Assembly (NCBI GenBank): GCA_951406725.2 | Contig: OX597820.1 | Location: 4,216,001-4,280,000, forward strand | Source: Octopus vulgaris | Taxonomy: Eukaryota | DNA length: 64,000 nt | Direction: 5' to 3' | Part shown: positions 1 to 64,000 of the stretch, piece by piece | Numbering within the stretch: the first letter of the stretch is position 1 | How the letters are laid out: each line of letters begins with the position of its first letter | Made by a program: the position numbers and the translations under genes | The notes under the pieces: model-generated | Database searches by the model: none | The model's input: the letters and a program-made list of their open reading frames with translations, nothing else | Told to the model about the DNA's origin: nothing

Positions 1-228
1 TCATTTATTTATTTATTCCTTTTCCAATTGCTATTTACATCCTTTAAAGTTTTTATACCAACAAAAAAATAATATACAATTACATATATACATGTCGAAA
101 TACTGATGTCCCAGAATCCCATGTGGCAGTGAGCCAAGCACATTATGAATATATTTAACCTAAAAAGGTATTCTCTTGTGACCTACAAAACAACAACTTG
201 TGTATTTGCATTTGAAACTTCCAGAATC

Positions 229-1440
229 ATCATCATCATCATCATTTAGCGTCCGTTTTCCATGCTAGCATGGGTTGGACGGTTCAACTGGGGTCTGGGG
301 AGCCCGAAGGCTGCACCAGGCCAGTCAGATCTGGCAGTGTTTCTACAGCTGGATGCCCTTCCTAACGCCAACCACTCCGAGAGTGTAGTGGGTGATTTTA
401 TGTGCCACCGACACAGGTGCCAGACGAGGCTGGCGAACGGCCACGCTCGGATGGTGTTTTTATGTGCCACCGACACAGGTGCCAGACGAGGCTGGCAGAC
501 GGCCACGCTCGGATGGTGTTTTTATGTGCCACCGACACAGGTGCCAGATGAGGCTGGCGGACGGCCACGATCGGATGGTGTTTGTTACGTCCCCAAAGCA
601 CGGAGGCCAGTCTATGCGGTACTGGCTACGGCCACGTTCGGATGATTTTCTTGTGTGCCACCGGCACTGGTACCACAAAGATACAAATTCCATTGATGTT
701 CATCTATTTTGATTTGTTTTGATTTGATTTGATTTGATTTGATTTTCACTTGCCTCAACAGGTCTTCACAAGTGTCACAAGAAGGAAGGTATGCACAGGT
801 GGACTGACTACGTCCCAGGTAGGGGCCACGGGTTATGGCCTGACTAGTCTTGCCGGGTCTTCGGATGGTGTTTTTATGTGCCACCGACACAGGTGCCAGA
901 TGAGGCTGGCGAACGGCCACGATCGGATGGTGTTTGTTGCGTGCCCACAGCACGGAGGCCAGTCGATGCGGTACTGGCTACGGCCACGTTCGGATGGTTT
1001 TCTTGTGTGCCACCGGCACTGGTACCACAAGATACAAATTCCATTGATGTTCATCTATTTTGATTTGATTTGATTTGATTTTCACTTGCCTCAACAGGTC
1101 TTCACAAGTGTCACAAGAAGGAAGGAAGGTATGCACAGGTGGACTGACTACGTCCCAAGTAGGGGCCATGGGTTATGGCCTGACTAGTCTTGCCGGGTCT
1201 TCGGTTGGTGTTTTTATGTGCCACCGACACAGGTGCCAGATGAGGCTGGCGGACGGCCACGATCGGATGGTGTTTGTTATGTGCCCACATCACAGAGGCC
1301 AGTCGATGCGGTACTGGCTACGGCCACGTTCGGATGGTTTTCTTGTGTGCCACCGGTACTGGTACCACAAAGATACAAATTCCATTGATGTTCATCTATT
1401 TTGATTTGGTTTGATTTGATTTGATTTGATTTTGATTTGA
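229..1440 (-). mobile_element. RTE LINE 3' end with (GAT)n tail and tandemly triplicated ~340-bp 3'UTR segment
   Basis: Same 3'UTR and tail as the copy at 45076-46003, which is attached to the RTE ORF C-terminus. Units restart at ~509, 861 and 1201. Confidence 0.85.
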
Positions 1441-1843
1441 TATCAAGAATAAATATGCAATTGTGTATGTGTGGCTGTGTGTGTGTATTCATTCACATGC
1501 AAACATATGTGTAATGATCTTAAGCTTGTAAGAGCAAAATGACAAAAAACTTTTACACACTGGGACGCAGAGGCCAAATTATTCTTCATTTAGGAACGTA
1601 TTAAAATTTCTGGTCCGAAGGGCAACAGCTACAAGTGTAGAATGCAAAAAATGTATTTCAGACAACATAACATGTCCATTGCTGTGGTGAACTAGAATTT
1701 TTGAAACAGCTGTTAAGGCTGCAAGAAAGATGTCGCCCATTCTGTTCAGAGAAAATGAAGAGAATTTCAAGTTGGAAAAATATATGTAAACCTATGAAGT
1801 AGAGACAGAAACCTGGCAAATTTACCCAATTCTCTGTAGAGAT

Positions 1844-1893
1844 GAACAGCCCTAATTAAGTTTCGACCCTTACTGGGGTCTCATCAGGGGTTC
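1844..1893 (-). ncRNA. Minimal type I hammerhead ribozyme-like motif on the ELOVL sense strand
   Basis: ccc-CTGATGA-gaccc(cagtaa)gggtc-GAAA-cttaat-TA-ggg. Core and stem II are perfect; stem III is near-palindromic with one mismatch. Confidence 0.65.
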
Positions 1894-3099
1894 TACATGA
1901 TTTGACCAATCCAACAGAAACAAGAAGACAATGCGATTACATACACACATATCAAATTCATTGGCTTCAGAAGACTGGAACTAGTTCAGCAGCAAATGAA
2001 GAAGGGTTTTTAACTCCTACTGTCTAGAAGAGAGTTATCTCCCTTGCCACATTTTGCTTTTGGGATACATTTATTTGCCTACAAAATGGGTAACGAGGAG
2101 CAAGAAGTAGAGATGGAGAGAAAACGACCTGAAATTCTGGAAGGATTCAAGATACAAAAAAAAAAAAAGAAAAAGAAAAAGTAGGTGCATACTAAAATTA
2201 TAAAAATATATATAATAAGACAATAAAATAAGCAATGCCCAAAAGTTTGCTACAGAAAAATTAAATCAATCCCTAAGTGAAATGGTGCTATGGAGGATAC
2301 ATGCAGTTTTTAAGGATGATGCTTTTCTTGTGTGCAGGGGTTTGTGAAGGTCTCCAGTTTGGTATTAAAATAAAAACCTGGTTTTTATGAGTTAGAAACA
2401 AACAAAAAAAAATGTTGTTCTTTTCTGCAATACACAGCCTGCATCATTTACTAGCATTCACCAATCTGTCGATGTCCCTTGGCATGGTTTCTATGACTGG
2501 ATGCCCTTCCTAATGCCAACCACTTTACAGAGTGTACCAAATACTTTCTACTTGGTACCCGTACTAGTGAGGTCACCAAGTACCATGCTTTTTTTTTTTT
2601 ACCATCAAAATTGATTCCATATCAGATGGAATATTGATCGAAACCAATCAGTGCTTCATTATCCTGGACATGTATCAGTGTTTTGGTGACGAGGAAGACC
2701 GTGTAATTCTAAGCAATCCATGGACTTTCCACAACATTTGCTTGGAGTAGAAATATTGATGGTACCACTCCACTGTTGGTAATTTATAGTCTTTCAGTAA
2801 GATAAAAACATTTGCAATCAACAAAGCACACGGTCTTCTACCGTAGCCTTGAGAGAAATTTAGGAGACGGAAAGTGAACGAAAGTCCATTGATCCGATTC
2901 TTATGTGGTAGACTTAATCCAACATCTGGTTTAACACCACCTCCTGGCCCTTAGGTGTCTGAAATGGATCCCATTCCATTTAGGCCGAGTCTCCTGTCAG
3001 AGGATAATCTTTTCTCATTAGTAACTGAGGCTGAAAATGGAATCATAGGCCCTGCTCTCTAAGACAGTAAAAACACACACATACACATTTAAAAAAAAA

Positions 3100-3375
3100 C
3101 AAACTGACTGGCTCCCGTGCTGGTGGCACGTAAAAGGCACCATTCGAGTGTGGTCGATGCCAGTACTGCCTGATTGGCCCATGCTGGTGACTCATAAAAA
3201 GCACCACTACACTCTTGGAGAGGTTGGTGTTAGGAAGAGCATCCAGCTGTAGAAACATTGCCAGACCAAATTGGAGTCCGGTGCAATCTCCTGGCTTGCC
3301 AGTCCCCAGTCAAACCGTCCAACCCAGGCCAGCATGGAAAGTGGACATCAAACGATGATGATGATGGTGTTGATG
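3100..3375 (+). mobile_element. RTE LINE 3' end fragment
   Basis: gtggcacgtaaaa...gcatccagctgtagaaac...ccgtccaaccc...(gat)n. Confidence 0.8.
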
Positions 3376-3417
3376 AAAATTAAATATTAAATACAAGAAT
3401 GTAAGAAAGCTACTCAC

Positions 3418-3523
3418 CCGGTACAAACTTGACACCAAACCACCACATAAACGGTAAGGCACCATGATGGAAAACATGCAGGAATGATATGTGACCAAAT
3501 TTCTTCCTCAGGATGAAAAATAA
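3418..3523 (-). CDS. ELOVL1/7: ELOVL1/7-like exon (106 bp; [36 protein letters not shown])
   Basis: ttccttgtag acceptor and G|gtgagt donor. Contains the catalytic histidine box HVFHH and WWFGVKF. In frame with the three upstream exons. Confidence 0.95.
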
Positions 3524-3957
3524 CTACAAGGAAATGTAAATATTATAATATGAATTAATATTTCTTTAAATGTGAAATTTTCTTAAACAGAAAATCTTTA
3601 TCACAATTTATAGCACTATATTACAATTCAAACAGATTTTTTTTTCTTCTGGGCTCCTGAAATGTTATATACTCGACTGTATGAACAAGAGCATCTTGTC
3701 TGCCAAAATACCATTTTAGTGTAGAACAGTATGAAGCTAGACGCTCATGAGGATGAAAGGTAAAGTTAACCTTGATAGAGTTTGAACTATAGGTGGTTGT
3801 AATGTTTCAGTCAATGAACCACCCGTCTTAATTGGACTCATCCAAGGTCCTGTTCGGAAGCTAAACTGATGCAGAACAAATTATTGAGATTTTTTGGTTG
3901 AAATTCGTAAGAAAGTCAGAGAGAGCTTATTGTTGTAGTTAAAGGAATTGTACTTAC

Positions 3958-4014
3958 TGTATCAAAGAACTCGATAAACTTTGAGAAGAAGAACAGCCAA
4001 GATACTTTAGCCAT
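3958..4014 (-). CDS. ELOVL1/7: ELOVL1/7-like exon (57 bp; MAKVSWLFFFSKFIEFFDT)
   Basis: ttttcag acceptor and ACA|gtaagt donor. Contains the conserved ELO KxxExxDT motif. Too short to appear in the ORF track; read manually. Confidence 0.93.
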
Positions 4015-4189
4015 CTGAAAAGATATTAAATTATGGGAAAAGCAAAATAATGAATTATGTGAGAGACTTAAAATATTTAAGTTTGGGGAATAATAAATTT
4101 AGATCCTGTACTTTTGAGTGGGTTGGTTATGCGACACCGGTGTAGGTTACAGCTGTGAACTCACTTTATTTGCCAGGGGCAACTTGCTG

Positions 4190-4574
4190 TGCTTGAGGAG
4201 ACCGATTGAGTCAAGAGCATCAATATCAAAGTCAAATCAAATGGAAATTGTAGTTGTGATCTCCGTACCGGTGGCATGTAAAAAGCACCATCCGATTGTG
4301 GGTGATGCCAGTGTCGCCTTGACTGGCTTCTATGCCGGTGGCATGTAAAATGCACCATCCGATTGTGGTTGATGCCAGCTCCTCTGGCCCGTGCCGGTGG
4401 CACGTAAAAAGCACCCACTACACTCTCAGAGTGGTTGGCATTAGGAAGGGCATCCAGCTGTAGAAACACTACCAGATCAGATTGGGGCCTGATGCAGCCT
4501 TCTGGCTTCCCAGACACCAGTCGAGCCATCCAACCCATGCCGGCATGGAAAACGGACGTTAAATGATGATGATG
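4190..4574 (+). mobile_element. RTE LINE 3' end fragment
   Basis: Same family 3'UTR, ending in aaatgatgatgatg. Confidence 0.82.
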
Positions 4575-5218
4575 GACAAGCAAAAATAAAAAAAAATCTT
4601 TGTTAGATTTCTTTCTGTTTCATCAGGATTTTATGCCTGTCTTTTAATGCTTTCAAGGATTGTTCAAGTCTTTCCCAGCACAAACATATCACCCTTTATT
4701 ATAGTAATTCACCATCCTCTTCAGAAAGGTTTAATCTTCCGTTCTCAACTTTCACCAATTCTTCCTAAATGTTCCTCTTTCATAACTTCTGCTAACATTA
4801 TCACTAGGCACTTCTGTATCCAGCTGGTGCACTTTATAAGTATCGCATGTCCATACCAACACAGTTTCCTCACTTATACATGATATCGGATGCTTATTAC
4901 ACATCCTGTTTTGTTTCTAGAAATTTGATACCAATATTTTGCTACCATATAACACCACATTTTTTACACAACCATCATGAGGTCAACTGCTTACTTGTAG
5001 AGAGAAGCCCTCTGTTGCTTAATAACTCCTGAAACTTTTTCCATCCAGTTATTACTCTAATTAACCAGACTTTCAGAAACACCCACCTCCAGTGCTAATT
5101 AAGTTACTCAGGTAATAGAGATGAAGACATCACCGACATCTAAAGAATGTTCTGAGCATTTGGAAGAATCTGTTTCACAGCAGTTCTTGTTGTTAACAAC
5201 TCTTGTCTATCTGCCACA

Positions 5219-5463
5219 GCGCAATCACCACAGGAGCAAAGACAGCCGAGGAGAGACGGATTCAGTCAGCAGAACAGAAACGCCAGATGCGGAAAGCCAG
5301 AGCCACCTGCACCAATAGCACAGTCCCTACCCACTTCTGCCCCACCTGTGGGAGGGGCTTTCTTGCCCGGATTGGCCTCACCAGCCACCTCCGGTCTCAT
5401 AGCAGCAATTCCACCAAATGATGTCAATGGTCATCTTCGAACCCGAAGGACGAACATTATTAT
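5219..5463 (+). mobile_element. 5'-truncated RTE/BovB-like LINE 3' end with C-terminal C2H2 finger
   Basis: Peptide ...KRQMRKAR...CPTCGRGFLARIGLTSHLRSH*, an (ATT)n tail, and an 11-bp TSD tatctgccaca at 5208-5218 and 5464-5474. Confidence 0.85.
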
Positions 5464-5842
5464 TATCTGCCACATACAAAGCCCTTCTCTCACAGGCTGC
5501 CCGTAATTTCACAGTATCTGTTGTGAATCTATAATTTACATAGGCTGCACAGTTCCAAGCCCCATTTTACCCCCTTTTTACACAGTTAAAGTGTCCAAAT
5601 TCTTACACTGAAATCATCATGGATTCGATTATGAGATGAATAATGTCATACACTTTACCAGCAGCACAACAGTAACCATGTTTATGGTTGACTTCTCATG
5701 CAGACATGGCTGTGGAGGTGAAACATTGCTTTGGAACTACATATTATCAGGTTCAATCCCACAAAATGGAACTATGGGCATCTTCTGCCACAGACCAAAG
5801 TTTTCGAAGAAAAATTTGAAAGAAGAAAATTGTATCGAAGTG

Positions 5843-6150
5843 TAGTTCTATATTTAAGAGATGAGGAATTATGTGTATTATTTACATTTGATGGATATTT
5901 GTCCTCATCTTGTTTGTTGTTAACGGGCATATGGTGTAATGGTTAAGAGTGCCGGCTACTAACCCCAAGATTCTGAGTTCGATTCCAGGCAGTGACCTGA
6001 ATAATAATAATATCGAAAAATACCTTAGGAATTAGAAACCAGGTTTGAAATTTCCCCAAGACACCTGATGCAGGCTGGAGGGTATATCAGCTGAAACATT
6101 GTGTTAACAACAAACAAGATGAGGACAAATATCCGTCGAATGTAAATAAT
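5843..6150 (+). mobile_element. tRNA-headed, hammerhead-bearing non-autonomous Penelope-like element, copy A
   Basis: Inverted 3'-end segment (5843-5924), tRNA-like head (5925-5998), (AAT)n, mutated hammerhead (6060-6105). Degenerate TSD gtatcgaagtgt / gtatagaagtgt. Confidence 0.75.
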
Positions 6151-6913
6151 GCGTATAGAAGTGTGTTGAAGTGAGAGTAGCAGGGATGTGAAACTGAATC
6201 TCTGGATGCCCAGTCAGACATCACAACTGAACCACAGCTGTTTCACCTGATCAGTCCATCAAGCAATCAATCAGTATCAAGCCTGAATCTTCCTCTTGGA
6301 CCCTACAAAAGGCTACATTTGGTGCTAATTTATGACAGAATTAGGGTTAATTAACAGCTGAGCGATATGTACCTCCATTCTTGCCACAACAGCTGGTACC
6401 AGATATCTGAGCAGACATCTCCAGGTTCTTGGACCGACTGAACTAAACATTCACAAAATGTCTCAGGCATGTTTTTTTTATCCTTCTCTTCCAGGATGAA
6501 ATTATTAATGCTGTAACCTTGTGTGTCACACATAAAGTCACACATTGTCACAATAAAATCTTGTCATATGTTCACAGCTGATGTTCAGTTACTTTTCACG
6601 CAGCCCCAAAAACATGTTTTCATTCATCAATCACAGACTAGCCAACACCCAGCTGAAAGGAGCATCGGCTAGCATTTTGGGGGTCCTTTTAGAGGGGATC
6701 ACCCTCTTGCAGGTATTGGAGCCAAGTCTCTGCTTTGTGGTTGGCTTCCACCAATTTAGTCTCCAAGTCCCTATAAAAGTTCCTGGGCACAGATTTTCCT
6801 TTTCCAACCAAGTCATTAAAACACACACACACACATTACATAAATACATATAATTAAGAATAATGAAGACTGCAATAATTTGCAGTTAGAATGAAGACTG
6901 GAAAATTACTCAC

Positions 6914-6997
6914 CCGTATTGCCTGTGGAGTGTAGGAGTAATCGACAGGCTGACAGCCAAGACTATAAGTTCCTGTTAGCCAACCGGAAAGAAGAAA
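6914..6997 (-). CDS. ELOVL1/7: ELOVL1/7-like exon (84 bp; FLLSGWLTGTYSLGCQPVDYSYTPQAIR)
   Basis: tttcctttgcag acceptor and CGG|gtgagt donor, phase 0/0. The FL.SGW...Y...C.PVDYS..P.A.R pattern is typical of ELOVL1/7. Confidence 0.92.
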
Positions 6998-8739
6998 CTG
7001 CAAAGGAAAAGACATCCAGGGGTCAGTTTGGTTCATTGCCAATGTTAACATACCCGACTACACACACACAAACTATATACCATCAAATTGAGGATAGAGA
7101 AGGGGGTGTTCAGATAAGGAACAAGGAAATTTGAACTCTAAGGTCCTTAAGAGCAACCTTCCATACAAAGTTTGAATTTTGTTTTAGGAAAGAACTCTCT
7201 TGTATTAATTCATGTGTGTGTGTGTGTTGTCATCACCATCGTAATCGTTTAATGTCTGTTTTCCATGTTGGCATGGGTTGACAGAAACTGGCAAAGTCAG
7301 GAGACACACCAGGTTCCATTGTCTCTTTTGGTAGGGTTTCTATAGCTGGATGCCCTTCCTAATGCCAACCACTTTACAGTGATGTGACACCAGCACCAGA
7401 ACTCTTTATTTGGCACCAGTAACAGTGTTTTCTTTTTCCACATGAAACCAGCACTGGGCTATTAAATAATTGTACGAAGCAGCGTTGAATGGTGATGTTT
7501 AAACTCTCTCATGTCTGTTTCGCTGCAGAAATAGAATCGGGAGAAATTGCTCCTCTTCTACAATGTGCGAAAACAAACTGGGGCCACAAATAAGGGGTCA
7601 CTGGATTGTGGTGTGCATGCTTTTCTGCACTGTTACACATCATCAACTGCAAATACCAATCCATTGTTGACAGTCCAACCAGAATGATAGTTCTGTGAGA
7701 TAAGTGCAGAAAACAGTAAAAAAAAAAATATATATATATATATGCATATTTTACTCTTATTTTTTTTGTGTTTTGACAGCAGCCATGCTGGAGCACTGCC
7801 TTTAGTCAACCAAATTGACCCTAGAACTTATTTTTGTCAGTCTAGTACTTATTCTGTCGGTCTCTTCTGCCAAACCGCTAAGTTAAGGGGATGTAGACAC
7901 ACCAACATCAACTGTCAAGAGATGGTGTGGGGGACAAACAGACACACACACACACATATATGTATATATATGACGGGCTTCTTTCAGTTTCCATCTACCA
8001 AATCCACTCACAAGGCTTTGGTCGGCCTGAGGCTATAGAAGAAGACTCTTGCCCAAGATTCTGCACAGCGTGACTGAACCCAGAACCATTTGGTTGGTAA
8101 GCAAGCTACTCACCACACAGCCACTCCTGCGCTACATATTATATTATAGGTGTAAGCACGGCAGGATGGTTAAGCACTTCATTTCACAATCACATGTTTT
8201 CAGGTACAGCCTTACTGCATGGCACAAATATCTCTTGTAGTCCAGGGACAACTACTGCCTTACGAGTGAATTTCTTAGATGGAAACTGTATGGAATACCG
8301 TTGAGTGTGTATATATGAAAAAGCATGCATGGGAGAGTATGTCATCTTTGTCATTCGCTGTTTGACAACTGGGGTTCGTTAGTGTCCACATGACTTAATC
8401 ATTCAGCAAGAATAGATTGATACAGTAGATAGTGGGACAAAGGAGATTGACTCAATACTCCTTTAGGCTGGTGCCCCAGTATGGCTGCTGTCCAATGATT
8501 GAAACCTGAGAAATAATAAATGAACAAAAAGGGGAGTAATTTAAGTATAGAAGGGTGCCAACACCAATCGCTGAATCTTGCAATCCCCACAACACACACA
8601 CACACATATATATATGCATGCACATATACACACATCACATCTTCACCATTTCCTCTTATTCCTGTTCTGATATTCATATTCTAACCTCTCCTAGCAGAAA
8701 CCAATCACCCTGAATGCTACTTCCCACCAGCTCTGTTTT

Positions 8740-9977
8740 CTGAGCATCTGTGGTGTCTATTGCCCCTGTGCATCTGCAGCACACGAAAGCTAACTTCTCA
8801 GTTAATTTTCCTTTGATGTTGCTGCACCTCTTATGTGTCCATAGCTTACACTGGGTACATCTTATGAAGTTTCTACCTACACCTTTTCTATAGACTGAGC
8901 AGGGCCACCTACCTGAGGGGTGTGTGGTGAGTTCGCCTTCCTACTTACTAGAACTTTGGTCTTTGCTATGTTGACGCTAAGGCCTTTTGATTCTAAACCT
9001 TGCTTCCACACCAGAAATTTCTAATCCTAATACTCATTGCTAATCCTAACCTTACTAACAGCCTCTCTGTAAAGGGCCTGTACAGCCCTTATTAACCATT
9101 CGTCAATCTCCAGTTTCCGCATCGCCCACCAGATAAGGGATTGGGGGACCCTGTCAAAGGCTTTCTCCAAGTCCACAAAAGCTAAGTATAGGGGTTTATC
9201 GTTAGCTAGGTATTTCTCCAGCAGTTGTCGAACCAGGAATATGGAATCAGTGGTGCTTCTACCTGGCACAAAACTGAACTGCATCTCATCTAAGCAGACT
9301 CCCTCCCTGATGAGATGGGCTATGACCTTCTCTGTAACCGTCATCATCTGATCCAGCAGTTTGATACCCCTGTAGTTATTCCTATCTAAAGCATCACCTT
9401 TACTCTTGAAGCAGTTGACTATGGTGCTGCTACGCCAGTCATTGGGTATGACTCCATTATGAACTACCTGGTTTACAATGCGGGTGACTAGGCCATAGCC
9501 CACACCACCAGATGTTTTAAGCATCTCAGCAGTGATTCCTGATGGGCCGGGATCTTTTCCTGGTTTCATACCCTTAATTGCCTTAACTACTAGGGAGCTG
9601 TCTATTCGGATAGCTGGTTCCTCTACTGGGTCAACATTTGGCAGGCTCTCCTCCTCCCATTCATTCTCCACATTCAGCAGTCTCTCATAATGGCTTCTCC
9701 AAGCCTCTTTCTTTTCAGAAACATTAAAAGCAAGTGCACCATCATCCATGCGGACGCATTTCTCTCCTGTAACATCACTATTTTCTCTCACACACTGTCT
9801 TGCAATCCGAAATACCTCAGTTCTTTGGCCTGCATGTCACTGGACATTGGCAAACTTCTTTTCCGCTTCGCTCTTGGCTATGTATACCTGCCACCCAGCC
9901 TAATTTTTGGCTACCTGGTACAGTTCCCTGCTACCCCAACCCTTCCAAGCTTTCCAGGCCTGTTTCTTTGCTCTAAT
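8740..9977 (-). pseudogene. Truncated RTE-clade LINE ORF fragment (RT N-terminal half)
   Basis: ORF 9027-9791 contains NYRGIKLL, MQFSFVPGRSTTDSIF and [24 protein letters not shown] continues upstream until it is cut by the microsatellite. Contains stops and frameshifts. Confidence 0.88.
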
Positions 9978-10029
9978 ACATATAAATATATATACATACA
10001 TATATACATGTAAATATACATACCTATAT

Positions 10030-10060
<31 letters not shown>

Positions 10061-10256
10061 CATATATATATACATACATATATATATATATACATACATA
10101 TATATATATATACATACATATATATATATATACATACATATATATATATATACATACATATATATATATATATATACATACATATATATATACATACATA
10201 TATATATACATACATATATATATACATACATATATATATATATACATACATATATA

Positions 10257-10288
<32 letters not shown>

Positions 10289-10420
10289 CATACATATATA
10301 TACATACATACATACATATACATACATACATACATATACATACATACATACATATATATACATACATACATATATATACATACATACATATATATACATA
10401 CATACATACATACATATATA

Positions 10421-10454
<34 letters not shown>

Positions 10455-10515
10455 CATACATACATACATACATATATACATACATACATACCTATACATA
10501 CATACATATATATAC

Positions 10516-10548
<33 letters not shown>

Positions 10549-10572
10549 CATACATATATATATACATACATA
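9978..10572. repeat. Compound (TA)n/(TACA)n microsatellite, 5' flank of the LINE
   Basis: Directly visible. It produces the spurious YI/HT/MYV ORFs. Confidence 0.97.
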
Positions 10573-11697
10573 TGTTCTTTCAAACAGAAAATAATTAAAA
10601 AAACAAAAAAGATATAAAAATATAAAAATACGCGGTATTCTATCTTTATAATCTTTATAATTTCGTGCCTGCCACGCACTCTCTCTTTCTCTTTTTACAT
10701 TTCTATTTCTATCTCTCTCATACATTTTTATTATTTGTTATCATTAGTGTTCTTTCAAACAGAAAATAATAATTAAAAAGATATAAAAATACGCGCTATT
10801 CTATCTTTATAATCTCTCCCTCTCTTTCTTACATTTCTATTTCTATCTCTCTCATACTGTTTATACCTTATCTGTCTCCCCATCCACCAGACCCTCTATT
10901 TCCGCTCTCACTCTCCCCTCCTCCCTCTCTCTCCCTCTGCAATCGTTTCTCTTTCTGCATCTCTCTCAGATCAACTTTCTCTCACCTCACCCCCTCTCTC
11001 AGTTCCTCAACTTCACTCATTCTCTCTTGTATCTATATACCGCCCTCTTTCTCTCTCTCTCTCTCTGTTACTCCCCCTCCCTCTCTCTGCCTCTTTCCTC
11101 TCCGCTCCTTCACAGGTCAAACCCCTTTTCCTCTTCCCCTTCTGTCCCCTTATTTCTTTCTCTACACCACCCTCCCTGTCCCATTACTACACTCTGTTGC
11201 GCCCCCTCTCTTCCTCTTCCCCCCTTTTTCCTTCCTACCTTTCCTCTCCCTGTTCCCTCTAAGGCTCACCACCCCCCTGTCTCTTTTTCCTCTCTCTGTC
11301 TCCTTCCTCCACACCACCCTCTCTGTCCCTTTACTTCACTCCCTGGTACCTCTATCCTGCCCTCTCTCTCTCTCCCTCTCCATTTCATCTCTCTCTTCCT
11401 CTCCATTTTATCTCTCCGCCTTTCTTCTCCCTGCCCCCCCTAGGGTCCACCCTCTTGTCTCACTTTTCCACCCTGTCCCTTTCTACTACACCTCTATCCC
11501 GCTCACTCTCCCCCTGCTGACCTGCCATTCTCTCACCTTTCTCTTTTTTCCCTCTTATTTTCTCTCTTTCTCTCTTCTCTCAGGAAAATCCCCTCGTCTC
11601 TCTCTCTATCCCCCCTGGCTTTTCTCCTTTCTCTTCTCCCTCTCCATATCTCTCCTTCTCTATCTCTCTCTCTGTTCCTATATTTCACTAGAAGAAA

Positions 11698-12594
11698 ATG
11701 GCAAGAAACTGGTCTGCGAGAGAGGTGCAATTGTTCGTCCGCGCTTGGAAGATCGCTGAGGACGACTCGCCGAACGAAATTATTGCTGCGGCGCTGAAAA
11801 GCAACAATTTTTCGAGAACCACCGCCCAGATAGAGCGAAAGAAGAGAGAAGTTATCCGTTCGTACGCTCTAATCAGGCAACATGTGGACACCCTGGACAT
11901 CATCCTGGGAGGTGACGGCAGCAGGGAGGGCCAAAAGGATGAGGAAAGCATCCAGAGCCAAATGGAGAAGCCTGGAACACAGGGAAACGATGACACATGT
12001 CCAGCTTCCAACACCACAACTGAAGACCAAAGAGGTGCGATGGCCGCAAGAAAGGAAAGGCACCCTGGAATTGATGGGAAGCAGGAGGTAAAGGGTGACA
12101 GAATCAAGGCTAAAGGAAGCCCTGTCCAGAGAAAGCAGAGGGACCCCAGCAAAAACTGTAAGGGCAGGGAAAGAAACACCTGCAAATTCTACCTGAGGGG
12201 GGACTGCTGGTACGGCGTTGAAGGTGCAAACTGTCGCTTTGCACATCGGAGGCCCTACCAAAACCGCACGGACGCGAGACAGAGGTCCCTCCCTCAGGGA
12301 GAACAAAAACAAAAAGTTAAAAGAAGGGAAAAAAGCGCACTGACCACTACTGAAAGACGGTATGCAGATGTGGTGCGCGGAAACCCAACAGGTGGCCAGC
12401 TTCACCCAGATGTGAGAAGGGCGGCAGCTGAACAGCAGTCTTTTTTGTGCATGGCACAAAAAATTGTTCAGCAGCTGACCTGGCTACAAGCACAAAGCTG
12501 GAACTACCACCACATAAGGCCACCTCCAACAGATGCAGGATGGCCACCACAGACACCAACACCAACACACACACCACAAAAATATTTCTACTGA
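11698..12594 (+). CDS. LINE ORF1 protein (298 aa): Myb/SANT-trihelix-like N-terminus plus CCCH zinc finger
   Basis: N-terminus WSAREVQLFVRAW...IIAAALKSNNFSRTTAQIERKKREVIRSY fits the Myb/SANT-like pattern W.xxE...L+..W..IA..L.....RT..Q...K...+...Y. The finger is CKFYLRGDCWYGVEGANCRFAH (C-x7-C-x8-C-x3-H). Confidence 0.8.
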   Translation: MARNWSAREVQLFVRAWKIAEDDSPNEIIAAALKSNNFSRTTAQIERKKREVIRSYALIRQHVDTLDIILGGDGSREGQKDEESIQSQMEKPGTQGNDDTCPASNTTTEDQRGAMAARKERHPGIDGKQEVKGDRIKAKGSPVQRKQRDPSKNCKGRERNTCKFYLRGDCWYGVEGANCRFAHRRPYQNRTDARQRSLPQGEQKQKVKRREKSALTTTERRYADVVRGNPTGGQLHPDVRRAAAEQQSFLCMAQKIVQQLTWLQAQSWNYHHIRPPPTDAGWPPQTPTPTHTPQKYFY

Positions 12595-15551
12595 ATGTAG
12601 GAGGGCTGCTGCGCGGAAACTGTAAAAAGAAAATTTCATTCCTGAGAGACCTTGTGACATGCAATCAAGCTATATGCATGGCACTCACAGAAACGCATCT
12701 TGAACCCGATATAGGTGATGCAGAAATACACATGCCGCAATATGCAGTCATACGCACAGATAGAAAAGGGAGGAGCCATGGTGGAGTTGCAATGTACATC
12801 CGAGATGACCTCACGCCCCAGGTCCTGCTGTCATATTCAAACTCAGTATGTGAAACTCAAATTGTACACATAAGACAACTGAATATCGTCATATGCACTA
12901 CATATCGCCCACCAGACGCCCCAAAACACTCAGGCATGTTTGAAGACTGCCTAACAAAAATAGGAGAAGTCCTCACCAACCTTGAACAGCACAACAGTGT
13001 ATTCTTCATGGGTGACTTTAACCTCCCCAATGTGGAATGGCCTGGGGGGCAGATGCTCCCAGGGATGACACACCATCAGCAGGCACAGGTGGAGTCCCTG
13101 CTCCATCTCACAAATACCTCTTTCATGGAGCAAATAGTTCTGCAACCAACAAGGGCAGATAATATACTGGATCTCTGCTTTACAAACAATATGGATATTA
13201 TCCATAATGTTAATGTGATGCCGACAATGATCTCGGATCACAACATAATAGAGCTGTCTACGTATGGAACAAAAGCCCCCGCAGACACACAGCCTATACG
13301 AAGCACCCACCATCTCTCCAACTTAAACTTTCATAAAGCCAACTGGAAGTCGATTGAGAAAGAGATCCTCAAACAGGATTGGCCTGAATGTCTCTCCACA
13401 CCGGACATAAACATGAAACACAAACACTTCATGTCCATAATACAAGCCATATGTGACAAATATGTCCCAATGTGCAGGGCCAGCACACACAAGAATAAAA
13501 ACAGGATCCCTAGAGAAAGGAGGATTCTTATGAGACGACGGACAAGGATTGCAAACCGCCTGAGCAAGCACACCAAAAGTGGTGAGAAGTCTCGGCTCGA
13601 AAGAATGCTAATGGAAACTGAGAAAAGTCTACATCAGTCCCATGAAAAGGAGAGAGCAGATAAAGAAGCTTGGGTAATAGAAAATATAAAATCAAACCCT
13701 AAAGCTTTCTTTAAGTTTGCCAAAGAGACAGCCACAGTGCACCAGAGAATAGGACCTCTCTTCCAAAAAGATGGCTCTCTCACAGGAAATCCCACGAGGA
13801 TAAGTGAAATACTGAACGAACAGTTCCAAAGTGTATTCACTACACCTCTAGGACACAGGCAAGTAAACAACCCAGAAGAATTCTTTGCCACTTTACCAGC
13901 GGCCAAAGAGACAAAAATTGAGTACATCAACATCGAAGAAGATGATATCACACTAGCCATTGATGAGATTGACACAAACTCAGCTGCTGGACCTGATGGA
14001 TTCCCAGCGATCCTTCTCAAATCGTGCAAACGAGCCCTTGCAAAACCGCTACAGCTTCTTTTTCAGAGCTTTCTTGCAAGTGGTAAGCTCCCAGTCAAAC
14101 TGAAAGAGGGGGTAATATGCCCTATCCATAAGGGAGGTAGCAGAGCAGATGCTAAAAATTATAGGCCTATCTCTCTGACCTCACACATCAGCAAAGTCAT
14201 GGAACGAATAGTCCGTAAGAAACTAATCATGTTCCTTGAAGAAAATGACTTACTGTCTGACACCCAGCATGGATTTCGACCAGGTAGAGGCTGCCTAACA
14301 CAGCTCCTGCAACACTATGACTGGGTGTTGAAACAGCTACTAAATGGCTCAAATGTGGATGTAATATATCTTGACTTTGCAAAAGCCTTTGATAAAGTCG
14401 ACCATGGTATGATCTGTCACAAACTGCGTGGTCTCGGCATAGGCGGGAAACTTGGAGAGTGGCTGCACAACTTCCTAAAAGACAGAAAACAGGCAGTTGT
14501 GAGCAATGGAGCCACCTCCAGGGAAACGCAAATAACAAGCGGTGTCCCACAGGGCACTGTCTTGGGGCCACTGATGTTCATAGTGGCCCTTTCAGACATG
14601 CCTTCAGTTGCTACGATGACCACCCTTGCTAGCTATGCAGATGACACAAAGGTCTCCCACGCAATACAGAACCCTGAAAATATTGCGCATCTGCAACATG
14701 AGCTGGACACAATATACAGGTGGGCTGAGGACAACAACATGCAGTTTAATGCAGGTAAGTTCCAGGCCCTGCGCTACTGGCACACAAAGGTAAATGACGT
14801 GAAGACTGGATACACTGGCCCAGGAAGAATTGCAATCCCTGAGTCAAAATCAGTGCGTGACCTGGGCATTGACATGAGCAATGATGCATCTTTCCAAATG
14901 CATATTGCTAATCTGGTGATAAAATGCAGACGGCTAGCTGGATGGATTCTCCGAACTTTCAGAACAAGAGAGAAGGAGACACTGATGGTCCTATGGAAAA
15001 CATTTGTCCTCAGCCGCTTGGACTACTGCTCCCAACTTTGGTCACCACACAATATAAAACAAACAGCAGAACTCGAAGCAACTCAGAGAAGCTACACAAA
15101 GAAAATCGTCTCAATGCAAAATGTCAGCTACTGGGAAAGACTGAAGGTATTAAACCTCTTCTCCCTGGAGCGGAGGCGGGAGAGATATGCAGTAATATAC
15201 ATCTGGAAAATCCTGGAGGGTCTTGTCCCAAACTTTGGCATTCAAAGTTACTCCAACCGCAGAACGGGGCGCCGCTGCGTGGTGCCAAGGATTCCAACAT
15301 CACCATCAAAATACAGGTCCAGATACTGCAACAGCTTGGGTTTCAGAGGACCACAGCTTTTCAACATCCTCCCTAAATGCCTGAGAGACTTACATGGTGT
15401 GGATGTGGGTTTCTTTAAAACTAAACTGGATCTCTTCTTGTTGGGAGTCCCAGATGAACCTACCTCACGACAGGAGACACGGATGCGGGCAGCAGCATCG
15501 AACTCCCTTGTTGATCAAGTGCCACGTATCAGAGGTGGATTCACAAACTAG
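12540..15551 (+). CDS. LINE ORF2: APE endonuclease plus reverse transcriptase (first ATG at 12540; frame open from 12432)
   Basis: APE motifs LLNVGGL, LTETHL, YRPP, GDFN, ILDL, SDH. RT motifs NYRPISLTS, QHGFR, YLDFAKAFD, GVPQGTVLGP, YADD. CR1-type C-terminus YWERLK.L.LFSLERRRER. No stops or frameshifts. Confidence 0.95.
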   Translation: MATTDTNTNTHTTKIFLLNVGGLLRGNCKKKISFLRDLVTCNQAICMALTETHLEPDIGDAEIHMPQYAVIRTDRKGRSHGGVAMYIRDDLTPQVLLSYSNSVCETQIVHIRQLNIVICTTYRPPDAPKHSGMFEDCLTKIGEVLTNLEQHNSVFFMGDFNLPNVEWPGGQMLPGMTHHQQAQVESLLHLTNTSFMEQIVLQPTRADNILDLCFTNNMDIIHNVNVMPTMISDHNIIELSTYGTKAPADTQPIRSTHHLSNLNFHKANWKSIEKEILKQDWPECLSTPDINMKHKHFMSIIQAICDKYVPMCRASTHKNKNRIPRERRILMRRRTRIANRLSKHTKSGEKSRLERMLMETEKSLHQSHEKERADKEAWVIENIKSNPKAFFKFAKETATVHQRIGPLFQKDGSLTGNPTRISEILNEQFQSVFTTPLGHRQVNNPEEFFATLPAAKETKIEYINIEEDDITLAIDEIDTNSAAGPDGFPAILLKSCKRALAKPLQLLFQSFLASGKLPVKLKEGVICPIHKGGSRADAKNYRPISLTSHISKVMERIVRKKLIMFLEENDLLSDTQHGFRPGRGCLTQLLQHYDWVLKQLLNGSNVDVIYLDFAKAFDKVDHGMICHKLRGLGIGGKLGEWLHNFLKDRKQAVVSNGATSRETQITSGVPQGTVLGPLMFIVALSDMPSVATMTTLASYADDTKVSHAIQNPENIAHLQHELDTIYRWAEDNNMQFNAGKFQALRYWHTKVNDVKTGYTGPGRIAIPESKSVRDLGIDMSNDASFQMHIANLVIKCRRLAGWILRTFRTREKETLMVLWKTFVLSRLDYCSQLWSPHNIKQTAELEATQRSYTKKIVSMQNVSYWERLKVLNLFSLERRRERYAVIYIWKILEGLVPNFGIQSYSNRRTGRRCVVPRIPTSPSKYRSRYCNSLGFRGPQLFNILPKCLRDLHGVDVGFFKTKLDLFLLGVPDEPTSRQETRMRAAASNSLVDQVPRIRGGFTN

Positions 15552-15634
15552 TGTGGCTCATTCAGCGGTGGTGCCCCAGCATGGCCCGCGGCCTTCGAGC
15601 TAAAACATTTTTATGGATTTTAAGGATTTAAGGA

Positions 15635-15791
15635 TATATATACATACATATATATATACATACATATATATATACATACATATATATATACATACATACA
15701 TATATACATACATACATATATACATACATATATACATACATACATATATACATATATATATACATACATACATATATACATACATACATAT

Positions 15792-15824
<33 letters not shown>

Positions 15825-15945
15825 TACATATATATACATACATATACATACATACATACATATACATACATACATACATATATACATATATATATATACA
15901 TACCTATATATACATACGCACACATATATGTATGTATATATGTAC

Positions 15946-15976
<31 letters not shown>

Positions 15977-16025
15977 CACACATATATATCCATATATACA
16001 TCTACATATATATATATATATATAT
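15635..16025. repeat. Compound (TA)n/(TACA)n microsatellite, 3' flank of the LINE
   Basis: Directly visible; same unit composition and orientation as 9978-10572. Confidence 0.97.
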
Positions 16026-16465
16026 GATGATGATGATGACATTCACACACACACACGTATGTACACATCATCTATATCTATATATATGTGTGTGTGTGTG
16101 TGTATCATCTGAATGTGTCATTTGTAGGAGGATTACCTGCACTCATTGTCCCCCTTTCCATTCAACGTAGGAGAGAGATCTGCAAACAGCTCAGATAGTA
16201 AAGTTCTCCTATTTAGAAGGTGTTTATTTATATATCAGACTGGAAATAGCAATAAAGGCCATTGCTCGAATAGAGAGAGAGAGAGAGAGGGAGAGAATGG
16301 GGAGAGGTGGAGAAAGGAGAGAGAGAATGGGGAGAGGTGGAGAGATATGGAGGAGGAAGGAGAGAGAGAACGTGAGCGAGAAGCGAGGGATTGGTGAAGA
16401 AACTAAGAAGGCTCACAGTCAATAGAATACGTATGAACAGAGTGTGTGTGTGTGTGTGCGTGTGC

Positions 16466-16496
<31 letters not shown>

Positions 16497-18099
16497 ATAA
16501 GGTGGTCAAACTGGATAAACGAGTGTTGGAGTTAGAGAGTCCAGTATCTGTAGTGTCTGGCTTAAACTGGTGTTACCTGGGAGATTAGTTCAGGTATGAA
16601 GTACCCAGCCTGTGTTACCTGGGAGATCTTAGTTCCGGTATAAAGATCTCATCACCAGGGAGATGGTTCACATGTCTGCTCTCTTGTTGTTGTTTTTTTC
16701 TTTTTTTAATCATTTTAGTCACTAGACAACGGTCATGCTGGGGCACTGCCTTGAAAACAAACTGACCTGCATACTTAGATGTATTTTTTTAAGTCTGGTA
16801 ATAATCCTATTGATCTCTTTTGCCAAACTGCTAAGTTAAGGGAATGTAAACAAACTAACACCAGTTGACAAGCAGTGGGGTAGGAGCAAACACAGACACA
16901 CAAATGGGTTTCCATGGAGCTTCCATTTACCAAATTCACTCACAAGACTTTGCTTGGCCCAGGGCTAAAGCATGAGACACTTGCCCAAAGTGGGACTGAA
17001 CCTGCAAACAGGTAGTTTCAAAGCCATTTTACTAACACCACAGTTTTCACTTCTTCAACTACAACACATTCAACAAATCACTGAATTTCCTTCCCTAAAG
17101 TCAGAGATTCCAATATGACTCTTGCCTTCATTCTTTTACTCTTGTCCTTGTTTCAGTCCTTTGACTGTGGCCATGCTGGGGCACCACACTGAAGAATTCT
17201 AGTCAAACAAATTGAGCCCCTAATACTTATGTTCTTTTTAAACCCTGATATTTATTCCATTGGTTTCTCTTGCCGACCTGCTAAGTTACAGGGACATAAA
17301 CACACCAACACACACACATATATGTGTACATGACAGGCTTCTTTCAGTTTCCGTCCACCAAATTCACTCACAAGGGTTTTGGTCGAGTGCCACACAGTGG
17401 AACTGAACCTAGAACAAAGTGGTTGAGAAACACACTTCTTACCAAGGGAGTACAAATGAGACGAAACCCTTACACATCATCACAATCATCAACATCACTA
17501 CTGTTGACTGGACATAGTTGCTGGAAATAGCAGCCAAATTTTAAAAAATAACATCCTACTGTCTTAAACCAAGAAACCCAAGATAACATAGCTGTAAATC
17601 AACCTAAAGTGATGGGATGGTCATGGCTGGAATATCTGATCCCGGATATGTTTGACATAGTATTTAGATGATAAGGTGGTGGCAGTGATAGTGGAGATGA
17701 GTCAGTGCAAATAACATACAGTGTATATTTGGGAAAGTGTGGTAGTAATAGTCATAGAGGACATTAGACATATAGGTAGACGCACAGACACATCATCATC
17801 ATCATCATCATCGTCATCAGTTAATGTTCATTTTTCCTTGCTGGCATGGGTTGGACAGAATTTGTTGAGGCTGATTTTCTATGGCTGGATGTCCTTCCTG
17901 TCACCAACCTTCACCAAGCAAGGCAATATTTCCCCGTGCTTAGACACTTTTCACTGGAAGACTGCAAACGACCAACACTGCCTGTATGGCAGTGGTGTTC
18001 GTTTACAACCATCACATGATGCCAACACTTGGATACACACACACACACAATGTAATCTAGACACATTTCTTTTCTCTCTTTGTTTTCTGTAGAAGAGCA

Positions 18100-18390
18100 T
18101 TATTTCCCTTCATCAGCAAAGTTATTCTGTGCTGATGAAGGGAAATAGCCCAGAAATCACAATACACAGATATTGTTTTGAGCTGAGTGGGGGTGCTAGA
18201 TTCCCGTGTTCGAAAATGTAAGGACACACAGATCGTGTCATATAACCAGCTGGAGACGATATCTCCTGGGATTAAATTACAGCAACATTCATCCAGGACT
18301 GCCATGTTATATTGGCGAATAATCTTTACTCCAAAGTACTGTTGCTGAATATTTCTTGTCGTGAGATTAGAAAATAGTAATTTTCTAAAA
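18100..18390 (+). mobile_element. PLE pseudo-LTR-like repeat with hammerhead (18126-18170) and short inverted 5' segment
   Basis: Homologous to 54960-55170 and 59851-60100. 18100-18117 is the reverse complement of 18130-18147. Confidence 0.65.
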
Positions 18391-18391
18391 A

Positions 18392-18937
18392 TGCTGTAGA
18401 CGAACTTGACCAAATGGCAAGGCTTTATCCAGTCAAAGGCAAGCAGTAGACAATGGCCAACATGCATTCTTTAAATAATATTTTGGACGTTATAAACAGC
18501 TGCACAGTATACACAAGAGTTTTCATTTCAGTCCTTCGTTGACAGGAATATATTCAAAAATTTGCTGAAGAACTTTGTGCTGCTTCACCTCATAGTCACT
18601 CATGGATAATTAAATGCCCATCTACCTCTAGAAATAACGTGAAAACAAAATGCCAAAACAGAACCACAGAAATGTGTGGAGTCTGTAAAAAACTGTCGGA
18701 GGCAAATGTGCACCAAAACATCGCAAGGAATGTCTGGAATTACAATAAATTCTTTTTTGTTTTGTAAGGATTTCTTTCAAAATATCAAACCTTTGTGACT
18801 AATAGCATCATGAAGTCATAGAATTCAATAGATTTATACATTTAATAAAGGTCTTCTACCTCTCTCCTTTTCTTTCATTTTCCTTTCAAATTGAAAAACA
18901 TCTTTGCATCAATTGACGCATTCTGGTCCTTAAAGGT
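18392..18937 (+). pseudogene. piggyBac transposase C-terminal relic with right end
   Basis: AVDELDQMARLYPVKG / SSRQWP (piggyBac GVD..DQM...Y....SRRWP pattern), a Cys-rich C-terminus (KCQNRTTEMCGVCKK), and a degenerate ...ccttaaagg terminus. Confidence 0.7.
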
Positions 18938-19628
18938 GGGTGAAAAGCCTTCTAGTGTTAAGTTTCTATCAAATCCATTCATAAGGCTTTGCTCAACCTG
19001 GGGCTATAGTAGAAGACACTTGCCCAAGGTGCCACACAGTGGGACTGAACCCAGAACCATGTGGTTGGGAAGCAAGCTACTTATCACACAGCCACTCCTG
19101 CGTCTATGGTCATTTTAAAAAAAGAAATCACAACACTTGGATTTCATTCATCAAAAAACATCTCCACTCATTTTCTAAGATATGGTTATATGCTTAGACT
19201 GTGCTTCACTGATGAGGTTTAATAAGACTGAAATATGCATAAAGTTATCCTTAAACCCACCCACTCCCCTCACTACATTCATTCTGAACTAATTTTTTTA
19301 TCATTTTAAATTACGGGATTGTCCACTCTACCTCTCTTGATTCAGTGTATTGATCTTTAGTGATTGATTAGCCGAGTTATATGTATTACGGGCAGTAAAA
19401 CACCTTTGGAATCTTATTTTCCATTTTGGCATAAAACATGTCAATTAATGGCAAATATAAGAAGGAGAAGGCGGATGAAAGTTGGTGTTCTTTATGGTGA
19501 GGCTCTCATTTAAATATATTTGTGTCATGTCTGGTGATAGGGTCAGGGATAGGGAACAGAATAAAGGGGCCACATCCAAAAACAAAATAAAATATTGACC
19601 AAAGAAAAGAAAAAAAAAGAGTTCTTAC

Positions 19629-19816
19629 TTCGACAAATACATAGCCAGAGAGAAACATCATAAATATATTGTAGACGACTAAAATTTTCCTTATTTCAAA
19701 TGGCTTCCGTTTGGTCATTATACCAATTCCAAACTTAACAGAAGAAACATAGAAGACACACAAGAATAATGCGGGCCAAGGGGTTGCCATCATGAACCAG
19801 TCAGCAACTCTTGGAT
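19629..19816 (-). CDS. ELOVL1/7: ELOVL1/7-like fatty acid elongase, internal exon (188 bp; DPRVADWFMMATPWP...RKPFEIRKILVVYNIFMMFLSGYVFVE)
   Basis: Translation matches the ELO-family N-terminal block (DPRV..W.+M..P.P; RKPF..+...YN). Acceptor is tttctttttttccag and donor is GAA|gtaaga. The exon starts in phase 1 and ends in phase 0. Confidence 0.9.
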
Positions 19817-22089
19817 CTGGAAAAAAGAAAAACAACATAAGTCTTTTTTTGACACAGAAAATTCCTGAAACAATAATTAGAGATGGGAAGAAGGTGATTA
19901 CTCTTGATTAAAGGAATAATATACCTGTCAACAACTGGTACCTATTTTATTGAGACCCCTACATCATACACGTCCCCCACTTCATTGAACCCTTTCCCTC
20001 AGGTAAATTCTTAGTTGAAACAAAGTTAAAGTTTACTATGGTGTGTTTTAATAAACATTAGTATTACATGGCATTAATTAGTAAATATTCCATTTGTTCA
20101 TTTTAAATTTCTATGCAAGCATCGGTTGGACAGACAAATTTAAGGCAGTATTTTATGGTCAGTTGACCTTCCAGTTACTTACAAGGAAGGAAGGATTTTT
20201 AAAAAAAAGTTCTATTGATGTTCAAAATTACTCTTACAAGATGTCTTGTAGAAAAAAAATGTAGACATGACATCACTTCTTCAGACAGTGTTACATGAAG
20301 ACATGGACTGTCAATACACACACACAACCATCAAGCCTCCACACAGTTTCTACCTATCAATTATCCATTCCTAAGGCAGTGTTCAACCCAAGCCACTCAC
20401 CCAAGATGCCACAGAGTGGAAAAGAGCCCAAAGCCATGCTGTTGTGAAATTAACTCTGTATCTACTCTGCTATGCACACACACACACACACAATGAACTT
20501 CTGTACAGTTTCCATCTACCAAACTCCAGCAACAAGACATAAAGTGAACCTAAGGCTTTGGCTTTGGTAGGCGACACCTACCCAAGGTACTGCATAGCAG
20601 GATCAAATCTAGAACCACGCGGTTGCAAATCAAATGTCTTAACCAAACAGCAATGCCAATAAATAAAGTATTTTTACGTCAGAATAACGATGCCAATAAT
20701 TTGAGCCAACTTTTAACTTTTTATTTTCAACATCAATTTTAGCTGGAAATATAAACTCATTAGTTTAAAAGCTGTTCAATATTTCTGTCACACTTCATCA
20801 ACATCTTTGTTATTTACAATGTCCTCCTCACCGTCTCCGACATATATTAGTATCTAAATTAAGAACTGAAGAAAATAGAGAACAATGAACATATTGAAGT
20901 AACAAACCATCATTAGCCACATGTTACTTCAATTATGGAGAAATGGCATGACAAGGGTTCATTACAGCAAAAAGTGAATACATGCTGGTCTTGTTTGAAC
21001 AATTACTTCAGAAATACAGACATTCTTTTCTTTAAACATCAGTGTAATAGAGCATTGACAGTAAGATCATAAAGTTTTCCTTTGGAGCAAAAGTGAGCTT
21101 TATAGTGTTACCAGACATTTTAATGTGTTCAGTGGAGCAATATTAACAGCAATTTATTGAAAGAGTAGAAAACTTTTAAACAGACAAGATGTTGAATTTT
21201 TATTTCTACAACAGTAGGGCAATAAACTCGTTAACAATATTGGGAGACTGACCTAATTTTATTATAGATCTTGTATGACGAACACTTAGGGTTGAGTGCG
21301 ATAAGTCTGAGACACACAGACACACACACCCACACAGACACTCATGTTGACATAGGAATGAAATTGTACTGAAAAACAGCAACTGTCTTTATTAAAGATG
21401 GTACATAAAAAATGGGTTGATTTGTATGGAAAAAACTTTACTAAAATCTGTGAATAAAATGTTTATTAATGCCAGACTATCCAGAAATTAAACAGAAAAG
21501 AAATAGACTCCATGTATTTACAGAGTGTAGTGGGTGCTTTTTTTACAGGCTGGTGTCATGTAAAAAGCATACAGTACACTTTGTAAAGTGGTTGGCGTTT
21601 GGAAGGGCATGCAGCTGTAGAAATCTTGCCAAGCAGACAGTTGGTGCCTGGTGCTGCTCTCTGGTTTACCAGTTCCTGTCAAACCAGCCAACTCAAAAAT
21701 TTTAAGACAAGTTGCAGACGCTTTCTGAGAAAACACCCTTAAAAACTGCACTCCAAAAAGACTGCAGACTCTCCGTTTGATGTTTTCATAATAGATCTAA
21801 AGACTTTTAGAGTTTAACAAATATTTAAAGATCGTGTCAGGTAGAGATATGTCTAACAATAAAACTATGTAACAAGATCTGAAACATTAGATAAGTAAAT
21901 AAGATGAAACCTGTGATAATGGACAGATATATAAAAGCAACATTTTCAATTTATTATTTACTTTATTTTTTCTTTTGACTTATTTCAGAAAATTTTCTAG
22001 AAGACAGCTTAAGCAATAAACAGTATCTTCTTAAATGTTTGACAAATTTCAGCAGCTCCATATCTATGGAAATATATTGTTTTTTACCA

Positions 22090-22331
22090 TGCTGGTGGCA
22101 TGTAAAAAGCATCAATCGATCGTGGCTGTTGCCAGCCTCCCCTGGCACCTGTGCCGGTGGCATGTAAAAAGCACCCACTACACTCACGGAGTGGTTGGCG
22201 TTAGGAAAGGCATCCAGCTGTAGAAACACTGCCAGATCAGACTGGAGCCTGGTGCAGCCTCCTGGCTTCCCAGACCCCGGTCGAACCGTCCAACCCATGC
22301 CGGCATGGAAAACGGGTGTTAAACGATGATG
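22090..22331 (+). mobile_element. RTE LINE 3' end fragment (further copies at 25007-25300 -, 34203-34433 +, 46180-46358 +, 57684-57880 -, 59388-59525 +, 61086-61365 -, 63805-63960 -)
   Basis: Shared core ctacagctggatgcccttcctaacgccaaccac and (GAT)n tail. Confidence 0.82.
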
Positions 22332-22423
22332 AACACTTGTGTGCAGAGGGAGAGAGAGAGTTTCGTTACAACCCAGTGAATCTCTTCCTTTAACTATTCC
22401 CAACACAGTTATTACAAACATCT

Positions 22424-22640
22424 AACCCTTTTGCATTTAAACCAGTCCAAATATTGTATTTGTTTTATGTTCAAACCAGCCAGGTCCAACCTCTCACACC
22501 TATCCTGCAATGTCATTCTAAATATAAACAATTAGAATGTTGAAATCTTGAAATTCTGAGACAATGCCTGATTAACTGCAACACAAAGGGAATAAATAAA
22601 ATAATTACGTCTGATAGAGCGATCTGAATGTGAAAGGCTT
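22424..22640. mobile_element. Degenerate piggyBac-type MITE (second family; another copy at ~44512-44685)
   Basis: Ends resemble (T)TAACCCTTT.GCATT ... AATG..AAAGG. The internal sequence ctctcacacc..ccTgcaatgtcat is shared with the 44512 copy. Confidence 0.5.
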
Positions 22641-22949
22641 CATGTTGCACTCTCACACAACACCGCACTCCTTACGATCACATGCAGCCATCATCTTCCT
22701 ACATATATATATACACACACGATGGGCTTCTTTCAGTTTCCGTCTACCAAATCCACTCACAAGGCTTTGGTCGGCCCGAGGCTATAGTAGAAGACACTTG
22801 TCCAAGGTGCCACGCAGTGGGACTGAACCCGGAACCATGTGGTTGGTAAGCAAGCTACTTACCACACAGCCATGCCTGCGCCTATACTGAATAAACACTC
22901 GCAGACAAATTGCATCTTTAATTTCAAGATAATTGTTGCATTTGGCAGA

Positions 22950-25000
22950 TTACCTTTAACCTGCACAGGTATTCCAACTTGTATGATCGAGGAGTAAATG
23001 TTAGGAAAGATGGGGTTACAGAGGTCTGCACTTGTCTGAAATGATTGGGGAAAAGTAGTTTCTGCAGGGTTTTAGGAGGGAAATACTTGTAGGGGTGATG
23101 AGAGAAGCGGGAGTTGACCAGTAGTAAATGTTATTAGCTACCTTAATGAAGCTGAGGTCATTTTAATAGCATCAGAAGAAAGAGGTAGCAGAGACGGCAT
23201 GTCTGTGATCTGGGAGGCTGTGGTGTGATGATGAATGAGGCATTGCCAATCAACCAAATAACCTTGGGTGGCAGGAAGAAGCAGATTGGGACTGCGGTAT
23301 TTGTTATGCTTGAGGAAGAAGCCTAGTTTTTCTGGTACAGTTTTACTAATGTAATAATATGTGAGACTGTCATAACAAAAAATTTATTGCTTTATTGCCC
23401 ACAGGGTGCTAAACATAGAGGGGAAAAACAAGGGCAAAGGGTTTCAGTTGATTACATCGACCCCTGTGTGCAACTGGTACTTATTTAATCGACTTCGAAA
23501 GGATGTAAGTCAAAGTCAACCTCGGCGGAATTTGAACTCAGAAGGTAACGCTAGGTGAAATACTGCTAGGTATTTCACCTGGCGTGCTAATGATTCTGCC
23601 AGCTCGCCGCCCTGTCATAAGGAAATATTAGAGGTTGAGAGGAGTCACATTTGTAACACTTTTGTCTGAGTTATTTATCCCAGCACTTTTTCACTCACTC
23701 TATTTCATACATTCCCATTACTTTCACTTCCTCAAATGGCCTTCTTTTATGTATCTGTCTGCATTCATAGAGAGAATTATCATCGCCACCACCAACACAC
23801 AATCATGACTGTTTCATTAAAAATGGAGATTGTGTCTTTTGTGTTTTTAAAGAATGTGAAGCTGTTGTGGCCACACTGAAGGATGTTTTTGATGTTCCTA
23901 TTCAATGGAAGTAATGCAAATCTGGTGTGGTATGTGAATGGTTAAAAGAATGACAGTTGGTATCACCTGTAGAGGATTGTGGGTAGCAAATGCTCCTTGT
24001 AGAACTACTGTGATTGAGGAATTGTGGATAAGGGTATTAAGTTGGGAGAAATCCTCTTAACAAGGGAGCAGACATCTCTGCTGCAGTTTATGATCCAAGG
24101 CAGTTTACAGGGCTTGTACGGTACACAAAGCACATCCTTTATTTTCATCTTGTTTGCACTGTAATGGTAAATTAATTCCATGGTTAACGAGTCAGCAACT
24201 TTCACGAGGATTTGAATCAGCTGAGGGTTTGTGTGTTGTAGGCTTTGGTTGTCATGGAGACGAGGAATGACATAATCAAGAGAAGGATATTGATCATCCA
24301 CTTAGCTACCTTGATTAGTGGTCAGGTGATCCAACGAGAGAAGAGACTGTGATGGCCAGCAGCAGCAGTTGTTGTATAGCCCCAGGCTAGCCCAGAAGGA
24401 GTGGAACTATGATTAAAGATATTCTAACTGTGACCATTCTGTGTGGGTAGAGAAATAGGTTATGATGTTTGCCTTTATAAAGTCCATTCCCAGCCACTGT
24501 CAATTAGGGTGACCGTGTATTTGCCATTTTTAGCTCAGGCCTGGGTAAGGTGTTTTTGTGGAAAAGACCAGCAGTCGATGATGGATGCAAATTTTCTCGT
24601 CTCCATGCCACCAGCGTGGCCCAAAGGAAAGGTTCTTCTTCAAGACTGAAACACAGGTGTCACAGGTGTTGCTGTCAGAATGCTATTTCTTGCAGTTCCT
24701 TCACTGGCCCTTGCCAAGAGGTCAAATGTGGATATTAAGTGTGTTGGCCCCAATAAGGATAGCGATGGGTACAGGTAGGAATAGGTACAAGGGGATACAA
24801 GTGGGTAGGGATACTAATTGCTCCAGAGAATTAAGGATGGTTGAAAATTCATGAGGAAAGGGCTTAAGAATCAAGAGGGGGTTGTGAATATTGAAGTTAG
24901 TGATGAGGGTGGATTTGGTAAGCATTTTGCTTGGCATGCGAACGGTTTTGCCAGTCTGCTGCCTTTTGTTAATTCCATAACTAAAATAATAATATTCCAT
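22950..25000 (-). pseudogene. Highly decayed LINE relic (APE-like remnants)
   Basis: NFNIHN...LEQLVSLPTCIP...NTLNI resembles the APE GDFN.H / EQLV..PT.IP / NTLDL pattern. Boundaries are uncertain. Confidence 0.4.
23385..23611 (-). mobile_element. tRNA-derived SINE (family 2)
   Basis: Homologous to 31291-31514. Flanked by ctgtcataa direct repeats. Confidence 0.8.
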
Positions 25001-25465
25001 GAAATTCATCATCGTTTAACATCCGTTTTCCATGCTGGCATGGGTTGGACGGTTCGACCGGGGTCTGGGAAGCCAGAAGGCTGCACCAGGCTCCAGTCTC
25101 ATCTGGCAGTGTTTCTACAGCTGGATGCCCTTCCTAACGCCAACCACTCCGTGAGTGTAGTGGGTGCTTTTTACGTGCCACCTGCACAGGTGCCAGGCGA
25201 GGCTGGCAACGGCCACGGTCGGATTGGTGCTTTTTACGTGCCACCGGCACAGAAGCCAGTCAAGGTGGCGCTGGCATTGGTCACATACAGAAGGTGCTTT
25301 TTAGGTGCCAACAAAATTTCATTAAATTCCTGTTTCTCTCTTGATATAAAATAAAGTGCTGTCGTTGCATGTTAAAACACAACTGAATAATGAAGAAGAG
25401 GCTTGCGATAAGAGAGCTGTTATCATCGGCTGAGACGAGAGCGGTGGAGGTGGGATGGCTCTCCT

Positions 25466-26180
25466 TTTAAGAGGTTTTATGAGATAACAAATCAGTAGAG
25501 CATCAAATGATATACCTTGTGGCATTTAGCTGAATCCTTTTTATATTCTCAGTTCAATTCATACCTAGGGCCACCTTGCCTTCCATGGTCAATAAAATAA
25601 ATTGTAACCGACAATACTTCAGAAAGTGGTGTTCCAGCATACACTGCCATCTTTAAAACAAGATGGTTATGGTTAGAGTGCTTTTGATCAAATATCTGCT
25701 TAGTAGGGCAAATGTCAGAGTCTAAACAATACCAAAATACAGTTTTATAGATCTATTTGACTGCTTGATTATTTTGGTTTGAGTTCTTGTAAAATCTCAG
25801 AATTTATGGTCTCTCGATAACAGCAGCTTCCAATCTACCTAAACATCACACAAGTTACTGCAGTATTTGTCCAAAGATAACATCTCTTATAGACTTGCTG
25901 TATTTAAAAGCAATACGAGGGGGGGGGGGATGCGAAGATGAAAACTCATCTCTGCAGAAGATAGCAAGAATACCAAATACATTTGGCTTTGCAGGTTTTT
26001 TTTTATTTATTATCAATAATGTTTACTCATAGCTACATGCCTGGATGAAATCCAGCCATGCCAACATATCAGAAACTGTGAATAAAACAATCACTGCTGT
26101 TGTAAATAACTGCTCAGCTGAATAAAAATCTGGTACATGCAATTGAAGCAGTATTAAATTAATATTAAACTATTATTATA

Positions 26181-26217
<37 letters not shown>

Positions 26218-28057
26218 TCAATGTCTTGTATCAAACTCAGAATCTTGGGGTTAGTAGCCTGCGCTCTTAACCACTACGCCATATGCCCGTGAGCAATTAA
26301 GTGGTGAATTTTTAAGGCTTATAAATCTAATATTCTCCTATCCTTCCTTAATACCGATTCCCATATGCTGCTCATATCTGCACTCGGTCTGCTTAGGAGG
26401 TTGTTGTGTTCCAGCATATGTGCTGCTTCTTTTAGTTTTCGTATTTTCCAGTGGTGTCCTTTGTCTATTATTTTAACTTCATCCCACAGGGGGGGGGGGT
26501 GTCTCCATTTTTAAACTATAATAATTTTAAACTAATAATGATATTTTATGATAAGATTTCAATGAATTACAGATTCTAACTTGATATAATTTTTAAAAAA
26601 TGCTGTCATTGCATGTTAAAACACAACCAAATAATGTAGAGGAGGCTTGAGATAAGAGAGGTGTCATCATCAATTGAGTCTAGAAAGGTGGAGGTAGGAT
26701 AGCTCTCCTTCTAAGAGGTTTCAGGAGATAAAGAGAGATAAAAATGATGGGACTAAAGTTCAATGGCTCATTACAATGATAAAAGATTGAAGATTAAAAG
26801 GAAAAATTTTATAATTTGTGAACATGAAGCAAAGCATGGATGTGGGTGACTACCTCTTTGGAGTTAAGTTATCAAATGAGGTGTGGTGAGAGCTATCAAA
26901 GGGAGGAGAAATAGAGATTATCAATTTTAGAAGAGCTGTCGTCTTTATGGTAATTTACATGACTGAACCTGTTGAAAAATTTGGAGGGCAGTACTTAATG
27001 AAATCAGATCAAATCTAGCTTGTTGTTGAGATTTCCATTTTTGTTTTGTCGAATAAAGGATCCATAAAGTATAAGGGACTAAAAAAACTACAGCAATTAC
27101 ATTTATTACAATCCATACTTTACACCCGTTTCGGTCATGGTAATAGACACATCACAATGACAGATGTGACTCTACTCCTATCATCAATCATGACACCACC
27201 ACCACCACCCTAGATCATAATTTTGACAAGAAGGAGCCTCAATTCTTATCCACTCAGGGTCCTCTTACCAGACGATCACTTTCAGCTCTCAATGTCACAG
27301 ACAGCATCCAGCAAGCAGCTGTAAAAATATGTTGGTCATCTGTGCTAGGTCAGCACGGAGTGACTTCATGAATGCAGTTGATGTTGACGACCAACTGCGG
27401 TACTGGAAGTGTAGCAGTCATTAAGAGACTTGCCCAAGCTAAGGAGGACCCAAGTTTTACAGACATGAAAAACAATTGTTATGATTAGTTGTTATTAAGA
27501 TTCTCTTCTAAAGTTGTCCGAAAAAGGATGGAAGTTCAGATATTTCTTATGTCATTGAGTACAGACCAGACCTACATCTTGATGTCCACCTTTGAGGCTA
27601 TCAACAATAATAAAGAATTTGAATTCAGAAATTATCTTAAGCAAGGTGTCCTAGTTAACAGTTTTGAGCAGTTTCTGGTCTGTTAGATTGAAGGGAATGT
27701 ATTTAGTTTTATTTTGGCAGAGACTGGAACCCTAATCTGTTGCAGCAATGGATAAGTCTGAATATTAAAGTCTGTGAACTCCAGTTGATTTGAAGTCCTT
27801 TGTTCAGTGGAATATCCAAGTGTAAATTTTAACAATTGGATCTTGTTCCACACATGCAAGACATTTTGTAACTGTTCAGCTTTGCTACACACATATGTGG
27901 GCCACCTAACAGGTGTTTTGACACCATTAAAGTTTCTTTGTTCATAATGTAGAATATAGTCACAGGTAAGAAGTGTCAAAAGACACATAGACAATAGGTA
28001 CATATAAAAAGTGCTCAGACCAAACCAAGAGCTTAAACACTGAGGTTTATATATATA

Positions 28058-28107
<50 letters not shown>

Positions 28108-29475
28108 TAATTTTTTCTTGAGAACACATTCTCTGTGGAAAATGGCAATTCTGACTATATCTAGCATACAGGCTGTCCATTTTTAGTGGTCAATCCTCTA
28201 AATTTTGTGTATATATATATATATATATATATATGTTAACACTTTCTTTTACTGAACCCTCATTTGTCATTCACAACAAGAGAATCTGTCATATATATAT
28301 ATATATGAGTGTGTGTATGTATATATGTATGTTTATAATACAGACTACAAGTATAATCCATAACAGTATGCATATCTATATCCTGTTCTTAGAGAAAAGG
28401 GGTTTATGAAATTACTTAAACCTAGTCGTTATCAAAGGTTGGTTCTTAGAACTAGAAATCACTGGTATTAATGGAGGAACTTATGGCTATCTTGTCCATT
28501 TGCCAGACTGGACATTTCGGTAAGAAGTGAGCCGCACAAAATGTGAAGAATATTTCCATTAGTTCATGAAGAATGCTTTTTCCTCAGAATAATTCACAAA
28601 ACAAAGAACTCCGCTTGCTGGAATCATTAAGACAATAATCCCACGGACTCAGACGAGCTTTGTATGTGGGGCACAAGGGATTTTTGTCAACTTCATAAAG
28701 TGTTTAAGGGTTCTTTTATGAAGAAAAAAATTTTGTATAAGAGAGCGAGATGTCTTTTTTTTTCTGTTGTAATGGGGGGGGGGGGATACCTCCCTGTGTG
28801 TGTGTGTGTGTAATTATGTGCTTAAGAAGTTTATTTTGCAGCCATGTGATTCCCCATTCTATTTTATTGAATGCAATCTTTTGTAAAGGCTTTCCATTGT
28901 AGCCCTGACTTGACCAATGTCCTGTGAGTGAAATTTGATTGGTGGGAACTGTGCAGATGTTTGTGGGGGTGCATAACAAAACATGATGCATCTAGGTGCA
29001 CCTATTTACACACCAAAACATAACTTAGCCAATTGATAAATGGTACTTGATAAAACAAGTAGCAGACACATGGGGGTTAATAAGCCGTCTAAAAGCCTTA
29101 CATTTTGGTATTGTTTAGACTCTGACATTTGCCCTACTAAGCAGATATTTGATCAAAAGCACTCTAACCATAACCATCTTGTTTTAAAGATGGCAGTGTA
29201 TGCTTGAAGAGGGATTTGGTGGCTACTTCTAGCAGACAGACTGACTTCATATATGTAGCTGTAGTAATATTTTACTGGTTTCTGTTATTGACCTGTGGCC
29301 ATGCTGGAACACCACTTTCTAAAGTATTGTCGGTTACAATTTATTTTATTGACCATGGAAGGCAAGGTGGCCCTAGGTATGAATTGAACTGAGAATATAA
29401 AAAGGATTCAGCTAAATGCCACAAGGTATATCATTTGATGCTCTACTGATTTGTTATCTCATAAAACCTCTTAAA
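25466..29475. repeat. Near-identical inverted duplication: arms 25466-25738 and 29102-29475
   Basis: Read base by base as reverse complements. The left arm lacks ~97 bp lying between atgct microhomologies. Confidence 0.88.
26170..26489 (-). mobile_element. Penelope-like element 3' fragment: GIY-YIG endonuclease C-terminus followed by tRNA-like module and (AAT)n
   Basis: 26489-26319 translates to LWDEVKIIDKGHHWKIRKLKEAAHMLEHNNLLSRPSADMSSIWESVLRKDRRILDL*, a PLE GIY-YIG C-terminal pattern. The tRNA-like head at 26288-26215 belongs to the same family as copies A-C. Confidence 0.75.
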
Positions 29476-29640
29476 CCAGTGAAAGGAAATCCACCCAGCT
29501 AGAAATACATAAATATGAGGCACCAGAAAGACCCACCACCGATACCACAGAGTCCGTCCCCAGCTGGGAACTGAACTGGCTCCTGGGGAGCATTATTGCT
29601 CTCACTCTTTTGAAGAGCTAATAGATTTGTTACATGCACA

Positions 29641-29695
<55 letters not shown>

Positions 29696-30879
29696 CATCT
29701 GTTAAGATTGCTATTTGCGCTGCTTGTCTAATTAATCATCATAAACAGAACTTGTTAATTAATAAAGTGAAGTTCACCAACAGAGGTGAGCTAAAGTTAA
29801 TGTTCACTACCTACTCATTGCACCTATCACTTTTATACCAATGGAACGATATATGCCTCACACCACACACAAATCAGATCCAAACTGAACAAACACACAG
29901 AGTCAGGCACATACACACACACACACGTACGGCCAGTCAAACAGACACTCGTATACAGTCAACCACACACGCTTATCCATTACAATAATTATTCTACAAG
30001 TTATCAAGTTCTACGACTTACTACTACTGTATTTAACAGTAATTATCAAAGTGAGAGACGTCCATCAATGAGAGAGCTGTTGTTAGTAATTGCTGTGACT
30101 AACATAGTTTAAGTGTGACACTAATAAACTATTGTACTATCAAAACATTTGAGGTGAACTAAGGAAGGAAGATCAGAGAAGAGATTAGTTTAGGGTTTGG
30201 TAAAATTACAAAGCCATTTGGCTAAAAGCATGCTTAGAGGTTTATGGTGTGTGTGTGTTATCTGTCATGCATTCACAGTTCACTAGTACTTTCATGTTTT
30301 ATAACAATCTTCAGGTGAATAGCATAGTCATAATATCAATAACAGATTACTGTTACAACTAATGAGTACCATAACAGTATGGCATCCTAGATTTAATGTC
30401 ACTGCATTGGTAAGAAGAGATAACTGTTGCAAAGTTCATGAAACAGACAAACTGAAAAATATTGATATGAAGCTAAATATTAATAACTTTTCCATGCTAG
30501 ATGGTTTGACAGGAATTGGCAAGGCGAGGAGCTGCACTAAGTTCCATTGTCCATTTTGGCATGGTTTCTACAGTTGGATGCCCTTCCTAACACCAACTAC
30601 TTTACAAAGTGTACTGGGTGCTTTTTATATGGCACCAGCACCAACAGGGTTACCAAATACCTTGTGTTATAAACCCAAACTGGAATGTCTAAGTTTAGAA
30701 GGTTTTAATCAACTAAAAATACAGTAATCTACAATACAAACAAAGATTGTTAAATGTAGGCAAAACTAAACTTCAACACAACAACAGTTTTATGCAGCGA
30801 GTTGCTACAGTCTCGGCTAACTAAAAACTAGCACTGAACACGTCATGCCGGAAACAGAACAGAACTGTGCAATCAAGAC

Positions 30880-31600
30880 AATCAAAGTCACGTGATGAAA
30901 ACTAAAATCCCAACACCTTGCAAGACAAAACTTTATTTCATGGCCCCAATCCATGCAAAAAGAAATATTCCATGTTGTTTAGCTCAAGAAATAAGTACAA
31001 TAATTGAAGACAAACAATTTAGAAACAAACATTTAGCAAAAACTGAAAGAATTCTTAATTTCTCAGAAATATCTGCTACTCTAAATAAAGAATAGAATTG
31101 AAAAAATACCTATTTCTTTATTACCCACAAGGGGCTAAACACAGAGAAGACAAACAAGGACAGACAAAGGGATTAAGTCGATTATATCGACCCCAGTGCG
31201 TAACTGGCACTTAATTTATCGGCCCCAAAAGGATAAAAGGCAAAGTTGACCGTAGCGGAATTTGAACTCAGAATGTAACGGCAGACGAAATACTTATTTC
31301 TTTACTACCCACAAGGGGCTAAACACAGAGAGGACAAACGGATTAAGTCAATTATATCGACCCTAGTGCGTAACTGGCACTTAATTTATCGGCCTCGAAA
31401 GGATGGAAGGCAAAGTTGACCTCGGCGGAATTTGAACTCAGAACGTAGCAGCAGACGAAATACCACTAAGCATTTCGCCCGGCATGCTAACGTTTCTGCC
31501 AGCTCGCCGCCTTAAATTGAAAAAATACCAAAACTCAACAACCTCACATAACACAAAAAAGAATAAGATATTCATTGTTTTGACTCATAACCATATGAAA
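30880..31600 (+). pseudogene. Penelope-like RT thumb/linker relic, interrupted by a SINE dimer
   Basis: PIHAKRNIPCCLAQEISTIIEDKQFRNKHL resembles the PLE HP.H.K.NIP..LA..I..IV pattern. The sequence resumes after the 15-bp TSD at 31515-31529. Confidence 0.55.
31111..31514 (-). mobile_element. tRNA-derived SINE (family 2), tandem dimer
   Basis: Head aaggcggcgagctggcagaaacgttagc with B-box gagttcaaattcc. 15-bp TSD aattgaaaaaatacc at 31096-31110 and 31515-31529. Confidence 0.85.
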
Positions 31601-32000
31601 GGAGATGGTTTTACTGTAGCAAGAGAACAACTACCGATCAGTGCACAGAGTCTACAACAGCACCAACTAATCAATAAGGAAACGGTAATTTAATCATTTA
31701 AAACACTGCCAAAACATTTTAAGTGATTATTGACCCATTTGACCAGGATGAGGACAGAAAAAGATCTCAAGAAGATTCACATAACGACAAACAATGCGGT
31801 ACTTGTCAATGGTGGAGTTACTACTGTACTTGTAAGTACCATAGTAACTACACCATGAGAATGGAATTAGACTGGTTGGTGGTACTTGATGTGGTGCTCG
31901 AAACTCACCGGTAACAGTTGTACATCTAACTGTACACACAACATATACTATGTATAAATAAATACACACACACACACACACACACAAATATATATATATA

Positions 32001-32167
32001 GGCACAGGTGTGGCTGTGTGGTAAGTAGCTTGCTTACCAACCACATGGTTCTGGGTTCAGTCCCACTGTGTGGCACCTTGGGCAAGTGTCTTCTACTATA
32101 GCCTCGGGCCGACCAAAGCCTTGTGAGTGGATTTGGTAGACGGAAACTGAAAGAAGCCCGTCATATG

Positions 32168-32215
<48 letters not shown>

Positions 32216-32434
32216 TATGTATGTATTTGTGTGTATATGTTTGTGTCTGTGCTTGTCTGCCCCCCAACATCATTTGACAACCGATGCTGGTGTGTTTACG
32301 TCCCCCGTAACTTAGCAGTTCAGCTAAAGAGACTGATAGAATAAATACTGGGCTTACAAAAAATAAGTTCTGGGGTCGATGTGCTTGACTAAAGAAGACA
32401 TTCCAGCATGGCTGCAGTCAAATGACTGAAACAA

Positions 32435-32436
<2 letters not shown>
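32001..32436 (+). mobile_element. tRNA-derived SINE (family 1), full length, flanked by (TA)n
   Basis: Colinear with 41276-41696. Confidence 0.85.
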
Positions 32437-32483
<47 letters not shown>

Positions 32484-35394
32484 CAGACTACTGTTGCTAC
32501 ATAATATTTCTCACTCACAGATTTAAAACTCGTTTTTTTTCCTCTTTAGAAGGTCAGTGACTGTGTGTCACTTTAAAAGTATATACTGTAAGCAAGAGTG
32601 AGTGGCTGCTATCTGTAGCTGGCGGTTGTCCTGTACCGATGAAGAGAAATTACTCAGAAACCATTGCTCTACAGGTATTGCTACGGCTAGAAAGGGACAG
32701 TAAACTCCCTTGCTCACAGTATATGGACACAGATCACGTGTCAGTAGCCAGCTGGAAAAGATGTTTTTCTGGGGCTAAAAAGTAGTAACATCGTCCTGCG
32801 TAGGACTGCCACGTTGTGTTGGCAAAAAGACTTTACATATATTCTTTTATTTGTTTCAGTCATTTGACTGTGGTCATGCTGGAACACCACCTTTAGTTGA
32901 ACAAATCGATCCCAGGACTTATCTTTTGTAAGCCTAGTACTTATCCTATCAGTCTCTTTTGCTGAACCTCTAAGTTACAGGGACATAAACACACCAATCT
33001 CAGTTGTCAAGTGACAGTGAGGGGGGACAAACACAGACACACAAACATGCATATATAAATATATCTGACAGGCTTCTTTCAGTTTCCATCTACCAAATCT
33101 ACTCACAAGGCTTTGGTCAGCCTGAGGCTATAGTAGAAGACACTTGCCCGAGGTTCCACACAGTGGGACTGAACAGAGAACTAAGTGGTTGGGAAGCAAA
33201 TTTCTTACCACACAGCCATGCCTGCACCTATATATATATATTGGACAAACTGGAAATGCGCTGACTGAATGTGTGTGGATACACAAACAGCAGCAAATTA
33301 GAAAGATTCCATGAAGGTAACATCTGGATAACTACTTTTAAAGTATTTACTTTTTTTAAATGAAGAGAGAGTGTAACATTAGAAGGTCTGTTACAGAGAA
33401 ATATTTTACTGAAAAATTCCAACCAAAATAAATGGACGACATCATCACCACCACCACCACCACAATGTTTTCCAATTTGCCTCTATTTCATGATCAATCA
33501 AGCAATAACCTCCCCTTGCTGATACTTTGATATCGAGATTATTCTATTCTCTCATTACAACAAGAACCACCTCTTACCAATACTAGGTTGTTATTTCTGG
33601 GACACTGCGTAAATTCAATACAACAAAGCTATTCATCTTATGAATGTTGTTACTGCAAAACATTGAAGTACTACTTAATTGTGAATACATGTTTCAGAAT
33701 TTGGTTATGTTGAAATCTTTAATGATTAAATACGCTTTCATTGAACATAGATTTTCTAACACACGCACATATCAATCATCTTCATTTAATGCCTGGCTTT
33801 TGTGCTAGGATGGGTTGGTTGGACAGTTCAACAGGGTTCGGCAAACTGGAGGACTGTGACATGCTCCAGTATTCACTCTGCCCTTCAGTAATGCCAACCA
33901 TTTTACAAAGTGGACTGGGCATTTTTTGTAGCACCAGCACTAGTGATGACCAACTTAAAACTCATTGAGTTAAGGGCTTAATGTGAGCTCTATAACTAAG
34001 AGAAGGGCCTTCTCTAGGTCAACAAACATCAGGTATAGGGGCTTGAATCAGGAGAAGGTAGGATGACAAGGAAGTGTAAGATGAGAAGAATAGATTTTAT
34101 AGACGAAAGGGTGTAGAGGGGAGAGTAAGAGGAAGGGGGAATATGGCAGGGGGACAGGAATGGAGTACTACCAGGGATTATTGAGAAAAGAAGAGAGTGG
34201 AATGATCATGGCCGTTGCCAGCCTCCCCTGGCACCTGTGCCAGTGGCACGTAAAAAGCACCCACTACACTCACAGAGTGGTTGGTGTTAGGAAGGGCATC
34301 CAGCTGTAGAAACTCTGCCAGATCAGACTGGAGCCTGGTGCAGCCTCCTGGCTTCCCAGACCCCGGTCAAACCGTCCAACCCATGCTAGCATGGAAAGTG
34401 GACGTTAAACGATGATGATGATGATAATGATGATAGAAAGGTGACTGGGTAGGTTGTGTGTGTATCAGGTCTAGGGATATCCTACATTATAAGAGTGACT
34501 ATACAAGTGTGAGAAGTGGGTAGGAAGGGATGAACAGACTAGGGTGGAGAGGAATCCCGAGGGGGTTCTCTGAAGGGAAGAGAGGTGTGGGAGTAGGCAA
34601 GAAGAGGAGGGAAAGCTGAGAAGGGGTTTGGGGAGGTGAAGCTGTGGGGAAAAGAGAGTAGTAAGAGAAACTCCTGTAGAGAGTGAGGGAGTAGTGGGTG
34701 AGAGCAATAAGAGAAATAAAGGAAAGGGAGCCTAAATGTAGGGAGAAGAAGGGCCATGGAAACATCCCAGATGAGGAGGAAAAGGGAAGAGGGGAGGGGG
34801 GGAAAACTAGGTTCAGTGAGTGCAGTGAGAAAGACAAAGGCCACCTCTGCCGCCAACAAAGGGTTTCTCACTAAACATCAACAGCAAATTGTATGATACT
34901 TGTGGCCAAAATAGGGGGTTACATGTTAGTGACTTAAGGGTCTTGAACGCAATCAGTTTTTAAACTCCTCTGTTATGGCTCAGAGGATTTTTTAATGAAC
35001 AGAAGGGGGTTGAGCCCTAAGCCCTGATGCACCTTTACCTTTGTGCTAAATCCATCACTATGCTTTTTAATAAGCCTCAACCTTACAAGCAGTGCTTCTG
35101 TACATGGTTTGTACAGGTGTCACAAGCCATTCATATTCTCCAAGATTCCTCAGTGACCACCAAATCACAGAGTGTGGAACCCGGTGAAAGGCCTTCTCTA
35201 GGTCAACAAATATCAGGTATAGGGGGCTAAAATCAGGCTAGAGACCTTTTCCACAGCTGTTTCACAAGAAAGATGGCATCAGAAGTACTTTTCTCTGGTA
35301 CAAAATCAAACTGCATTGCCTCTCTGTAAATTCTCGCCCTAATCATTGTACTAAACCTTTTCAATAATTTTCGTAACCTGTTCCAACCTGTGTG

Positions 35395-35620
35395 TGGGAG
35401 TGAGTGGGAGGGAGAGAGAAAGAGGGAGAGAGAGAAAGAGGGAGAGAGAGAGAGAGGGAGAAAGGGAGAGTGAGAGAGTGAGAAAGAGTGAGAGAGTGAG
35501 AAAGAGAGAGAGAGGGAGAAAGAGAAAGAGGGAGAGAGAGAGAGAGGGAGAAAGGGAGAGTGAGAGAGTGAGAAAGAGACAGAGAGGGAGAAAGAGAGAG
35601 AGAGGAGAGAGTGTGTGTAT
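35395..35620. repeat. (GA)-rich compound microsatellite with ~78-bp higher-order repeat
   Basis: Directly visible. Confidence 0.85.
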
Positions 35621-36081
35621 AAAGATTGAGAGATCAAATAATATTGTGATATTGATCTCAGAGCAAGGGCGTTGTTGTTTTTAGTGATTTTGGCTTACTT
35701 TCTCTCTTGCAACTGTCATTCTGTTTGCTCTGTGTCAACGTTTAAATAATTTTTCAAGTAAATAACAAGAAAATGCTTATAATGGCACTGAAGCGGAACC
35801 ATTTATCAAGGGTGTGTAAATGGTGTCTCTAAATTGCAGGAGTTGTTTCTTGAGAAAATCTGTAGAAACTGACCAAATGCATTCGTAATGAAGTGTCCAC
35901 ACAACGCTAAAAGTAATAATGGTACCACTTTATATAAATGAGGCCATTAGAGCACTGACAAACTAAATTAATTGAAATGTAAAAGCTGCCCGTTTCACTG
36001 AGCGACTGGAGGAGACGGACAAACAGACAGACATTGCACTAACCACATTGTCGGAGAAGTACAAACCATGAAGAGATGGTT

Positions 36082-37925
36082 TTAACATATACTGATGGCA
36101 TCAATACAAGCTTTCTCCAGGTCAACGAAGGCTAAGGACAATGGCTTACTTTTGGCCAAGTACTTTTCTTGCAGCTGTCTTACTGGGAAGCTGACATCTG
36201 TGGTACTCTTCCCAGGTATAAAACCAAACTGCATCTCATCTAGTTTAATTCTATTTCTAATCAATTGAACTATAACCCTCTCAGTAATTTTCATATACCT
36301 GGTTTAGCAGTTTAATACCTCTGTAGTTGTTTCTGTCTAAGGCATCACCTTTACCCTTATAGCAGCATCAAGTAATGCTACTACACCAGTCGTTGGGGAG
36401 GGTGCCTTCCTGAATAACCTGATTAACTATACAGGTGATGAAGCTGTATCCTATGCCACCAGAAATTTTAATCCTCTTGGCAGTGATTCCTGATGGCCCA
36501 GGGTCTTTCCCCATCTTTATGTCCTTAATTGCCTTATCTAGTATACTGTTATCAACCCTGATGGCTGGTCCCTCAATTGGTCTGATAGTTGGTCAACTCT
36601 CCTTCTCCCATTCATTTTCCACGTTTAGTAACCTTTCATAGTGACACTTCCATGCATCTCTGAGTCACAAAGTGCAAGAATACCCATTTATTTACTACCC
36701 ACAAGAGGCTAAACACAGAGAGGACAAACAAGGACAGACAAACGGATTAAGTCGATTATATCGACCCTAGTATGTAACTGGTACTTATTTAATCGACCCC
36801 GAAAGGATGAAAGGCAAAGTCGACCTTGGCGGAATTTGAACTCAAAACGCAGCGGTGGACGAAATACCACAAAGCATTTCACCCGGTGTGCTAACGTTTC
36901 TGTCAGTTCGCCGCCTTAAGTGCAAGAATACCATTATCCATTCGCACACATTTCTCACCTACCACATCTCTATCCTCTCTGATACACTACTTTGCAATCC
37001 TGAACACCTCACGCCTCTGATCCCCCTTTTGCTATGTATACCTGATGCCTCGCTGCCCTTTTGGCTACCTCATATAATTCTCTGCTTCCACCATTTTTCT
37101 ATTCTTTCCAGGCCTCCTTGCTCCACCACCATGTTACCTTTCGTCTAGCTGGAACTCTGCACCAACCACAGATTTCGTCCATAGCCCTCAGGAGATTGTC
37201 CCACAGGAACTTCCAGTTATCCTCTACACTATATGTCCCCTAAGTCTTCCTCTCTTTCATCAGAATCTTCCATTTGCAAATCTTTGCATTTTTGTCTGTC
37301 TGCTGGGTCTTTGAGCTTCCATAGTCTCCCTTTCCAGATTGGCTTATTTCTCCAGGTCTTTCTAGCTCTAATTCTGAAGTCACTAACTAGTAACCCATGC
37401 TGGGTTGTACACTCTTCACCTGGGAAAGACTTTGCATTTTTAAGCATCCATCTATCTCGTTGCCTGGTGAGGAGGAAGTCAATCTGGCTTATGTGCTCAT
37501 CAGACTGATCAGGGATTAGGTGGTTGGCTGGTTTTCTGAATTTAGCTTTGCAGATCATGAGATCGTTTGCATCGCAGAACTCCAGCAGTCTTGTTCCCTC
37601 CTTGTTTCTAGGTCCAAAGCCATAGCCCCTATGCACTCCCTGGAATCCATGGGCATGCTGTCCAACATGTCCATTGAAGTCACCAACCACAATAAAGTCT
37701 TTGTCATTTGTTATTGAGGGGGACTGCAAAAGGATCTCATAGAATTGGTCCTTCTGCTCATAAGTCAGCCCAGATTGAGGAGCACAAGCAAACTATTAAT
37801 TTACCTATGATAAGCCTCATCTTGAATACCCTATCACATACTCTGACTATCTCAATTACCTTATCTACCCACTTTTCTGCTAACAGTATGCCTACTCCAC
37901 CCATTCCATGCTTGTTTTATCGACC
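36082..37925 (-). pseudogene. Degenerate RTE LINE (APE and RT remnants)
   Basis: VVGDFNGHVG, RNKEGTRLLEFCDANDL, QIDFLL, QHGLLVSD, EMQFGFIPGKSTTD and AFVDLEKA across several frames. Confidence 0.85.
36685..36917 (-). mobile_element. tRNA-derived SINE (family 2) inserted in an RTE relic
   Basis: 15-bp TSD aagtgcaagaatacc at 36670-36684 and 36918-36932. Confidence 0.85.
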
Positions 37926-38623
37926 CCTGAAATGATAATAATAATGGATAAAAAAAGCAGTAGCTGAGAAGACTACAATTCTATATAGAATTCCATGGAA
38001 AAATTAGATGGGTGTCCATGGAGGCTTTGCTATCAGAAGAATATAAACCAAAATAAGAGCAGAAGATACAAAAACACGAAATTAATGACAAAATCTTCTG
38101 AACTTAAAAGGTGAATAATTTTTAAACATCAATGTCCCAAAATCCATTGCAACCAAAATCAAAGCATGCAAAACATGCCGTTCTACAATCATCTCATTCT
38201 AAGAAGGATGGAGACAACTTTGAAACATTCATGGAATTAATGGATTTAGGAATGGTCGGGTTCTAAGTTGAACATAAAGAACTAACAGAAAACATGAAAA
38301 ATCTTGATAAGAAAAATCAAACAAACATAATCAGGTCTTAAATACACCCCAAACATACACCCAGAACTACACTAAGAGCTTAGGGGTGAAATTTAGGATT
38401 TCTCAGTTTGCTGAGAATCAATTTTGGTAAACCTTTTCCCTGCTGGTTTGCATACTATGCCAACACCATTGTTATGTTTTCATTATTCTGTGTAACGTCC
38501 TTTCTTTTTTATTTCAGATTCTTCAGTTTTTGGGTGAACCACGCAGATAGCTTTTGAACGAAAATAACACATCTAGACATTTCTTTTCAGAAAATGAACA
38601 GTAACGATACATATTATGCAGAT

Positions 38624-39599
38624 ATTGAGTATATATTTAACAGAAAACCATAATAATATTATAACATTTATTGACATAATGAATTATTATAGCCACATGA
38701 GAGCCATTTCGATGGATAACTTCAAAAACCCTATTAGTCATGGAATCGATCAATTCCTTAATAGCAGCAGGTTGGACTGCCTCTGCTGCAGGTTTGATGG
38801 TCGCCCATAAGACATCTTTTGATGTAAATTGGTGTCCATCGGCATAAACATCTTGTTTAATGATGGAACAAAGATTTTTGAAAGGGTTAAGATCCGGAGA
38901 TGCTAGCAGCCACACCATCAATCTTTCACCTTGTATGCCATAAGACCCTAGGAAAGTTTGGGTGGTCTTGGCAGAGTGGGACGGAGCGATGTCATGCATG
39001 AATACGAGATTCCTTAGAAGTGACAGTGGTATGTCATCTCGCCAGGGCTCCTTCAGGAGATGGCAGTAGGCAGCTGCGGTCCCTTTAACCTCTTCAGGCA
39101 CCCTGACTGGGACAACAAGTCTTTCCCCAATGATACCAGCCCATAACATCACTCCTCCAGCCTGTTGTTGATGTCATAAATGTTGGTAATGCTCATCTCC
39201 AAAACAGACCCAACCGTCAGGTTCATCAAGGGCTGCCCTGGTTTCATCAGAGAACAGAGCACAGCTCCTGTCTAATATCATGTACTTTTGGGCCCATTCA
39301 AGCCTCAAACTCTTGTGAGGGTGTAGTTTCAGGGGTTCCTGCATGGAAGCCATTGTCCTGAGGATGCAATTTCTGGTGGTTTTTGGAACATGAAGTCTGG
39401 CGGCAGTGAAAATGGTTTTGCTTGTTTGTGCAGGTTCCCTACATAACTTGCGGCCAATATGCTTTAAATCCCTAGCTGTCACGGTCTTGAAGGCCCCACA
39501 ATCGGATCGTTTCATCCTTGGCTCTCATGTGGCTAAAAATTCGTTATGTCAAGAAATGTTATAATATTATTATGGTTTTCTGCTAAATATATACTCAAT
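38624..39599 (-). mobile_element. Tc1/mariner DD37E (TRT-like) transposase relic bounded by ~82-bp inverted repeats
   Basis: Motifs FSDETRAALDEPDGW, FMHDIAPSH and SPDLNPFKN, with 37 residues between the second D and the E position (here K). Inverted repeats at 38624-38706 and 39519-39599. Confidence 0.82.
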
Positions 39600-41275
39600 G
39601 TATGATCTCAACCCTCTTTTTTAATTGGTAACATCTGGTATATTTAAAGTTCTTATTTACAAAAACTGTTTTCAAAAATTTCTGTTTAGGCTCCTGTATA
39701 ATGAATAATTGAAAAAACTATTCAGGATTCTCACTAAAATATAATAATGTGGAAGTTTGACATTTATTAACAAATTAATATAAAATTTATTTGATAAAGT
39801 GTTTGACATGACACGTTTTCTTTGACATGTTTCAACTATAAAACATCTGGTCTTATGTCTATAGCTGATTGTAATGTTTATTTTGTAGTATTCTGCAATA
39901 TACACCAGAATAAACATTACAAGGAGCTAGGGATAGAATGGCTCACTTAGAATCTTTTTTGAAAACACTTTCATATTTAATAGTATTTTAAGATGGAGAT
40001 GCAACCAATACAAATTGAAAACACTTATGAAATCAAAATTATATTTATTTATTAATCATACATCACATGATATCATTACATAACACAACAATCCTCTCAT
40101 GAAGTTACTACAATACCAGATATACCGTTCAGAGAGTGTAGGGAATCTTTCATAAGGGAACAACCTGCATGGTGTGCCAGCAATGAGAACAGAAATTCAA
40201 TGATTTACAGTTAAATTTCATCTATTCAACCAACAAGCACCTGCACAAGCTTAGATCACCAATTTCCCAAACTAATTAACTAGTAAGCCTTTTTTGTGGA
40301 TAGTAACCATTAGACCCAGCAACAGCAAAATAACAACAGAGTGCACATCAAGAACAATTATGAACCTAGTTTACTGTCTACCAAAAGTCATTGTATACCA
40401 AACACCTAGTTGTTCAGAAAGACAGAATACAAGCAGATAGACTGGCATTTTACCAGCAGTCATAGAAGCAGATCAGCTGTAAGTACCAACAAGTTGAGCA
40501 ATAGATGAGTTTTACAAACAGCTCAGGCCCCACTTTTACCAGCACCCAAGAAACTGGAATGTAGAAGAACAACCGTAGCTATGCAGTGAAACAGAGACGA
40601 CTTTTCACAGCCAACAATTTTCATGTGCAGAGCATTTCACAAATGAACTGTATGACCTCCTTACCCTCTAACTTTTACTTAGAGTACATACAACTGGAAT
40701 GTAAATTTATATGTACATTTTAAACTACAAAGGTTACTATAGAGTCACAAACCTTTCCTTGTGCTTGTTATATGCACATAAACATACACGTTCTGTTGGT
40801 ACCTCTTTCGACTCACTTTGTTGTACACACAAACACACACTTCATGGACAAGCATTGTAGATTACTAAACTCATTTTCGTAATTACTAACAGTTCCTCAT
40901 TTAAATGATTTTACTGTCAATCAAACTTATCACAGCTAAATTAATTTATAGACAGGTACAAAAGATATTTTCCTGTTTGGTGAGAATAAAACCATCTTCA
41001 CAAATCTCTTCAGCGTTTTGTCTTTGGTTTGTCTTTTTGTTCACTGTAAGACCAATGTGTATAAGACTAGCAATCCAGTCGATTCAGTTAAGGGAAGAGC
41101 CTGTTTGTGGCCGAGTATTCCATTGACACACGTACCCTTTATGTAGTTCTTATAGAGATTCAACATGACACAGGCTGTGTCAAGGCTGGCCCTTTGAAAT
41201 ACAGCTACTACTTATTTTTGCTAGCTGAAAGCAGTGCAGCAAGATGAAATGAAGTGTCTTGCTCAATGACACAAT

Positions 41276-41438
41276 GGCACAGGAGTGGCTGTGTGGTAAG
41301 TAACTTGCTTACCAACCACATAGTTCCGGGTTCAGTCCTACTGCGTGGCACCTTGGGCAAGTGTCTTCTACTATAGCCTCGGGCCAACCAAAGCCTTGTG
41401 AGTGGATTTGGTAGACGGAAACTGAAAGAAGCCCATCG

Positions 41439-41470
<32 letters not shown>

Positions 41471-41696
41471 GGCGTGTATGTTTGTGTGTCTGTGTTTGTC
41501 CCCCTAGCATTGCTTGACAACCGATGCTGGAGTGTTTATGTCCCCGTCACTTAGCGGTTCAGCAAAAAGAGACCGATAGAATAAGTACTGGGCTTACAAA
41601 GAATAAGTCCCGGGGTCGAGTTGCTTGATTAAAGGCAGTGCTCCAGCATGGCCGCAGTCAAATGACTGAAACAAGTAAAAGAGAGTAAAGAGTAAA
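41276..41696 (+). mobile_element. tRNA-derived SINE (family 1, ~420 bp, internal (TA)(TG) microsatellite), near full length
   Basis: A-box tggctgtgtggt, B-box gggttcagtcc, 3' end ctccagcatggccgcagtcaaatgactgaaacaagta(aagagta)n. Other copies at 7750-8132 -, 16710-17045 -, 17135-17445 -, 18960-19103 -, 22720-22882 -, 32843-33228 -, 42785-43135 +, 43920-44282 -, 62783-63066 -. Confidence 0.85.
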
Positions 41697-42598
41697 GTAC
41701 TGCCCGGAATCGAACTTATGGCCCTGCAATTGAAAGCTGATTGCTCAAACCACAAAGCCACCACACGCCTTCACACCAGTTTAAGCGTGAAATCTTATTG
41801 TCATAAATAAAACGTTCAGAATCTGTTTTTGCTGTTATCAGTGTTGACAGCAAATAAGATTATTGATAGGAGAGGGTGTTATTGGCAGGAGGGTGGTGGT
41901 GGTGGTGGTGAGACGTTTGACATAAATATTATTCCAGGTATTCTGCTGACGTCCTGTCACATAAAATAAAGGAGAGAACAGCAGGTGTATGGTGATCCAC
42001 CGAACTTTCGTTCTTTACTAATCACAGTTTACTTTCTGGTAACTTATATTTCTAATCTTTATTTTCTGATCTAATAATGTTTGTTACCATAGCAATCAGA
42101 AACTGCTGTTTGTTAGTTGGGAATAGATGATAATGTTGATAACACTGCTCATACTGAAAATAATGTCCACACTCAGCCCCGAATAAAATATTATTTGATT
42201 TGTGAACAAATAATTACCAAACACAAATTATCAACATCTCATGTTGATTAGGCATGGAATGCTGTGTTTAATGAATGTGATGTTTTTCAAAAATTAGTAG
42301 GTATCAAAACAACAATTAATGCTTAACATGTTAATTATTTTGTAACTAAATACTAACAATTATCATGTGCAGAATACATTATTTCAACAGTAATTAAGAC
42401 AATAATACAGGTTGTATAAACTAGCCTATATATATACATCATATCAGCTATATATATATTAGTCTATATAAAATACAGGTTATATATACACTGTACATAC
42501 AGAAAATACCAGTCATACAATCTTGTCTATATATATTATAATTTATACAGAATATGAAGAGTATATATATTAAGTGGTTAATAATAAATCTCTCTCTT

Positions 42599-42646
<48 letters not shown>

Positions 42647-42705
42647 TGTGTGCAGAATGTGGGTTATATAAAATAGGCTACACATTATATGGTCTAAGTA
42701 AAATG

Positions 42706-42745
<40 letters not shown>

Positions 42746-45075
42746 TCTATATAAAGTAAACTATGCATAGGTATAGCTACATAGCTATGACTGTATGGTT
42801 AAGAAGTTCACTTTGCAACTGCATGGTTTCAGGTTCAGTCCCACTGTGCAGCACCTTGGACAAATGTCTTTTATTATAGCCCTGGGCCGACCAAAGCTTT
42901 GTGAGGGAATTTTGTAGACGGAAACTGTGTGGGAGCCATTTATATATATGTATGCTTGTTGACCCCTCCCCCCCAGGTGTTTGTTTACATTCCTGTAACT
43001 TAACAGTTCAGCAAAAGAGACTGGTAGAATAATTACCAGACTTTAAAAAAAATAAACACTGAGGTCAACTTATTCCACTAAAAACCTTTTCAAGACGGTG
43101 CCCCAGCATGGCCGCAGTCCTACAGTTAAAACAACTATGTATGATGACCATTCTTTCAGACAGCTTCATTGCAATATTTGGCAGAGAAGCTTCTGATGGT
43201 AAAAATCAGAAAGGATTCAAGAACAGCCAAAATCAAAAGAGGATTATTTAAATAATTCTTCAATCTAGACTTTTATTCCTTTGCAGTTTGATTCCTGACA
43301 CATTGTCTCTCAAGAGGAACATAAAAGTATTTTGTCAATTCCGTTCTGCCACAATAAAAGACATCACAGTTGCATCCCTCCAGCCTCGTTTTTCAATTCC
43401 AACTTAATTGGTTCTAATGCTGATACAACAGTAGGAATAACGTTAACCCATAAAGCGCTGGGATTTGCACTTACATTGCATGAGCTGCTGAGCACATTTT
43501 ATGAAAATGAAACTACCATGCACACAAAAAACCCCAAAAAATAGTTAAAATATCCTCTTAGTATATAATGGTGGGAAGTTTTACATCATCTGAAAAGCCG
43601 TCTTGCATTCTTGAGGGTATCGGAGCGTTTGAATGACATCAGACCCCAACAAACGCCCATAAATTAAATGCATCTATCTGGGCCATGACGTGGCCTGTCA
43701 ACCTGAGCCTGACGGCCACGGTTGTGTCCAGTCCTGCTTTGTGCTGTGTTGTCTGGACAGTCAAGAATACGTTTATACCGGAAATAACTTTTATCAATGC
43801 AGCTTTTAAAACACAAGGAATATTCAAACATTGCCAATAACCAATTCCTTTTGGTCTTCACATCTTTAATTACAAGTCGTGACCATTCTTCTCTTTGTAA
43901 CAGATTTCTGGAGTCTTTTATCCTTTACTGGTTTCAGTCATTAGACTGTGGCCATACTGGGGCATTGCTCTGAAGAATTTTCAATCAAATGAATTGGCCC
44001 CAGTAATTCGTTTCTCTTTTTAATGCTGGTACTTATTCTATCCATTTCTTTTGCCAAACTGCTAAGTCACAGGGACATAAATATACCAACACAGGTTGAC
44101 ACACACACATATATACACACGGAGGGCTTCTTTCAGTTTCTGTCTACCAAATCCACTCACAAGGCTTTGGTCAGTCCAAGGCTAGAATAGAGGACACTTG
44201 CCAATGGTGCTACACTGAAGGACTGAACCCAGAACCATGTGGTTGAGAAGCAAGCTTCTTACCACACAGCCACACCTGTGCCAAGTTTTTTTGGGGTTTT
44301 TTTTCTGTGTAGTATTACAAATGAACAAAATGGTTGGCATTCAGAAGAGGAATCCAACTTGACAGACCCTGCGCCAATGCAGACACTGGAGCTGTGCACA
44401 GGCCTCTGACTTGTCAATTCATGTCAAATTGTTCAACCCATTGCCAGAAGGGGAAAAGGGGATGTTAAATGATGGTGATGATGATGATGATGATGATGGC
44501 AGTGACAAGGTTTAACCCCTTAGCATTCAAACTGGCCATACCTGGCCAAAATATTCTACTTGTTTTATGCTCAATCTAACTAGATCAGGCTTCTCACACC
44601 TACCCTGCAATGTCATGATTAATTCAAAACAAAGTGAATCAATGAAGCTGGCATTTAACAGAGACATCTGAATGCTAAAAGGTTTTTTTTTTTTTTTCTT
44701 TAACAGAACGGTCTTCTACATTAAAAGCTGTTTTGCTGTGCTTAGTTTGTGGCAGACTGGCACAGAGTGTATGTCTGTGCAAATTGACAGAGCCAAGTCC
44801 AAGAACTCTTCTAAACACTTTACCTTTGCAATATATATTCTTTAATGTCATATTAAACTTATTTAATCAAACAAAAATGGAAATTTTATTATATAAATGG
44901 TACGTAAATGAAATAGTTTGAACATATGAAACAAAATGGTCACTGATGAATGTCATGTTATTTATTATAGTGAGTTTTTGAAACAAAAAAATTTGAGAAG
45001 TGTATATTCTTGTAGCAGCATGTATACACAAACTGAGGTATGTACAGTGTGTATGTATATCATCATCTTCAATAC

Positions 45076-46003
45076 CATCATTTAACTTCCGATTTCCATG
45101 CTAGCATGGGTTGGACGATTTGACTGAGGTCTGGCAAACCAGGAGGCTGCACCAGGCTCCAATCTGATCTGGCAGAGTTTCTACAGCTGGATACCCTTCC
45201 TAACGCCAACCACTCCAAGAGTGTAGTGGGTGCTTTTATGTGCCACCGGCACGAGGGCCACTCTGGCGGTACTGGCAACGGCCACGCCCAAATGGTGCTT
45301 TTTTACATGTGCCACCTGCACAGGAGTCAGTCCAGCGGCACAGGAGTCAGTCCAGTGGCACTGGCAACGACCTTGCTTGAATGTTTTGTTCAGGTGCCAC
45401 TGGAACAAATGCCAGTAAAGCAACGCAAGTAACGATCATGCTCAAATGGTGGGTTTTTTTATGTGCCACTGGCATGGAAGCCAAACAGCTGCTCTGGCAG
45501 TGATCCCGGTTGGATGGAGCTGTTAGCGCTCCACTGGCACAGGTGCCAGTCATCGAATTTGGTTCAATTTCGATTTCACTTGCCCCAACAGGTCTTCGCA
45601 AGCAGAGTTTAATGTCCAATGAAGGAAGGTTAGCATGAGTGCCAGTCGAATTTGGTTTGATTTCGATTTTACTTGCCTCAACAGGTCTTCACAAGCAGAG
45701 TTTTGTGTCCAAAGGTACACATAAGTGGGCTGGTTACACCCCTGGTAAAGGCCATGGGTTATGGTCTCACTTGTCTTGCCGGGTCTTCTCACGCACAGCA
45801 TATTTCCAAAGGTCTCGGTCTCTAGTCATTGCCTCGGTGAGGCCTAATGTTCGAAGGTTGTGCTTCACCACCTCGTCCCAGGTTTTCCTGGGTCTACCTC
45901 TTCCACAGGTTCCCTCAACCACTAGGGTGTGGCACTTTTTCACACAGCTATCCTCATCCATTCTCACCACAAGACCATACCAGCACAATCGTCTCTCTTG
46001 CAC
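45076..46003 (-). mobile_element. RTE LINE 3' portion: ORF C-terminus, 3'UTR and (GAT)n tail
   Basis: RRLCWYGLVVRMDEDSCVKKC...GRGRPRKTW...DRDLWKYAV, followed by the abundant 3'UTR repeat. Confidence 0.9.
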
Positions 46004-49000
46004 ATAACATTATGAAAACGGAGAGGTTATAAATATGGTGTTACAACTTTGTCAGGGCTACCAACACAACAGGCAAAGATCTATACCATAATGCCCCACA
46101 ACAAAATGAATGAGTTCTTACAAGTTATTACAAAGAGATTAACTTTTATTTACAAATGCAGACAAGTCATATTTGTTCACTGGCACGTAAAAAGCACCCA
46201 CGACACTCGCGAAGTGGTTGGCATTAGGAAGGGCATCCAGCTGTAGAAACTCTGCCAGATCAAGATTGGAGCCTGGTGCAGTCATCTGGTTCACCAGCCC
46301 TCACTCATCCGTCCAACCCATGCCAGCATGGAAAGCGGACGTTAAATGATGATGATGATTTTACTCCCCTACACTACCATTTGATGCAGTACAATTCTTT
46401 CAATGGAAGAACGCAACACACAACCTCACTCGCTCACGGTTGGCCACCGACTGGATGACGCCGAAAAAATAGGTGTTTGCCCTTTACTTGCGCTCTGTCC
46501 CCATCTTTGCAAGTTGCCATCTCCATTATATTTATTGTCACTTATCCTTCAATTACCAAGAATAAGTCTGAACAAGTTTTTAATTTAAGAGAAAATTAAA
46601 TAAGGGATAAAAAATTTTTATCTGAAAAAATGACTTTCCGGGCGAAAACTACAAAATTTCATGGTCGATGAGGGTCGCTTTGCAGTTGCTTGATAGAGAG
46701 AAAATTTTGCATAGATTGTTTTTTGTTAATTGGAACAAGATAGCGGGGTGGGAGTTAAAGTTTTAGAAAGTTGAAAAATAAGGGCCACTCTAGTGTACAC
46801 ACACACACACAGAGTGTATATCCAAACCAAGCATATTTTATCAGTTTGCTATTTCTGATTCATTATTTCAATGTCCACATTTCTTATGCTTGCACGAGTC
46901 TTATGAAATGTGTTAAGGCAGATTTTCTAGCCAGATGCCTTTCCTGTTGCCAATCCTTACCCTGTTTCCAAGCAAAATAATATTTCACAGACAACAGAAA
47001 CGAATGACACTGCCTATATGACAGTGACACTCATTTACGACTACGACATGTTGTCAAAGAAATACAAAAATGCCTAGCCACCGCCGTTGCCACTACAACC
47101 ACCACCACTACCACCACACAATGGGCTTCTTTCTGTTCCAGCCCATCAAATTCCCTCAGGGTCTTGGTTAACTCGGGGGCTATGGCAGAAGACATTTTTA
47201 CCACATCTGTCACACAATGAGACTGAAACAGTAACCAAGTGATTAGGATGTAAACTCTCCCCCTGCACATCCCAACCGACAACTGTTTTGTGTGTTTATT
47301 TCTGAATCACTTCAACATGTTACAATGGCAGTAAACAACTTTGAGTGACAGAAGAGAGAGACACTTGTGAAGGTTCCAGATTATTTAATGCATCTCCATC
47401 ATAAAAACAGAGGCAACACACTTTTACAATGTTTTAACTCATCATTAGACATCAGATTTGCTTAGACAATAGATTCTAACTTACACCATCTTGAATATGA
47501 TGGCTTTGGAAAAACTGGTGACATCTGGTTCTCGTATATATTGCGCACATGAATGTTTTAAGTAAAAACTACATTTCACATGAATCATCATCATCATACA
47601 GGGGAAACAGAACCCCACCACCCTTCAGTCATCAACGACCAGGCTATTGTACCCAGAAAGTTCTCCTCCGAGGCACAAGTATGGGCGAGGTTGTTTATGG
47701 AAGGCCAGCAGTCACCCATGCACACCAACCTCCCCTCTCCAAGAGAAAGGGCAAAAGGGGCCGATACAGCTTAGCACCAGCAACGTCATCAATTCCATTT
47801 CTACAGCTGAGTGAACTGGAGAAATGTGAAATAAAGTGTCTTGCTCAAGAACACAACACACATCCTGATGTTTGTGGACTTTATTGAGGTGAAATTTCTA
47901 TGGTTGGATGCCCTTCCTGTCACCAACTCTCACCCATTTCCAAAATTAGGGGCAAAATTTTTCTACGGCCAGATATTTTCATGCAGAACATTGGAAATAA
48001 ATGTGAATGCTTATATGACAGTGACAATTGTTTAAGACTATCGTGCAAAGTCAAGACAAGGAGAGACAAACAGACACACACGACAGGCTTCCGTACAGTC
48101 TCCATCAATCAAATGCACTCACAAGACTTTGGTTGGCCAGAGGCTGTATTAGAAAACACTTGCCCAAAGTACCACACAGCAGGACTGAACCCAGAATCAT
48201 GTGGTTCTTACCACACAGCCACACCTATAAATAAATACAATAACCACATTCCTAAGTGTGGACAACATTTTCATCCTCCTCCTCCTCCCCCTCCAATGTA
48301 CCTTCAAACTTGTCTTCTTGTTGAAATGGTAGTCATGCTCACAGCTTGATTCAAGGTTCTTTTAAAGACCATCACAAACAGCCAAATCAACTCCATATGC
48401 CTACAACAGTTGATGCCAAGGTTAATATCCGAACCAAATTTAAACATGGGACTTGATCCAATTATATTTTTTCCTAAATCAAGATTGAATTCAGAATATT
48501 TTTTCATGAAAATACAATTTTCTTTTTTTTTTTTTTGCAGATAAACTTCTATAAATTCTGATTATTCCAGTAATCCAGAATTTACCAAATAATGCTCATT
48601 CACAATCAAATCTCTGCAACTTTGCGAAGATTTCTATTTTCTCTAAAGAAATACTGAAGCTTTCACAGTTCTTTTAATTATTTCATTAGTCAATGTTTTT
48701 TAATTCAAACTTTATTGATACAGGATCATCTGTGTTAAATAAAAATCATTCATTGATAAAAACCAAACCTAAATATAGGATCTGTAAACTTGGAGACAGA
48801 CAGACAGACCTGAAGCAGACATGGAGACGAGAGAGCTTGTCTTTGATGAGGTTGCAAATGTCAATGGAAGCACTTTCACAAACTTGATCGATTGATTGAT
48901 TAATCAGTTATTACAGATTGGTTAATTGGTTAAATGTTCCTCAATTAACAAAGAATACTAAAAGAAGTGAAAGAGAACCAGTGCATGTGTTTATTATTGA

Positions 49001-49199
49001 CAGAATGATCCTCAGAAGATGCAATAAAATTTGTTTCAATGCAAGAATTGACATCAAGAATCCAGCAAGCCAAATGCAAAAATTGAACTGGACTGACTTT
49101 CCCAATAAAAGCACTTTTAAGTGTTCAGAGAAAATTCATCAAAAATGGATGTTTTTCTACAGTTTCAGACTGCTTTTTCAGGAAAAATGGTTATTTTCT

Positions 49200-49556
49200 G
49201 TTCTATATTTAAGAGATGAGGAATTATTTACATTTGACGGATATTTTTCCTCATCTTGTTTGTTGTTAACACGTTTCGGCTGATATACCCTCCAGCCTTC
49301 ATCAGGTGTCTTGGGGGAATTTCGAGCCTGAGTTCTCATTCCTAAGGTATTTTTCGGAATCGAACTCAGAATCTTAGGTTAGTAGCCTGTGCTCTTAACC
49401 ACTACGCCATATGCCCAATAATAATAACATCACAAAATACCTTGGGTTTGAAATTTCCCCCAAGACACCTGATGAAGGCTTGGAGGGTATATCAGCCAAA
49501 ACGTTGTGTTAACAACAAACAAGATGAGGACAAATATCTGTCAATTGTAAATAATG
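49200..49556 (-). mobile_element. tRNA-headed, hammerhead-bearing non-autonomous Penelope-like element, copy B
   Basis: Minus-strand unit ending at the tRNA 5' end (49416), joined to a plus-strand partial unit. Hammerheads at 49268-49310 (-) and 49464-49510 (+). 15-bp TSD tggttattttctgtt at 49188-49202 and 49557-49571. Confidence 0.8.
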
Positions 49557-52175
49557 TGGTTATTTTCTGTTAAACAATTCTTTTTCAAAAGAGGTTCATC
49601 CATTCTAATCATACTATTTAAAAAAAAAAGGAAAAAAAAGCGTTTTGTGAACAGTTTAAAGAATGATCTGTTGAATAATTTGGGTACTTTTAAGATATTT
49701 CGAAACAACACTGGCAGGAAACAGAATATAATAACCCCAGAGAACTTCAGATTGTAGCTTTAGCCAAATTTTGCAGGAATATGGGGTCAGAGAAGCCCTT
49801 GAATATGGTTTATATAAAATAGTTCATACATATAGTCTGTATAAAATGGTCTATATAATATAGTGTATATAATACAAGCTTTATGGAATGGAGTCAATAT
49901 ATAAAATGATTGATGAATATATTGACTTATTTCAGTAAATCACTTCAAAACATTTTCCAAAGTTTTCTCACTTCAAATATTTTAGCAATGATCCTTTAGG
50001 AGGTTGCCTGACCTGCTAGAAATCAGCCCCATCTCCTTCAAATCACCCCCTTACCTTCATATAAAGAGAAAGAACACAGTGGCTGATTTCGTCTTAGATA
50101 CAATGAGTCTCCAATAGAGATGCAATGGTCATGGCTGAACCATTTTTAATTACAAGCCTATTGGATCAGGGCTAATCTAGGCCTAAACAATAACAAAATA
50201 AAGGATTAAATAGAATTAGTGTTTAAAGAAATTAAAAAAAAAAGAAGTCCCAATGAAGTTTTGTTGGGGGGAAAGGCTGATGAATGAGTGTAAACCAAAT
50301 TAAATAACTACAGATTAATATGGATTAAGGGGAAGTCAATACTTTAATGTTCAAATAAGGGGGTACAACTCCATATAGGTTTTGGTCTCATTTCTATCTC
50401 CTTAGCAAAGCACAGCTTTCATTGTACATGCTGTAGTAGTGATGAATGAATCCCTATGTACATAGACAAACCAGATAATAACTTTGTTTGTAAAAGGTGT
50501 GAAAGCTATTCAATCTTTCTATTGAATACTATCTTTTCCTTTTAGCAAAAGTCACAAAACTTGAGGCAATAATTTAAAGAGCAATAATTTAAATATATTG
50601 ACTGTGAAATTGTTTTATTAAAGAGTTAAGATTCAACAACTCAGTAGAGTTTATTAACGAATTTCAGTTGTCACAGCTGACAAAAGAGTAATTGATTTAA
50701 ACTCAAAGCTAAGTAGGTCACCAGCTGGAACTAAGTTAAACTGCACTAAACCCATTTCTAATCTATTCTTCTTTGGTCGTTAGAAGCCAGGTTATATACT
50801 TTACAGCAGCTTCTCACTTTAAATAGTTTTTTTTTTTGTGTTAAGGTTTAAAAACAGCAGACAAGACAAATGCAGGTCACCTTAAAAATATTTCATTGTT
50901 TCACTGGGCATGGAAGATGCCAGTTGGAGACGACTGTGATTCGGTTGAAATTAAAATTGCTCGGCACAAGCCACGAGAAGGGAAGAGTAGCTTTGTGTGA
51001 GGAGAGAAGATTTTTACATTAAGTATTACAACAACAACCACACGAGCAAAAAAGATTAGGTCATCTTTTATTCTAAAATCAATATTTATCAGCAGGTCAA
51101 CAAATTGTACTTTATTCCCAATGAAATAATCACATTTCGTATTTGAAGTTAACAGCTGATCCTCTTTGCTGGTTTTATTTTTGCAGTTAGCTGCGGGCCT
51201 GCCGTAAGCTTTATGCACCTTATGCACAGGCTCTGCCGGTAACTGAACATTTTACAACTACTGAAACCCCCTCAATATAATAATCCTCATAATCAGTTGC
51301 AGGATGACCCTTTGAATTACAGCTGCAGTCCATTCATTAGGCTTCCTTACAGTTTCCATCTTCACATTTTCGATTAAATGCCTCGAGTTGATCCAGGGCT
51401 GTGGCAGAAAATACTTGCCCAATGTGCTACAGAGTAGGATTGAAACAGGGACCACTTAACTGTGAACCTCTTGTCCATATGTCCATATTAGAATTGACAT
51501 TTATGCAGTTTACTATAAGGATTTCTTGACCACCAGGTGGACAGCGGAGGTAGGTGCCAAGACACGGGGATTGAGAGGGGTCTTATCTTGTAGACCTCAC
51601 TGGTGCTGATGTCATGAAAAGCACCCAGTACACTTTGGATCCAGCTGTAGAAACCATGCCAAAGCAGACATAGAACTTGGCACTGCCTTTTGGCTTGTCT
51701 GTTTTTGTCAAACCATCCAACTCATGCCAGCATGGAAAATGGGAACATTAAATGATGACGAAGATCAGAAGATTCAATGTATTGCCATTGCTATTTTTTG
51801 CTGTTATTTTAATGGCAAAGTGAGGGGAGGAATGGCAGCACTCAAGACCCTTTTTAGGAATCTTCATGGCTGATGAGAACAAGTGAATTTCAAACAAGAA
51901 ACCAAATTTATTAACAACGGAGCTGATTTGACTAAGCACATGCAAAGGCCAGTTGATGGTGTTAAGTCAAGAATTGGAATCAGCCTTTCCAAAATTTCAC
52001 TCACAAGGATTTTATTAACCTCAAACTGTGGTAGAAGACACTTGCTGAATGTACTGTGTAGTGGGATTGAAACTAGAACTTCTCAAACACACAACCAGTA
52101 GAAGACAAGGCTCCAGCTGGCCTCAATACTGCTGGTAAAGCAGTTATCAAAGTTGCAAAAACATACACCTGCTGT

Positions 52176-52536
52176 ACTAAATTTAAGAGATGAGGAATTA
52201 TGTACATTATTTACACGGGCATATGGCGTAGTGGTTAAGAGCGCAGTCTACCAACCCCAAGATTTCAAGTTCAATTTCAGGTAGTGACCTGAACAACAAC
52301 AACAACAAGAAGAAGAAGAAGAAGAAGAAGAAGAAGAAGAAGAAGAAGAAGAAGAAGAAGAAGAACAACAACAACAACAAGAAGAAGAAGAAGAAGAAGA
52401 AGAAATACCTTAGGAATGAGAACCCAAGTTCGAAATTTCCCCAAGACACCTGATGAAGGCTGGAGGGTATATCAGCCGAAATGTTGTGTTAACAACAAAC
52501 AAGATGAGGACAAAGATCCGTCAAATGTAAATAATG
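52176..52536 (+). mobile_element. tRNA-headed, hammerhead-bearing non-autonomous Penelope-like element, copy C
   Basis: Short inverted end, tRNA head (52217-52290), (AAC/AAG)n, hammerhead (52445-52490). Degenerate TSD aacatacacctgctgt / aacatgctcctgctgt. Confidence 0.78.
52445..52490 (+). ncRNA. Minimal type I hammerhead ribozyme (best-preserved copy of its family)
   Basis: gacac-CTGATGA-a-ggctg(gagggtatat)cagcc-GAAA-t-gTT-gtgtt. Stem I is gacac/gtgtt and stem II is ggctg/cagcc. Stem III has no loop (AC|GT in sister copies). Confidence 0.75.
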
Positions 52537-52731
52537 AACATGCTCCTGCTGTTTGATGGTCCCTTTGTTTGTGAAACTTGGGTAATTGCATTAACAAGAG
52601 GGAAGTACAGCATGAGGGATGCTGACATGGTGAAGTTTTAAAGTAGAAACCAAAGATTTGAGAGGGACTATGTAGAACATACGAGGTGGATTAGATAGTT
52701 AACTAATTGCTATCCTGCTACAATAATTTAA

Positions 52732-52957
52732 CCCATTAAGTCCCACTGTCCTATAAATAGGACACTAAATGAGAACCTTAAATAAGCTATACGACATTGT
52801 CCCAGTGTCCTATTTATAGGACACCGAGTATTTCCATTTCTACTTGAAGTAAAGGAGTTTTAATAATTATTTTTTTTCATTTTAACCTATTTTCAATCAT
52901 CTGTAAAAAATTTTAAAAGTAATATTCATAAATTTAAGCACTCTGGGACTTAATGGG
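52732..52957. mobile_element. piggyBac-type MITE (226 bp)
   Basis: TTAA|cccattaagtccca ... tgggacttaatggg|TTAA: perfect 14-bp TIRs and TTAA TSD. Two internal palindromes gtcctat(a/t)(a/t)ataggac. Confidence 0.88.
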
Positions 52958-53719
52958 TTAACTTATGTAGACTATCAAAACCAAAGAGATCTGCAAGAAT
53001 TTGTGGAAAAAATCAGGATGGTTTTTAGAAGCCAATGTGGATGGAAGATGGACAAGTAATAAGATTGGCAGTGATTATTGCATTTTAGGGTACACGATTC
53101 ATTAGAAACACTGATAGATTCTGATTTATTTCAATGTCATTTGAATGGATTGCTTAAATGGATTTTAATCACTGACTAATGACTAATTACCATTCCTCCA
53201 CTTTCACTCCAATCACTGACAGATTAAAAGAATCATTCTCTTTTTTTTTCTTTTTTGCAGCTCACTTTTATAACAGAAGCACGTATTAGTTAAATTGTCA
53301 CATCATATACGTATGCACTTATATAAGCACACACGTTTTAATGTACACATACACTTGCACGTATACACAAACATTCACAAAAAATACTTTACAAAACACA
53401 CACACACACATTTTCTTCTACATTCCAGCTAACAAAATATTCCATTATAACACTTCAAGCAGAAGAGCACTTATTTCATCAGCTCCTTTGCTACGAGTCA
53501 TTTCATAAACACTGAACCACAGTTTAGAGATCCCTTAATTGCTTGCTCAGAATTACCATTTAGCCAAATCTAGCAGCTATTTTACCATCTATGACATTCT
53601 TTCAGCTGGTCAGTAGAAAATATATTCCATTTGCTGTGTCTGTTCCAAGCTACATTCTATAGTTTATTTCTAAATTATTATGAACAAAATCCATTTTCAA
53701 ATATATCATGGCCACATGA

Positions 53720-54398
53720 TGCCGTGCGTGAGAAGACCCAGCAAGCCAAATGAGACCATAATCTCGTGGCCTATGCCAGGGGTGTAACCAGCCCACTTAT
53801 GTCTACCTTTTCCTTCTTTGGACACTAAAACTCTGCTTGCGAAGACCTGTTGAGGCAAGTGAAATCAAAATCAAATTCGATGACTGGCATCAAAGAGCAC
53901 CATACGAGTGTGATCGTTGACAGAGCGGCTATCTGGCCTCCGTTCCGGTGGCATGTAAATGACACCATCTGAGTGTGATCGTTACCAGCATCGGCTTACT
54001 GGCACTCAAGCCCCATGCTAGTAGGGAACTAAGAGCACCATCGGAGCGTGATCGTTGACAGAGCAGCTATCTGGCCTCCATGCCGGTGGCACATAAAAGA
54101 CACCATTCGAGCGTGATCGTTACCAGCATCACCTTACTGGCACCTGTGCTGGTGGCATGTGTAAAAGATTCGAGCATCATCGTTGCCAGTACCGCCTGAC
54201 TGGCCCCGTGCTGGTGGCACATAAAAAGCACCCACTACACTCTCAGAGTGGTTAATGTTAGGAAGGGCATCCAGCTGTAGAAACACTGCCAGATCAGATT
54301 GGAGCCAGGTGCAACCATCTGGTTCGCCAGCCCTCAGCCAAACCGTCCAACCCATGCTAGCATGGAAGGCGGATGTTAAACGATGATGATGATGATGA
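53720..54398 (+). mobile_element. RTE LINE 3' end with internally duplicated 3'UTR subrepeats
   Basis: Starts at the ORF end gccgtgcgtgagaagaccc and ends in (gat)n. Confidence 0.85.
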
Positions 54399-55118
54399 CA
54401 TATCATGTTGAATAGAGCAAACCAGGTTGAAGTTTTTCCTAAGACCAGGATACAATATGTTTCCATCCTGGGCCAATCTTATGGGGGTTGCAAGAGTGAC
54501 ACTTAAGGGGGTGACTATGCACCATTGGAGAATAATCTAGTAAAATGTAAATCCTTCCTTGTAGAATATTTCTGATGACATCATCAAATCTTGAACCCGT
54601 TCTGCTAGAACACAAGAGCCATGTATCACCTTAGATGCAAAAAGAAACTGATACCACAAATGCATCTGGTAGTTTTTCACATGTAAAGGTGTAAAAAAAA
54701 ACAAAAAAAGCCAAGACCAGGACTTTTGAATGGTGCCATACCAAAAGTGTAGATAGGAATGAAATAACAGTGGACCACAAAAGTAGAACAATTGTGTTGC
54801 AGACATTTAAGATTTAGAAATATAGATATAATATATAAATAATGATAGACAGACCTATAGATCGACTGATACCTATGGATATGATAAGGTATAAAGAATA
54901 AGTGATAGACAGATAGATAGAAATAAATGATAAAGTCAAAAACATCAACTACATATAGTAAAAATTGTTTGCCAACATGACATGGCAGTCCTGGGTTAGG
55001 ACGAATGTTGCTGTTTTAGCCTCAGGAGACATCATCTCCAGCTGGCTATACGACACAATCTGTGTCCTTATATTTTCAAACAAGGGAATCTATCACCCCC
55101 ACTCAGCTCAAAACGATA

Positions 55119-55163
55119 TCTGTGTATCGCAATTTCTGGGTTATTTCCCTTCATCAGCACAGA
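55119..55163 (-). ncRNA. Minimal type I hammerhead ribozyme in a second PLE-derived repeat (54960-55170)
   Basis: tctgtg-CTGATGA-aggg(aaataa)ccca-GAAA-ttgcga-TA-cacaga, with a 6-bp stem I and near-palindromic stem III. Confidence 0.68.
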
Positions 55164-58100
55164 ATAATAGTTCAACTAGAGATGGCACTGCCAAATTCCC
55201 GTTTGAAATATACAGTTTTCAAAGTGACAACTAATCACTGATCTATAAATTATATCTTATGGAAAGGTAAAATCTGTAGAGATTCTACCTTCTAAACTTC
55301 AAAACATGACTTCAAGACATTAATTTAAAAACCTCTGTCACTGTTTTGCCATCATTAACCACAAGTTTGCTTGTAATCAACAAGATGTATATTAGACTTT
55401 AAAAAAAAACATCTTAGGAAAATGAGTCCCTTCAGAAGCAGATCTTAAATCATTTGGATCTAAATTTGAACTGAAAAAGATTTCAGTAAGAATACACTCA
55501 GGCTAAACACAATCAAGAAAGAATACAACACCAGAAGCAGAGTCTTCTCCTTCACAAACGACACCTGATTCCTCTTTTATCCTCTTTTTTTCTCCATTTG
55601 TCATTCATGCACACTAAACTAATGTATCCCAGTGGAGCGTACTCACTTCATTCCCGTTTAGTCTTTGCAAATTTCTCTTCTTTCAAAACCTACATGATGC
55701 TACCATGTAGCATCACAGCTCATTGCATAATAAGCATCATACAATCTGCCCTTCATTTAGAGAGAGACCTTTTGTTACCAGCAGAGTAACAAAGTAAAGT
55801 AAGAAAGTACTGGCAGTCGTAAGGGACCTACAGAGTTGGTCTGTGTTCTTACTCAGGCATCTAGGCTTTCAGAACATCCACCTCCACTGCGAATCAGATC
55901 ATCAAGGCAACAAATCTGAATGTTTGAAAGAATACATTTCATGTGTGCTGTCCCTGCTGACTGCTCCAGTGCATCTGCCATATATAAAGTCTACAGTCTC
56001 TGTTTGCCAGTCACTACTCATCTTGCACATCCAAACTTTAGATTGAGTACATCATGTGCAATGTCAGCCTACTTCTTTATTACATATCAAGCACAGTTAT
56101 TTCCCTTAAAGCACTTAACAAAGCTTTACTCTTTGTTAAGTTTACTTTGAAGTCCCTAAATTCCAGGTTTGGCTTCCACATCTAAATATGTTCTCTAAAA
56201 CAGAAGGTTCAAAGAACAGCCAGTCTTAAACTCCTGTCATCACTTGGAAGATTATAATAAACAGGAACGAAGTGAGAACTGAACCCTGATGGACTCCTAC
56301 CAACACACTAAATTCCTTGTTGAACTTATTGTTGATTGCTCCTATGTGCATGGTTTGCACTGTCCCCACAATTCTTCAAAATTATCCATCTTTCAAAATG
56401 AACATTTTCAATATTTTCTTGAAGATGATGCCTGTGCTTCTGTTAAATTTCACACAGAATCTAATGGGATTTCTTTACAAAAAATCAAATTGTTATGTGA
56501 CCCACAATTTCTGTGCAGATAATCTAAAGACCTATACAGGTAATATGTATACAATGCATCCCAAGGCTTGTTTTCTTAACTGTCCAATGAAAATACTAAA
56601 AACTTAATTGCTCATGTTTGTATTTACACAACAAGAACATATTTCACCAGAGAAACTAGGATACAACATGGTCATATAATAATCAAACTGCTTTGACACA
56701 AAACAAAACCCAACAATGAAATGCTCTAACAAAACTCTCCTCCAGCAATGGATGGGCACAAAAGTATACATTAAATCTGCAATTGATGGGACTTGAAGAT
56801 CTGTAAGAGACAAGGTCTGATGGTCTGTGGTGATGCATTCTGGTTTCAACCGAATCAAGATTTAAAAAATAGTGCTTTAGTCATCGTGAATGCTGATTAG
56901 ACAGTGTTTCTGTGAATGTCTCACTAATTGGAATGGTCTGTAACATGGACATTACCACCATGCAGTTCCCTCAGCCACAAATGACAGAGTTACAAAGAAC
57001 CATAATATTCAATCAATACTATTAGGTAATCAACAAAAAAGCACTTTTTACATACAAAATCTAGACTTTTACCAGAAGGCCACACCCCTGTTGGTTTATT
57101 CTATCAAAGATGATATTTCAGCCATTAGATATAACCAGTGTTGCAGGGTAGAAGACAACAAAAGAATACTAATAATAGATTTGGTACACCAAAAATTCCA
57201 AAAACATGAAATATGTAGAAAAACAATCACATTTTAAAGATTGTGGCAACACATTCAGTGTAAAAAAACTTGTTTACTGGAGAATATCTTTCGGAGATTA
57301 GCAAGATTTAAAATTTCTTAAAATAATCAAAACAAAAATACACTTTCTTGTGATCCTTTTTGTCTAAATTCATTAAACAACAGCTTAAGTATCACACTTT
57401 TCATAAATATTTTTATGGATTATAAATAAATTGTATAATTTATTGAGTATTTGTACAATAGATTTTTAAAAAGCAGTCGACAAAAATTTCATCCGCAAAT
57501 GGAGAGAAAGTTTGTTTTACAAATTTCCTTTCCATTTTGATGCATAAATTTACATATCTTCACTTATTTTTCATTTCATCTCTCATTTTCCCACATGTCC
57601 TGAAGAAGAGGTTATAGCCCCAAAATTTAGAAATATAAAAATTTGTTTTCTTTTCTTTTTGGAGTTTATATCTTCATAATGTATCATCATCATTTAACGT
57701 CCGCTTTCCATGCTAGCATGGGTTGGACGGTTCAACTGGGGTCTGTGAAACCAGAAGGCTGCTTCAGGCCCAGTCTGATCTGGCAGTGTTTCTACAGCTG
57801 GATGCCCTTCCTAACGCCAACCACTCCGAGAGTGTAGTGGGTGCTTTTTACGTGCCACCCGCACAGGTGCCAGACGGAGCATTATATAAAAGATTTTTAT
57901 GGTAAATATTGAAAAAATTAGGGTTTGGTGTAGTAACAATATAATCTTTGTATACATTATTTAGTTCAAGACCTCACTGAACACAATGTCTTTCATAATA
58001 TAATGGCTTTTCCCCATCATTTCTTTTATTTTTTAGTCTGAATACAATTCCAGAAAAAAAAAAACCGATTGTCCATGGTGGAACAGTGGCCGTGGTACAT

Positions 58101-58684
58101 ATATTCTTACTCCATTGAAAGCCAGACCCTGTGCTTGGTTTATAGTCAGAGTATATAACAAGCTTGTTTGCTGTGCTGGGGGAAGCATTTATAGAATTAA
58201 TTTGCTTCTGGCTGATCTGGAAACGGTAAATGAAGAGACACCCATAGAAATTTGCAATGCAGAGTTCCATGCATGCAGTTTGTCAAATGTGACTCTCAGA
58301 GTCTCAGCAGAGAGGAATGTTACCTTTTCAGTTAAGTAAATTAACCTCCCAGTGCTACAGCATGGATCGTGTAGTTTACACCATTTCATAGGTTTGATAC
58401 AGTTCAATGCACAGGGATAAATAAATAAATAAATAAATAAAATGTGACGGATGATGCATGAGAAGTTATTTAACCCAGAATAGACAACAAAAGAAATAAT
58501 ATATCTATATATTTACTTAATCACTCATTGAGCAAAATGGTGCAGTGGAAGAATGCTGGGCCCTTAACCCAGAGGTCGAGAGAGTGAAACTGCACTTCAT
58601 GAAGAAATGGATACCGTTTTTGATATTTATACATCACAACTGAGCTGTCTACAAATATACCACCCTTTACAGTCATACATACAT

Positions 58685-58768
<84 letters not shown>

Positions 58769-59113
58769 ATCCAAACAAAGAAGAACAAACAAGAAAAAAC
58801 AATAGCGCAAGGATGTGGTACAAGTATTGTATTATCAGACGCTAAAGAGGATTTAATGTTTCGAGCCTTGCTCTTCTTCAGAAATAGAAGAAAGTCAAAA
58901 GGAAGCAAAGACGGAGGAAGAAATCACCAACAATACACATGCGGTTGCATTATATATATATAAATGGATGAATGAATTATCCTTTGTTTACCGTTTACAT
59001 GGAAAATTCAATAAACAGTTACCACGGTAGCAAAATTCACTCAAGTAACACGGATGAAGCAACCTATTCAAAGGTAGAAACTCCAGGTTAATGTGTAGTA
59101 ATTTGTGTAGTAT

Positions 59114-59189
59114 AAGTAAATAAATGGAGTGGAACGCAGACGTTATTAAAATTCTTTTAATAACATCTGCGTTCAACTCCATTTATTTA

Positions 59190-59192
<3 letters not shown>
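59114..59192. repeat. Near-perfect hairpin (38-bp arms, 3-nt loop)
   Basis: aagtaaataaatggagtggaacgcagacgttattaaaa-ttc-ttttaataacatctgcgttcaactccatttatttactt, with two mismatches. Confidence 0.85.
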
Positions 59193-59222
<30 letters not shown>

Positions 59223-59348
59223 GTAAAAACGGTAAGATAACAAAAGAAAGAAAGAGACCTCAATATTATGTAAATAGAGGAAATTAATGTTTCGAGCCTT
59301 GCTCTTCTTTAGTTAGAGTGAGCAATATAGTGACCACTCTCTTATATT

Positions 59349-59389
<41 letters not shown>

Positions 59390-59522
59390 CGTTAGGAAGG
59401 GTATCCAGCCGTAGAAACACTGCCAAATCTGACTGGGTCTGATGAAGCCTTCCGGCTTCACAGACCCCAGTTAAACCGTCCAACCCATGCTAGCATGGAA
59501 AACGGACGCTAAATGATGATGA

Positions 59523-59556
<34 letters not shown>

Positions 59557-59850
59557 GGGTGAGTATAAATTATATCCAATAGAAATTTCTGCAGGATCAA
59601 GGGGTCACCAACAAATTAGAGAACACTAAAACCCAAATAGCATTGTGGGCAGAGATGACAACAACAAGACTTTTCACTTAGTAGAGAGGATAAATAAAGC
59701 AGATATTGAATTCTTTCCATTCTAAATCTGTATTATTTGTGCCATTTAAATATTTACTACACCGATATTTGTCTCTCTATTAAGGTACCAGGCATCAAAG
59801 TATCAAGGCAGTTTCAATGAAGATTGAAGATTCAAACTGTTCTATGGAGC

Positions 59851-60100
59851 AAAGATTATTTGCCAACATAACATGGCAGTCCTGGTTTAGGACGAATGTT
59901 GCTGTAATTTAGCCCCAGGAGACATCGTCTCCAGCTGGCTATACAACACAATCTGTGTCCTTATATTTTCGAACGAGGGCATCTAGCACCCCCACTCAGT
60001 CCTAAACCAGGACTGCCATGTTATGTTGGCAAACAATCTTTACAACAAAGTACTGTTACTGAATATCTCTCATTGTGAGATTTACAAAAAGTAATTTTCC
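59851..60100. mobile_element. Same PLE-derived repeat, with internal inversion (arms ~59851-59893 and 59999-60041)
   Basis: aaagattatttgccaacataacatggcagtcctggtttaggac followed by its near-perfect reverse complement. Confidence 0.65.
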
Positions 60101-61799
60101 AAACTGTTCTGGTTTTCAAATTTAGAACATATGGTGGCATCCTGGTGTGAGTAAATGAGTTTAAAACCCCAAATAAGGGAGCACTCGTAACTTCCAGTTG
60201 GTTGCCGCTACTTATTGGTTTGTCTATTTTTTTTTTTTTTTAGTTATGCACTGGCATGGCTGTGTGGTTAAGAAGCTTGCTTTCCAGCCACATGGTTTCA
60301 GGTTCAGTCCCACTGCATGGCACCATGGGACATGCCTCCTAAAAGTTTGCTTACATTTGTAATATCTTGATAATTTTCCATACTTTGTAACCCTGTGTCA
60401 TTAAATTTGGGACCCCTTTTTTTTGAGAATCCTGTTAAGTGTTTGCTGCGTCAAAAGGAAGAAAAAGACGGTGTTTTCCTTGGAAATGAAATTATGAAGG
60501 AATGAAATGGTGGAGATTAAGAAGTCTCCCTTAGATTGAGCCACAAATTCTCCACACTGGGAGATCATAGCCTCTGGTATTACAGATATGATTAGATTGA
60601 CAGAGGGAAAAAATCACAAGAGCCAACCAGCAGGAAACCTAGGATTAGAGACCAAGAGTGAGATGGTTGGATAATAATATCCATACTCTTGGTTGGTCAT
60701 GCTTGGGAATCCAGCTGGAAGCTGTAATCATGGTTGTTTCTTTGAGGACCCTATGGAGGAGGTGCCTGAGGGCTCTAGCTCCGCAACCCTTCCAGGGAAT
60801 AATGGGCAGAGCAAATGGATGGATGAAACAGTGGACAGGGTGTTAGCATAATACAATAAAGCATCCAGTGTGACTGGGGGGGGGGGAGAAAAACCCCACC
60901 CCAAATACCCGAAACTAAAGATGCTACTTATCACACACAATAAGTCTCTTATTATTTGCACAATTTGAGGGATTAATTAAAGACATTAGATCCACTCAGC
61001 CTTTGTGCGAAAGAAAAAAAAAAAAGCAAAAAGAAAACTTTTACTATTCACTTATGACATTTCAATTTTTTTCTTTTGTTTTTACATCATCATCATCATC
61101 ATCATTTAGCGCCCGCTTTCCATGCTAGCATGGGTTGGACGGTTCAACTGGGGTCTGGGAAGCCAGAAGGCTGCACCAGGCCCAGTTTGATCTGGCAGTG
61201 TTTCTACAGCTGGATGCCCTTCCTAACGCCAACCACTCCACGAGTGTAGTGGGTGCTTTTTACGTGCCACCGGCACAGGTGCCAGACGAGTCTGGCAAAC
61301 GGCCACGATCGCATGGTGCTTTTTATGTGCCACCGGCACGGGGGCCAGGTGAGGCTGGCAACGGCCTTTTACCAAAGAAAATTTTTTTTGCCCTGGACAA
61401 TTGTCTTCTCCCTTGTTGCATTTCACTTTGAAGTATAACATACAAACTTATGCCCTGACAAGTGAAAGAACACAAGAGATGGATGGATTAAACATGCTAA
61501 TTAGGTATTTATGTATTTAAATCTCAAATATGCAAATTACGCACAGCAGGTTTTGAAATTTTCAAATAGTTTACATTCCTCATTTATGTTTTACCAAGTT
61601 TGAACAGAATTCCATTATTGTTCCTTTGTTACTGTTCTGTTTCAATAAAAGAGACACAACAGTGCAGCCAACCTCTTTCAGCCAATTCCTTGTCTGCTCG
61701 TCTCATTGTATAAAAAAATCTCACCACACCAGGAGAGAAGCTGGAGATTCAAAATAAAGGTCCAGTTTATTGGTAAAAAAAAAACAATCTATAAATAAC

Positions 61800-62799
61800 A
61801 TAACTGAAACAAGTAAAAAAAATCCTATATTGTCTTCATCCTCATCATTGTTTAGCATTCACCTTTCCAAGCTTGCAAGAATCAGACAGAATTTTTTGAG
61901 GCCGATTTCTTACTGCCAGATGCCCTTCCTGTCACCAACCCTTACCTGTTTCCAAACCAGGTAATATTTCCCCATGGCCAGACATGTTTCTTCAGAAGAT
62001 TTGGAATGAAGGACACTGCTTGTATGACAGGGACGCTTATTTACAACCACCATGCACTATCAAGGCAAGGATAAGTACACACACATGTAAGATAGACTTC
62101 TTTCAGATTCCTCCTATGAAATCTGTTCACAAGGTTTTGGTTGGTTTGGAGTTATCACAAATGACTCTTACCCAAGATTCCATATATCAGGATTGAATCT
62201 GACGCCATGTGGCTGGGAAGCAAATCTCTTACCAAGCAGCCACTTGTGGCTTGGAAAAATATTTTTTTTTTTCTGTATTGAAAATATATTCCAATCAGCT
62301 GCCCTAGATTTTGAAAACGACATCCTTACAAATGGAATATTCTTCAGTGCTACACTCAAGCAGACCCCTCTCCTTTACAAATGGAATAACCCTCACTTTT
62401 GTTGCCATTGTAATGTGTCCAGTTTTCAAAAATTACCTAATTTAAAAATTTCAAGGATTTGAAACCTTGTGAACAGATTTCATAGGAGGGATCTGAAAGA
62501 AGTCTATCTTACATGTGTGTGTACATATCCTTGCCTTGATAGTGCATGGTGGTTGTAAATAAGCGTCCCTGTCATACAAGCAGTGTCCTTCATTCCCAAT
62601 CTTCTGAAGAAACATGTCTGGCCATGGGGAAATATTACCTGGCTTGGAAACAGGTAAGGGTTGGTGACAGGAAGGGCGTCTGGCAGTAAGAAATCGGCCT
62701 AAAAAAATTCTGTCTGATTCTTGCAAGCTTGGAAAAGTGAATGCTAAACAATGATGAGGATGAAGACAATATAGGATTTTTTTTACTTGTTTCAGTTAT
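61800..62799. repeat. Inverted duplication: ~338-bp arms 61800-62137 and 62462-62799 with a ~324-bp spacer
   Basis: Arms are reverse complements with few mismatches. The ORF track shows matching peptides on opposite strands (TETSKKNPILSSSSSLFSIH..., DAYLQPPCTIKARI). Confidence 0.92.
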
Positions 62800-64000
62800 T
62801 AGACTGTGGCCATGCTGGAGCACCACTTTGAAGGGCTTTTAGTGGAACAAGTTGACCCCAGTGCGCTAAGTTACAAAGATGTAAACCCACCATCACCAGT
62901 TGTCAAGCAGTGAAGGGGAACAAACATAAAAACAGACACACACACACACACAATTGCATATAACAAGTTTCTTTTGGTTTCCACTTATGAAATCAATTCA
63001 CGGGACTGAACCTGGAACCATGAGTTTAGGAAGCAAACTTCTTACCATACAGCCATGCCCTGCACCTATTGTATAAACAATATATCAATACGGACAATAT
63101 ATGATAATATATGTAAACACTCCATCTCTGAAGATAACGATTAACAAAACAATCGTAAGCATAGATTATGGTTGGGATGCACGGGCAAAAGTTTACATGT
63201 CTTTGTAATCTAGAATAAAGATAATTATCAACTAATTAGTGGAGTTTTAACAACTGTTGTTATGGTTACACAAAGAGAGATATGATATATGGAGATATTG
63301 AAGAACTTTATTTAAATTGGTTAATCAATGGAAACTATTAATTAGGAGATTCAAACATATTTTACATTGATCCGTCTGCAAAATGGTGATTATAAAGAGA
63401 CAAAGAGGAACACAGTGCAGCTTTATAGGGATGCGGCATGGATGGATCACTAATCTATTGGTTAGAGTACCGTAATATTACGCAACAGAGCTCCAAGTGC
63501 AGGGGAACAACAGTTGCATTTGGACTGCGTCCATTTGGCCTGCCTTTACTGCGGCCATCACCAAACTCTGTGCAACATACAGAAAGAAGCTGGACAAAGG
63601 ATTGAGCAAACTGTCAAAGGCAAGATGGTGGTCATTAGCCTGATGGAGAAGTAGTATAACGAGGAAGGTGGGACTAAGAATCCTATCTTAATATTTGATT
63701 AAGTAATTATGTCCCACAGGATTGCCAGATTAAGATTGCCTTGGGACGACACAATTACAGCAGCAGAAATTTAGTACATCATGAACCTATTACATCACTA
63801 ACGTCATCATCATCATCGTTTAACGTCCGCTTTCCATGCTAGCATGCGTTGGATGGTTTGACTGAGGGCTGGCGAACCAGATGGCTGCACCAGGCTCCAG
63901 TCTGATCTGGCAGTGTTTCTACAGTACAGAGTGTACTGGGTGCTTTTTACGTGCCACAGGCTATTGTTAACCCGTTAATCCACTCGGCTATTACATCTCT

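Follow-up and report, generated by a model that had tools for sequence, protein, structure and literature searches.

What is a tRNA-like sequence doing directly behind the reading frame of a Penelope-like element (PLE)? The question is raised by a stretch of 64,000 nucleotides from Octopus vulgaris (contig OX597820.1, positions 4,216,001 to 4,280,000; hereafter the window), in which the end of a GIY-YIG-type open reading frame (ORF) is followed by a head with A and B boxes and by an (AAT)n tract. From this arrangement it was originally predicted that an autonomous PLE had captured a tRNA or SINE head in its pseudo-LTR (pLTR), and that RNA polymerase III (Pol III) makes from it a short RNA which the PLE enzyme mobilises in trans.

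The locus and its relatives in the window

The GIY-YIG-type C-terminus, with its stop at 26321-26319, proved genuine: the peptide shares 57% identity over 49 aa with PLE protein P0009 (E 2e-18), and it gave no significant match to the Anolis PLE protein P0087. On the minus strand, 30 nt lie between this TAA and the head, which starts at 26288 (family position +1) and stands, with its boxes and its (AAT)n tract, where it had been placed. The window copy spans family positions -221..+92 at 92%, has one CpG change and one further change in its B box, and continues with nothing of the family beyond (AAT)n. The same head recurs at 5925 (copy A), 49416 on the minus strand (copy B) and 52217 (copy C), each time leading to a hammerhead motif and a PLE end. 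As read from the sequence, these three are two-arm insertions inverted head to head, one arm with tail and one without, between target duplications of 12-16 bp. That the head of these copies leads into a hammerhead motif had been predicted and held, while the single fixed 3' end predicted along with it gave way to two. Every hammerhead in the window carries decay changes.

26319..26512, minus strand: last stretch of the PLE ORF, which encodes the C-terminal portion of the GIY-YIG domain and is cut off on its 5' side at 26512; the stop TAA is at 26321-26319
26289..26294, minus strand: positions -6..-1, G-6 (26294) being the presumed RNA start; a short palindrome with the first head bases in the family
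26214..26288, minus strand: tRNA-like head (+1..+75), A box 26281-26271 and B box 26238-26227, by motif match and with no ARAGORN or Rfam call
26170..26213, minus strand: (AAT)n tract, which lies between head and AUG in intact units; the window copy stops here
5923..6151, plus strand: copy A forward arm, -2..+233; the head is followed by a short (AAT)n, an AUG and a decayed hammerhead (about 6060-6105), and the end is tailless
5844..5924, minus strand: copy A inverted arm, +185..+265 with tail; target duplication 5832-5843 / 6153-6164 (12 bp, 1 mismatch)
49200..49416, minus strand: copy B arm, +1 to tail end, with an internal deletion removing (AAT)n
49417..49557, plus strand: copy B second arm, +82..+234, tailless; target duplication 49188-49200 / 49557-49569 (13 bp)
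52214..52541, plus strand: copy C forward arm, -3..+238; its (AAC/AAG)n tract is expanded and its hammerhead decayed
52174..52215, minus strand: copy C inverted arm, +223..+264 (tail); target duplication about 52160-52175 / 52537-52552 (16 bp, 2 mismatches)

The names of the tRNA-like head and of the hammerhead both come from motifs. Run on the window and on a second locus (L034), ARAGORN and Rfam returned neither a tRNA nor a hammerhead match, and low-threshold ARAGORN on control loci gave noise. Such silence is as expected of a promoter-only remnant. In the majority sequence of the family both boxes are exact, the cloverleaf is lost and the head does not fold as one. Among 30 host tRNA loci, which sample only six amino-acid types, the closest were those for Arg (49-51 of 75 identities), followed by Ala and Thr.

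A fixed part of a coding element

The genome searched (2.8 Gb in 227 contigs) gave 4,014 candidate matches. Forty were scored, the window copy and 39 others, and each of them spans the junction between ORF end and head at 89-93%. Apart from the window copy 29 loci were fetched; read by eye, 27 of them run past (AAT)n into the hammerhead part. A chance SINE insertion at 26288 is ruled out by this recurrence. The head is tied to GIY-YIG ORFs elsewhere in the genome, and PLE ORFs are followed by head and hammerhead, both of which had been foreseen; these junctions support the head as a fixed part of the pLTR of an autonomous PLE. When 30 heads were taken in order of position, 25 led to the PLE 3' part and the remaining five were without common downstream sequence. 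A free SINE family with the same head and another tail was not seen among these 30.

The majority sequence was built by script from the fetched loci, including loci found with an N-terminal probe, in which the tail passes straight into the ORF. It gives a unit of 2,649 nt with one ORF of 835 aa, and this unit runs in order through the head (+1..75), (AAT)n, an AUG (+113), a hammerhead within the first codons (+142..187), the PLE tail (ending at +266), RT, GIY-YIG, the stop and 29 nt to the next head. The head had been predicted to lie merely after the ORF in the pLTR. Its place in the pLTR is indeed fixed, but in a tandem unit the same head stands both 29 nt after the stop of one ORF and 112 nt ahead of the next AUG, a promoter position before a coding strand without TTTT. 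The order head-(AAT)n-hammerhead-tail-ORF is continuous in real loci (L171/L383, +4..1176; L259/L384, +1..609; L184), and partial tandem and inverted pLTR arrangements are also present. The longest head-started copy reaches +1176 and the full-ORF copies L385 and L387 begin at +209 and +221. Among the loci examined no head-started copy extended to the ORF end, which counts against reading the coding unit as a Pol III product, as does a two-codon upstream AUG within the A box. A TATA motif is absent from the pLTR and from the 150 nt upstream of it.

RT motifs are found in the longer loci (RVT_1, E 1.4e-10), and homologs carry PF00078/PF26215, one of them PF01541; the endonuclease piece goes unnamed by Pfam and takes its GIY-YIG label from alignment to PLE proteins. 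The 835-aa protein is 37% identical to Anolis protein P0087 over residues 35-830 and 57-72% identical to relatives (the P0127, P0009 and P0149 clusters). The same hammerhead-encoded N-terminal peptide is kept in P0009 and P0149, at 57% identity. Long copies have a median identity of 93% to the majority sequence (83 alignments). A genome search with two foreign PLE proteins for a sister Poseidon family returned 30 loci, all of the same family, and a repeat search gave largely the same places. The window element is a truncated copy of a high-copy EN+ PLE, apparently of the Penelope/Poseidon type as judged by pairwise identity. The family matches EN+ PLEs in every feature tested, is SINE-like at its 5' end, and, in the pLTRs compared, does not form a separate non-coding lineage.

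The hammerhead of the majority sequence has a conserved core, 5-bp stems I and II, a palindromic stem III and a GUU site, and a subfamily variant falls on the one free core position. By these motifs the pLTR carries a putative minimal type I hammerhead. Its form we take, from the PLE literature, to be minimal and probably dimeric. A pile-up of 5' ends at the cleavage site (+183) was not clear, with 3 of 89 anchor arms ending in +180..191.

The missing terminator

For Pol III, a run of at least four T is a stop signal. The majority coding strand has no TTTT in its 2,649 nt, as against 31 runs of A. The number expected is 2.9 from synonymous-codon shuffling (P 0.029), 4.5 with Phe codons taken as neutral (P 0.005), 4.6 from base shuffling (P 0.009) and 2.7 from dinucleotide shuffling (P 0.06). 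GGGG is likewise missing from the majority sequence (P 0.29 by codon shuffle, 0.036 by dinucleotide shuffle), and the bias of Phe towards TTC has a P of 0.06. Individual copies do contain TTTT, at 0.45 per kb, and across 132 copy alignments no single position shows it in over 12%.

Foreign controls were 79 PLE loci from metagenome contigs, 46 of which have a stop-free frame of at least 300 aa. TTTT is present in 43 of these 46 ORF stretches, the three without it being shorter ones; all six ORFs over 800 aa hold 9-43 runs each, and the total lies above expectation (392 vs 345). At 30 foreign PLE loci, chosen for having an ORF end, no A or B box was found within 520 nt past that end, and many of their 3' UTRs are T-rich. 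TTTT occurs in 23 of the 24 other long frames compared from the octopus genome. One of these, a second, unrelated PLE (L061:2795-3922, minus strand), with an RT end, Cys/His motifs and GIY-YIG, has six in 375 aa; from its motifs we take it to be Neptune-like. The intact CR1-type LINE of the window is also below expectation, with 3 against 6.6. As a sign of Pol III, the absence of TTTT is suggestive and not decisive, coming as it does from one family, one test, and a majority sequence set against single copies.

Since every unit begins with a tRNA-like head at which the 5' ends of copies gather, and the coding strand lacks TTTT, the whole element is likely to be read by Pol III. We hold it to be rather probable that the head, going by its sequence, acts as a Pol III promoter for the autonomous coding unit itself. 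The processivity of Pol III, which has been argued to exclude long autonomous elements (Kojima 2024, PMC10886601, in its available text), counts against this reading.

Short copies and pLTRs linked to the ORF

The genome holds 1,062 exact head motifs (7,736 at two mismatches) and 4,982 exact 3' motifs, and 145 tail-to-ORF junctions at one mismatch; an ORF end lies upstream of only 5 of the 30 position-ordered heads. With short copies so far in excess of ORF starts, Pol III could be thought to make only the short head and hammerhead RNA, as a self-propagating SINE-like family moved in trans, while the ORF mRNA came from Pol II through host read-through or an unseen promoter and the lack of TTTT was due to chance. 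Copies that keep head and tail are transcribable in principle, and non-autonomous derivatives of PLEs are known, as far as the available texts go (PMC8557442; bioRxiv 10.64898/2026.07.22.740005). However, when 58 head-started pLTRs were set against 54 ORF-linked ones, the two groups had their major and their minor haplotype in common and did not differ in age (non-CpG divergence 4.8% vs 5.1%, P=0.38). They lack diagnostic variants save for one strong difference at a CpG of the B box and one other site (P 0.013). The former is attributed to query bias, as many of the ORF-linked loci were picked with the window copy, which bears that change. Head-started arms moreover extend into the ORF (L384 to +609, L383 to +1176). 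According to the accessible part of the report on the anole element (PMC11167929), its template RNA must include the opening 172 nt of the ORF, which lie past the tail; by analogy, the solo copies here would be without the required part. The separate SINE-like lineage of the original prediction is thus not seen in haplotypes or age, and we consider a short RNA moved in trans unlikely, though it is the alternative that keeps the most in its favour. The simplest reading of these 58 and 54 pLTRs is that the short copies are solo pLTRs made from RNA of the same masters, which is what they look like. A minority lineage moved in trans could escape a sample of this size. Most copies read as single or two-arm, and one, L252, is a multimer.

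Where copies begin and end

The 5' ends were mapped for 90 of the 4,982 3' motifs, taken in order from the start of contig C1; one arm abutting an N gap was dropped to leave 89, four of the sampled arms were corrected by hand, and two pairs are the two arms of a single insertion. The ends fall in +94..191 for 19 arms, in (AAT)n for 16, in +12..75 for 15 and in -8..+11 for 25; those of the other 14 lie further upstream, a single one of them in the adjoining 100 nt. Among the 39 arms that reach the head, 25 end in -8..+11, and the end rate per nt is 5.3% at the head start vs 0.5% inside the head (binomial P 5e-17). The 5' ends of short copies lie at the head start and are not randomly distributed, in keeping with what had been predicted.

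A set of 143 distinct heads, enriched for ORF-linked ones, contains 74 that are read through from the ORF end, 37 that start at -5..+1, nine that match -6..-1, and 23 fold-backs. In the nine non-fold-back heads that match -6..-1, T-7 of the upstream sequence appears once, and the base at -7 is G in two and A in six. At the partial tandems L253/L254 (which share one junction), L262 and L269, an ORF-internal end jumps to G-6 across 1-10 A-rich bases. From these clean junctions we infer an RNA start at G-6; this base is a purine that follows a pyrimidine and precedes the A box by 13 nt. The A-rich bases at the four template-jump loci could be oligo(A)-tailed broken RNAs that served as acceptors.

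Pol III might also have no role at all, the head being a dead SINE or tRNA insertion in the pLTR, the RNAs read-through, and the ends at the head a product of cDNA folding back on the palindrome at -7..+5. That the palindrome contributes to the pile-up is evident from the 23 fold-back junctions among the 143 heads, which are to be counted against the Pol III reading as well. A small hairpin is possible at the cDNA end (-2.5 kcal/mol for a 36-mer), RNA run X21 contains 367 reads with an inverted-head loose end at -7, which is the fold-back junction, and palindromic inverted junctions of rotifer PLEs have been interpreted as self-priming (PMC3846280, in the text available). Yet 37 + 9 of the 143 heads begin at -6..+1 without any fold-back, the template jumps begin at -6, and the majority sequence has lost the cloverleaf but kept perfect A and B boxes. 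A dead head would also leave the missing TTTT unexplained, and we regard it as quite improbable.

Three raw unstranded RNA runs of an organism with a related label gave 8,600-12,200 reads each on locus L028, equal on both strands and with a profile that follows genomic copy number. No start site is visible in these three runs, and the reads say nothing on the polymerase. A cap tends to leave an extra G at a 5' junction. The head could set the RNA start through Pol II, as an internal promoter or assisted by TFIIIC, with a capped mRNA from about -6 that would solve translation, the pile-up showing an RNA end and not an enzyme and putative TATA/Inr promoters being described for pLTRs of other PLEs in the accessible text of PMC3846280, but the TATA motif is absent, there is no extra G at -7, and intact A and B boxes without TTTT fit Pol III better, so that this is the least credible alternative and a very improbable one.

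At the other end, copies stop either in +232..243 (43/90) or in +260..276 (40/90), the difference being an optional tail of 30-40 bp. Two internal RT starts shown for the anole element match the two 3' ends seen here (PMC11167929, available part). At the tailless end a 9-nt unit (family +219..+241) is often repeated two or three times in frame, which recalls RT slippage or repeat addition at the priming site. Nine copies (L068, L092, L106, L148, L075, L097, L109, L113 and L124) are linked via (AAT)n with other repeats that themselves end in (AAT)n, an arrangement that suggests insertion into ATT microsatellites.

A proposed mechanism

With the head as Pol III promoter of the coding unit, the following course may be proposed. 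A tRNA or SINE head would have been captured at the place where other PLE pLTRs have a TATA-type promoter. From the upstream head, Pol III would start at G-6, probably read through the 2.6-kb strand, and make an RNA of head, (AAT)n, AUG, hammerhead, tail, ORF and second pLTR that stops at the first flanking T-run; the downstream head may start a short RNA as well. Translation would be from uncapped RNA. The RT-GIY-YIG protein would then nick AT-rich DNA and start cDNA at either tail end, for which the anole Poseidon element offers an in vitro precedent. Priming at the last pLTR would yield 5'-truncated ORF-end copies such as 26170-26512, while priming at the head-proximal tail would run off at the RNA 5' end and yield the solo pLTRs, which are abundant and resemble SINEs, copies A, B and C among them. 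On reaching the RNA end the cDNA could join a second cDNA, fold back on the terminal palindrome or jump to another RNA, giving inverted pairs and partial tandems.

Taken as a whole, the account is that an autonomous coding retrotransposon exchanged Pol II for a tRNA-derived Pol III promoter, purged every TTTT from its 2.6-kb frame, and is translated uncapped through its (AAT)n leader, with the same RNA also giving rise to thousands of solo pLTRs, so that SINE head and enzyme sit in one unit. We offer this full account tentatively, at a little under even confidence.

It is usually held that autonomous retrotransposons depend on Pol II, or on Pol I read-through, and that Pol III serves short non-coding parasites only, a division stated for LINEs and SINEs and argued for LTR elements (PMC10886601, in its available text). 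If the proposal is true, a coding PLE under a Pol III promoter breaks this division, offers an example from nature of an ORF under selection against Pol III terminators, and raises the question of cap-free translation. Whatever the enzyme, a sharp RNA 5' end makes the family a good readout of the steps of PLE integration (two primings, fold-back, template jumps). There is also a warning here, in that some abundant "SINEs" of such genomes are solo pLTRs of PLEs.

Relation to known elements

Among the closest known systems are PLEs of the Penelope/Poseidon clade such as PAc of Anolis carolinensis (Frangieh et al. 2024, PMC11167929). In the part of the report available, PAc shares a single ORF with RT and C-terminal GIY-YIG, a hammerhead that overlaps the beginning of this ORF, and a pair of 3' ends some 30 nt from each other; its insertions, too, may be inverted or in tandem and lie in AT-rich targets. 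The octopus element differs in that its AUG lies upstream of the hammerhead and in its tRNA-like head; neither such a head nor a Pol III promoter is mentioned in that part. The other PLEs fetched have long T-rich 3' UTRs, whereas that of the octopus element is 29 nt long and free of TTTT.

Among short repeats, Sm-alpha and Sj-alpha of Schistosoma likewise have an apparent Pol III promoter followed by a hammerhead, but they are non-coding and often in tandem, and the accessible text names no autonomous partner (PMC6765202), whereas the octopus module is the pLTR of a coding PLE. The TRIMp3 elements Cassandra, Helenus and Ajax share a tRNA- or 5S-derived Pol III promoter in the terminal repeat, probably from a SINE insertion; as the available text of Kojima 2024 has it, they are non-autonomous LTR elements of less than 1.3 kb whose autonomous partners are held to need Pol II (PMC10886601), in contrast to a 2.6-kb coding PLE. 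The octopus element, with its coding frame, pLTR and tail, is not a member of TRIMp3, which have true LTRs with PBS and PPT and are non-coding. Animal non-LTR retrozymes share the type I hammerhead and a proposed origin from PLE pLTRs (PMC7229834; bioRxiv 10.64898/2026.07.22.740005). As these sources describe them in the parts available, they are tandem non-coding monomers freed by double cleavage, while the octopus copies are mostly dispersed, two-arm, and have 5' ends that do not gather at the cleavage site. The terms "tRNA" and "Pol III" do not occur in bioRxiv 10.64898/2026.07.22.740005.

With tRNA-derived SINEs (SINE2) the family has in common the tRNA-like head with A and B boxes and short copies of about 270 nt. 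SINE2 elements end in a LINE-type repeat tail, whereas the octopus tail is that of a PLE and the short sequence also serves a coding element as its terminal repeat. Ohshima and Okada reportedly described the octopus tRNA-derived SINE families OK, OR1 and OR2 in 1994. Our literature search found nothing on the short form as a catalogued octopus SINE. Nor did the literature searched contain any PLE in which a tRNA head or a Pol III promoter is described; it did not extend to Repbase, Dfam, SINEBase or subscription papers, so that earlier cataloguing is possible. A tRNA-headed PLE is not described in the accessible portions of PMC11167929, bioRxiv 10.64898/2026.07.22.740005, PMC8557442, PMC7229834, PMC10886601, PMC13282606 with its supplement, PMC3846280 or PMC6765202.

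Other repeats in the window

Several other repeats share the window with the PLE copies. An apparently intact two-ORF LINE lies at 11692-15551 (plus strand), with a 300-aa ORF1 bearing a CCCH-like motif, a 1,039-aa frame for AP endonuclease and RT, and flanking (TA/TACA)n arrays; its motifs lead us to assume the CR1/L2 type. An RT fragment of 269 aa at 9027-9836 (minus strand) is, by its motifs, presumably of the RTE type. One dispersed repeat family occupies 7929-8130, 18900-19101, 22678-22879, 33024-33225, 44078-44279 and 62048-62249, and another 3147-3361, 4358-4572, 22118-22332, 34204-34418, 46141-46355 and 54175-54389, with a further dispersed repeat at 395-1309. These dispersed families, one of which has internal tandem units of 62 bp, look like ordinary host SINEs. 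Finally, an inverted repeat at 61800-62137 / 62462-62799 has arms of 338 nt that are 98% complementary and lie 324 nt apart.

Follow-up and report, generated by a model that had tools for sequence, protein, structure and literature searches.

The stretch of Octopus vulgaris DNA analyzed here (the window: 64,000 nucleotides, positions 4,216,001 to 4,280,000 of contig OX597820.1) raises the question of how a short repeat comes to be inserted as two copies of itself, joined head to head with their tails pointing outward and a duplicated target site on either side. In the available text of two reports on Penelope elements (PLEs), the origin of their inverted, tailed insertions is described as still undefined (PMC8557442, PMC11167929). 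Self-comparison of the window reveals three complete insertions of one element, A (5845-6151), B (49200-49556) and C (52174-52536), each made of two head-to-head arms, and one head-only fragment, D. The element itself is non-coding, ~230 nt long and a very abundant octopus repeat. It opens with a leader and a tRNA-like head containing A and B boxes, continues through an (AAT)n run and a short spacer, and closes with a minimal type I hammerhead motif followed by a tail. The features of the four copies, including their target-site duplications (TSDs), are listed below.

5832-5843, plus strand: copy A, left TSD, matching 6153-6164 at 11 of 12 positions
5845-5924, minus strand: copy A, short tail-bearing arm, starting 2 nt past the predicted cut, with the tail in a 9-bp stem
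5923-6151, plus strand: copy A, full-length arm with AC leader, A box at 5932, B box 45 nt further on, (AAT)n run and short end
Core at 6065, plus strand: copy A, hammerhead of the full-length arm, with A9 mutated
6153-6167, plus strand: copy A, right TSD and GTT (GTT at 6165-6167)
26201-26291, minus strand: copy D, head and (AAT)n run only, with CAC leader; hammerhead and tail absent nearby
49188-49202, plus strand: copy B, left TSD of 15 bp, its last GTT common to the tail terminus
49200-49416, minus strand: copy B, tail-bearing long arm
49200-49221, minus strand: copy B, tail of the long arm
About 49268-49310, minus strand: copy B, hammerhead motif of the long arm, with a 3-nt deletion
49358-49416, minus strand: copy B, tRNA-like head of the long arm
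Within 49200-49416, minus strand: copy B, internal deletion in the long arm, removing the 3′ end of the head and the (AAT)n run
49417-49556, plus strand: copy B, partner arm from the (AAT)n run to the short end, with hammerhead core at 49469 and predicted cut after 49505
49557-49571, plus strand: copy B, right TSD; flank contigs of four organisms enter both ends of B
52160-52175, plus strand: copy C, left TSD, matching 52537-52552 at 14 of 16 positions
52174-52215, minus strand: copy C, very short tail-bearing arm
52214-52536, plus strand: copy C, full-length arm with CAC leader, head from 52217, expanded (AAC/AAG)n run and short end
52445-52490, plus strand: copy C, hammerhead, the best-kept copy
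52537-52553, plus strand: copy C, right TSD, ending in GTT

All three insertions have a tail-ended left arm on the minus strand, which runs through ...TCCTCATCTCTTAAATATAGAAC, and a plus-strand right arm that terminates at GTAAATAATG, 22-32 nt before the tail terminus. This inverted, tail-out layout and both of its ends are present as a preliminary description of the locus had given them, and contigs from four public runs pile up at the same ends. That description had also set the right end ~30 nt short of the left, which holds for A and C, where the tail extends 31 and 32 nt beyond the short end, and fails for B, where it extends only 22 nt because one 9-nt unit is missing. The junction, which had been assigned to the 5′ G of the tRNA in every copy, indeed falls close to the initial G of the head in all three, at a distance of 0-3 nt; the assignment is exact only for B, as an AC or CAC leader precedes this G in copies A, C and D and is absent from B. 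The junctions of A and C show a 2-nt overlap of the leader with the partner arm, that of B is blunt, and a palindromic spacer is absent from all three. Which arm is full length differs between copies: in B it is the one that carries the tail, in A and C the one that stops at the short end. Its partner measures ~80 nt in A, ~140 nt in B and ~42 nt in C. Because the long arm switches sides and the partner arm varies, what stays constant is the pair of outer ends and one side of the junction; the architecture that had been called fixed is so in this narrower sense, with the head missing from two of the nine head-to-head joints described below. An inverted, 5′-truncated arm head to head with the main arm (three of three complete copies) and a tail at one end only, marking two start sites (31, 32 and 22 nt, against 30-40 nt in PLEs), are both hallmarks of PLE insertions, and the earlier reading of the inverted arm and the one-sided tail as Penelope-like agrees with the published PLE signature, to which a short TSD also belongs. 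In copy B, the long arm lacks the 3′ end of the head and the (AAT)n run (49357-49358) and the partner arm begins within the (AAT)n run (49417), a layout that, in this one copy, is compatible with one enzyme having bypassed another on a shared RNA molecule.

The target sites were compared next to the arms that they flank. The TSD is perfect in B (15/15; 49188-49202 = 49557-49571) and decayed in A (11/12) and C (14/16), as had been described, and among 3000 random pairs of 30-mers drawn from the window the scores of B, A and C were reached 1, 12 and 4 times, respectively. Four of the 15 bases in the B duplication (the 5′ T and the 3′ GTT) match the element too, which leaves 11 bp that can be assigned to the target without ambiguity. 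In A, B and C alike (3/3), the tail-side edge of the right-hand target copy reads GTT, as does the tail terminus. GTT occurs at 1.7% of window positions, so that the chance of this coincidence, with one base of slip allowed in A, is ~1e-5, a post hoc value for n = 3. The recurrence suggests either a 3-nt pairing of primer and template or a cutting preference. No empty site was seen for B, as the left- and right-flank contigs of all four organisms enter the insertion.

The head was assigned from its box motifs. An A box and a B box, judged against the consensus boxes of tRNA promoters, are spaced 44-45 nt apart in the element; in a scan of the window, only two of 15 A-box-like matches are accompanied by a B box at this distance, and both lie within the element. 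At the family level, the four-run contigs show a loose end at 49377, with the B box intact. ARAGORN found no tRNA genes, four Rfam searches returned neither a tRNA nor a hammerhead match even at E ≤ 10, and three blastn matches of the head to phage sequences, all at E = 2, were set aside as chance. Because ARAGORN, Rfam and the phage comparison were all negative, the head is called only tRNA-like, resting on the box motifs. The element carries A and B boxes at tRNA spacing at its 5′ end, as a tRNA-derived SINE does; its 3′ end is neither LINE-derived nor a poly(A) or repeat tail, but consists of the hammerhead and tail and has two fixed termini. Across the spacer, ribozyme and tail, one frame remains open for ~50 codons (52404-52535; 49199-49351), which may be chance, as no polyprotein relative was found.

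The motif scan and secondary structure predictions identified a minimal type I hammerhead motif with a palindromic stem III upstream of the tail, as in PLEs. The predicted fold is best kept in copy C (stem I of 5 bp, stem II of 6 bp, intact core, z = −2.0); each of the remaining three hammerhead copies has a core lesion, and their folds are non-significant where tested (z = −0.2 and −0.7). The majority base in the four-run contigs at 49498, G, restores GAAA. Stem III consists only of the 6-nt palindrome AACGTT, and the predicted cut after 49505 is placed from the minimal-hammerhead layout. The tail folds back onto the body of the element in a predicted 9-10-bp stem (z = −2.5 and −3.7); the loop of this hairpin contains the short end. 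An AC-rich stem-loop forms the start site of PAc, a lizard PLE protein, in the available text of PMC11167929, and the octopus tail hairpin, with the short end in its loop, is similar. The 9-nt unit at the short end differs in number, with one in the left arm of B (49223-49231), two imperfect units in A (5877-5885) and C (52206-52214), and more elsewhere, a variation that could reflect slippage at the start site.

A separate repeat family with a hammerhead-like core, unrelated to the element, is also present in the window. Its copy at 59833-60110 (minus strand) has an inverted tail arm and a headless main arm, and is flanked by an exact 11-bp TSD (59833-59843 and 60100-60110); relatives lie at 18122-18389, 54957-55167 and 32551-32842. 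Long, near-perfect inverted repeats at 61800-62799 (338 bp, 98%), 25466-29475 (175 bp, 99%) and 38624-39599 (83 bp, 93%) are probably DNA-transposon ends or young inverted repeat copies.

To follow the family beyond the window, contigs of the four public runs (four organisms; 15,224-30,882 contigs per run) were aligned to 48500-50300 at 85% likeness. Summed contig depth over the ribozyme is ~10^4-10^5 times that of the flanks, which is an order of magnitude only and not a copy number. Among the best six rows per run (1,986 more lie beyond those), loose ends with long flanks (median 220-255 letters) occur at the same positions in all four runs: 49200, the tail end, and 49223 and 49557, the short end. 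The joints were taken from the best 15 of 356 by support, and are therefore a selected sample. Nine of these 15 are head-to-head joints; the others, which were excluded, are three joining 49232-49234 to 49552-49557 (artefacts of the 9-nt deletion in B) and three internal deletions. Six of the nine fall no more than 5 nt from the initial G of the head, one stops 13 nt short of it and two are without the head. Seven of the nine place the start of the partner arm between 49499 and 49514, a span of −7 to +8 nt around the predicted cut; with the sample selected by support, this clustering is a lead.

Peptide searches place the family in Octopus sinensis and O. bimaculoides as well (species names as given by the sources). 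The 85 profile matches are mostly translated repeat copies, in which both ends recur and the short end carries differing numbers of 9-nt units. Gene models P0001 and P0002 (Octopus sinensis, O. bimaculoides) open with the translated element and exit just before GTAAAT at the short end; as GTAAAT resembles a splice donor, exonisation or an annotation artefact is possible. In ENA assemblies, peptides alone point to a sister family with the same ribozyme frame and two ends ~30 nt (about 10 codons) apart, arranged both as antisense-sense pairs and as retrozyme-like head-to-tail tandems of about 129 nt (e.g. P0005, P0015, P0031 and P0063). No match emerged when viral, metagenome and prokaryote contigs were scanned for exact patterns.

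A source of the enzyme was sought in the same data. No open reading frame combining a reverse transcriptase with a GIY-YIG domain is attached to the ~230-nt element, which sets it apart from an autonomous PLE, no PLE-like frame was recognised by eye among the open frames of the window, and no PLE polyprotein was returned by peptide searches with the open frame of the module. The matches that these searches did return are translations of repeat copies, the two gene models and one false match to an EGF repeat; a second frame, from the ATG in the hammerhead with a stop read through as X, had no peptide match. Elsewhere in the window, a 1039-codon open frame (12432-15548, plus strand) resembles a LINE endonuclease-reverse transcriptase by eye, with a 300-codon frame upstream of it at 11692-12591.

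Taken with the precedent of PAc, these observations are probably best explained by copying of the element in trans by a Penelope-type reverse transcriptase-endonuclease, likely with one cDNA primed per target strand. RNA polymerase III, directed by the A and B boxes, would begin the transcript 0-3 nt ahead of the head and continue beyond the tail. Nicks 12-17 nt apart, as implied by the TSDs, would leave two 3′ overhangs, each of which would prime an antisense cDNA inside the RNA. The two start sites would be the tail start, behind the hairpin, and the hairpin loop about 30 nt upstream. One cDNA would usually run off the 5′ end of the RNA and the other stop early, and the two cDNA 3′ ends would then be joined via 0-2 nt of microhomology and filled in. 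The junction would lie at the head because the cDNA runs off the RNA 5′ end there. Separate priming of each strand, at nicks spaced 12-17 nt, would account together for the TSD, the outward orientation of the tail and the inequality of the two ends. The templates would most likely be held by a protein dimer, or a single RNA would be read twice, and ribozyme cleavage would likely be dispensable. In vitro, PAc nicks and extends both strands from two internal RNA starts that bound the tail; uncleaved RNA serves as its substrate, hammerhead mutants insert normally and the protein is predicted to be a dimer, according to the available text of PMC11167929. The RNA sites at which PAc starts share no homology with its target, whereas the targets of the octopus element end, like its tail, in GTT (3/3).

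That both DNA strands are primed had already been proposed for the three insertions, and the evidence is in favour: the two arms have sequence in common, in A and C it is the short arm that bears the tail, and PAc extends both strands. The tail on the short arm in A and C must therefore have its own priming and is not copied from the long arm. Arm identity does not distinguish one template RNA from two: the two arms of B differ by 8 mismatches and 3 gaps, the other pairs by 6-10 mismatches and 0-4 gaps, so that arms within an insertion resemble each other no better than arms of different insertions. Several points stand against trans copying by a Penelope-type enzyme: searches with two frames of the module and inspection of the open frames of the window yielded no autonomous partner, the head is tRNA-like by its boxes only, the contigs of four organisms show no empty site, the GTT-ended targets differ from those of PAc, and the clustering of partner arms near the cut (7/9) is explained only as a pause.

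This clustering leans toward the RNA dimer that the preliminary description gave as an alternative to a single short RNA, possibly held together by the palindromic stem III. In such an explanation, which we consider unlikely, one of two stem III-paired RNAs would be cut, or would block the enzyme, at the hammerhead, giving one full-length arm and a partner ending at the ribozyme. Minimal PLE hammerheads cut only as dimers in the available text of PMC4209133, and the partner of copy A starts at +2, in keeping with the −7 to +8 range of the contig joints. The range was, however, drawn after inspection of nine joints from a support-chosen 15 of 356, none of the nine falls exactly at the predicted cut and four of the seven within the range lie upstream of it; in the window, the partner arm of B crosses the whole ribozyme and that of C ends long before it. 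The evidence does not establish the dimer itself: stem III is only a 6-nt palindrome, unconstrained co-folding yields ordinary stem-swapped dimers to which AACGTT brings no special gain, and PAc hammerhead mutants insert normally in the portion of PMC11167929 available. A stem III dimer is thus possible, but is neither needed nor favoured by co-folding. Rather improbable, too, is the broader proposal that a large octopus SINE family is a Penelope-driven Pol III transcript in which the hammerhead pairs two RNAs and sets the stop of the second cDNA, and a GTT overhang pairs with the tail start; if true, tens of thousands of short copies record, base by base, how Penelope elements build inverted, tailed insertions, and the hammerhead gains a role in integration.

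Single priming, with one cDNA that folds back to prime itself or jumps to an antisense template, is more doubtful still. Self-priming has been modelled for rotifer PLEs from palindromes at inverted junctions (PMC3846280, available text), and short palindromes do lie near the octopus ribozyme. Nevertheless, the short arm of A and C holds 31-32 nt that are absent from the long arm, the partner arm of B holds an (AAT)n run absent from its long arm, and the three junctions lack a palindromic spacer. L1-type twin priming copies non-overlapping parts of one RNA, and, as that model is generally understood, arms that overlap in sequence rule it out. A SINE driven by a LINE in this way, or a DNA element with terminal inverted repeats, is accordingly very improbable: TSDs of 12-16 bp are LINE-like, and SINEs and LINEs are plentiful in octopus genomes (available text of PMC13282606 and PMC8967140), but a poly(A) tail is absent, a fixed tail separates the two ends and the arm lengths vary. 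We give equally little credence to a local accident that set a SINE piece beside PLE end fragments, so that head and ribozyme are not one transcribed unit. Copy D is head only, two of the nine joints among the best 15 of 356 are headless and summed contig depth is lower over the head than over the ribozyme, as such an accident would have it; against this, the same head-to-ribozyme order recurs at three unlinked loci in the window, and the O. bimaculoides gene model P0002, judged from its peptide, appears to run from head-like codons into the ribozyme frame.

With its defined 5′ end and very many copies, so short a template makes rival PLE models separable by counting, the countable features being the identity of the long arm, the stop of the partner arm, the nick spacing and the pairing of target and RNA. 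The results also suggest that part of the octopus 'SINE' fraction may depend on Penelope enzymes, not LINEs, which is relevant to repeat annotation. In O. vulgaris, PLEs are plentiful and have been active recently (PMC13282606), and PLEs and many unclassified SINEs feature in the available text of octopus repeat papers (PMC13282606, PMC8967140); one such paper, checked for the word in its available text, does not mention hammerheads. No report of a PLE-driven SINE, or of a monomeric PLE passenger with a tRNA-like head, in octopus was found in a literature search whose scope lay outside most subscription journals, Repbase and Dfam. The insertion architecture is therefore already known, as the PLE signature; its carrier is probably undescribed, and the GTT-ended targets and the partner-arm stops near the predicted ribozyme cut are details new here. 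Octopus SINEs named OK, OR1 and OR2, tRNA-derived short retroposons, were reportedly described by Ohshima and Okada in 1994. Like the present element with its tRNA-like head, they are, by description alone, short octopus retroposons, and later literature, in the text available, names OR2 as a CORE SINE.

Among known systems with a ribozyme, Sm-alpha and Sj-alpha of Schistosoma are SINE-like, tRNA-derived and hammerhead-bearing (PMC6765202, PMC2770079, available text), and share with the octopus element a tRNA-type Pol III promoter (boxes only in octopus) followed by a hammerhead in a short, high-copy, non-coding unit. They are, however, tandem repeats from which the ribozyme frees monomers, whereas the octopus element has a minimal PLE hammerhead and occurs as dispersed head-to-head pairs, and its full-length arms need uncleaved RNA. 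Animal non-LTR retrozymes are proposed passengers of PLEs (PMC7229834; bioRxiv 10.64898/2026.07.22.740005), and non-autonomous PLEs include Chlamys-N4 and MRC1, Chlamydomonas among their hosts (PMC9977147, PMC8557442). In the available text of these sources, both resemble the octopus element in being non-coding, with a PLE-like 3′ end, proposed use of a PLE enzyme and TSDs of >4 bp. Retrozymes are tandem hammerhead-bearing units, and for neither group does the consulted text mention a tRNA-like head such as the octopus element has; no tandem occurs among the window copies, and tandems appear only in the peptides of the sister family. The closest likeness in insertion structure is to endonuclease-positive PLEs, whose insertions have an inverted pLTR, a 31-bp tail on one arm and an 8-10-bp TSD, and whose pLTR ends suffice for mobilisation in trans (Pen2a_Av, PMC3846280); the same unit is drawn in the Figure 2 legend of PMC8557442 (available text of both). 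Unlike PLE units, the octopus element has no open reading frame and no direct pLTR tandem, its long arm is ~230 nt with a tRNA-like A/B-box head, its TSDs are 12-17 bp and its target matches the tail end over 3 nt (3/3). It shares with them the head-to-head inverted, 5′-truncated arm, the tail of 30-40 nt on one arm, the short TSD and a hammerhead upstream of stem-loop starts, and so, judged from its sequence, appears to work like a non-autonomous PLE.
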